In this document: piece after piece, positions 1 to 49,345 of the stretch | Layout: each line of letters starts with the position of its first letter | How positions within the stretch are numbered: position 1 is the first letter of the stretch | Source of the DNA: Girardia tigrina | Lineage: Eukaryota | Assembly: GCA_001938485.1 (NCBI GenBank) | Contig: MQRK01243953.1 | Location: 1-49,345, forward strand | Direction of reading: 5' to 3' | DNA: 49,345 bases | Translations under genes and position numbers: made by a program | Notes under the pieces: model-generated | Told to the model about the DNA's origin: nothing | The model's input: only the letters and a program-made list of their open reading frames with translations | Database searches by the model: none

Positions 1-692
1 ACGACGTCTTACTGTTCGATCAGATACCTTAATACCTGTCTCCACAATACTTTTGGTTAGTAATTGGAGTGGTAATTTCCGATTTTGAAGACAGATTTCT
101 CTGATTCTCCTATCGGTTCATGGCGTTGTTATTCGTCGACGCCCACAAGCATTGACTCTTTTTGGAGTCAGAGTTATTTGACTGTCTATTTTTTTCTTTA
201 CATTCTTCACGGAGCTTCTAGACATGCCAACAAGTTTGGCAATTTTATATTGTGAGTGATTTCCTGCTTTTAAAAGTCCCCAAATCTGACCGACCTTCTT
301 CGGAGAGAGATCCGAACTTTGACCCATCTAAAAATATTTAAATGCAATTAAATTTCACAGAAAACGTAACATTTAATTAACTAGTATACGTATAAGTATG
401 GACAATATCACAATACTTACAGTATTAAAAAATCCTGTTCAACTGTCCACTGAAATACTCGATATTCACTACTCAAAATAAGACACACTTGCACTGTTTC
501 ACTTTCACAGAGCTAATAAGTAGTAGTTACAAATTATACAAANNNNNNNNNNNNNNNNNNNNNNNNNNNNNNNNNNTAATTAATAATAGCAATAATACAA
601 ATAACAACTTCTTAGATTTCATTAGCTAAGGTGCATTTAAATGTAAAAATAACGATTTTTCTTAGTGGGTCTAATAATATGGCCAAGTACTG
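1..692 (-). mobile_element. Tc1-like DNA transposon, 5' part (runs off window start), transposase disrupted
   Basis: Minus-strand terminus CAGTACTTGGCC... abuts TA at 693-694. ORF 327-118 encodes a Tc1 HTH-like N-terminus (MGQSSDLS...GRRRITTP), then TGA, then continues TDRRIREI...VSDRTVRRR. Confidence 0.85.
543..576. other. Assembly gap
   Basis: Run of N. Confidence 1.
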
Positions 693-2395
693 TAAGTTTT
701 GAAAGAATAGGGAATGCATTATCATAATGTGAAAGAGAAATGGTGATTGCTTAAGGATCACATAAAATGAAAAAAACATTAACTTGGCTATTACATAACA
801 AGAAAAGAACTACGTGTAATTAGTTATTTTGCAGAGCATTTTAAACATTTTTTGTATGGAAAAAGATGTTCGTTATAATGCTTTAACGTTTATGATGGAT
901 ACAAAGAATTCTACCACACAATAGTTTTAAAAATGGATAAATTTTCTGAGTAGTCTCGAATGGATTATAGAAGGGGTTAAAAACATTCAAATACTGATGC
1001 AATACTGAATCGATGTTTATTCTCAACTCAAATAAATCCTTTTGGAAATGTACTAAATTTTATATCTGTTTGAAAAGACTATATAAATATATCAACCAAA
1101 TAATTAATTTAAAAATTAATTATTTTTTTACTCATTGTCAATGTATAAATTGTATTAACATTATTTGTATGAAATGATATTTCATATCCGGTGTTCCTTT
1201 ATAATTATGAACGTAACCAACGGAATTTGTTTAATTATTCAAAGGAAATGTCACAATTACATTCCAGCTAAGAAAAATTAACAATATTAAAAATAATTTA
1301 AGATTGATAACTTTTTTTATTTATATCAAGTTTTATTATAAATAAATTACAAAAATGCAATTGGAAATGGCATTATGTTCAATTTTATTGCAAGCCATAG
1401 GTCGTTTTAGAATATAATTTTATGATATTATTACCATAAAATAGGTAATTTTATATTAATAATGATGATAATAATAATAAAAATAAGAAGAATAATAAAT
1501 AATGATAGTGATAATAATGGTAATAATAACATTATAATAATTGGCATGTAAGTAGAATAAAATGTTATGTAAAATAGAAACAATATGATAAATAATTATG
1601 CAAATCGCGTTATTCATGTGAAGTATTATGTTAAAATCTATTAAAAATTTTCAGTATTTGTACATGAGGCTGATGTCAATTTGATCTATTAATTAATGTT
1701 TTACATTATAAATATCTAGGAAAAAACGATTTATAAAAAAAATTTACATCAAGAATGAGAAAAAAATATTAAGGAAAAAAGAAAATTTAAAAGAAATTTT
1801 TATCCTTCGTTGTATGTTATTTTTGTTGTCGAAATTTTCAAATAAAGAAATATTTTTTATTTATTATTTTTCTTTCAAAATAGAATTTTGAAGAAAAATT
1901 TCTCTTTACTTTGCAAGTTTTGATTTTAAATTTATATATTGGTTCAAAAATAAATGTTTTTTAAAAATATTTTCTATTTTTTATTACTCTTTCTACTTTC
2001 ATTGAAGAAAAGAAATGAAAATTAAAAATTTTGTTATTTATATATTTATTTTGTATGTTTAATTTTATGATAGTTTAATGTTCTAACTTTTCAAACATTA
2101 GAATGAAAATTATATTCACATAAAGAGGCTTCAAGTTATGACATAAAGAAAATAAAGTAGGGATTTTATTTTCCAATATTAGTTTTTAGTGTCTTCATAT
2201 ACTTAAGTAATAAGAATTAGCATCTTAATTTCTATATCAAAGTATGTTCTAGACATCCAGATTAGACATCATGATTTATTTTCCTAATAAAGTTACTTTA
2301 AATTTTGAAAATAGTTAGTAATTAGTGGGCATCCCATCTCTTTCAATGGTATTGAGCTGTAGGCTCTTTAGAGGGTCCAATCCAACTAAAAAGCA

Positions 2396-3357
2396 CTAGC
2401 AGCCCCCCGATAGGCCTCCTACGAGGTTGTCAGTTTTCCGCTTACGATGTCTCTTCGGACTCCCAGTAAAAAATGACCAACCATGTTCGGATGTTCCATG
2501 ATTTAGCATTCCTTTAGCCGTTCCTGTGGATTTTGAACAGCCAGCAAAAGGACAGTTGAAATTTCCTTTTTCAAATAAATCTGTTAAACGGAAATTTAAC
2601 GATTCTGAGGAGATCGTTTCCTAGAGATTAGTTGAAAATTCGTATTGACGAATTCGTATTTGACTAAAATTCGTACCTGAATTTAGCTTGTAATTGTTGG
2701 ATTTTCTTCCTTCTTGGTATCACCGATCAATTTTACCCCACCACACGAATCACCATCACAACATTCACCTGCTTTTCTTCTTTGATGCTTCTGTGGGATT
2801 TGATTGGATTGATTTGCTTCTTCCGTGTTATCTGTCTTGTAGTGTCTGGTCAGCCACCCCATTGATGCATTGCTCCTGGAGCAGTACTGACATGGATAAG
2901 GTTTTTACTTGTCCTGTACCGTTTCATGATTCATTTTAATATGTCTATTGAGCTCCTTTTGTTCTGCAAAGGCCTTCTTGCAAAGCTCGTAGTGACATTG
3001 GACCATTTTCATTCTCGGTTTGATCAGTTTCGGAAGATCTTCGGTCTTCCTCCCTACGATACTCATGTTGCGGATTAAATGATCGAGCCTGTATCGCATT
3101 CGGAGTTGAGCGCCATCTGCTAACAGGCTGATAACAGAATCAACAGAGGCGGTCTCTCCGAACAGGCATTCCGCATCGATCCGTAGGCATTCTTCGAGTT
3201 TCTGTTTACTTCTTCCCATGATATTTCTATTGCATTTCATTGTGCTTTTAGTAAGTAAATTAGTAAGATCGTTGAGTTCTTCAAAGCCGCAATCATGAAT
3301 GTCTGTTGGACCTAAAAGATCCAAACTGATGATAAAAAATCTATTGAAATAACGCAT
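2396..3357 (-). pseudogene. Decayed ORF with three C2H2-type zinc fingers, probably the 3' end of a retroelement ORF
   Basis: CHYELCKKAFAEQKELNRHIKMNH, then a stop, KPYPCQYCSRSNASMGWLTRHY, and further on CPFAGCSKSTGTAKGMLNHGTSEH. No introns; in-frame stops present. Confidence 0.55.
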
Positions 3358-3446
3358 TTCTTCGTTCTTATCAACCCACTATATGCTATGTAACTTCAAC
3401 ATTCAGAAGGCAAGACATTTTATGTTTGTCGACATATGGACTAATT

Positions 3447-3450
<4 letters not shown>

Positions 3451-3478
<28 letters not shown>
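3451..3478. repeat. (TA)n microsatellite
   Basis: Direct reading. Confidence 0.95.
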
Positions 3479-3482
<4 letters not shown>

Positions 3483-3494
3483 GGATAAAAACAA

Positions 3495-3535
3495 GACGAC
3501 GCGTTTCGAGATAATAAAAATCCCATCATCAGGTC
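3495..3535 (-). ncRNA. Minimal type I hammerhead ribozyme motif (Penelope-like element remnant)
   Basis: Minus strand reads GAC-CTGATGA-T-GGGAT(ttttatt)ATCTC-GAAA-CGCG-TC-GTC: conserved core, 5-bp stem II, palindromic stem III, 3-bp stem I. Confidence 0.75.
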
Positions 3536-3571
3536 ACAAATTACATTACGCAAGTACACTATATGGTAGCT

Positions 3572-3883
3572 NNNNNNNNNNNNNNNNNNNNNNNNNNNNN
3601 NNNNNNNNNNNNNNNNNNNNNNNNNNNNNNNNNNNNNNNNNNNNNNNNNNNNNNNNNNNNNNNNNNNNNNNNNNNNNNNNNNNNNNNNNNNNNNNNNNNN
3701 NNNNNNNNNNNNNNNNNNNNNNNNNNNNNNNNNNNNNNNNNNNNNNNNNNNNNNNNNNNNNNNNNNNNNNNNNNNNNNNNNNNNNNNNNNNNNNNNNNNN
3801 NNNNNNNNNNNNNNNNNNNNNNNNNNNNNNNNNNNNNNNNNNNNNNNNNNNNNNNNNNNNNNNNNNNNNNNNNNNNNNNNNNN
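3572..3883. other. Assembly gap
   Basis: Run of N. Confidence 1.
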
Positions 3884-3902
3884 ATATAGATTTTACTTTG
3901 CA

Positions 3903-3905
<3 letters not shown>

Positions 3906-3947
<42 letters not shown>
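3906..3947. repeat. (TA)n microsatellite
   Basis: Direct reading. Confidence 0.95.
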
Positions 3948-3951
<4 letters not shown>

Positions 3952-4202
3952 TTTAACTATATATATTCATTTCATTTTTTACCAAAATATAATATTCTAT
4001 TTTTTATTTAATGCATAAATATATTTTCTATCATGAAAGGTCCTTTCCAAATCGATGATTTAATGTTTATTTTTACATTTTCTTCAAACAAATTAAATCA
4101 TTTGTAACTATTTCAATGTTAATAATTTTTTAAAAAAAATGTATTTTAAATATTACTTGGAAACACAATATGTTTTTTGCTTGTTAAACTAATCAATTTC
4201 AG

Positions 4203-4383
4203 GTGTAATGAGCGACAAATTGAAGAACACAAATTTGAAGAATACACCATTATTCATCGATACCCTTTCAACGATCACAACCCACCGATGTTTGATCAAA
4301 TGGTGGCGTGTGTTAATGAAATTATGTCTTACTTAAAGCAAAATGAAGAAAATGTTGTTGCTATCCAATGTAAAGCTGGAAAG
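4203..4383 (+). CDS. PTEN: PTEN-family phosphatase, internal exon A (phosphatase domain, WPD-equivalent loop, first half of P-loop)
   Basis: tttcAG acceptor and GTaaac donor. Translation CNERQ...YPFNDHNPP...VVAIQCKAGK matches PTEN CAERH...YPFEDHNPP...VAAIHCKAGK. Confidence 0.93.
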
Positions 4384-6118
4384 GTAAACTGTTCGAATTC
4401 TACTTTTGTTTATAGACAATATTTTATTGTACCTTAACACAAAGTAAAACTTATATTAACTTATATTAACGAATAAAAAATGTGTAAATTAATATATATA
4501 TAGCTTTTTTCAAGAAATTGATTATTGAACATTATTTTGGCATTTCGTATTCCATCATCAGCAATTATAATTTAATATTTGTAAGTTTTTATATTAGTTT
4601 TATAAAAAATTATTTTTATGAGAATGATTTTTTATTTTAATTATTAAGATATTATTCTATAGTAATAGCAAAATGCTTTTTAATGTTTCTTTCTAATTCT
4701 GTGCATCGTTATTAAGAAGACATTACAACCCATTAATAAGCATTCAAAAATAACAAAGTAAATCTGTTTAAAATTTTAAAATCGTTAATTAAATTTAGAA
4801 AGTACAAATTGAAAATATACTTCCATTTAAACTAACTTATTTATAAAAATAATTTTCGAAAATATCAAATTTGGTATTTGTTAGTTTCGGTGGGCACGCC
4901 ACCTGATTGAGAAAATTAATCCATTGAAATCGGAATAATTTATATGCAACCACAATACAATTTATACAATGCAGTTCCTTTTAAAAATCTCCAGCTTCAA
5001 AGATTATTTAAACAACTGTTACATGTTAAATTTATTTATTAAAAGAAATATTTAACATGAAAAAATATGTATAATTATTTGTTTAAATAATATCTATTTA
5101 AAAGTATTTTTTGTTGAAAAATAAATTTTATAGATTTGTTATTCGTTGTTACAACTTTGTCTCTCAGTTTTTTTAATATTTTATTTTGAGAAACTTATTT
5201 TTTTAGTTCTTTTGATGTCAAATCGGAACCGACAATTTATATACTTTTAATTTTTATTCTATATTTTTTAATTATTAATTAATTTATTAATTTCTATTCT
5301 ATTTTTATGATACTTTTTTTCCATATTAATTTCCTCTATTCACCTTGATAAATAATTATTTTTAAAGTCTTTAATTTTTAACGACCTTTAATTCTAATTC
5401 AAATTTTTCCCAGTCGCGTTTTAATTTCTTTAAATTATATTTGAAAAATAATTTTGATATTTTATTTCCATAATTAAAGATATTATTGGATAATAATGGC
5501 AAAATTTTTTAAAAAAATTAAAAAAGATTTGAAAGGGCTTTACTTTATTAATTTTGAATGTTTATTAATGAGTTTTATTATTTAATTAATAATGATTCAC
5601 AGCACTGCTCCTCATAATGTTAATCAAATCACTTCTGTAAAACAGAAAATTCATCCTTTGAAACAGAAGAGATTCTATTTTTACAATGTAACCAATGATC
5701 TCAACCTGACTCGATTGACTTGATTGTGAATGCTCACTAATGAAGGTTTCGAGATTATGATTTGTCTCCCCAATTGTCGAATTTTTATAGCATGTAGGAA
5801 TCTTGGGAAGCTTTTTAATTAAAGCTAAAAAGAAAGACATTTGAAATTAATTTACTTTAAGTATATTTTTAGAATGTTTTTTTTTAAAGTTGTGAGGAAT
5901 ATTTTGAATGTTTGATATTTTGTGTTTGAATGTTGTATGTTGATTTGGAATTGTGTCTCTCCGACTCAGATGACTGATAAATATTTTAATTCTTATTATC
6001 TGAAAATAAGTAATGTTTAAATTTATTTCTAATTTAAAATAATTGTAAATTTTTAATAAGTTTAATAATGTTATTTACAATTTTTAAATAAATAAATTGA
6101 ATGTCCTTCCAAGTCTAT

Positions 6119-6143
6119 TATATATATATATATATATATATAT
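6119..6143. repeat. (TA)n microsatellite
   Basis: Direct reading. Confidence 0.9.
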
Positions 6144-7229
6144 TTAATGAAAATTAATTTAATAATCAAATTTGTTTTCAATTTGTTCAAGTAAGCATTA
6201 AAATTCACGTGGAAAGGAAACAAATGTCAAATGAAAATTTTCACATCGTCACTCTCTCGGTTTAAACATGGCAAACGAAAATTGCTTTTTATTTCCATTT
6301 ATTTTATAAGTTAATAATCTTTATTTTATTTTTTTTATTTTTACCTGTTTTCTTTAGATTTATTTTATTTTTTTACTAATATCACATAAATTTTTTAATA
6401 AAATAACAAAAATGAAATGAACTTATTACGTAAAATATTATTCATATTTGTCATTAACCTAGAATTGGAAAAGTATCAATGATAAAATTGTTTATTTTAA
6501 TTATTATACAGTTTTTAGTTTAAAAAACCTTTTTTTTACTTCTTAGATTTTCAAACTTCATGTACTTCATGTTTTATATAATTATTTAATTTTTGTTGGT
6601 TTTTAAAAAAAATCCTTTTTTTAGTTTAATAAAATTAATGTATTTTTTATGTTTTACGTAATTATTTAATTTTTGTTAGAATTTTAAATTAAAATTTTTG
6701 ATAAATTATTTGGCGAATTGATAATTTTTACTAACTCCTCATACTCCTTATCCTTGAATACACTTAAACGACGTGGTTATTTGATAGACAGATAACTAAC
6801 CGAGTACAACTGTATTTTCGTTGTCGTTTGATTTATCACTCCGATAAAATCTATTTCTAGTTTGGTGATCTTTATTGTTACTTTCTTTTTTTCTTTCCGT
6901 TTTTTTTGTTGCAATAAATTTATTATTATTATCTCTTCGATGTTATATTTCCAGAACAAAATATTCATCTGATGAGTTTGAATTAGTATACTTAACATTA
7001 CTCTAATCATATTATTTTCATTTGGGGATATAATTAAAAACAAAATTTGTTGATGAAGACTTCAGTTTATTGCTCACCCTTAATTTTTTTGACTTAAATC
7101 ATAAATTATCATATGTATACTCAGATATATTCTTAATTTTATCGTCAAAATCATATTAATAAAGTATTCATCCTGAATGATCAGGAATGGTCAACCGAAC
7201 GTGATACCACAAAGCCTACTTCTAAGACG

Positions 7230-7910
7230 TTTGCAAAGCTACCGACTATCAACTTACAGTTATAGACATCTGCTTATCAGTTTTCCTACTCCAAATCCCA
7301 GTTTCCCTGCGAAACAATATCCCTAGAAAATAATGGTTTGTTCGGGATTTTCATCACGAGTGTGCATTGGACCTTTCTTTTTTAATTCCACAGTCACGGC
7401 TGAGAGCTATCAGCAAATGCTGAAGCATTATGTAATTCCGAACTTAAAGAAGCACAAAAAGTTCAGCACAACCATATTTCAGCAGGACGGGGCAACGCAT
7501 GACACTGCATTGAACACCAAAGAGTTTTTGAAACGAGAATTTGGAGAAGATGCTGTAATAAGCCGAGGGTTTTCCTTTGCTTTGTCAGGATATTCACCCG
7601 ATTTGACACTACCAGATTTTTGGTTGTGGCCCCATCTTAAAATGAAAATGTGTGCCAAGAACTATAATTTCAGTGGAAGAACTAAAAACTGCTATTCAAA
7701 ATGAATTTCATTCACTGCCTCAATGTTTCTTTTCTAATTGTGTTAACTCAGTTATTGAGAGATGTACTTTGTTTTGAGACCGATGGTGGAAATTTCTAAA
7801 GCTTATTTGTATTAAAAACTTTATTATACCTAAACATGTTTGTAACTACTCAGCTTTGGAAAAATGCAATTTTTGTTTGAAATTTCCAACTATTTAAGGG
7901 ACTCACGATA
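7230..7910 (+). mobile_element. Tc1/mariner (rosa/DD41D-like) transposase 3' fragment
   Basis: ORF 7333-7704 has IGPFFF...FQQDGA...YSPDLTLPDFWLW, with about 42 residues between the second and third catalytic D. Left boundary approximate. Confidence 0.8.
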
Positions 7911-8021
7911 GTTTCTGATAACAAAAACCTTTTGTCTAGTATGTATCGAAAAAATGTGGCCATAAAATAAGATAATTATTATAAATAAACTATTTAATTC
8001 CATTAAACTTTATAATTCCAG

Positions 8022-8271
8022 GGTCGTACGGGGGTAATTGTTTGTGCTTGTCTTCTTCAACAAAATACTGAATGGAATGCTACAGAGGCTCTTAGATTCT
8101 ATGGAAAGAGCCGGACAACAAATTCCAAAGGTGTAACAATTCCTAGTCAGATTCGTTATATATATTATTTTGCTCATTATTTGTCAAATGGATTACACTA
8201 CGAAAGTATTTCATTGAAATTAAATTATTTGGTGTTGAATGAGTTACCCAATATTGCCGGTAACAATTACG
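8022..8271 (+). CDS. PTEN: PTEN exon B (second half of P-loop, TI loop, start of C2 domain)
   Basis: ccAG acceptor and GTaag donor. GRTGVIVCACLL...EALRFYGKSRT...KGVTIPSQIRYIYYF matches PTEN; joins exon A in phase 0. Confidence 0.95.
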
Positions 8272-8454
8272 GTAAGACTTTCTGCCTCGATTTTAAAATT
8301 TTATAATATTTAAGTACTTTTTATAATTTTTAATATCTAAAATAAAAGATAATTTTCTATTAATTTCTTCATTATTTCTAAATGATATTATATTATTATT
8401 ATTGTTAATTTTAGTCTTATTTTTTCAATATAACTTTTTTTATTAACCTTTGGG

Positions 8455-8800
8455 TTAACTTTTCATGCAAACTTTTGAATCTTGGGGGAGTATGTAGGTC
8501 ATGTACCGATTTCGGTATGTTTCATGTTGCTTGTATCTACGTTCAGAGACTCATTGCAAGATAAAAGATAGGCTGGGATGAAGCAGTGTCTAAAGAGATT
8601 AGAAAAGATCATTGAAATCGGTCATATGTTGAGGATTGAGGAAGATCCTGCAGCAGACAAGTAAGTAGTGAATTGTAATGATAATGTGGTAATTTGGACA
8701 GATTCAAGTAGTATATTAATGAGCGTGCTTCTATGGGTTAACTGTGATAACGTTGAGGACACTGCTTGGCTAAGAAAAGAGAAGGACACACATAGTTATT
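8455..8800 (+). mobile_element. Degenerate LTR-retrotransposon pol fragment (RNase H-like)
   Basis: VVIWTDSSS...NVEDTAWLRKEKDTH resembles the WCDASS...EDAAWLRK motif of some invertebrate Gypsy-type pol proteins; many stops. Confidence 0.55.
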
Positions 8801-9103
8801 GAACATGTCAAGTTTTAAAAATGTCTACTTACAATGAAAGTATCTCATTTCATTTATGTGTCGAATTAAAAACATGTCGAATTAGAAAATATGTGTCGAA
8901 TTGTCATGGAACTCTTTTTGTTTTAATTAATACGTTGTAATGGTTTACATTTCAATCCAAATCTCATGAATAATTGTTGTAGCTCTTAACTATTAAGTTA
9001 AAAAAAGAAAAAGTTAATTAAAAAGATAAAGAATAATAAATATTTATTTCTTGAAAAATCAAAATACAATACCGTTTTTTAAAATCTGGTTTAAAATCTG
9101 CAT

Positions 9104-9338
9104 ATCCAAACAAATTCAAATATTTTTTAACAGATTTAAATCATTTTTTTACAGATTAAAATCATTTTTTTATAGATTAAAATAATTTTTTATAGATTGA
9201 AATCATTTTTTTAGATTTAAATCCTTTTAGAAAACTCATATTTCTAAAAGTTTTCTAAAATGATTTCTATAAAAAAATGGTTTAAATCTATAAAAAATGA
9301 TTTCAATCTGTAAAAAAAATATTTGAATTTGTTAGGAT
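9104..9338. repeat. Foldback/MITE-like element with internal ~23-bp tandem units
   Basis: ATCCAAACAAATTCAAATA at the left is inverted at the right (TATTTGAATTTGTTAGGAT). Units like tagattaaaatcatttttt repeat in both arms. Confidence 0.65.
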
Positions 9339-9479
9339 TAGCTTAAGCAAATAACAATTTTGTGTAATTTGAAGATAATATTCGACAACTTTTTTTCGAA
9401 TAATCGAATATTCGAAAGATGCATAAAATATCAAATAATCTAATATTCGAAAGTGACAACTCTACTATTAACTATTCAT

Positions 9480-10739
9480 CGACAAAAATAGTATCATTAT
9501 AAGATCTCGTGAAAACACCCTTCGTATTATCTATACCATTTACAAGTCATTAATATAATTTTCCAAATGACGAACAACTGGAGTCGGCCCGCCAGCACTT
9601 CAGGATCCTGGATACCTCGCCACCGCAACATGGTACGTACAAGGTATACGTCCAGAAAGACCTTACCACTCCCGAGTTTGTATGGTTGATCCTGGAACAC
9701 CCCACTTCTCTCCAAACCCGATACACTGGCCCACACCGGATGCTTCAACTCCACACGGAAAATAATACGGTCACTATCGACTTCAACGGCACACATCACA
9801 CCGTCAATTTATGCAAGCTGAAGCCTTGTGTCTACATCGAAGATCACATGAACAACTCCACTATCCTTTCTTCTGTCAAGAAATCAGTCTCGTTCTCGCT
9901 ATGGGTTCAAATCTCGAACACATCATATCTCATCCAATTACGTACGGCATAACACTCATCGGAATGTCTCCGCATCTTAAAGGGGGGGGGGGCTGATGTA
10001 GTGTCCTTTAATTTCTTATTAAAATTTTATTTAAATTCCATTTAAGAAGTTTCAAAATCGAAATTAATTTCTTATTAAAATTTTTTTTTAATTAATTCAA
10101 TTTAACAAGTTTAAATCGAAGTCAATTTCATTGCCAAAATCACTTAATCATTTTTTTGTTGTTCCTGATCGTATTACTTTCGCATTTTGGGGTATGAAAC
10201 AAATCGAACTTCTAATTAGAAAAAAATAATTGATTAAAAAAGAAAAGAAAATAAGAAACTTTGTTTTAATATTCAAACATTAGTTTTTTTCCTTGAGTGT
10301 GTTTTGTATGAATAAAAATATTTTATCAACAATGGCTTTATTTTTTAATCGATATTTAATATTTTTGCCCGACGTCGCTCCAAGCTAGGCGACACCTGGG
10401 CGAGCTCTCAAAAGTCATCTATCGGTCGATTTGACGGTCCAACCGATATGCATTTTTTGGATCTTTGGACGATATCTGAGTCCCATAATTAGTATAGTTT
10501 TCCAAATCATTAATGTAATATATTAACTTTAGTTGATATATTGTTGTGTGATATCTTTTCGTTTGTAATTTCTCGACTTTTCTTTCTTTGAGTGCTTTGT
10601 ATTTTGTGTAACTGGTCTGAGTTTTGTGTACTGCTTTTATTTTTAGTGATATTGGTATGAATTGTGTGTTATAAATAATTGTCCAAACATTTGTTGGAGT
10701 TGAACAGGGTTATCGGGACAATTTAAAGTGTACACGTCA
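9480..10739 (+). mobile_element. 3' end of a Ty3/Gypsy element: integrase C-terminus, polypurine tract, 3' LTR (~9994-10739)
   Basis: SLQTRYTGPHRML...HTVNLCKLKP (GPY/F-like motif) and a G-run PPT at ~9979-9992 followed by TGATGT. The candidate LTR end ACGTCA at 10734-10739 is less certain. Confidence 0.7.
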
Positions 10740-11231
10740 ACTCGTCAGATTTTATTTTTTAAATAATTCAAAGTAAAGACATATCAATCTTAAAAGATTT
10801 ATATTTACAAATGGGAAACAAAAGTAAATCGAAAAAGAAGTCCATCAAGTTAAATGTAAATAAATTGATAGAATTAGAAAATTCCAATAAAATTAACGAA
10901 ATAAATTAAATATGTTGTCCGAAGAGATAAAAATAATAAATAATTTTAAAATATATGGTCAATGATCGCTTAGCGATCACAAAATCAATAATACGAAACA
11001 TAATTTGAATTTGGCAATTAAGTATCTTTGACTGTTTATAATTCGTAGTTGGACTGTTTGTGATCCTGACTGCCTATTATTATTATATTTGATGAGGTTA
11101 TTTTTTGTTTTGCGTGATATAAAGTTTATTAATAGTTTGTCTTAATTGAGTTATTTTTGTTATACAATTAAATCCAACCTATTCCATTTTATTTTATTAT
11201 TATTTAATTATAGTAGCTAATAACTACTATA

Positions 11232-12091
11232 ATTAGTATAGTTTTCCAAATCAATAGCATATTTTTTAGATATTTAAAAAGAATATAATTTTTTCATTTT
11301 AACTTGAGAATTTTTTATTTGGAAGTGATTTTTTTTAGTTTTGAACTGATTTGAAATATAAATTCAATTTGAAATGTAAATTCAATTTTTAAAAATACTT
11401 ATTTGTTTTTATTAATTTTTACTTAAATGTAAATATTTTTTGCTCCGTATTTTTAACTGAAGTCATCAAATATATTTTGAATTCAAGAGAACACTTATGA
11501 GGGTCGATGATCATAATGGGCAATGCAAGAATCCATAGGAGAAGCGATTTTGAGAGAATCATTCCTATGTTTGAATTGATTCTGAAATTCTTATCTCCCT
11601 ATATGCTTAATTCAATATCAAATGTGTTTTCAAAGATGAAGAGATGTGTAAGAAGTTTCGTTGGGTGTGATTTTGACGGTGAAGTCTGACAAGGAAGTCT
11701 GATAATGGAAGGTAATTGCTGAGGTTACTGATGTAGATTGCAATAATTATAATATATAATATATGATGCGTATACTCGGGAATATGACAAGAACGGTAAC
11801 TGGAGAACAATATGTCAGTTAAAACATATTTTGAAATGTTTATTAGTTTTATTTTTGTGGTGTAATAATATAAACATTCTTTATGAATTTAAGACATGAA
11901 TGTGAGCAGTAGCAGTTGAATAAAATTAAGAAGCAAAAAATATTTACATTTAAGTAAAAAAGTTAATATGGAATAAAATATATAAATTTTTATAAATATT
12001 TTCTATTTATATTTTATAAAATTGAAAAATTCTCAAGTTAAAGTTAAAATAATTATATTCTTTTTTTAAATATTTTAAAAACTATACTAAT
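11232..12091 (+). mobile_element. Internally deleted Tc1/IS630-like element with long imperfect TIRs
   Basis: ATTAGTATAGTTTT / AAAACTATACTAAT termini and ~200 bp of imperfect inverted sequence. Internal IIMGNARIH...FLSPYMLNSISNVFSKMK is a degenerate DD34E C-terminus. Confidence 0.75.
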
Positions 12092-12117
12092 GAAATAAAG
12101 AAAATTTCAGAAAGGGT

Positions 12118-12311
12118 AGTCGATAAGTTTATCTTTTAATTTGAAGTTTATAGAAATTATTTAAGACTTCATAACATCATTTTATTGAACTAATTGAGAT
12201 CTATTAAATACTGTTAGGAAATTTTTAATAAAGATCAGCGATTCCCTTCACTAATATCAGGAAACCTGTCGAAGTATAAATTATTGTTTAACATTAATAA
12301 TAGTCGAATTT
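12118..12311 (-). repeat. Inverted copy of the interior of the MITE at 13326-13642
   Basis: Near-identical reverse complement of 13375-13582. Confidence 0.9.
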
Positions 12312-13325
12312 CTTCATCAAACCCGGTAACCGAATTATGTAACTGCAGAATAAGAACGAGTATGTCTGATTATGAATATAGACAAGACGAAAATCATTGT
12401 CAGAAAATATTTTAATATGTTGTCATAATAAATCATTTCGAAATTTTTGATTAAATTTTATTTAGCAATTCAAATAATGTTGAATATTCATTTGCACTGA
12501 TATATTCTCGACACAAGCTTTTTAAAATACATAATTCCAACATTAACTCTTTTCGTGTTGCGTTAGTGTATGCATACATTCATTGGTGTGTACTCGCGTG
12601 CCTGTTCCTATGTGTGTGTCCATCAATCTGACAAGTTGCATTTTAATGACAATTGGTGTCGAAAATTAGTTATGCGTGGTTTGGTATTAAAATTTACATC
12701 TCGTATATTCGTACTTGTATAACCTCCGTTGATATCGTTTCTGTACTTTAGATTGTGGAGACCGTGTGTGTGCCTGCGACACACCGACTACACAACTCAT
12801 GCAACTTACACTGACACGCGCACTTCGCTCTACCTGTCTGATTTCACTGAATTTGATATTTTACCCATTTTTGTCCATATTACTTTTACTTTCTGTTAGA
12901 ATATTTCAAATAAATTCTAATTATTCCATCAATGAATATTCTTATATTGAGATACTTTCGAATATTTTCGTTGGTAAAATCGACTGAATTATGATATTTA
13001 TATTTCTATATTTATTCTAATTAATTCTATATTTATATTGAGATATTTTCCATAAAATTTGTTTATATTATAAGGTTATATTTCATTGAAAATATTATAG
13101 ACGAAGCGTTTAAGAAAATATGAACATAGACATTTTACTTTTAATATGAAACATTTATTCAAATATCAAAAATTCGCTACAGATTTTCTTGTTTTTGAGT
13201 ATTTGAAGATTTTTAGTTCCTAAAAAACAGATAATTTGTTAGTTTTTCACATAACGACCCACTTGAAGAATTTCCAAGATGATCGAAATGTATTATACGT
13301 ATAGATTGAAGTAATTAATCTAAAT

Positions 13326-13642
13326 CAGTGTTTCTCAACCTATCCTCTGCTATCGATTTCTCAGATTGACAGAGAGATTCGACTATTCCAAGAGCGTATT
13401 ATTAATGTTAAACAATAATTTATACTTCGACAGGTTTCCTGATATTAGTGAAGGGAATCGCTGATCTTTATTAAAAATTTCCTAACAGTATTTAATAGAT
13501 CTCAATTAGTTCAATCAAATGATGTTATGAAGTCTTACATAATTTCTATAAACTTCAAATTAAAAGATAAAATTATCGACTCTCCATTTACACTTTTTGT
13601 AGGTCCAAAAGTCGGCGTAAGAACTCACTTTGAGAATCATTG
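13326..13642. mobile_element. hAT (Charlie/Buster-like) MITE
   Basis: TIRs CAGTGTTTCTCAA / TTGAGAATCATTG (11/13) and 8-bp flanks ATCTAAAT / ATTTAAAT (7/8). Confidence 0.75.
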
Positions 13643-13964
13643 ATTTAAATCACAAATGTTTCGGATTGGAATTAAGTAGTTAAAATTAAAAAAAGTAAGA
13701 AATTTTAATAAATTTAAAAGTTTATAATAATAATTTATGATTGTAAAATTGTGAGTTTTTTATGTGCAATTTGTTTGTCTGCGCTAAATCAATGTGCTTG
13801 ATTGTTTTTGTTTATATTACTTTGATGTATATTTTTGCTGAGTGAATAAAATTCGAGTCTTTGAGTTTGAATTTTTGAACGGAGTTGTCTTGATAAACAA
13901 AATAAATTTTTAAATTAGTTATTTCAAAGAACTAAAATGAACATTTCAAATTAGTTATTGTAAT

Positions 13965-14510
13965 AGAGCCCTGGAAATGTGTTCCAATGGCCTGAATTTA
14001 TCGGATTTGATTTTGATGACAAAATGAATCTCTTTAAAAACTAACCAAATTGTTTGACTACATTCTCTCTACAGATTTTCTTGCTTTCGACAAATAATTG
14101 GAGCACTAGAGATTTATGTGTTAGGTGAGAGGTCGCTGTATCGAAACAGCACTGAAATATCAATCTAAATAAACTGGTGGAGGGTTATTCAAATGTGATG
14201 AGACAGATGGAAGTTGATTGCAAGAGCCAAACTTCAGAAATTTTCAAACTGTATTGTGCTCAATATTTCACCAATATTATTTATTTATCGAACACCGACC
14301 ATTTCAGTCTAACTGACTGGTGCATGAAACGTATTCTCACTGATATAAAGAAAACAGCCAATGAAGATACTGTTGACATGGCTATTGCATCTAGCTGTCT
14401 CGCCGTAACAGGATATCGTGCGGGGCACTGGTATGGATCCCAGTCCACTTATACCCCTCATTGTGTACGTATCCATGTCTGATCAAGACAACTAATTTGT
14501 AGCAGATATT
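13965..14510 (+). mobile_element. Degenerate coding fragment, possibly Academ-like transposon
   Basis: Coding-like composition and weak resemblance of YVLGERSLYR and ANEDTVDMAI to PIN-like nuclease motifs of Academ elements. Assignment is tentative. Confidence 0.25.
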
Positions 14511-14589
14511 TCAAATAAATGGTTACTTGAACGTAGTTTGGACCGCGTTTAATTTACTTATTTTTTATTAAATAAAAAATTCTTAAGCC

Positions 14590-14643
14590 AATCAAAGTTT
14601 ATTAATTTCGACGGTTTAACCGTCATCGTCAGAACAAATGATT
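14590..14643 (-). ncRNA. Minimal hammerhead ribozyme, mirror copy in the inverted pseudo-LTR
   Basis: Reverse complement of 17254-17307. Confidence 0.7.
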
Positions 14644-17253
14644 TTTCAAACGAAATTTACTAAAATAGTGCAGTTAGTGATTGTGCAATCAATATGTAAT
14701 TGTACATCATTTAAAAACTCTTAACAAAGTTGTAGAGAATGCAGTTTGAACGTTAATTTTAGGATCCATAGATCCTATATATAACGCTTCACATGTCACT
14801 CTCCCAATAATTTTTAAATTGAGTGCACAAATTTTAAAGTGTTGTGAATTTATATCTCCTTTACAATGTCTTCTATGTCCTGCAATGTTCATTGCGACTG
14901 TGCTCCTAGCTTCTCTTACAGAGATGACGTAAAGTCTCTCCAATGTATGTGGCGTTACACCCATTATATGTATATTGGTAAATGAGATCCGAACACAATC
15001 ATAATGGCGTTGGAAATTTATTGCCGAACATACTTTCAATTTTCTGGGTACAGGATATTACTTTTTATTTCAATTTATTCACAATTATTTTCTTCATGCG
15101 CTATAGCCGTTCAAGAAGGAATTGAAATTATTTTCTTCTTTAAGAAGAAAGGAATGGGATATTAGGTTTTTGGAGACATGTATCGAAGAGAGGATTATTC
15201 CTTCTTTTATATTTAAGAAGAAATTTCATGAATGCCTAGAGAATGAAGAAGTTCGGAAAATTCAGCACAAGATCCTGAGAAGAATGTTGGAAAAATAAAA
15301 GTAAAGACGAAACGAAATTATCATACATCTGACAATCAATCGAAACCTCCTTAATAATGTAAGTGGTGATTTTTGTTATCAATTATGTATAAGTATGTCT
15401 GAAAATTCTTCTAATAAAGCCATTAATGATACAATTATTGCACAGAATAAAAAGTTGTCTAATTTGTGTAAATTGTTTGGTGTTTTTAAATTTAATGTTA
15501 AAAATACCGTTTTAAAATTAAGTAACTTTGATTTAACCGATGATGAATTAAATATATTAAAGTATGGTCCAAAGCGTGGCATTAGAAAGAAAATTAATAA
15601 ATTTAAACATTAAGCCGAGGTTGAAACATTGTTTAATTTTTTAATTATGAATGTTTCAAAATTAAATAAAAGCGTGGATTTGAAGATTTAAAACACGTGT
15701 TTTTTAATAGTACAAATAAATATTTGAAACAAAATGAAAATCAAAGTAATAAAGAATTTTCAATATTAAAAAATATAATTAAAAAAAGGTAAGTATTTGT
15801 AAATTTGACAAGGGAAATGAATTAGTAATATTGAATGATTTTGATTATAATAAGAAAATGAATGAAATACTAGTGTTCTCAATTTAAGGAAATCGAAAAA
15901 TTTAGAAAAAATGGAAAATTGCCCCAATTGAAAGATGACGAATATTTGACTTCCCTATTATCAAAATTGGCTAATAATAATCATATAAATAAAGATGTCG
16001 CGAAGAAATTAAAGCCAGTAGGATCACAACCTGCTAAACTTTATAGTTTACTTAAGATACATAAAGATGATGTTCCAATGCGTCCAGCATTGTCGATGAT
16101 TAGAACATCACAATATAAAATTGCAAATTTTTTCGATGTCATGTTGAAACCTTTAATTCCAAAAGGTTGTGGGTGTCTTGATAGTTTTGAATTTGTGGAT
16201 TTTATTTCAAAATTTGATATTAAATATAATGATGAAATTATGGCATCTTTTGATGTTGTCAGTTTATTTACAAACGTTCCATTGAAAGAGACTATTGATT
16301 TGTGGTGCAATCTTTGGAGAAGTAATAAATCATAGTATACTTGATGAAGTTGCATTTCGTGAATTGTTAAGTTTTGCCACGTCAGATGTGCATTTTTTGT
16401 TCAATAATGACTATTACAGAAAGTAAACTGACACGGGGTTGTATACAACACCGATCAGTTTCTGTGAATCCAAATATCGTCGAAATATGATTAAAGGTCT
16501 TATTTTTCGCTCATGGGCTCTTTCATCTACATATAAAGGATGTAATGACAGCCTTAATAAATTAAACAAATTATTATATGATAACGGGTATTCAAAATCG
16601 ATAGTACAGAAATTAACAAAGGAAACTATTGATAAATTAATTGACAAAAAAATAATACTAAAATTTTAGATGTTCAAGATCAAGAGCAATCTTGCAACAC
16701 TAATGATAAAAGTTTGGAAATTGGTTATGTGTTAACTGTACCATATTCAGAAGGGTTTAAAATATTTAAAAATTCTATTTTGAAAGCGTTAGATAATGCA
16801 ATAAGTTTAAAAGTAATATCCCGTACCCAGAAAATTGAAAGTATGTTCGGTAATAAATCTCCAACGCCATTTGGATTGTGTTCGGATCTCATTTACCAAT
16901 ATACATGTAATAGGTGTAACGCCACATACATTGGAGAGACTTCAGGTCATCTCTGTAAGAGAATCCATGAACACAGTCGCAATGAAGGTGGAAGTAACAT
17001 TGCAGGACATAGAACATGCTTTGTAAAGACATTGTAAAGGAGCTATAAATTCACAACACTTTAAAATTCTGTGCACTCAATTTAAAAATTATTGGGAGAG
17101 AGTGACATGTGAAGCGTTATAAGATCTTTGGATCCCAAAATTAACGTTCAAACTGCATTCTCTACAACTTTGTTAAGAGTTTTTAAATGATGTACAATTA
17201 CATATTGATTGCACAATCACTAACTGCACTATTTTAGTAAATTTCGTTTGAAA

Positions 17254-17307
17254 AATCATTTGTTCTGACGATGACGGTTAAACCGTCGAAATTAATAAAC
17301 TTTGATT
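17254..17307 (+). ncRNA. Minimal type I hammerhead ribozyme in the Penelope pseudo-LTR
   Basis: AATCAtttGTT-CTGACGA-T-GACGGT(taa)ACCGTC-GAAA-TTAA-TA-AACttTGATT. Confidence 0.72.
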
Positions 17308-18141
17308 TGCTAAAGAATTTTTTATTTGATAATTTGCCAATTTATTTCAATTTATTCACAATTATTTTTTATTGATTTAACTTTCGAATTTTTCTTCTTC
17401 AAGGATAAAATATTTTGATTTTTGTTGCAAATTCTCATGGACAACATAGAATTAATTTTCTTGTTTCCTTGCAACGTTTCATAAAGAAAATTTTATCACA
17501 TAATTTATTTGCATATTTTTTAATATTTTGTTATAATATGGGAGAAAAATGATCATGAGTACTGTGTAAAAATACTGTAAACGTTTTGAGCACAATGTGA
17601 AAAATGATTAAAATTATGCAAACGATGCATTTCAAGCACTCTTATAAGTAAAGACAGTTAAGGAATTTATCAAGTCTTTTGAGTAAAGTTCATACATCAA
17701 AGAATATCTGTTTCTTCATTACAATAAAAGTTCAATTTTTTCTCAAATACCTTTTAGTTCCTTTGTCTGTTTTCGAATGCATTTGATACAAAGAAACTTA
17801 AAATTATGTCAAAATTCTTCTCTGAATAAATTTTATTCAAAGCACTCATAAAAATCAGTTATAAACGTTTTAATTATTTACTTGAAAGTAATTGAAACTT
17901 TTCCGAAAACCTGTAACTTACTAAGTGGTAAAATTAAATTTATACTAAATGCCTTTATAAAAGTATATGTGCATTATTCGACTCTTATGCATAAATTTTT
18001 TATTAAATATTATTATTAACTAATCTTGGCCTCAAACAGTGTTATATTGATCTTTTTTATTTATAAAATATATATTTTCAGTCGATCTCTATGATGTCTT
18101 ACCCCATCAAATCACCTTTCCTTCTGGTCATAAAAAGAATT

Positions 18142-19910
18142 GGTCTGTATTTTTACTTTCAGTAAAAAAATAAAACTCAGTATTATTTTAATTGATTTCT
18201 CAGTATTTTATTAATTTTAAGAAAGTGTCTTAAATGAATTTTGATCCATAAGGCAAAACATTTTTCAGTAAAAAAATCATTTATGTAGTATTAAAATATA
18301 ATAGTCTAAGTAACAAATTATATATTTATCAGTATTTATTAACAATATTATAAGTAATTATAAGTAGTATTTATTAAAAATATTAAGTATTCATTACTAA
18401 TTTAATTGTACAAATGTAAAAAGATAATTTTAGGTAATTATTAACATATCAAATAAAAAAACTGAAATTGAAAAAAAATATTCAATGAGTAAAGTTATTG
18501 TCGCTTTTTTAGGACGACCATGCTTTCTTTTCTCTCCAATCGGTATGTGTTTTGCTTCAGCTGGTGGTTTTATGAGTTTTAAACGAATTGCTAGGCAAAG
18601 AAGATGTTTGTATATAAAATATTTGAGAAAGTAAGGCCAAGTGCATGAGCCGGTTCGCCAATGCTCAATGTCGTGATGCAGAATAACAATCCAGGTAGCA
18701 AAAGCTCGCCTCCTGAACTGGTCGAAAGTTGCCCAGAGGATTCTAAATTTTTTAAATTGTATTGAATAATTTGAAAGATAAATGTAAAAGCCTCCTGTTT
18801 CTCGTTCGAAGATATGCAAATGTAACACGGATAAAATTGCCTGTCCATATCACTAACACCAACAACCACAACTGGCATTCCTTCGAAGTTCAGCTTGTAC
18901 GTGGCATCGGCGTGCAACTTGTCAGATTTTGTAGCATTCTTCATCAAACGTTTCGTTTAAATTACAACTTGAAATGAACGACCACAGTCGTCATCATCAT
19001 CATCGTAGTAATCATCTTCATCAATGCTTATTTGAAATCCGATAACAACAGATTTGTCTTCATCATCGTCATCCACACTTGAATATTCTTGACACCAACA
19101 TTCCAGTTCACCGAGGCTGATCTTAGACGGTCCATATTTTTCAGAAAGCAATTTATTTAAATAGTACTGGACCTGGGATTTATTTTTGATCGTCATGTAT
19201 TGTTCTCTAAGCTTTTCAAGTATTTTTTTCGCCTTCGCGTTCAACTCAAACAGACGTTTTATTTCTTCTTTGACTTCAACAGTATGGTCTCTTGCTTGTT
19301 GACCAGCTTATGAGTGGTCTTCCTGTATTCGAAACAAATATATATGCTCGTTAGTACTCTTGAATAGTAGATAAATGCTAAAATTGCACTATGCATCGTG
19401 GTATTTCATTCGTTTGCAGCGATAGTAAAATTTGTCACCATCAACAGTTTTGTTCGTGCAATGGTACGCCCAATGATTTTCTCCGTTTATAAGATTCAAT
19501 AGCTTGTTGTTTCGTTTCAAATTCACCGTCGCAGATCCAGTTACAATTTCTCTTATACCTTTTAGTTTTTTTCAGCAGTTTTCGCTTGCTCGAGTTCTAA
19601 TTCACTTTCGCTTGGATGTTAAGGAATATTATTTTGAAGCCATTACAAAAGATTTATTGATTTTTTTTTAATTTAATAATTTTTATTAACTGAGTTATTT
19701 TTTTTATTTGTTGTTCTAATTATTTATTTATCAGTACTATTTTTTAATACGGAGCGGTTAATTTAAATATTCAGCATTTTAAATAAATACTGAAATCTTA
19801 ATACTGATAAATTGATTTTTTTCTAAGTGTTCTATTTAAAACACTGAGAAATCAATTTTAAAAAATACTAAGAGTTTTATTTTTTTTTCTGAGCCAAAAA
19901 AATAGTCGTC
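18142..19910 (-). mobile_element. MULE (Mutator-like) transposon, decayed
   Basis: Perfect 9-bp TSD AAAAGAATT (18133-18141, 19911-19919), imperfect G...C TIRs, and transposase motifs LHADATYKLNFEGMPVVVVGVSD, SWIM-like SCTWPYFLKYFIYKH and AT-hook-like GRPKK. Confidence 0.92.
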
Positions 19911-19920
19911 AAAAGAATTA

Positions 19921-20090
19921 CCGTAATATCACACATATAAAGCGCGACTTATCAGAGAAAAAAATGAAAGTTAAAAAGAAACAAAAGTATTTGCGACTTA
20001 TACGACCTATATCATAAACGCGGCTTATCTGTCAAAAAAGTGCATTTTTAAAAAAAATCTCATGTGCGACTTATCTGCATGATAATACGT
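19921..20090. mobile_element. pogo/Tigger-like MITE (~170 bp)
   Basis: TA on both flanks; imperfect TIRs CCGTAATATCACACATATAA / TTATCTGCATGATAATACGT; internal GCGACTTAT repeats. Confidence 0.65.
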
Positions 20091-21015
20091 TATTAAAAAT
20101 TTGATTGTATAAAATTAATTGAAAATACTCAACGAAGTTTTAGAAAGTAGGTTGAAGTTTACATTAATTTATACAAATTTCTTTATACTAGTTTATCCAT
20201 CACTTGAAGATCAAGCAATGTAAAGTTACTTAGTCAGTTAATTATTTAGTAACTTCCTTATAATTTATAGTTTTTTTAATATAAAAATATTATAATAAAT
20301 TAAAAAAACAAATGCAAAAGTAAATAAGAATATGAAGTTATTTTAAAAATAGAATTCTAACAGCAAGAAAACTTCAAATGATTTCAGTTATATTTTGAGT
20401 TCATATTTTAATGAAATATATCAGGATAAAATAATAATTGACCCAAATAATGTAAAATAATCATCAGAAAGGTTCTTTTAGAAGACCGGGAAGTGTTTAA
20501 GAATATCATGTTGTCTAATTAGTAAGTCGTGTTTCTAGGAGACCTCATCTTCTCGACAACAGAAGACTTGTCTGAGTTTCTTTAGTGTCTGCGATGCATT
20601 GATTTATTATATTATAATAAAGTCGATAATATTCCCGGATAATGTTTAGTTTTCATCTGGATGAATATACTAATATAATACCTTAATGTGTAATGTACAT
20701 AAATAATATATATTTAAAAGATATATATATATAAAGATAATCGACACTTTCAACAAGTTATCATATTCACATATGATAAGTGAAATATTTTTGTATATCC
20801 TTTTGATTGTTGAATGTTGAAAGAATTTGTTGAAAGTTATGTTTATTAGATTGGATTTTTACTTTAATGTTGAATCGTTTTACATTTTGTAGATTTAAAT
20901 AATATTTGTTCTATTTTTTAATGAAAGATATTTGTCAAATTGAAATATTAATGGTATTAAAATATTAAAATCTTTTATTAAAGAACATTTTCTTCATAAA
21001 GGTAATTTTTTTCAG

Positions 21016-21200
21016 AAATTCAATTTGTTATCTATGTCTATGATGCCGTGACGAAGAAGTTAAAGGTGAACTATGAATCACCATTATTTGAAGCAAAGAA
21101 AGATGGAGCGAGAACTTTGAAATTATGTTTGGAAAAAGATTGTTACATTAGAGATGATTTAAAATTTCAGTTTATTTTAAAATCGAAATTTGGGAAAAAA
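21016..21200 (+). CDS. PTEN: PTEN exon C (C2 domain)
   Basis: tttcAG acceptor and GTtagt donor; phase 1 matches exon B. IQFVIY...IRDDLKFQFILKSKFGKK resembles PQFVV...VCGDIKVEFFHKQNKMLKK. Confidence 0.85.
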
Positions 21201-22172
21201 GTTAGTACTTTACTTTTAGATGAATGTCACAAACTTATTCTTGTGTTTTCTTAACTTTAAATAAATATTTTTTAATGTAAATATTATGCATATTATTTAT
21301 AAAGTCTTTATCTTTTAATTTATATTTTGAGGCTTGTAAAAAGATTTATTTATATTAAAAGAAAGAAATACTAATACTACTACTAATTATTATTATTAAA
21401 TTTTTTTGAGAACGATATTAAAACAAATTATATCGAATTGAAAATTTTTATAAATTAATAATAATTAAAAACTTTAAAAAATAACTACATGGCTCTAGAA
21501 AGTTTTTGTCAATTTGGTATAATTGTAATTTTTTCTAGTTAAACAGTGTTTACTTGCACTAGTAGTTACATACTAAAAAAATACATAATTTCTGATGAAA
21601 TTAATTATGAAAGTCTACAAAATAAAGTAAAATAGAAAAAAATTGAATCAACGTGTTTAGAAGGTTAATGCAGCTCAAATTTCTTTTGGTATTTAATAGG
21701 TCTGACAATCAATTTAGTGATAATCACTTGAATACTTCTTTTGTATACTCATTTAAGTTTTTTTAACCATTTAAGTTTCCTAGGCCTGTTTAAGGTAAAA
21801 CCGTGATAAATAAATACTGGTATAAAAGAATATTACATTTACCTTTAATTACATAAATAATACCTATGTAGAAAAAAAATTTTAGTTCTTGAATCAGTCA
21901 ATGTATTATTAATAATTACTATTCATTTATATCTTTCAGTATTGACTGATTTTGTTTGGTACGATCATTTGTATAATTCAGATAATATTTTGATAAATAT
22001 CACCCATGGAGTTTGTTACTTTATCCATCAGACCATCACTAACAAATAATACCAATCAATAAATGGTAATGTAAAACGTATATTTGTACAACACCAATTT
22101 TAGTCTACTTTGATTCTTATCCAAACATTGCAACAAAATTATTCCATATATTAAAAATTACAATTGTATATA

Positions 22173-22176
<4 letters not shown>

Positions 22177-22204
<28 letters not shown>
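22177..22204. repeat. (TA)n microsatellite
   Basis: Direct reading. Confidence 0.9.
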
Positions 22205-22958
22205 TTAGTTACCAAGAGACATTGGTGGATCAATCAAGATACAAAATCAAAATAAATCTTGAAAATGATTATTCGAACAAATGTCTTCATTTTCCAATAA
22301 CATTTATTATTTTTTAATTTTTAAATTATTAGATATTCGTTTGAAAAATTAATATTTTTTGTTTCTTAAATTCAAAATTTATTTTATCAACATAAATTAA
22401 AATTTTTGATTTTTTTACATAAAATACTTTATTTTAATTTCCTTTGAAATTAACAATGTAAAAATATTTTAAAATAAAATTATATTACAGAAACTTAGGT
22501 AGTTTATGTTTTTAATTTATTTATAAAATATTTCATTAAATTGTGAAAATTTTCTTTAATTCAAATTTTTAAAACATTTTTAAATAAAACCGTTAACATG
22601 GTAATTTAAATTTTTGTAAAAGATGACATATATATAAAATTTACTTTAACTTATTACTTCATAACGAATTAAAATTTTAATGGATTATTAAATATTTCAT
22701 TAATTTTTACAAATGCCAACTCTGTTCAAATGATCGATTTATGCAAATACAATGAAATACAAATGTTGCAAGGGAGTTGGAGAATCACATTACCAAATCC
22801 AATACACTCAAATGAACACATGACTTTCACACATAAATTGAAATATTTTTCACAAAGATAATTAATCTAATTAAGTTTTCATTTGGAAACATGGTTTTTT
22901 ATTTATAGTTGTTTTTAAAAAAGACAACTAATTATCAATTAAATCTTATTATTTTTAG

Positions 22959-23228
22959 GAAAATTTATGTCATTGTTGGATGAACACATATTTTATTGTT
23001 AATAAACCGGCAATTCAGTCACTACCTGATGGATCAGAAATTTCCTCAAACCGAAAAATTGGTAGATTTAATTCCGAAAGTCATGATAGTGCTAAGTTAA
23101 CTTCACGACTTCACGTGGATGTTGAATCACCAGTCGAACTGCAGACCTATAAATTATCTCTTAGCAAACATGAAATTGATAAGGCCAACAAAGACGCAAA
23201 TTGTAGAACGTTTCCCTACAATTTTACC
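22959..23228 (+). CDS. PTEN: PTEN exon D (C2 domain)
   Basis: ttttAG acceptor and GTaaat donor. ENLCHCWMNTYFI...LSLSKHEIDKANKDANCRTFPYNFT matches DKMFHFWVNTFFI...[25 protein letters not shown]. Confidence 0.93.
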
Positions 23229-23269
23229 GTAAATTAGTATTTTGTGTTATTTATTTTATTTGTGAATAG

Positions 23270-23344
23270 ATAACATTCGCTTTTCAAAAGGTGTCGACCT
23301 TTCTATCTAATACTGCCTCAGATCCTCCTCCTATTAAACCACGA
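23270..23344 (+). CDS. PTEN: PTEN exon E (last C2 strand and start of tail)
   Basis: Follows a 41-nt GT-AG intron in phase 0; ITFAFQKVSTFLSNTASDPPPIKPR. Donor GTaata at 23345 is inferred. Confidence 0.7.
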
Positions 23345-23559
23345 GTAATATATTTGGAAAATTTATTTATTTATCTTTTTGAATTTTTATTTTCATAACT
23401 GTTTTTATGCTATCAGATTACGAATTTAGGATATTTAAAATAATTTTGTTTTCTTTTAAAGAATGTTTAGGAATTAAGTTTGTGAAAGATTGTTTATTTG
23501 AAATTAACTGACATATTCTTAAACAAATTATAATCCGGGTCATTATTTGTAATTATTAA

Positions 23560-24050
23560 AAAGTGGCATATCTAAATCATAATATACTAATGTGATAATC
23601 GTCACACAATGTCGGACCACCTAACTGTGTGTTTCTTTATGAACTCTACGTATCAGGTATCAAAAAAAGTAATTGACATTTTTCCTGTTGCCGAATTAAA
23701 GAGGGTAATTAAACTAATTTATAATTGGGCAGTTTTATTTGCATAATCCTGAAAATCCATATATTATAATATTTTCCAGGTCAATGTGTTGAAAAATGAT
23801 TAAGTCGATGTGTTTACTTGCAGTATACATTGATCAAATAATTCAATTGTAAAGGGTGTAAAAATGACATAATGATTCTATTTTTAGCTTTTATCTAAGA
23901 ATTCCAAGAATCATCATTATAATTGCCAAGAGTTCAATTAAAGCGCGAATTAATTATTGATTAATTTTCACCTTCAATAGCGTATTAAAGTTTTTATCTT
24001 CGTTCATAATATTTGTTAATTTTTGACACCTGTCCATTTTTATCTTACAA
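23560..24050 (-). mobile_element. Highly degenerate fragment, possibly protein-primed DNA polymerase B (Maverick/Polinton-like)
   Basis: Frameshifted pieces EFIKKHTV/GGPTLC and YNIW resemble pPolB motifs; no long ORF. Confidence 0.25.
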
Positions 24051-25940
24051 CATAATTTTAGTTTTTTTATTTATATCTTTGTAAGCTGTGGTATTTTTGT
24101 ACTACAATGTATTATTTATTTAACTTGATCATTTTCTTAGTTACGTTTTATTAATTCATATGTGATTTCTGTTATTTAAAGATTTTTATATGAAAATTTC
24201 CTGTCAATTGAATCAGAAGTATGACAAAAAAAGAAGACAAAGATTAAAGTTAATGAAATCAGAAAAGAAGACAAATTATTTTTTATATTATTAGTTATAG
24301 AAAGAAAAAAGAAAGAAAAGAAAATGAATCAAATTATTTTTTTATTATCGTCGCAAATGGTAATAATAATTACCATGTTAATAATTTTGAATTTAAAACT
24401 AAATCGATAATAAATAAGTCGATTTAGTCATAAATAATATTATGACTATAAATTGACGTTCAGTATACAAGCTGAAGAAATTTACTGACATTGACTGAAT
24501 TCATTTATTGCTGAAACAGTTCTTATCATTTTTACGAAATTACTTTCATCACCGAAACATTCACGATTTCGATTCGCTACCGATTGTATATTTGACGACT
24601 AACCTTTAATAATTACGAGTGGTAATTATTTATATTGTGTTTCAGTGTTATACTGTTATTAAAAAGTTTTGTTAACAATTTTGATTATTTTTTGGAGTTA
24701 TTTCTTTTTTTTGTAAGGTTACCTAATAGCTTTAATATTCGGTCAGTTTAGTATGTTAGTTCTTTTTATATATCATAACTAATTTATCTGATAAAACCTA
24801 CAATTTCTTTTTTGTTTCGTTCAGAGGATAAATTGCGAGTTTTACAATATTCATTATATTAAAACATGTCTGTTTTTATTTTCTTTATAATTTACGTATT
24901 TCTTTTTATTTTTAATCTGAGTAATTTCTTTCTATTCGTTTTTTTCAACATATGTTCTTCTAACTAAACTTTTTGGCCGTTTTATACGTCGTAAATTCGT
25001 AATGTTAAATAATTAATATTGTCGAATGTAAAAGTAATTTAAAGATTATGATTTTTTAATAAAATTTATTTTTAAATTATCATGTAAAAAATTTTAGTTT
25101 TATTTTTTTACTAAAAACCTGTTTTTCTTTCTCTTCTCATCAAGTACTACCCCAGAATACTACATGATAATTATACATCATATACAAAGATGTTAAAGTC
25201 TCTCTACTGACCCTGCTTGTGTTATACAAATTCTCTTATTCAGAGTATATTAACCATTACAACAACATTACTAATTTCTCTTTTACTGCAATATGGAGTC
25301 ATCTTTGGTTCATCTATGTAAACATTTTAGACTCATCATTCTTCAACAACGATGTACCACTTGAAAATAAGCAAGACATGCTTGAACCACCTATTAGATC
25401 AAGTAAAAGGTAGATATAAAAATTAATCGGAAAGAAATGGTTGATATGCAAAAGTGACAACGGGGAGCTAGATAATATCGAGAGAGATTCAAAGGACTGC
25501 TCGGCATGCTGACAATTGACTTCAGTTTTGCTATATCAGTAGTATGATATTAACAAATAACCTTCAGTCGTCAATGATACTACTAGGTTTGCAGTAAAAC
25601 TAGCAAAGACATTATTGAGATACATAACACTGATTTGCAGGTTATCAAGGAACAGTGCTGATTGTAAGGAGCATTAGCACATGATTAATGAATTACTGAA
25701 CTATTTATGAGTTCATTGAACAATATTATGTAAAAGTGACAATTTTGTTTTCACGCAATGCTATTTACTCTTCAAGAAGCCATATGTTGCGTACAAATGG
25801 TCATGTGAATTTATAATTTATTCACAGTTACACCTGTTTTTTGTTTTTTTTTGATTCCATTTTAAATAATGTATCAGATTTAATAGTACAGTTACAGAAT
25901 CTTAATATCAGCTGAAGAAACTACTTTCGACAATGGACTT

Positions 25941-27131
25941 TGGAGCGGAAAATTGGTTGACCGAACATTTGCCAGTTAAAGGAAAATATATAAATAAAAT
26001 AGATAATAAATTAAAATAAAATAACTAAATAAATCCTTTTAATTAAATAAATAAAGTAATTATATAAAAAACTAATTTAAATTAAATCAAGAAATTAAAT
26101 AACTTTAAAAAATTAAATAATTAATAAATAACAAAATAAATTAATGTTAAAGGCTCAATTAAATGAAGAAGAATCTTTATCTATCGAATTGCCGTTGTCT
26201 TTTTTTTATCTGATGTAATGCAAATTTTGTGGAATCATTCGAATTAAACAAATATTGATCATTTTGGAATGTAAAATGTAATTAAATTGTGAGCCTCTTT
26301 TTCTGCCAATGTTAAATTATGTATGTGTGTGGAATTATGCAATCACAATATAATCAAGTATGTATTTTATTTGTGTGATAGTTGCATGAATGTCTGAATG
26401 CAGTGTGTATTGTGTGTAAGGAATGTATGATATGTAAATAATTGATTGGATGAATGTGTATTTTTTTGTGTGTGTTAATTTGTAATTGTGAATTGTTATC
26501 ACAATTTAAATCAATTCTTTAAAAAGACAGTTAAAAACAATTTTTCAGTTTTTTTTAAAAAAAGAGCATTTGTCAATAAAATTTTGAAAAATAATTTTTG
26601 TCTTCATTTTCAATTCCACCGGCTTCAATGCAGAGCGATGAAAAGATTGTTAAAAGTTTGAATAATTATCGAAATCAAGTGAAAACATTGTTTAGAAAAA
26701 TGACTAATTTGTCTCACTCAGTTTGTTCCATTGAAAGTGATCAATATATGTTTTATTATTTGATGAATAGAGAAATCTGTCGTATCATCTTAACTAAAAA
26801 AGAATTTTCTAAAAAGGTGGCATTTGCATTTTTGATTGATATATTATAGGTGAATTTCATAATAAATATGGCAGTAAATTTGAAATTGCGTCGAGACCGT
26901 ATGCATTTATTGAGGTCAATAAAGATATTCAAAATTTACTAAAGAAATATATAGACACCTGAACACCAATTACTTTTAATCAAATTAATTCTAATTTGAA
27001 TTGTGTTCAAAGAATTATAATGAGAAACATTAACGGTATAATTCAACGAGGAGAATCTCTGAGTGCTTTAAATGATAAATTGACAAACAATTCTGCTCTT
27101 TGCAAAACATGGAGACACGGCTTCCTGTCCA
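25941..27131 (+). mobile_element. TG...CA cargo element, copy 1 (1191 bp), carrying SEC22
   Basis: Begins TGGAGCGG, ends CTGTCCA, perfect TSD GACTT (25936-25940, 27132-27136). Leader is similar to 38388-38975. Confidence 0.88.
26622..27110 (+). pseudogene. SEC22: Intron-free, 5'- and 3'-truncated SEC22 (longin R-SNARE) copy
   Basis: ASMQSDE...KTLFRKM...KKVAFAFL, frameshift near 26845, then SRPYAFIE...YIDT*...VQRIIMRNINGIIQRGESLSAL. TGA at 26960-26962; transmembrane anchor absent. Confidence 0.9.
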
Positions 27132-27639
27132 GACTTACTTATTATTAATTTATTTATATATTTACGAATCTAATTGTTTTTATTATTATTGAAACAATCA
27201 CCAAAAATAATGTATAAACACAGATAATATTGACCGATTACAAAGAACAATTAGAACGATAAAACCTTTAGATTAATATAGGTTTATCAATAATTTTTGT
27301 GAATTTTTTGATAAGATTATTGGTCAAGTTGGGTATTTCACATGGGAATCGCGTTCTCTTTTGATACATACAACAAGTCGATAATGTCTGCAAAATATAC
27401 AATAAATTAAATTGATGAATAATAATAATGATACAAACAATACTTATTATTCAACTGGGTTTTTAATGTTGTTCAACTGAATTAAGAAAGAAATTTATTT
27501 TAAATATTAAGATTTAAATTTTTAAGTAAAGTTAGTAAATTTGACTTTCAAAAGACTGATCTTTTTATTAGAAAGTTTATGAGATATCCAGTTTAAAAAT
27601 CATATTGCTCTGAAAACAGTAGTTAAATTTTGGTTGATA

Positions 27640-28936
27640 CGTGATGCGATTCATAAGTCCTTAGACTCGACAAGAAAGCAAAGTCAAATCAACTTTATTT
27701 TTTCAGAATCAGTACATGACATCAAAGTAAATCATTTCTCAATGTATGAGCCGTGTACATCAACACACTTGCGTCAGCGAGCAACAAGCTCAGATAACGC
27801 ATTTTTGTAAAAATTAGGAGGCAAAGAATTAAGAATATCAAGGACTTTCTCCTTGAGGAAATCAACTGAATGAAAGTAGACACCTTTCAAATGTTTCTTT
27901 AGGTGTTTAAACAACGCAAAATCACTTGGGGCTAAGTCAGGGCTATAGGGTGGGGTGGGAACCAACTGAAAGCCACAGTCATCCGCAGCAGTCAAAGTTG
28001 CTCGCAAAGTGTAAATGGGTGCACTGTCTTGAAGGAGCCACAATGGGATCCCTCTTGGCTTCCTATGAGACTTTCTCACATCGCGAAGTAATTCAACATA
28101 ATACTTACTATTCATTGTCAGTCTTTTCTCAAAGAAATCAATTTTAATAATGCCATGGGAATCCCAGAACACAGTCAGCATTGCTGCTCTCTTCTGCGAT
28201 GTGCCGCTTCGAAGTTTTCGGGGAGCACTTTCACAAGGGAAGTACCACTCAGAAGATTGACGCTTGCTCTCAGGCACATACAAGCTCACTGGGGTTTATC
28301 TTGTGTAAAGATGTTGTTGATGAAGCGATCACCATGAGTGCGAAGCAACTCCAAATTGGCAGTGCAACACTGCAAACGTTTGTCGCACATTTCACCGGAT
28401 AGGAATCGAGGAACAAAATGTGAACACAATTTGCGAACTCCAAATGATTGCAGAATATCATATGTAGAATGGTAGCTAATGTATAGACGCTGTGCAAGTT
28501 CACGGATACTTATTCGTCTCTCTTCAGACACGATCTTCATGCACAAATCAATTTTCCCGGGTAAAATTTCACATGGTCGTCCTGATCTCTCAGCATCAAA
28601 ACGGATTGTCGGCCATGTTTTAAGTCTCTGATCCAATTATACACTGTTGCACGTGATGGGCACTGGTCACCGTAAGCTTCCTGCAACTACTGCAAAATAT
28701 CGCAGCTTTTAGTATTGCGCAGGAGCAGAAATTTTATCACGCTGCGATATTCGACGCTACTGCCCATGTCTACAGTAAAAAGTGAAATAATGACTGTACG
28801 CACCACTCAAACACACAGGTTTGGTATGGTGAGTCATATCTGTAACCAATGATAGCTCATCTATTTTTAGTATCAACGGCAAATACGTCATAATCTTATT
28901 TATCAACGAGTCTAAGGACTTAAGGATCGCACCACG
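27640..28936 (-). mobile_element. Full-length mariner (DD34D) element, transposase inactivated
   Basis: 30-bp TIRs (27/30 identical), TA flanks, 1297 bp. Transposase 28767-27732 has FVPRFL, MLTVFWD, LQDSAP and YSPDLAPSD motifs with stops and frameshifts. Confidence 0.95.
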
Positions 28937-29779
28937 TATAAGATACAGTAAGATGTACTTCAGATTGACTTTGATAAGATGGCGTATTTCGCGGTTAGTT
29001 ATACACAATTATATTTGAAATGAAGAAGGAGGAAAAAGGCAAACAGAAAGCGAAAACCTGATTTTAAGTTACTGAAGGATTTTTATGGTTAATTATGGAT
29101 TATTAAACTAATTTCGAAAATTATTTTTTATTTATTATTGTCTCATTATTTGTAGGTAAGAGATTATTTAGAAATATTTACTTTATGTATGTTTCATGAT
29201 AACTATTGAAAGCAAATGTTTAATAAAAGAAGTTTTAATTTATATATTTAATGTTGTTGTAAAATGACATTTAACCAAGAATCACATGACAGTAAGTTTA
29301 TTTGAAATTAATGGAGTATAAAAAGTGAAGTTAACCAACCTAAAGAATACATTTGAAATGTTAATTAAAATTTTATTACTCTCGGGCAAGAGTTCTTCTA
29401 TTGTTTGCTTCAAAATCAAAAAATTGAAAGTATTGAAGTCATCCCAGATATCCACGAATTACAATGACAAAAATTAACATTGAAGTGCATGAAAAAGCCT
29501 CTAAATCATCCAGATTACATCTTAATTTTTGAAGACTTGAGTACAGATAGTGACTAGAGAGAAATTGCTTCTCAATTATCATCTCTTGTGGTCAGCAGAT
29601 GGATGAGCAAGCGAAAAACTGACTCGTTTTCTTCAATTTCTGATAACATTGTATCGATGAAACTTTCAAATGAGTAAAAATTGTTAATAGAGGAAAATTT
29701 TAAACTTTTAAAAAAGTACTTTTTATAATTATGGATACCACAGAATAATACAAAAGATGATTTTTTTTATGAAATGCTA

Positions 29780-30765
29780 ATTTGAATTTACAGGTTTTCC
29801 CACGTTATTGTGAAATTTTTGCTAACTAAACAATAAGCTAATGGGAACTCACCCTCTTAAATTGCAGGAATTTTAGGAAGTAAAACGCTAGCTGTTTATG
29901 CAGTTATAAACAAATATAAGAATGGCGAGAATATCAAGAGAAAAGCGAGAGGTGCATTACGGAGAAAAGCACTTTCTGACAAACAACAAATTATTTTGCT
30001 TCAATGGGTTCACAAGGATTGTACTTTAACGCTCAAAGCGTTAAAAGAAAAATATCTTGAAGTGTTTAATGCTGTTGTTGTAAAATCAACAGTTGATCGA
30101 TATCTTAAAAATTTCGCATACAGTTTCAAACGAATTTATGCGATCCCGGAGCTTAGAAATGATGTTGATGTAAGTAATGAACGGGTGGTCTTCTCCGAGA
30201 AGTGTATGAATATATTGGCGGCAACTGATGATTCAAAAATTTTTTTAGTGTTTCTATGAGATCAAAATATGGAAGATCTACCGTGGAAACAAAGCCGGTT
30301 TACACAGTCCAATCTCTGAGAGCCAGTAATTTTTCTGTTTGTTCAACAATGAGCAAAATAGCGTTTTTGATTTAAAGGTTTCCACATCGCCATATAATTT
30401 GCAAAAATTTTTTAGAGTTTTAGAATCGTTATTAGGAATGCTTGAGACAAGGGGCATTTTTTCTGCGGTACTGATAATGGATATTATTCATTCCACATGT
30501 AACGACCAATGAAAGAACCTACACAAAATAAAAGTCATAGATTGATCTTCCTGCCCTATATTCACCATTCCTAAATCCTATCGAAAATCTGTTTGCAAAA
30601 TGGAAACAGTTATTCAGATCAGGAAGTCCACGAAGTGAGGATGAGCTTCTTGTCTTGATTGAAAGTACAGCCAGGAATATAACACGTTAAGGCTGCAACA
30701 ATTTTTATCTACATATGTTCAGTTATATAATAAGATCGGAACGTAGCGAAATAATATTGGATTAA
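29780..30765 (+). mobile_element. Tc1/IS630-like (DD34E) transposase pseudogene
   Basis: TLTLKALKEK...STVDRYLKNFAYSFKR and YSPFLNPIENLFAKWK motifs with several disruptions; TIRs not resolved. Confidence 0.85.
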
Positions 30766-32935
30766 TCATTATTATTTTTTGGATGTCTTAATATATTTAA
30801 ATACATTAAAAAGTTTTAATTTTAATAGTGTTTTTTTTAATTATAAAAAAAATACAACAGAATGTGTAATGCCTCTTAGTTAATTTTTTAAAACCTTTTT
30901 TGCAAAATTGATTTGGAAATTTTCAAAATAACGTGGTAAGAAATCTTTCATTTTCTACTTAAAATTTCCATTCTTGAAATAAATGTGATAAGCTGATCGA
31001 ACAACTGATTATATTATAAAAATGAACAAAAGTATTGAAAATCTTTCGAAGAAAATGCCGTCTGATCGCTCAAATTTTAATATTTAATCGTTTAGTATTT
31101 GAAGTTAAATTAAAAAATGTTAAATTATTAACTTGATTCAAAGATTTCAAAATTAAGAAGTGAAGACAACTTTTTCGAATAATTATGATTAAAAATTATA
31201 AATATAATTTTGTCAACAAGAATACAGAAAGGTTAACAATCTTCCGAGAGCATTCATCAAGACAACTCTCATTGCTGTAATAATAAATGTTGTAAAAATA
31301 ATTTTGTAAGTGTTCTTACCAATAATATTAACGAAATTTTTATTTTTCCACAAATTACGCAGCAAAACTCTACATTGACTTAATAAATAAACATAAAAAC
31401 CACAGAATTATGAGAATTGTTAGCCTTAATTTGTACGAGTGTTTTTATAAACATCTTTGGAATGTGATTATCTCTAAATAATAGATTGATTATAAACTAA
31501 TAAAATTAAATTTTCAATCATCACAGGTTCTCATTTTCGAATGATAATAAAATAGAACCCATGTACAGATTTCTAAGAGCCTCATTTTCTAATCACGATC
31601 TTTAAACTTGCTTTAAAAATTTTTCAAATTTCATCGACTCTTAAATCTTAGCACATTTCCTCTTTAGAATTTCGGACAATTATCGCTGCACTATTGCAGA
31701 AATTAAAGCCGACTTCCTTCTGAAGGTGGGATAATTTTGTAGTTACTAAATGTTAGCCCTTTATTTTTAAATTTTTATTCCGGTAAGACTTTCTGTTGTA
31801 TTTGCGACATTATTTTAATGGTTTATTTAACCCTTTCTGATCGGATGTATTATATTTTGATAAATGTAGTAAAATTCTAATAAACATACACATATTAAAT
31901 TTCATCAAAATAAAAGTTATAATATGTTACTAATTATCATTTTACTAATATTATAATAGATTATTGTAAAAAGTCGTTGAATATAATCTGTTATGGATCT
32001 GTAACAAAGGAGTATAGAGATTAAAATTACTTAATTCATGAAACCAACTTAAAAGTGAATTGATCTGCTTAATTTATCAAAAATTCCGTTTGGAATTTCA
32101 AGCGAAAATAAGATTATGTTTTTAAAAACTGATTTATTTAAGCTATGATATAGTTGTCGTTTTATCCCAGGATCTTCCACCAATAGATACTTAATTCTTA
32201 AATCAAAGAATATTTGTAGCTCATTTTCTCATACGAAAGAAGTATATATGTATGTATATTTTTTCACCTTAATTTCTACAAAGACGCTTTCAATACCCCA
32301 TAAACTGTCTATTTTTAGATCTCGTTATCTAATAATAATATATAATGACTCAAATTCGATGAAGGTTGTTCGGGGCCAAATGTCTACTTTTTGCAGCTTC
32401 ACTCACAGAAACTTACATATAATGATGGATTTTAGTTACTAATATAGGTCTAAGGTCACTCAATGCCACCCAAAAACAAATGCTTGAAATATGAATTAAA
32501 GCTTGAGCGATCGAAAGTTTCATGATAAAGTTGCTTTTGAGTTTCAAAGTCAGGATATTGCATAAAGATCATTTAATATTTATGGTAGATGTCTCAAAAT
32601 CAATTTTTTTCAGGTTGTTGAATAATCAAAAAAATATTTTCTAAAAACATTTTCACGGTGAAATATTGATCCCTTGCCAAACACTGAACTTTTAATGATA
32701 TTTAGATTGAGAAAATAAAATATATTACAGTAATTACTAATTATTATAATTAAAATCATGATATAATATGTATGTTCTTTTCTAATGACTACATATATGA
32801 AATTTTAAATATTTACTACCAATTATTACATATTATGTAATAATTAGTTATAAATGTTGGAAAATCACTATTAATTAAAAAATAATTATAACTACTTGTA
32901 CAACCATACTTAACGTCATAAAATATTTTATGATT

Positions 32936-33261
32936 TGACTGAGTCAAATATGAAAAGGGACTTGTTTCGAGCATTTAATCTTAAAACGTTTAAGCCAATC
33001 GACGTAAGACTCTTAGAAACTCTTAAAAACATTTTAGTGACTCAACTTTTAAAATATTAAGGGTGACTCGACTCGAGTTAAAAAAATAATGACTCGTGAA
33101 ATGTAAAATATGATAACTGACTTGACTGGACCAGTAAAAATATGTAGTGACTCGACTCGACTTGCAACTCGTAAAAAATTTTAGCGACTCACTTGAGACT
33201 CGACTCGCAAAATATTTAGGGTGACTCGAGTCGAGAAAATAGTGACTCGACGAAAACACTG
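32936..33261 (-). repeat. MITE-like end with repeated GTGACTCGACTCGA motifs
   Basis: Many GACTCGA/TGACTC units ending at AAAACACTG (CAGTGTTTT on the minus strand, hAT-like terminus). Confidence 0.55.
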
Positions 33262-34181
33262 GTTCACAGTATAAAATGTTATTCGCAGTAAAAAACATAA
33301 TCTATGAAAGAGGAAATACTTTACTTACTGTCGTGAGTATTGATCAATATTTTTTCTTTACTTAAGATAACCTCTTTAATGAACATTTAGAGGTTATCTA
33401 AAAATCTGCATAGATTTATTATAAACCTATTTTATGTTTCATTTGTAAAAGCAAGAGAGTAAAAAGACAAATGATTTCCAAATTAGGATCATGATATGTA
33501 ATGAGTTATGAATAAGAAACTTCTTGAACCATTGATTTACAAAGATTATAATTAGTATAATCTCCTACTTGGAAAATATTGTAAGGAATATTGACTTGAA
33601 ATTAATTGTTGTCATTTTTTGCTATTCGGAGATTTCAAATTCAAAACTAATTAGAAATTCAATTAAATCTTTATTTATTTTCAAAATTTATTTATTATGA
33701 CATTGAAAGTGATTTATTTAAACACAAAATAAATTTTTCCTTTTTCAACATTCAATCTTTTACTATACACAATAAAATGTCTTTTTTACAACCAAATTAA
33801 TTAATTTTTTCAAATGTTTTTTTTGAATAATTCCTATTTCTAATCAATTCGGTTCATTGATTTGACTCGAACAAGGGAAATTCTAGATTTTATTACAAGA
33901 TTTATTGTAGAGAAAAGAAGTAAAAATATAAAAAATAGAATATATCGTCTATAAAAAACGAAAGAAACTACAAAAAAGTTATAAATTGTATGATGGGACT
34001 TTATTTCAATACAAACATGAATTTGTAACTAAACTAAAGTTAATCTTTGTAGCTAATCCCATTATGAAAGGGGTAAAAAATAGTGTACCCGTTTTCTTGT
34101 AGATTTCTATTAGACTAATTCGTATTGTAATGTTACAAATTTGTAGTTTGAAATTTCTTTTGTACGTGACTTATTTTTCAG

Positions 34182-34355
34182 TTAAAAAAATTGCACAAAC
34201 TGACTCCAGACTATGGGATAGGTGACAATGGGGATAAACATTCCAATTCTCCGAACAACAGTGATAATCCCGACGACCACTCCGTGAGCAGTGAATCGTC
34301 AACGAAAAACTCAGTTAGTGATTTGGACGATTTCCTCGAGTCGGGAGAGTCATAA
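34182..34355 (+). CDS. PTEN: Probable PTEN terminal exon (Ser/Asp-rich tail, stop TAA)
   Basis: tttttcAG acceptor, phase 0 compatible with exon E. LKKLHKLTPDYG...SVSSESSTKNSVSDLDDFLESGES* forms a coding-like island followed by AT-rich sequence; linkage to PTEN is inferred. Confidence 0.6.
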   Translation, partial: LKKLHKLTPDYGIGDNGDKHSNSPNNSDNPDDHSVSSESSTKNSVSDLDDFLESGES

Positions 34356-34949
34356 GATTATTAAAGAAGAGAATGTTGATATTGTTAAAGAAACCAAATA
34401 TTAGTAATATTCACTAAGATAATAATAATAATGGATAATGATAATAATCTTTGTTTTTTATACTGATTTTGTTTAGAAATGTGCTATTTAAATGTATAGA
34501 AAGTTTTTTGATCGTTGAGATGTATTGGATTTATTTTTATACATGTATAATGGAATAATTTCTGCCCTGGTGTATTTTTAATTATTAATTAATCATTTTT
34601 AATTTAAATACAATTCCTACTTAAGTCGTTCGTTTTTAGTGAATTTTAATTGTAATTATTATACAAACAATAATTTATTTTTTAGTTAGATGAAGGATAG
34701 CTTTAAGTCATATCTTTTTTAGAACATTTCCGTAACCTACTTGAAATATATTTGTAATTCCGAAGAGGATCGAAAACCGTAGGTTAGAAAACGCTGATAA
34801 TTTTTAAATTCCAAACAAACTTGATAAGCATAAGATGTTTTGTCCAGTAATCGAATCATTGTGCAGCGTCTTGAAACTTTTGTGTCACTTGAAAAATAAT
34901 TTGAATTACGAACACAATATCAAGAATAGTTTCCGGAAATTTCGGAACA

Positions 34950-35300
34950 CAGGCTTTAAGTTCTTCTGATTTGATCTCATGCCATGCTCTCAGTAGAGAT
35001 GACTTAAGGGAATTGATATTAGCATGTACAATAGCACTGGCCTTCTAATCCAAAATGGACCAAATGCTGAAGCCCAAATCTTTGGATCTGGACTATATGG
35101 TAATGATAGATTTTTTATCCAGAAGTCAATTTTCAGATATCGCACACTGTTGTGAATTTTGATCTGTGTACTGGGGGCCACATCTGATTGCAAAGTCCAT
35201 GGTCAACGGTTGAGGTTTGAATTGGCCCATTTCAATATGAAAACTTTGATGATGTCATAAACATGCACTACGCCTTTGAATTTGATTTCATTTTCAGTAA
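34950..35300 (-). mobile_element. Tc1/mariner (maT/DD37D-like) transposase fragment
   Basis: WTLQSDVAP...DFWIK...PYSPD, then after a frameshift FSIWSILD...HANINSLKSSLLRAW. Confidence 0.65.
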
Positions 35301-36369
35301 AGATCAAAAGAATATTATAAGAATATAAAGAGAAGTATTGCATAATCCAGACACAAAGACGGATTAGGAAAGCGATACAGAAGAGTTACCAGTATGAAGA
35401 AAGTTAAAGATTGTATAGAAAGTGGATATAGTTGTTAAGATTTTGGTGAGCTCCTAAATTTTTGAATTTTAAAAACGTAACACTTAAAATGTTTTAAAGA
35501 TATTTCATTGAAAATTTTATATATATTTTTGATATATGTCATCAAACTAAATTTTCAAAAATTGTTGTCAAAAAACATTTTAAAATAAATCTACTAAATA
35601 AATTTTAAATTTATCTACTAAAGTTTTACCTATAAAAATTTAGGATTAACATAAATTAAGTTTCAAACTATATTGTACTTTAATTTTATTTGAATATAAA
35701 ATTTAGGAATTATAAATTAAAATCATGTAATTTAATTGAATATTGAATATTAGATATTATTTAATGATGCAACAGAATCAAATATCACAATTTAATATTT
35801 AAAATTAGGAATAACGTTACAAAACTAAAATCGTATATATAAAATTTATTATTTAATTATGAGTAACAATTTTTAATAGTAAACAATTTTTATGAGTGTG
35901 ATGGTTCGAAGCTCGACTGAAGCGCCGAACTTGGACTCCAAGCACCAGGAAACCGTTCGGCAAAAATCAGCCTGGTGTCAAACACTCGAAATCGTATCGC
36001 GGTCGACAAATCCGTTGTTTCGGCGAATACCAATTGATCGAAAACGACGCCGGACCGACAACGACGCGCCACCAAAAACGAACTGAAAACCACTGCGAAT
36101 GCAACGGCCGCAAAGGAAACGAAAAATACGATCTTCTGACAATTAAATTCAATCATGGTCAATAGCATCAAAAAAACGAAATTTCGCCAAAATTTTTTAT
36201 TGAGTTGATTAAAACAAAATTCCAACAAAAACAATTAACATTTCTTTCTACATAAATTAATTAATTTTTACTTATAAAATCATTTTTTTCTTTTATTCAT
36301 TAAAAAATAAAACTGTTTTCTTTACAAATAATTAACTTTTTACAAAAACTCTGTACAATATTTTTACGA

Positions 36370-38030
36370 TAGGCATAATTGTTGTGGTACACAATAATGA
36401 GTAAAATATTTAAGACCAGACATGATTTGTAGTATTCCATTAATTAGAGAATTTGGGAGAGAGCTACAGTGGAAAGAACATAACCCAGAGGAAACAAGTG
36501 AAACTAACATATGCGAAATCAAAGCAAAATTTTGGAGAGAAATTACAGACGAAGGTTGAGTTAAAGAAGTATTGAAAACAATAAAACACACAAATCGAAA
36601 AATCTTTATAGAAAATAATTAACTAATATCGAAGTATATTTATGACAAAACGACTAGGATATCAGGTGCACAAACTTGTTATGACATAGAATAGAAACGA
36701 TAGGAAACCCATAAATATAAAACGTAGAAGGCAGACGATACACTTAGAGAACGAAATAGAAGAAGCAATTAAAAATCTAGATGCAACTCACATTCTAATG
36801 CATCAATACCATGCATTTGGAAAAAAGACAAGGACGAAATCAGACTGGATTTCAGGCATTTAAATCTAATTACACAGAAACAGGCACTCACCATACCAAA
36901 CATCACAGAGATGATAGATAAGTTACATGGAGCAAAAAATTTCAGCACAATAGACTTAGGGAACGTGTACTACCAAGCAGAATTTGGTAAGTAATTACAG
37001 GAAGAAACGGCGTTCTCCACTGAATCGGCACAATTCTTTTTTAAACTTCTGCCTTTCGGCAAAGCTGCAGCTCCGGCAATATTCCAGGAACTAATGACTA
37101 TAGTATTTAATCCGATCAAGAAGGGAGCATCAGTTTATTTATATGACATATTAATAGCAACAAGTACAAAGGAAGAACATTTTAACGTAATTAGTATTTG
37201 GAAGAATAAAGCAAACAGGACTAAGAAAAGACTATCAAAATGTAAGATGTTTCGACAAGAAGTAAAACTCTTAGTACATAATTTAAATGACAAAGAGATA
37301 CAGTCGTATTTAGAGAAATCGCAGCTCTAGAAAAATTTCAAAGGCCCATATGTATTAAGAATTTAAGAAGCTTCTTGCAAATTTTTAATTACTACAAGAG
37401 ACTTATAAGCAAATACGCGAGGAAAGTTAAACTATTGGAAGGAATGTGTGACTCGAATAACAAGAAACTGATTTGGACAGATGCATATAAAATAGCGTTC
37501 CAGGAATCCTGGACCAGGATATGAAAAAAAGCGTTGATAACAACACCAATTCTAAGCTTTCCAGATTTCAAGAAACAGTTAATTCTAGATAAGGACACCA
37601 GCTTTGACAACATAGGGGCAGTACCATCACAAATAGGTGAATCATGTAAGAAGCAGGTCATAGCATTCGGATCACACGCAATGTAAGCTCGCGAAAGAGA
37701 TTATAACATAACAAGAAAGGAACTATTAGCTATTTTTTTTACTTTTTTCAGCACTTCAGCCACTATTGATACGCTTAAAAATTCAAATGTGGAACAGACC
37801 GCAAAGCAATATTATGTATATTCCACACAAAAAAAGGACTAACAGCTCAATTTCAGACATGGATGAACTATCAGAGTAGTCTGGATATCGAAATAGAATG
37901 TAGGAAAGGAGAACTACACAACAACACAAGACAAAATTGCGACATATGCACCAAGTGTCAAATAGAATATGAAGAAGCTAAGAAGAGTAAGAATAAGATT
38001 AGATTGTTAGCAGTAACTAACTAACGATAT
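36370..38030 (+). mobile_element. Degenerate Ty3/Gypsy pol (RT and RNase H)
   Basis: DFRHLN...FSTIDLGNVYYQ...TAFST...LPFG...PAIFQELM...VYLYDILI and ILDKDTS...IGAV...IAFGSH...TRKELLAI; many stops. Confidence 0.9.
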
Positions 38031-39017
38031 AACTACTAACAAGCCACAGCAGGTCTGAAAGAATGGATACCCAAAGAAAAACGGAAGGTCATGACCCTGG
38101 TCATGATCAGTATCTTTGCAGGTGTATATGCGAAAATTCCATACGTTTCCTGATACACTCGAGCATAAAACAAAACATAATTAAAAATATAATATTTATT
38201 TAAATATAATATATATAAATACAATATTTACTTCAAGACTCCGGTTATACTTTCGTTTCTCTACTATCTGTATTTAAATCCTATCTGTGTATTATCAATA
38301 CCCGCAATTACTGCATTACACTGGACCAATGTATGTCTAGAATTTTTACCGATAAATCGAACCATTCTAACTTAAATTTTTACTATGTGGAGCGGAGAAT
38401 TGCTGATTTGACCGAACATTTTTGCCAGTTTCAGAAATTAAAATAATTAAATAAATCATATTTTAATTAATCAATTAAATAAAAGAAAATAAAGTAATTA
38501 AAATGATTAACTGAAATAAATAAATTAAATTAAATAAAAAAAATAATAAATAAATAAATAAAATAAATAATTCAAATAACTCGAATGAGTGAAAATAATT
38601 TTACCGAGCAAGAAGAGGCAACATGATATAAGTTAAAAACACATTATCAATCGATAATGTGAATATAATAATTAATCAGATGGTGAGCCTCATTTTTTTA
38701 TTTCTAATTTCAGTGTAATAAGTAGATTGTGTAATTGTTGAATCTCTGACAACGGGTATGTATTTAGTGTGTGATGAATATGAATGTGCATTTTTTGAAT
38801 ATGATTGGTTTGTGCGTGTGTGTTAAAGTGTGTGTGTAAAAGTGTTTGAATATCTGTCACAATTAACAATTTTCAATTGCAATCACAATTTCAAGTTTTT
38901 AAAAAAAAATAAAAGTTTCATTGTCAAGTTTAATTTTCAATCAAAAAAATATAACTTTTTTTTAAAAAAATAATTTGTTTAATCGAACGAACGCGAGGAA
39001 GTAGATTGATAAACGAA

Positions 39018-40656
39018 ATGGCCGATAGAGAAACGAAAGTTTATAGAGCTAAATTAGCTTAACAGGCTGAAAGATATGATGAAATGGTTGATGTGATGAG
39101 AGATGTCACTAAAATGACCGGCGAATTGAACATGGAAGAGCGTAACTTATTATCCGTAGTGTAAAAATAGTTGATCCTGGGAAAACGATGGATCAACTAC
39201 TTTTACTTACGATAAAAGAAAAAATGAACTGAATCAACTAAGTCTAATGATTAAAAAAAACTTTAATCCAAAAAAAATAAAAATAACCTTCATAACTTAA
39301 TCCAAAATTCATTAAAATCACAAAAAACATCAAACATCATTCTACTATCATGAACGGTAAATAATTATTATTGTCGTTATGGAATCAATTTATTTATGGA
39401 TTTCTTTTTTTATTCAGCAATAATTTCTGTGATGCAATATATTATTCGATGTAATGAATCACAGAATAAATTAAATAATAAATTGTAAAAAATTCGACTT
39501 TGTGATTATCTTTATTTGAGTTTTTTTCGAATCAATTATTTTGGTTGAAACCAGTGTTTCTTTCTCTATCAAATAAATTTACGAGATTGATGTGACAGTT
39601 TTCGACAGCTTTGTCGTTGATTTAATTAGTTACGCTGAAAGATTCCCCGTCGTAAGGAAAACCGCTTTCGAATAGGATTTTTTCAAAAAAAAGATTCAAC
39701 GATAAAAGAGCAAATCAGTGTGTAAAGGCAAAGATGTTAAGAGCAATCATTAATTATAGGACAATGCGGAGATGACGATTCGTCGAATGTAATGATGCAG
39801 ATCGAGGCAACAGAGATCAATCATTCGTCACTTCTGCCTGCATCGATTTGTTAATCGGACGGAGTCTCGTGCCACCCGAGCAACACTGGCTAGTCTTACT
39901 CAAACTCAAGTTGTCCTTCCACTGTGTCCGCTTCGTAAATAACAGGAATGAAGTAATCAATTCTCACATAGGTCCTTCACATAATTCTTTCACGCATAAT
40001 TCTTTAAGTAGTCTAATAAATAGTGATAGATCATATCGAATGAAATTTTGTTTAATCTCTTCCTCACTAATCTCCTTCTGATTTATTTTCCTTAATTGTG
40101 GCAAAGAATTGAGATTCGAGATCATTGGCTTCGTGAACCACTAATCTTTCAAAAATAACATAAAAAAAAAGAAAACACAATATACATCCCACTCCTCACA
40201 CACTGGAATCCCTATGTACAAAGAACAACTAATCACTCCAAGACTTTGTACAAAAGCAAAAGAAAGAATATCACATCCACACGCAAACCACGCGGAAGTA
40301 GAGTATCACAACAGTCCCCAACTGATACACAAAAAAAACAAAATCACATACACAAACAAAAATGTACATTAATATAGGACACTGTGGTGTGTGAAGTAGT
40401 GGGTGCACTACGCGTAGCATACAAAAACGTAATCGGAAGTCGGAGAGCATCGTGGAGGATAATGAGTAGCATCGAACAAAAAGATCCTTCTCGACTTCCA
40501 TTGATTAAAGCCTACCGAAGTCAAATTGAAAGAGAATTGAAAGAAGTCTACGCTGATATAATAGCCTTACTCGATGAGTTCTTGTTGGTAGCTTCAAATG
40601 GTGGGGAAGCTAAAGTGTTCTTCTTGAAAATGAAAGGCGATTACTACCGTTTTCTG
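39018..40656 (+). pseudogene. 14-3-3: Intron-free, 3'-truncated 14-3-3 (epsilon-like) copy split by a solo LTR
   Basis: [23 protein letters not shown]...EERNLLSV (39018-39159), continuing [15 protein letters not shown]...[15 protein letters not shown] (40418-40656). TAA at 39060-39062. Confidence 0.95.
39160..40412. mobile_element. Solo-LTR-like insertion (1253 bp)
   Basis: Perfect TSD CGTAG (39155-39159, 40413-40417); termini TGTA...TACG (one change from TACA); removal restores the 14-3-3 frame. Confidence 0.85.
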
Positions 40657-43600
40657 TCCACTATGCATAACCTAACCTTTTTTACATTTTCCCCATCTTT
40701 GTATTTACGAATTCTCATATCGTTATATTCATAATCGTGTATTTGTAGTACGGTAGTAACCTCGTCACTCGACTGTCGCAGAATCTGAACATTAATACAC
40801 TATCTCGGCGAAATTTTACATATCCTTGAATAATATACGTGTGAAAGGCAGGCTCACTCTTAAAATTTTTGAAACAATTAATTTTCATAAAGAATTTCTA
40901 AAATAAGGAAATATTTAAAATCAAAAGTTTTTAAGCAATTATAATTAAAAAATATATCTTAACCCTTAGAGGATCCCTGGGGTCAGCGTATGATATCCAG
41001 GGATATTTTAAATTAAATATTTTTTATTATGAATATTATGTGATTTAAAACAATCATATAAATACAAATATAATATTTTACTTTATAAATAAGAAATAAT
41101 ATATTTTAAATTATCCTGATTATTAAAATCCCTATTGACGACATTACCCAAGATAAATTCAATAAGAGAAAAATTTTGCATATTGCGTTGGTGGGATTAA
41201 AAAATTTGAGTTAATTTATTCATTTTGACCGGTTCAGCGCACTCGACCGCAGTGCAATCGATGCAATACGACTGAATCGTATTACCGCAAATTAATTCGA
41301 TTTTATCGATCCAACTAACCGATTTCTTGCACAAAGTGCACAATAAGTCACTACAATGACGCAAATTCGCACCTTCAGACCGGAATTCACCAACATTCGA
41401 CGGATTTTATGGGCCCCTGGACCAAGTCCAAAAAATGTAAAAAAAATAAAAATAAAACTCGTATTTCTGATTTTCCCCTATCTGACTCCGTAGTATGTGA
41501 TTTTTTATTTAAAAAATAAACACGTCATGTCATGACATAATCACTAGTTATTATTAGCAAGAGAAAATATTAATTAAATAGATAAATCACATTAATATTA
41601 CAAAAATTTATTTAAAAATATTTATCGATAATCGATCAGTCGGAAATAAAAAATGTCAGACAAGCGTGTTTATCTAAGTGGAGCGCTGAAACGTAAGCGA
41701 AAAGTTGAACAGAAAGAAAAAGAATTACTTAACAGTCAGAACATGAATTTGTTGAAATTAGGATTTACTGTAACAACGAACACTGTTAAATATCAGTCGG
41801 AATCGGAAATGAGCGTCATAGAAACTGACATGCTTTGTTCAGATTCACAAAAAATTAAACGTAGCTTCCGAAGAAGCTGAAATGTTATTTAACTCTGAAG
41901 GAATTCATGAAAAAGACAATAGTGGTGAAATTCATTTAATTTATCCTCAAGTTAGTCAATTGACTGAAGCGACTGAGGTTGAAAATCAAAACACATATTT
42001 AAATATTGAAGAATCTTCACAGGATGTTTACAAAGGTTTAATTTAGTAATGACTGTGCATTGTGGATAGTCATTTCTGATAATATTCGTGAATTTTGGCT
42101 TAGAAAAGGTTCAAATAATTGGCAACATTATGATGATGATTACGAAGCTTCGGAAAGAATTTATCACGATGGTAGAAAGCAAAAATTTTCACGATGTCAT
42201 TTATACAGAAAACATGTATCTGATGAAAACATTTTACATTCGTGGCTGCTTTATTCACCGTCAAATGGCAGTATATTTTGCTTTGCTTGTCGACTATTCA
42301 AGTCAAATTCAAATTAGCATTTGCGACTGGAATCATTCGACAGCATGCATTTCTCAGCATGAAAATAGTCATTGTCATAGAAATGCCATGTTAACTTTGG
42401 CTACAAGACAACAATATGCTGGTACAATAGACTGTCAAATGGAATTAGAATTTACAAAATAAGGGGATTATTGGCGTAATATTCTGAAAAGAATTGTTGC
42501 AGTCATAAAGTTTTTAGCAGAACGAGGACTGGCATTTCGGGGAAATGATGAGTTGATAAATTCTTCCCAAAATGGTAATTAATATTAGAGTTCTTCAACT
42601 ATTAAGTCAGTTTGATCCATTATTAAGTAACCATAAAGATAAATACGGCAACCAGGGAAAAGTATTTGTCATCCACAATATGAGAAGAATTTATCCATCT
42701 TATGGGTGATAAATTGCTAAAAATTATTGCAAAAGAAATTAAGGAGCAAAAATATTTTTCTGTTCCTGTTGATTCTACTCCAGATCTTAGTCACGTCGAT
42801 CAACTGACTGTTATCATACGATACGTTGAAAAATCATCCCATCAAGCTAAGGAGAGGTTTTTGAAGTTTTTGCCTTTGGAAAAATATACTGGAGAAACAC
42901 TAAAAAATACCTTGTTATGTTTTTTAAACGAAATTAGTGTATATATATCAAATTGTCGTGGACAGTCATTCGACAATGCAGCAAATATGTCGGGGAGATA
43001 CAATGGTATGCAAGCTAAAATTAGGGAATCAATCCATTAGCACACTTTATACCATGTACTGCTCATTCCCTAAATTTAATTCGAACTTCAGCTGTTGAAT
43101 GTTGTGTCGACACTGTTAATTTTTTTTGGCTTTGCGCAGAAATTATCAAATTTCTTTAGTGCATCTACATCTAGATGGGCAGTATGAAACGTTGTTTGGG
43201 ATCCAAAAATTTACTTTTAAAATCACTCTCCCAAACTAGATGATCAGCTAGAGCAGATGCAATTAAAGCTCTGTCAGATGGATACAACAATATAATAGAT
43301 GCTTTAACATGTCTTCCTGGTGATGATCAAAAACTATAAACAGGGCGTGAAGCAAATGATCTTTTGCGACATTTGTCATTTTTTGAAACGGTGCTTCTAA
43401 TTGAAATGTAGAACAATATTCTTCAGAACATAAATAAAACCAACTTATATCTTCAAAAATCAAACTTGGAACTTGGTACAGCAGTGCAATTATTAAAAAC
43501 ATTGCATGAGTATATTTGTTTGCAAAGAGAAAAATTTGAAAAATTTGAAACACAAGCCAAAATTAAAGCTCCAGAAACTAGATACAGAAACGAAGATAAG

Positions 43601-43831
43601 CGTAAGAAAATGCGTAAAAAATTTAAAGATGATGGCCCAGCTGAAGAAGCAAATCTAGAAATTAGAGAAAAATTCCGCATGGAAACATATTTGGCAATAA
43701 TTGATAAATTGTCAGCTGAATTGGATAGTCGAACAACAGCTTATGATTCAGTGTACAACTTATTTGGTGTTATATCAAACTTTTGGAAACTTTCAACAAA
43801 TGATGTGTCTTTGATTGTAAAAATGAGACTC

Positions 43832-45176
43832 GGTTGAGAGAGCGAATCAGTGGCGAGTGGAGTCAAGCGATGATGATAATGAGATGGCAGCTTTACCAAA
43901 TCGAATCAATGATAGTGAAGAAAACAAACAATATCAAAAAAGAAAAGACCAAACCTGACAAAGGCAACATTGTGATATTAAATTCCAATAAACAAAAATT
44001 CAAATTCGATGCTTGTAAAGCTTTTTTCTAATAATTTGGTGTTTAAAGTGACAAAAGTTATAAAAGAATCCATACGATGTGCAGGCCATTCACATTGGCA
44101 AAATGTAAAAAGTACAAAAGAGGCCCATGAAAAAAAATTAAAAGTACAAACTACAAAATAGTTCATTAGTCGCTAAAGCTCTCAAAGATGGGAACGGTAA
44201 TAGAGATCCAAAAAATCAATCAATATTTGACTTCTGCTCTTGAGAGAGCCAAATCAATGAAAATTTCTTTGTCAACCCTTGAGAAGCTGCTATCACAAAC
44301 CGAATATGTTGATCCTGAGAACAAGAATACCATTTATAAATTCATTTGTAACCCGAATCATTTACAAAATGTTGAAACCGCTCTTAAAGAAAAATCTGTC
44401 GATGTTGTCGGTAGTTACGATTATTTTGAACCAATGTACGAGTCTATAAATAAATGACCCTTGATTGGCCAATCTGGGAATGACTCGAATATTTTAGTCA
44501 AAATAAATTAATTTGACTTTTTGATTTTCGAAAGATTTTAATTTGTGATTCGATTTGTTTGAATCGTTGAATTTCATAAAATAAATAAAAAATTGGCGTG
44601 AATTTCTTTTATTGTTTGTTGGAGGGTTGACATTTTTTTAAAGTGTGAATTGATAAAACGTGAATTAAAAAAGAGTTGAATGTCTATGTTGGTGAATGAA
44701 ACTCAACAATTTGAATCGAACAAAATGAATTTCGTAACGACTGTAATGATGATTTCGAATTCGACTTGTCTACCGATCAATGAGGAAATTGTCACTGTGA
44801 GTCCGATTGTGAGAATCGAAGCGTCAAACGATGGTGGTGATAAATTCGCGAGAGGTAATGATCGGACTCAAGAGTCGCGAATTCTCTCATCGAATCTCAA
44901 GCCCTAAGCGACGTCGATTGGGAGATCACGAGGTAATATCGATCGTTGTGGCGGACTGTCGAAAGAAGAAGCCGTGATGAAACCCTCATCGGATCCTGAT
45001 CAGCCAACGACAATGTCAAAAATATCGGACGACAAACGTTGGGGCTCACATGACGTCCGTGAGATTGATAATTTAAGCCCCCCCCACGTCTCGCAGTCCA
45101 CCCCCAGCGCCAAGACGCCGCGGCCACCAAGCTGCGCTCGATCTCGCATCACCAATGTGGCTGTTCGAGATGATTT
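43832..45176 (+). mobile_element. 1345-bp foreign insert in the hAT transposase
   Basis: Flanked by ACTC (43828-43831, 45177-45180). Removal rejoins the transposase in frame (...VKMRL*QRYPNDLE...). Confidence 0.65.
44009..44457 (+). pseudogene. TACO1: Intron-free, internally deleted TACO1/YebC-family copy
   Basis: MLVKLFS...IRCAGHSHWQNVKSTK (cf. AGHxKW motif after a transit-peptide-like leader), then frameshifted KALKDGNGNRDPK/NQYLTSALERAK...STLEKLL and YKFICNPNHLQNVETALK. Confidence 0.78.
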
Positions 45177-45929
45177 ACTCTAACAACGGTATCCAAATGA
45201 CTTAGAAAGTTCTTTTTCGGAAGAGCTACAGCATTTTAGACTTTTCATTCAAAAATTCATTAAAAGTAAGAATCAAGAAGAAAATCAATCAGATCACAGG
45301 TTGTATAGCTTATTAATTGACTTGAATTGAAGTTGCATTTAGAATATATCTCAGCTTGATGGTTAGTAATGCTAGTGGAGAGGACAGTCTCAAAATTGAA
45401 GCTCATTAAAATGAACTTAGAACATGCATGCTGCAAGAACGGTTAAACAGTTTGTCATTAATGTCAATTGAAAGTGAACTCCTACAAAAAATGATTTTGA
45501 TGACGTTATCAATGATTTCATTTTAGCAAAGCGTCGAAAAATTTACATCTAATAACACTATATTAGTTTTAAATCACGAATATCAATTAAGTATGGTCAT
45601 TGTGATGGAGACATTGTAACTAACCGTAACACCTAAGAAGACCGAAGAAGGAATTGAATTTAAAAAATAATTCGTTTTTTTAGTTAATTTATTTTATCAA
45701 TGATCAATCTTTCTAAATAAATATTTTTCTCATTTCTTTGTATATTATACATTTATTCAGATTATTCTATTGATCTCAAATTTGACTATAGGAAAGACTC
45801 TTTAAAATTGTCGTTTTCAAAGGTTTAATTTTTGAGATAAAATTATGCCTGGCAAAAGGGGCCCCAGATTTTTTATTGGCACAGCTACACAGGGCCCCCT
45901 AAATGTTTAATCCGACTCTGTTAATAGAT

Positions 45930-47345
45930 TAAATAATAATTAAATTAATAAACCCATATTACCATAAATCTTTAGACACTAGTTCGCTTATAACCATATC
46001 GTTATCTGAGCCTCCTATCTCAAGACCACTCTCTCTCATATCCTTGTCCTTCCAGGGCCGTGGCAGAGTACCCGGAGGCCCCCCCCCCCGAAAAAATTTA
46101 TGTNNNNNNNNNNNNNNNNNNNNNNNNNNNNNNNNNNNNNNNNNNNNNNNNNNNNNNNNNNNNNNNNNNNNNNNNNNNNNNNNNNNNNNNNNNNNNNNNN
46201 NNNNNNNNNNNNNNNNNNNNNNNNNNNNNNNNNNNNNNNNNNNNNNNNNNNNNNNNNNNNNNNNNNNNNNNNNNNNNNNNNNNNNNNNNNNNNNNNNNNN
46301 NNNNNNNNNNNNNNNNNNNNNNNNNNNNNNNNNNNNNNNNNNNNAAAGATTAACCGTCTGAGTTAGAGTATGTACAGTCTGCTGCTGTCTGTCTGGGTAG
46401 CCAATGAAAATGATTTGATGTTTGGCTAGTAGCTGTAACAGCCATTATAGCATAGCGTATGGGGGAGAGATAAAGTCAGGGCTTAAAAGTGCACAGGGCA
46501 TTGTCATACAGTACACTCACTGCATCAACGCGGTGTGGCAGGTTTGTGGAGTGGAGTGTGGTGGGATGCTCTGTATAGTAGGCAGNNNNNNNNNNNNNNN
46601 NNNNNNNNNNNNNNNNNNNNNNNNNNNNNNNNNNNNNNNNNNNNNNNNNNNNNNNNNTGTGTTAGATCTTATTATTGTTATTCTATTACATTTTCAAATA
46701 TTGACCCTATTTGGAGAGGCCCCATGCAAGCGTGAGGCCCCCCCGACCGGGGGGCGCGGGGGGTGGTTGCCACGGCTCTGTGTCCTTCAATATTGACCAA
46801 CAATCTACTCATGACTCCGGTATCATGCGCATACTACGACTAGACTAATCTTGGCGTCAAATTCATAAAGTGTTGCCTACCAGCTCTTTTCAAGGAATGA
46901 CATTTGTTTTGATCAACTCCTACGTGATAGTTAAATTAGAATTCCAAGTTCAACCCTTTTAATTAACTCATAATATTATATTGTCAACGGCTAAACACTT
47001 TTATATACACGTCCGTCGTTACATAATTATAAATCTGTTCATATGATTATAAAATTTTTGGAACCAAAATAGAGAATGCGTACGAAAGTAATGGACTGTA
47101 ATAACATCCTATTTACAACGATCGACTATAACTACATCCTGGGTAACACTCCCCCACTCGCATCGAAATAATAATGGGGTTCAATTCCTACATCTCTCCT
47201 TTCCCCGAAGGCCTCGTTACTCCTAGACGGCCCGTCACCTAAGAACGATTCGGTCGGCCCGAACCCTTTGTCATACGAAAAGTTACAACAAAAAGTCGAA
47301 TCCCCCCAGAAATATGCGACTCTTAGGTAGCCCGTATCCTTCATT
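45930..47345 (-). mobile_element. Possible 3' end of an LTR retrotransposon (PPT + LTR), interrupted by the hAT MITE
   Basis: Minus strand GAGTGGGGGAG (47159-47149) directly precedes TGTTA, with TATATAAAAG further downstream. Far end not resolved. Confidence 0.4.
46053..46780. mobile_element. Non-autonomous hAT element (contains two assembly gaps)
   Basis: TIRs CAGGGCCGTGGCA / TGCCACGGCTCTG (12/13) and perfect 8-bp TSD TGTCCTTC (46045-46052, 46781-46788). Gaps at 46104-46344 and 46586-46657. Confidence 0.92.
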
Positions 47346-47536
47346 TTAAAATATCATCATAATAAAAGAAATCATTCAATGAAATATATTAAATCTGATA
47401 TAACAAATAACAATAAAATTATAGTAAAATTATATACAAAATGAAATTAATAAGCATCACTTATAACCCATACTTGTTAACAATAAATGATTAACAATAT
47501 TATTCCGTTTAAAATTTTCGACGTTCAAGAGTAATG

Positions 47537-48628
47537 TGTTACGATAAAATTAGTACGCAGTTTTAAAGTCGTGAGCGAATAGGAATAGCAGTATTGTGTA
47601 TTAAAACTTTGTGTTAATTGTGTGCGTGCAATGGTAAAATAGCTCCGCTATTTATACCAGTTGGTTTGTGTATGTTATCAGAGACTCTCGGCATGTCCGC
47701 ATATCTGCATGCTGTGGTGTGTATTAGTATGATTGATGATGTAGATGTCGAGACAACATCCCCGACAGAGTATGTTTATATTCTGATGCATGCGATCGTT
47801 GTCCCTTTTGCCGGTGAGTGTTTATTCTTAATGTTAAAACGTCATTAATTACCTTTTTTCTATGCAGTTACTCTCCACTGATGGAACTGTTGTTTATCTG
47901 TCTTCAGCATCATCACACAAACACTATATGCAATTGAACTGTGATTGCACGATTACAGTTAGTTGTATCATTGCCGGGCAATCCATAGTTAATTCAGGTG
48001 AACATCCTCGGGTTTATGTTAATCATGACATCTGTTAATTCCTGTCTGCCGTTTTTCGTCGTGCAGTTACTACAATCGCTTCTAGAAATATGTTTACATG
48101 GTATTCATGTCTATGTAATCATGTTTGCATGGGCGCCGTCGGTTCTTATCTGTTTATATAGGTATCGTAGGGGTTTTTTTTGTTTTTCTCTGATTTCAGC
48201 GTTTATCTCGTTTTGTTTCAGAGTATCCGACAAGTCATACGATCTGTGAATCACGGATATACTGCATCGTGACTTCTACTTGAACTTTTAGGTAATTAAT
48301 TCTGGAATGATTAATTAATTTTTCTCATTTGTCTTAAAGGAACTTCAAAGGGTTCTGAGTGACTTTTGGGGTCGACATTCCATGCGGGTAACGCTGAAAT
48401 TGTTTATGAAAAACGTCTCGAGTCCTCAATACTCGGTGCTCTTTTCTATGACTTCAAGGTTTTTGTGGGTATCTTTTAGTCGTGATACTTCTGGGCCTTG
48501 ACGGCTCGTGGGGTAAAGCTGGATAAGCTTCATTTAAAGGTAACGGAGATAGTCTAGTTTGACTATCTCCATTTCTTTGTAATATGAAATTTTTGGCGAT
48601 TTCTTCAATAAGAATGCGCATCGTAACA
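47537..48628 (-). mobile_element. Probable LTR (1092 bp)
   Basis: Perfect 9-bp inverted termini TGTTACGAT / ATCGTAACA and TATAAATAG on the minus strand near 47650. Flanks TAATG / AAATT match only 3/5. Confidence 0.55.
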
Positions 48629-48991
48629 AAATTAATAAACTAATAATTCTCTTCATATCTAGCCTGAGCCATTTTGAATGAACTACGTATTTATAAATTC
48701 CACATATTTTTTATAAATAATGTTTTTATTATTAATTTCAACGAAGACAGGTCAGACAAATTTATTTTTAACATATTTTTGTGCGAAATTATTGCACAAT
48801 AAATACAAAAGATGTATTATTATCAAATACAGTTTTAGATATTATCACAAACGATTTAGATATAAAGTTCACATTATATAAGATTTAAATAGTATGCATA
48901 GTAAATATAACTCTTGTGGCACAAGCGTAAGACTTCTCTCTGTGCAATGGCGTCGCTATAAAAATAATTAATAAAAGGACGATATCAAATT

Positions 48992-48996
<5 letters not shown>

Positions 48997-49026
<30 letters not shown>
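48997..49026. repeat. (TA)n microsatellite
   Basis: Direct reading. Confidence 0.95.
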
Positions 49027-49027
<1 letters not shown>

Positions 49028-49345
49028 TCAGCGAAATTTTTTTAACACACTTACACTTTAGTTTATACCGTAATGATATGTTCAAATATTAAAATTGTTA
49101 TGCATTATTTTAAATTTTAAGGTTTATAAAGACTAAATAAAAATTTGTCACTAATTAAATTGGCATTACATAATTGTAGTATTAAAAAAATTCATTGAAA
49201 AATTTATTTTCATGCATAGTCAAAAGCGACTGTTAAGAGAACTCACACATTTGTCAGAACATTTATTATATTCACAATTTTTATCATCTTTATGATGATC
49301 AACAGTAAGGCTTTCACTAGATTCCATCAATCAATTTTTCAATAT

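Follow-up and report, generated by a model that had tools for sequence, protein, structure and literature searches.

Intron-free host mRNA pieces within the LTRs of a BEL/Pao family in Girardia tigrina, likely inherited from captures during reverse transcription

Two elements in the window, the whole 49,345-nt stretch of the Girardia tigrina genome that was analysed (contig MQRK01243953.1), are solo LTRs of one high-copy BEL/Pao family, and the LTRs themselves hold intron-free pieces of host mRNA. At a probability of roughly 0.7, we read them as BEL/Pao LTRs with spliced host mRNA in which the 14-3-3 piece was likely captured once, at a 6-nt match during strong-stop synthesis, and then inherited, and in which the host ATG likely starts the polyprotein. 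The original prediction, which had host cargo running into a 3' terminus, did not recognise that the termini are those of BEL/Pao LTRs, nor that the cargo belongs to the LTR itself and shares the reading frame of the internal ORF. The features of the two elements are as follows.

25941..27131, + strand: copy 1, solo LTR of the Sec22 type, 1191 bp, TG...CA, target site duplication (TSD) GACTT at 25936-25940 and 27132-27136
25941..26619, + strand: LTR front of copy 1, common to the family, likely U3 (AT-rich, then TG-rich)
26620..27110, + strand: Sec22 cargo of copy 1, intron-free, disrupted by stops/frameshift, Pfam Longin and Synaptobrevin
27111..27131, + strand: U5 end of copy 1, 21 nt, element-derived, reads WRHGFLS in the Sec22 frame, common to LTRs with unrelated cargos
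38388..40660, + strand: copy 2, solo LTR of the 14-3-3 short-end type, split by a nested insertion, TSD CTATG at 38383-38387 and 40661-40665
38941..39159, + strand: 5' part of the 14-3-3 cargo, spliced 5' UTR, start codon ATG at 39018, early TAA stop in codon 15
39160..40412, no strand assigned: nested 1253-bp insertion in copy 2 with its own 5-bp duplication CGTAG, resembles an unrelated solo LTR
40413..40659, + strand: 3' part of the 14-3-3 cargo up to the CTGTCC microhomology (40654-40659), Pfam 14-3-3 E 2.5e-26
40645..40660, + strand: short LTR end of copy 2, host-derived throughout apart from its last A and an A>T change that arose later (TAT in the host, TTT in copy 2)

Both elements start with TGGAGCGG (at 25941 and at 38388), both are bounded by perfect 5-bp duplications, GACTT and CTATG, respectively, and the first ~190 nt of the LTR front show 72% identity between them. 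As predicted, the two 16-mer ends, closing at 27131 and 40660, are identical at 12 of 16 positions and neither copy has a poly(A) tail. The imperfect inverted repeat of the 5' end that had been claimed for both is found in copy 1 (8/10) and is weaker in copy 2, whose own left end TGGAGCGGAG gives 6/10. Chance similarity of the termini was rejected, as the 17-mer end of copy 1 has 980 exact matches in this genome (G000) and its reversed control none, while the 25-mer across the 14-3-3 junction occurs 371 times against 0 for its control. The termini were also checked for unrelated origins, and both belong to one element family.

Full elements of this family have the order LTR, 5-nt spacer, tRNA-Ile(AAT) primer site, repeat leader, HSP90 fragment, ubiquitin, gag, two CCCH fingers and protease, and end with a polypurine tract before the 3' LTR. 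Behind the protease, RT, RNase H and an integrase C-terminus are present in some copies and a coiled coil in most; most of the sampled full copies are without pol and carry a coiled-coil ORF in its place. Where ubiquitin adjoins Gag, the sequence is LRLCGG in most copies and LRLRGG in a few. The LTRs are direct, run TG...CA and are flanked by a short fixed TSD (two-LTR elements L186, L191 and L203). The LTR end followed by 5 nt and the primer site was matched exactly 79 times, and the primer site is complementary to tRNA-Ile(AAT) genes (ARAGORN; L225). The internal region is coding and 4 kb or longer, with matches to DUF1759, zf-CCCH, DUF1758 (weak; E 4e-4, just under its cut-off), RVT_1, Peptidase_A17 and DUF5641. 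The order gag (DUF1759), protease (DUF1758), RT, Peptidase_A17, DUF5641 was pieced together from several copies, not read from one gap-free copy, and the RT-bearing copy has the same polypurine tract and LTR start as the other copies. With BEL/Pao elements (Belpaoviridae) the family shares TG...CA LTRs, the 5-bp TSD, a tRNA primer site and the polypurine tract, as well as one long ORF with DUF1759 gag, DUF1758, RT, Peptidase_A17 and DUF5641. It differs in the HSP90 fragment and ubiquitin before gag, in the CCCH fingers, in the host-gene LTRs and in its mostly pol-less copies. A cargo-free LTR of the main family was not found among the loci fetched, where L269, L271 and L272 are short or divergent relatives.

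The host cargo sits behind the LTR start and ahead of the U5 end, and the primer site follows downstream of it. Its parents are a 14-3-3 gene (L091/L128, G000:C225118) and a Sec22 gene (L267, G000:C244141); the latter was hidden among LTR copies in the Pfam search and was reached via the loose end of a host mRNA. Compared with these parents all three introns are absent from the 14-3-3 cargo and all three from the Sec22 cargo, and an RNA origin of both cargos is therefore indicated. Capture at the DNA level (Pack-TIR/Helitron) was rejected because introns are absent and LTR signals are present. In agreement with the original prediction, the elements are not LINE-driven processed pseudogenes, since the cargo is 3'-truncated with fixed ends, lacks a 3' poly(A) and is flanked by a 5-bp instead of a variable TSD. 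The Sec22 cargo of copy 1 starts inside the coding sequence instead of at the 5' end of the mRNA, which speaks against the preferred reading. Contigs from two runs span this cargo into the LTR tail, but their status as RNA is a guess and they were therefore left out of the evidence for expression. Searches for protein homologues gave only P0001 and P0002, which resemble translations of LTR-type cargo from other data sets.

When the 3' junctions were aligned to the parents, the predicted overlap of cargo and terminus was seen in copy 2 but not in copy 1. The 14-3-3 sequence, 3.7% from the host exon in its 3' part, runs to CTGTCC, one base before the final A, and its frame reads on to the last codon of the element. 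The last bases do read as 14-3-3 YRFLS in copy 2, where the parental form is YRYLS rather than the YRYLA given before. In copy 1, by contrast, host Sec22 departs 21-24 nt before the end, with the last host-derived base at 27107-27110, where the host mRNA contig diverges, and the last 21 nt are element and not Sec22. The attachment end for integrase in the short lineage consists almost entirely of what was once host coding sequence, and this much of the predicted integrase origin stands.

The captured host ATG likely opens the element polyprotein, as judged from reading frames and substitutions. At least 60 open codons precede the primer site in its own frame in 34 of 48 primer-site LTRs and in 1 and 1 in the other frames, a 34:1:1 count which is not independent because a shared tail stop closes the other frames. 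Eight unrelated Pfam host families were matched in the primer-site frame, in 16 of 22 segments that were our own pick out of the 48; the off-frame control gave 6 matches in 49 segments, one of which (L224) adjoins the primer site. The ORF of the cargo frame crosses the primer site toward the HSP90 fragment, ubiquitin and gag. In addition, LTR tails differ by 30 and 42 nt, and the shared indels measure 12 and 3 nt. Before substitutions and distances were counted in the 14-3-3 cargo, L117 and L105 were relabelled, and L157 (other paralogue), L130 and one L076 duplicate were left out. Changes shared by lineages comprise 28 synonymous, 31 nonsynonymous and no stop (0/59), private changes 17 synonymous, 53 nonsynonymous and 10 stops (10/80). 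The two classes differ (Fisher p 0.002; p 0.004 without variants present in over half of the copies), and the absence of stops among the shared changes has p 0.006.

Alternatively, the capture could have happened as described with the cargo as a mere passenger, the polyprotein starting at an internal Met and the open frames being a remnant of selection on the host gene together with young age. In its favour, only 9 of 24 copies free of gaps keep the frame from the primer site to the HSP90 piece, with 10 and 5 in the other two frames, and just 3 of the 24 have no stop there. The internal leader also carries Met codons of its own, and 31 of the shared changes are nonsynonymous. However, host origin leaves unexplained why eight families stand in one primer-site frame, why the lengths of tails and shared indels are all divisible by 3 and why no stop occurs among the shared changes. 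We consider a passenger cargo rather unlikely, though it deserves serious weight.

Comparison of the junctions suggests that an RT jump at a 6-base match likely brought in the 14-3-3 piece a single time, and that the piece was inherited thereafter. An RT switch at a microhomology had been one of two predicted origins. The host gene natively reads CTGTCC|G where the element reads CTGTCC|A; of 1056 host positions this one matches the LTR end best, with 6 exact bases and 10-11/15 matching (random-junction null P(>=6)=0.002), and therefore supports microhomology-guided template switching for the one junction, that of 14-3-3, where 3' microsimilarity was found. More distant relatives end TTCCGCTCCA- or ATCCCCTCCA-like, and against their ends (one tested) the match falls to 7/15 with 3 exact bases, so part of it could be circular. 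The short end stands directly before spacer and primer site in five loci (L186, L199, L224, L303 and L304), and short ends also terminate 3' LTRs behind the polypurine tract and solo LTRs. Since these five loci share the end, copy 2 has an inherited LTR end and no cryptic integrase cut is required. Short ends lie closer to the host exon (median 3.2%, n=16) than 42-nt-tail copies (5.0%, n=39) and are basal in the 14-3-3 tree, whose support is low; both comparisons rest on loci picked by biased searches.

An unlikely alternative is that the long-tailed 14-3-3 LTR came first, captured at the internal CTCTGTCC motif of a Sec22-type tail, and that short ends are deletions of 30-42 nt between two CTGTCCA direct repeats, whether in a single event or in several and either during RT or in genomic DNA. 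Long and medium tails do prevail (252 of 371 junction sites), the internal motif shares 7 exact bases with the host, some medium-tail copies retain the host-like TAT at 2.4-3.1% from the host, and short labels are dispersed in the tree. Against this order of events, the copies most similar to the host have short ends, as does the basal grade (Mann-Whitney p 6e-6, from loci that are non-independent and biased), and short ends with a primer site occur at several divergence levels.

It is quite improbable that the 14-3-3 mRNA donated the CTGTCCA attachment end, which then spread to other subfamilies by recombination, even if the ends of distant relatives are better inverted repeats of the left end. 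The CTGTCCA end is also present on lineages that share only 77-82% identity with L186 in their internal regions and so lie 18-23% apart, whereas the capture is only 2-4% old, and the end is therefore likely older than the capture. The other predicted origin, a one-off processing by integrase of a terminus-like CTGTCCA 42 nt inside long-tailed or host cDNA, fits the end-like internal site (12/16) and the clean TSD directly after copy 2 but is largely refuted and hardly credible, as ordinary integration suffices for a short end found with spacer and primer site in those five loci and in short 3' LTRs, and trimming of DNA ends by integrases is normally limited to a few bases.

Under the preferred capture by template switching, RT primed on tRNA-Ile would copy the spacer and the last U5 bases, switch, at a matching site, to a host mRNA packaged together with the element and copy toward the mRNA 5' end. 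Upon its return to the element the host piece would land in both LTRs, with the heritable end described above. Later recombination among subfamilies may have produced the 30- or 42-nt tails and stacked cargos, and the frame and substitution patterns suggest that only captures with an open frame from the host ATG across the primer site would go on replicating. Solo LTRs arise by LTR-LTR recombination, which would have left those of the window, decayed since.

In a first look 861 candidates for 14-3-3 and about 1950 for Sec22 were obtained in this genome, and because of the LTR cargo hundreds of these 'gene copies' are false. Gene capture by LTR elements is known for the internal region; here it took place in the LTR, repeatedly and with the frame retained, which suggests a retroelement with a translation start borrowed from host genes. 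Such LTRs would be a natural fossil record of template switching in strong-stop synthesis, and a host exon as LTR end shows how loose end recognition by integrase can be. The cargo also predicts small RNAs or truncated peptides able to act on essential host genes. Tentatively, and with somewhat less than even confidence, we propose an outsourced 5' leader, in which an exchangeable LTR slot of host mRNA front ends gives the start codon of gag-pol, the captured ubiquitin is a cleavable adaptor freeing Gag from the host peptide, and host coding sequence can become an integrase attachment end. If true, truncated ORFs of 14-3-3, Sec22, LSm, Sec1 and kinases, linked to promoters, would be scattered through the genome by the hundreds.

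In yeast Ty1 the GAG ORF begins within the 5' LTR and continues across the primer site; that start is the element's own sequence, whereas here it is likely captured host mRNA. A full-text literature search, with supplements and Repbase-type records outside its scope, gave no description of host mRNA ends inside BEL/Pao LTRs. The planarian Burro elements likewise have LTR polyproteins with absorbed host domains, including ubiquitin/SUMO-like and ankyrin domains, but they are giant Gypsy elements with the domains in the internal ORF, and LTR cargo is not described in the part of that report available to us (PMC6431247). Cassandra TRIMs also have a host RNA sequence fixed in both LTRs; this is a single 5S RNA, non-coding and with a Pol III promoter, in a very small plant element (PMC7215508), in contrast to the numerous mRNA pieces found here, which are protein-coding, exchangeable and in frame with gag. 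A Cassandra-like TRIM was thus rejected, the cargos and the long internal region both being coding. The LTR-mediated retrocopies of animals (Tan et al., 2016; PMC5131818) show microsimilarity at junctions (median 6 bp), as seen at the 3' junction of our 14-3-3 cargo, and have in common with our elements the partial spliced host mRNA, the sense orientation, multi-gene chimeras and further rounds of copying. In those retrocopies the mRNA takes the place of a section of the internal ORFs between the two LTRs, whereas here the cargo lies inside the LTR, sets or adjoins the U5 end, has spread in hundreds of copies as solo LTRs, is exchanged between subfamilies and is in frame with the downstream ORF of the element. 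The internal HSP90 and ubiquitin pieces of our family, on the other hand, do match the internal-replacement pattern of that study (Tan et al., 2016; PMC5131818).

The central result is that the LTRs of a BEL/Pao family have a gene-capturing slot: an intron-free piece of host mRNA lies inside the LTR, a Sec22 piece in copy 1 and a 14-3-3 piece in copy 2. The relevant features of the window are:

25941-27131, copy 1, with a perfect 5-bp duplication (GACTT) on either side
38388-40660, copy 2, with a perfect 5-bp duplication (CTATG) on either side and a nested insertion within
39160-40412, the nested insertion of 1253 bp, which begins TGT, has a 5-bp duplication (CGTAG) and is probably a solo LTR from another family
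27774-28295 (-), 29861-30259 (+), 36995-37330 (+) and 42684-43040 (+), decayed transposases of mariner and Tc1 type, an RT remnant and a DUF4371 (hAT-like) piece, located between the two LTRs and next to them
14565-17332 and 12111-13588, two elements whose terminal inverted repeats are long, about 500 and 190 nt (90-98%)

Both copies start with TGGAGCGG, their fronts are homologous (72% across about 190 nt) and both contain stops today. The 16-nt ends quoted in the original prediction are real, as they were located at 27116-27131 and 40645-40660, are identical at 12 of 16 positions and are each accompanied by the perfect duplication. In the AT-rich genome assembly (G000, 1.43 Gb) the last 17 nt of copy 1 occur 980 times as exact matches (control 0), and the LTR front gave 1969 first-look candidates.

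TG...CA units, primer site, polypurine tract, internal domains and RT-bearing copies identify both window elements as solo LTRs of a BEL/Pao family that has autonomous as well as pol-less members. Most of the copies sampled span 0.9-1.6 kb, begin with TG, end in CA and have 5-bp duplications. At 79 places TGGTGGCCAAG, the complement of the tRNA-Ile(AAT) 3' end, comes after the LTR end with exactly 5 nt in between, and other copies are preceded by a polypurine tract. Two such tRNA genes, found by ARAGORN in locus L225, lie in tandem about 310-340 bp apart and match the primer site. In the two-LTR elements L186, L191 and L203 about 4.1-4.3 kb separate the LTRs, with a repeat leader, an HSP90 fragment, ubiquitin, a DUF1759 gag, two CCCH fingers, a DUF1758-like protease and a coiled coil in this order. 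Copies with RT, Peptidase_A17 and DUF5641 share the polypurine tract and the LTR start. At L186:2190-2942 and L293:3202-6735 an HSP90 middle-domain fragment and a full ubiquitin form an in-frame fusion preceding gag. L190 and L271 have LRLRGG at the ubiquitin C-terminus, but the majority of copies have LRLCGG, and it is therefore a prediction that ubiquitin ahead of Gag could be cleaved to free Gag from whatever leader peptide precedes it. The L186 spacers are unusually long, with 5 nt from LTR to primer site (1689-1693) and 4 nt from purine run to 3' LTR (5816-5819), which would imply end trimming of 4-5 nt. A sister BEL/Pao family (L284, L285, L296) has a 52-63% identical protease and the same polypurine tract context; its LTRs start differently, and a piece that looks ubiquitin-like lies upstream of gag.

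The Sec22 cargo of copy 1 begins within the coding region and lacks the three introns of the parent gene (G000:C244141), which was reached via a host Sec22 contig. This contig departs from the LTR at 24 nt from the LTR end and runs on as RYRQDASYLN. If one substitution is allowed, the host match extends to 21 nt from the end. These final 21 nt are common to LTRs with unrelated cargos and similar to the ends of divergent relatives; they are thus element sequence, and the proposed overlap of cargo and terminus does not hold for copy 1. Sec22-type tails have two lengths, 3 nt apart (L267 versus L031-L060), and on inspection by eye, deletions of 2 nt and 5 nt from a single off-frame junction could account for both lengths and would bring back the primer-site frame in either case. 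Two database proteins from other data sets (P0001, P0002) end in LTR-tail translations, so gene callers label such LTRs as Sec22-like genes.

For copy 2, the parent 14-3-3 gene (G000:C225118) reads TAC TAC CGT TAT CTG TCC GAA (YYRYLSE). Therefore, CTGTCC at the end of copy 2 is native host sequence, and this end is host-derived apart from the last A and an A>T change that came later. The cargo cleanly lacks three introns of the parent, two in the 5' UTR and one in the coding region. Among 1056 parent positions the family end is best matched at this single site (10-11 of 15, 6 exact), no second position scanned has 6 exact bases, and the probability that a random junction reaches 6 nt is 0.002. 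This supports the predicted microhomology junction in the case of 14-3-3, as a single event that was then inherited. With one alternative end type, only 7 of 15 positions match. Another 14-3-3 sequence, more distant (L157, 84% to the parent exon), likewise has CTGTCCG here.

Genome-wide, 252 of the 371 exact 14-3-3 junction matches run on into a 30- or 42-nt tail, and the remaining 119 are an upper bound on short ends, i.e., LTRs ending at the junction. In L186, L199, L224, L303 and L304 the spacer and primer site come after the short end, which also terminates the 3' LTRs of L186 and L307. The short end is thus heritable, and a short-end master that integrated in the ordinary way accounts for copy 2, so that the one-off cryptic integrase cut within host cDNA, which had been offered as the other explanation, is neither needed nor supported. 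Median host-exon divergence is 3.2% for short (n=16), 3.9% for medium-tail (n=7) and 5.0% for 42-nt-tail copies (n=39), and short copies form a basal grade in a weakly supported 14-3-3 tree. Short ends probably preceded long ends; the loci for both comparisons came from biased searches.

Of 48 LTRs that bear a primer site and are gap-free upstream of it, 34 have at least 60 open codons in the frame reading WWPRWG across the primer site, against 1 and 1 in the other frames; these counts are non-independent, as common tail stops close the other frames. Pfam matches were obtained for 16 of 22 hand-chosen in-frame segments and cover eight host families (14-3-3, Sec22, Usp, protein kinase, LSm, Sec1, RNA polymerase N and ankyrin). 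As off-frame control, all 49 segments of at least 35 aa from the same LTRs gave 6 matches and no family beyond this list; only that in L224 touches the primer site. Some stacked cargos are fused in frame (L188, L211, L171, L300): LSm and then a 14-3-3 end, an RNA polymerase N subunit and then a Sec22 piece, a kinase and then an unassigned piece. Across 62 14-3-3 cargos, changes in at least two copies comprise 28 synonymous, 31 nonsynonymous and 0 stops, versus 17, 53 and 10 for private changes (p 0.002), and shared indels are of 12 and 3 nt. Without variants found in over half of the copies the excess persists (p 0.004; stops p 0.006); with transitions alone it is weaker. Downstream of the primer site the frame is less well supported: up to the HSP90 piece, 9 of 24 gap-free copies stay in frame, 3 of them stop-free, and L274 has an open frame of 248 aa.

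Most likely, tRNA-Ile-primed RT would copy the spacer and the last U5 bases and then switch at a short match onto a co-packaged spliced mRNA. It would run toward the mRNA 5' end and go back to the element, whereby the piece would enter both LTRs. Lineages with the host ATG still in frame with gag-pol may have gone on replicating; subfamilies would have recombined, and solo LTRs would have remained.

Full-text literature searches listed no account of interchangeable host mRNA ends within BEL/Pao LTRs. As far as the excerpts of the respective papers go, Cassandra LTRs contain 5S RNA (PMC7215508), sequence of another retrotransposon entered BARE LTRs according to a plant review (PMC13317346), and Burro elements take up host domains internally (PMC6431247). 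LTR-mediated retrocopies have a median microsimilarity of 6 bp (Tan et al. 2016, PMC5131818); in these, as excerpted, the mRNA takes the place of internal ORFs, whereas here the cargo lies within the LTR.

Follow-up and report, generated by a model that had tools for sequence, protein, structure and literature searches.

Two insertions in the window (the whole stretch of DNA that was analysed, 49,345 nucleotides) begin and end with the same bases, and each holds a fragment of a different host gene. The question raised by this locus is what kind of mobile unit they represent and how the host sequences entered them. A preliminary description had proposed a new and numerous family of mobile cassettes that captures host mRNA at a fixed slot.

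Ends and target-site duplications

The two units and their flanking duplications are located as follows.

25941-27131, + strand: copy A, whole unit, 1191 bp, TGGAGCGGA...CTGTCCA
25936-25940, no strand: left target-site duplication of copy A, GACTT, direct read
27132-27136, no strand: right target-site duplication of copy A, GACTT, direct read
38388-40660, + strand: copy B, whole unit, 2273 bp in total with 1015 bp of its own sequence, TGGAGCGGA...CTGTCCA
38383-38387, no strand: left target-site duplication of copy B, CTATG, direct read
40661-40665, no strand: right target-site duplication of copy B, CTATG, direct read

Direct reading of the sequence confirmed the shared ends and the perfect GACTT and CTATG duplications described earlier, as well as the sizes of 1191 and 1015 bp, the latter being what is left of the 2273 bp of copy B once a nested insertion of 1253 bp and one of its two 5-bp duplicates are subtracted. 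In both copies the TG..CA ends form a 4-nt terminal inverted repeat (TGGA/TCCA). Given the base composition, a perfect 5-bp target-site duplication would arise by chance with a probability of ~0.0025 for each element, and the 3' 7-mer CTGTCCA common to both with a probability of ~2e-5, while the exact 9-mer TGGAGCGGA and the 14-mer TTGACCGAACATTT were found in the window in these two copies only. The TG..CA ends and the 5-bp duplications support the conclusion that both units are independent integrase-type insertions. Neither a terminal direct repeat (second LTR) nor a long inverted repeat was found when each copy was searched for repeats, and both units lack an RT or integrase gene.

A shared leader and a nearly fixed cargo position

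Each unit consists of a non-coding leader, a host-derived cargo and a very short 3' end.

25941-26603, + strand: leader A, non-coding
26604-27115, + strand: cargo A, SEC22-type fragment (Longin and part of the SNARE domain)
27116-27131, + strand: 3' end of copy A past detectable cargo homology, at most 16 nt, last bases CTGTCCA
38388-39003, + strand: leader B, non-coding, with its 3' limit somewhere within 38971-39003
39004-40660, + strand: cargo B, 14-3-3 fragment
40654-40660, + strand: terminal CTGTCCA of copy B, overlapping 14-3-3 codons, where L002, a cDNA-like relative, has TTGTCCG

The leaders, 600-660 bp long, were found to be colinear, homologous and diverged, as had been claimed: their semi-global score against each other was 175, whereas random segments of the window gave 7.7 +/- 8.5 and block-shuffled controls 10.5 +/- 8.4 (z about 20). 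Their identity was 75-78% over the first 50-65 nt and 62% over 301 nt of the middle part. Leader A opens with 45 conserved terminal nt, followed by a degenerate (AAAT)n tract (25984-26145), a GT-rich middle and a T8A7 motif (26549-26563), and the blocks of leader B follow the same order, with (AAAT)n at 38435-38579 and T8A7 at 38956-38970. No Pfam transposase or RT domain was detected in the leaders, in agreement with the earlier statement that neither enzyme is encoded.

T8A7 occurs in the window in the two leaders only (2 found, 0.04 expected). Since it precedes the first recognisable cargo base by 40 nt in A and 33 nt in B, the two copies hold their cargo at almost identical positions relative to the leader, and by this landmark the capture slot proposed before could be upheld as nearly fixed. 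No more than the final 7-16 nt of the element come after the cargo.

The SEC22 and 14-3-3 fragments

Pfam matches and contiguous homology verified that the two units hold different host cargos, SEC22 and 14-3-3. Both are contiguous host coding sequences in sense orientation to the leader, without introns and truncated at the 3' end, and no poly(A) or A-tail was found on the cargo of either copy.

Cargo A spans approximately residues 11-183 of a 217-residue relative, so that both ends of the coding sequence are absent, with contiguous homology over ~170 codons, one frameshift and one premature stop. It was matched by the Pfam families Longin (E 2.7e-12) and Synaptobrevin (E 5.9e-07). A word-index search for the SEC22 parent within the allowed length range gave no match; the highest identity reached in an exhaustive search was 47%.

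Cargo B comprises a short 5' UTR, the start codon and approximately residues 1-137 of a 251-residue relative, the C-terminal half being missing (Pfam 14-3-3, E 8.5e-28). It has decayed by one premature stop and one nested insertion, and has one in-frame 12-nt gap relative to three relatives. Its identity is 93-95% to the relatives L001 and L025 and 80-84% to L002. An exon junction suggested by L001 and L025 gives the 14-3-3 parent gene one candidate intron; this junction was not accepted as a proven intron, and it is the one candidate on which the intron-based case for capture from RNA can draw.

At the 3' end, cargo B tracks the cDNA-like L002 via ...GATTAYTAYCG as far as the terminal 7-mer, which reads TTGTCCG in L002 and CTGTCCA here, and its homology reaches the penultimate base of the copy. 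Because the final bases sit within the 14-3-3 coding homology, the 5 nt TGTCC common to the terminal 7-mer and L002 form a microhomology at this junction, the mark of a reverse-transcriptase template switch. Such switch-point microhomology could be demonstrated for one junction of the four. The earlier statement that the cargo runs to within ~20 nt of the 3' end thus holds for copy A, where at most 16 nt are left, and fails for copy B, in which the overlap of CTGTCCA with 14-3-3 codons also contradicts the idea of a separate shared terminus after the cargo.

Cargo B is interrupted by a later insertion of another element.

39160-40412, + strand: nested insertion inside cargo B, 1253 bp, starting with TG and ending with CG

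This insertion is flanked by its own 5-bp duplication CGTAG (39155-39159 and 40413-40417) and has a 17-nt hairpin near its 5' end; a Pfam search gave no protein-domain match in it, and thus no transposase or RT domain. A 13-nt match between contig L001 and its left edge was no better than chance.

Further copies and sequence context

No third copy was found in the 49-kb window by exact and mismatch searches with both conserved leader motifs or by blastn with leader segments, and no further copies were found in three public collections (metagenome, genome and viral contigs), none of which contains the source genome. Ten ORFs of the window had no counterpart in the protein collection either. The searches did not bear out the populous family that had been predicted. 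The terminal stretch of each leader is of low complexity and alone matches many AT-rich sites. The leader patterns gave 22 matches in metagenome contigs, all of them GC-rich bacterial chance matches, three in genome contigs, likewise bacterial and due to chance, and none in viral contigs. Six other CTGTCCA sites in the window were rejected as copies, having no leader or cargo context. Within the 49 kb there is also no cargo-free copy and no LTR pair enclosing a primer-binding site, a polypurine tract and gag-pol.

Next to copy B, outside the units, a remnant of another element was recognised.

36995-37683, + strand: degenerate Ty3/gypsy-type pol remnant with RVT_1 and RT_RNaseH_2 matches

The matches lie in different frames, with at least one frameshift and several stops, and no protease, integrase or gag was detected in this remnant. 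It shows that such LTR retrotransposons live in this genome. A link between the remnant and copy B was rejected: the remnant has no sequence similarity to the leader, no integrase follows copy B, and copy B has its own duplication. Together with the nested insertion, which also starts with TG and has a 5-bp duplication, the presence of this neighbour was counted in favour of an LTR-retrotransposon origin of the units, and its missing similarity to the leader was counted against it. Mariner, MULE and hAT remnants are also present in the window. When ~100 open stretches were compared with Pfam for other host-gene fragments, the matches were limited to transposon domains, a C2H2 finger and a single PTEN_C2-like exon. 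No RNA families or tRNAs were detected in the window, nor in either copy at a permissive threshold.

Comparison with known capture systems

LTR-retrotransposon-mediated retroposition is known from Drosophila, mosquito, zebrafish, chicken and mouse, with yeast Ty1 cases cited in the same work (PMC5131818). The published retrocopies are partial, 3'-truncated and poly(A)-less, border on LTR-retrotransposon sequence at points of short similarity (median 6 bp), and the resulting chimeras can act as non-autonomous elements (PMC5131818). Copies A and B resemble them in being partial intron-free mRNA copies with 3' truncation, no poly(A) and integrase-type insertion, and in the short similarity at the switch point, here at the 3' junction of copy B. 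However, in the published cases the element interior is partly replaced and LTR-retrotransposon sequence with both LTRs lies on both sides (PMC5131818), whereas here the cargo lies within a single LTR-like unit with 7-16 nt after it, and two independent captures occurred at nearly the same element-side position. Because the process has already been described, the new kind of element first proposed is reduced to a variant architecture.

Maize Bs1 and the exon-capturing TRIMs of plants (PMC4717578; PMC2774510) share with copies A and B exon-only host fragments, 5-bp target duplications, the lack of own coding capacity and an overall size of 1.2-1.5 kb, but hold their cargo between two LTRs, whereas copies A and B are without terminal direct repeats. 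In Cassandra TRIMs host-derived sequence, there 5S rDNA-related, does lie inside the LTR; it is a single ancient, conserved and functional capture (a polymerase III promoter) found family-wide (10.1101/2023.07.14.548913; PMC7215508), unlike the different and decayed protein-coding fragments of copies A and B. Pack-MULE and Pack-TIR elements (PMC8277862) are also non-autonomous and carry host gene fragments, but their long inverted repeats, 8-10 bp duplications and genomic, intron-bearing cargo are not seen in A or B.

With ordinary solo LTRs the copies have in common the single unit, the TG..CA ends, a 5-bp duplication (within the 4-6 bp range) and a non-coding promoter-type 5' part, but such LTRs are normally without a terminal 400-500 nt of host coding sequence that varies by copy. 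The inverted repeats of Ginger-type integrase transposons measure tens to hundreds of bp and their duplications 4 bp, compared with the 4-nt inverted repeat and 5-bp duplications found here. Neither the hallmarks of LINE processed pseudogenes (3' poly(A), variable duplications of ~7-20 bp, a bias to 5' truncation) nor those of Helitrons (5' TC, 3' CTRR after a hairpin, no target duplication) are displayed by A and B.

Origin of the units

The reading that we prefer, and regard as reasonably likely, is that each unit is a chimeric DNA copy made in an LTR-retrotransposon particle and then inserted by integrase. The units are probably solo LTRs with host cDNA between U3 and a very short R-U5. The leader would correspond to U3, and the final 7-16 nt to all that remains, or all that ever existed, of R-U5; we infer these labels because a cargo-free LTR, a full-length element, a primer-binding site and a polypurine tract of the family are absent from the data. 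In the proposed mechanism, minus-strand DNA synthesis would start at the primer site and copy just those few terminal bases, after which the nascent strand would pair with a similar short motif in a co-packaged host mRNA and not with the element's own 3' end. Synthesis would proceed up the host mRNA for 400-500 nt and then return to the element RNA at the U3 end. Completed synthesis would yield an element with both LTRs reading U3-cargo-short U5, and recombination between two such LTRs would give solo units as observed.

Divergence between the leaders (62-78% identity) is far greater than that of cargo B from the relatives closest to it (93-95%). Because of this difference, and because the same few 3' bases and the same leader end were retained in the two captures, the stray first strand transfer looks like a habit of the lineage and not like two accidents. 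Simple random switching does not predict the same leader position twice, a coincidence explained here by assumption only, and the chimeric-retrocopy reading draws on two copies only.

A stand-alone non-autonomous cassette, in which the leader, the slot and a few terminal bases are mobile without an LTR pair, are copied and inserted in trans by the RT and integrase of another element, and repeatedly pick up mRNA at the slot, would agree with the nearly fixed slot and identical 3' end, with two diverged leaders that each hold cargo, with the failure to find a second LTR or interior and with the lack of any cargo-free copy in 49 kb. We consider it rather unlikely. We know of no replication route that rebuilds a promoter-bearing 5' leader from a downstream-starting transcript without a second copy of the kind that LTRs supply; moreover, a solo LTR would look identical, and two copies cannot discriminate. 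A non-autonomous cut-and-paste DNA transposon (Ginger-like or of another DDE family) that acquired cDNA is highly improbable: DDE integrase-like transposases also yield TG..CA ends and short duplications, and mariner, MULE and hAT remnants occur in the window, but the terminal inverted repeat is just 4 nt, the 5-bp duplication matches none of these remnants, and the intron-free, 3'-truncated cargo and the junction microhomology point towards reverse transcription.

Reverse-transcriptase template switching also features in the small-RNA/LINE chimeras of mammals and fungi, and LINE-type (target-primed) chimeric retrocopies of this sort would share with A and B a two-part structure of a constant 5' and a variable 3' part. 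Their probability is nevertheless smaller still, since poly(A) and a LINE 3' tail are absent, both duplications are exactly 5 bp with TG..CA ends, and the cargo is truncated at its 3' and not its 5' end. As for coincidence or an assembly artefact, the region is rich in A+T and in repeats, and masked stretches occur elsewhere, but two perfect duplications, shared 9-, 14-, 15- and 7-mers that are unique or far above expectation, the colinear leader (z about 20) and the absence of N runs inside or adjoining either copy make it practically negligible.

Significance

For chimeric retrocopies of LTR-retrotransposon origin, what would be new is the cargo inside an LTR-like unit at a defined point, a known process with an unusual layout. 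A more specific suggestion, put forward tentatively and on balance doubtful, is that an LTR-retrotransposon lineage with an R-U5 of ~7-16 nt, whose first strand transfer often lands on host mRNAs with a similar motif, provides a position-specific route of exon capture. If so, a new LTR with the structure U3-host cDNA-short U5 would arise at every such event, and in the following cycle the captured fragment could provide a longer terminal redundancy. Many sub-lineages would be expected in the genome, marked by different host gene fragments right behind the element promoter, and exon capture would be systematic and position-specific and not a sporadic accident.

For annotation, the SEC22-like and 14-3-3-like stretches are to be treated as decayed element cargo and not as host genes. 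If the pattern is genome-wide, it would form a natural record of stray reverse transcription and would extend LTR-mediated retroposition, hitherto with interior cargo, to capture at a defined point inside the LTR. It would also represent a route that repeatedly puts host coding fragments directly behind a mobile promoter, and thereby material on which exon shuffling could draw and from which chimeric transcripts and small-RNA targets directed at the parent genes could arise.

Ends, duplications and leader of the two copies

Both insertions, copy A (25941-27131, 1191 bp) and copy B (38388-40660, 2273 bp, or 1015 bp without a nested insertion), start with TGGAGCGGA and end with CTGTCCA, and each is flanked by its own perfect 5-bp direct repeat (GACTT for copy A, CTATG for copy B). 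The termini and duplications claimed in the preliminary description could thus be read directly in both copies. Exact matches to the 9-mer TGGAGCGGA and the 14-mer TTGACCGAACATTT occur in the window only at these two copies. The leaders, the non-coding 5' parts of the copies, had been described as colinear but diverged, which was borne out: their semi-global alignment scored 175, compared with 7.7 ± 8.5 in 300 segments drawn at random from the window and 10.5 ± 8.4 in block-shuffled sequence (z of about 20), and their identity was 75-78% over the initial 50-65 nt and 62% across 301 nt of the middle. The block order is the same in both: a conserved 45-nt terminus, degenerate (AAAT)n, GTGAGCCTC, a GT-rich stretch, ATCACAATTT and a 15-mer landmark, T8A7 (26549-26563 in copy A, 38956-38970 in copy B). 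A repeat search of each copy detected neither terminal direct repeats nor an inverted repeat longer than TGGA/TCCA. As claimed earlier, no transposase or reverse transcriptase (RT) domain was found by the Pfam scan. The four masked N runs of the window, none close to the copies, were kept unaltered during the analysis.

Host gene fragments carried by the copies

Each copy was said to hold a different host gene fragment, sense to the leader, and the Pfam matches agree. The cargo of copy A is a SEC22-type fragment matching Longin and Synaptobrevin, with outer bounds 26604-27115 (about residues 11-183 of a 217-residue relative); the first ~10 codons and the membrane anchor are missing, and one frameshift and one premature stop are present. 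The cargo of copy B is a 14-3-3 fragment, which comprises a short 5' UTR, the start codon and the coding sequence up to about residue 137 of 251; it is interrupted by one premature stop and one nested insertion and, compared with three relatives, has one in-frame gap of 12 nt. Both cargos are contiguous and have no poly(A). Their broken pieces, namely the two frames of cargo A and the two parts of cargo B around the nested insertion, were searched separately.

The nested insertion (39160-40412, 1253 bp) starts with TG, ends with CG, is flanked by a 5-bp duplication (CGTAG) and contains a 17-nt hairpin at 39161-39206; it matched no protein domain, occurs only once in the window and probably represents a solo LTR from a different family. 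Its TG start and 5-bp duplication indicate that integrase-type insertion went on after copy B had arrived.

Junctions between element and cargo

In copy A, CTGTCCA stands after the SEC22 cargo, with at most 16 nt remaining 3' of detectable homology. The terminal CTGTCCA of copy B (40654), however, overlaps 14-3-3 codons: the protein alignment extends to base 40659, and the cDNA-like environmental contig L002 reads TTGTCCG there. The proposed shared 3' end after the cargo therefore holds for copy A, but in copy B it falls within the coding sequence. Since the same 7-mer follows a different cargo in copy A, the element end and the 14-3-3 mRNA have TGTCC in common. It has been reported that RT template switching in LTR-mediated retroposition leaves microhomology at the switch, with a median of 6 bp (PMC5131818); the 5-nt microhomology at the 3' junction of copy B is this published signature. 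CTGTCCA occurs eight times in the window (443, 8695, 18841, 24030, 27125, 37474, 40654 and 42959) against 2.0 expected, a count reached in 0 of 100 shuffles, and the six sites outside the copies have no leader or cargo context in the window.

T8A7 occurs twice in the window, once per leader (0.04 expected), and lies 40 nt (copy A) and 33 nt (copy B) upstream of the first recognisable cargo base. The element-side 5' junction thus nearly coincides in two independent captures. Because the sequence 3' of T8A7 is of low complexity and aligns ambiguously, the fixed capture slot put forward earlier stands as a near-equal position good to a few tens of nt, but not to a single base. TATA-like motifs ~30 nt upstream of each junction are compatible with a cargo beginning at the transcription start; they were given no weight, as DNA with so high an AT content contains many of them.

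Relatives of the cargos and the intron question

The closest 14-3-3 sequences to cargo B are environmental: P0001 (contig L001) and P0310 (contig L025), with 93-95% DNA identity, and the full-length, cDNA-like P0121 (L002), with 80-84%; a further relative, P0122, lies on a genomic-looking contig. The top named matches, from arthropods, molluscs and Rhizopus, were only 66-68% identical. No close SEC22 parent of cargo A was found in the sequence collections searched.

L001 and L025 exit the 14-3-3 frame at one shared point, a GT, 12-13 nt before the end of cargo B, whereas cargo B and L002 stay in frame across it. This break is suggestive, but not proof, of an intron absent from cargo B. The grade reflects three observations that call for caution: L001 and L025 are 99% identical across 478 nt yet unlike on both sides, P0122 reads across the break point, and the sequence past the break is rich in GC, whereas the introns seen in the window are short and AT-rich. 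Such introns in host genes here are indicated by a PTEN_C2-like exon (22959-23234, forward strand), which has splice-like flanking sequence and is separated by ~44 nt from the following open stretch; the window showed no other recognisable exons around it. The shared segment (204-681 of L001, 390-867 of L025) covers about 14-3-3 codons 17-124 plus ~150 nt of GC-rich sequence, and could be a gene duplicated with its intron or one more chimeric copy of this 14-3-3 piece. In L025, 42 nt of coding sequence are also missing, and an additional ORF of ~80 codons lies upstream.

Genomic surroundings

The eukaryotic DNA of the window is AT-rich (22-35% G+C per 2 kb) and forms a transposon graveyard, densely filled with a mixture of decayed DNA transposons.

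Mobile elements and remnants in the window
12111-13588, long-inverted-repeat element 1, nearly perfect 192-nt arms, 97%
14565-17332, long-inverted-repeat element 2, 2-kb core (weak GIY-YIG match, 16645-17034) enclosed by nearly perfect arms of 215, 178, 43 and 40 nt
18594-18956, reverse strand, MULE transposase remnant
27777-28636, reverse strand, mariner-type transposase remnant
29861-30256, forward strand, Tc3-type HTH remnant
36995-37683, forward strand, degenerate Ty3/gypsy-type pol
42684-43037, forward strand, hAT-type DUF4371 domain remnant

The pol remnant, directly 5' of copy B, has RVT_1 and RT_RNaseH_2 matches in separate frames and several stops; no integrase, protease, gag or LTRs belonging to it were recognised in the window. 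Its union with copy B as a single element was rejected, since it does not resemble the leader and copy B is flanked by a separate duplication. At 9114-9334, 21-nt repeats form a short array that adjoins an inverted copy of itself (arms of 63-69 nt with 80-86% complementarity). An open stretch of 157 codons (2908-3378, reverse strand), in which a C2H2 zinc finger matched below the Pfam cut-off, is a possible exon of a host gene or transposon.

Proposed mechanism and known systems

Integrase-type ends with duplications, a homologous non-coding leader and a processed-looking, 3'-truncated cargo were observed directly, as were microhomology at one of the junctions and an almost constant position of the element-side junctions. 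Under an LTR origin, the likeliest reading, the leader would be U3 and the terminal 7-16 nt R-U5. Minus-strand synthesis would have copied just those R-U5 bases, paired with a motif of similar sequence in a host mRNA that had been packaged, proceeded up this template and switched back to the element RNA at the U3 end. The completed element would carry two cargo-bearing LTRs, whose later recombination would leave the solo units observed.

A stand-alone cassette family without LTRs is, with two copies to judge by, the less likely reading and has no known route to regenerate its leader. Other origins fail several of the tested features: a DNA transposon is highly improbable, LINE-type retrocopies are slightly more so, and an artefact is the least credible of all.

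The process behind the copies is already known, and the layout is what differs. LTR-mediated retroposition (PMC5131818), Bs1 and gene-carrying TRIMs (PMC4717578, PMC2774510) and Cassandra, with host sequence within its LTRs (10.1101/2023.07.14.548913), have been described. In contrast to these, copies A and B each carry the cargo inside one LTR-like unit, at almost the same position and followed by few element bases, and the cargo changes between diverged copies. No description of this layout was found in the literature searched, with Repbase and Dfam outside the scope, which is not proof of absence. The few 3' bases and the leader end that were retained are the same in both events, and divergence between the two leaders far exceeds that between cargo B and its relatives. 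These sequence comparisons argue for a habit of the lineage rather than two accidents.
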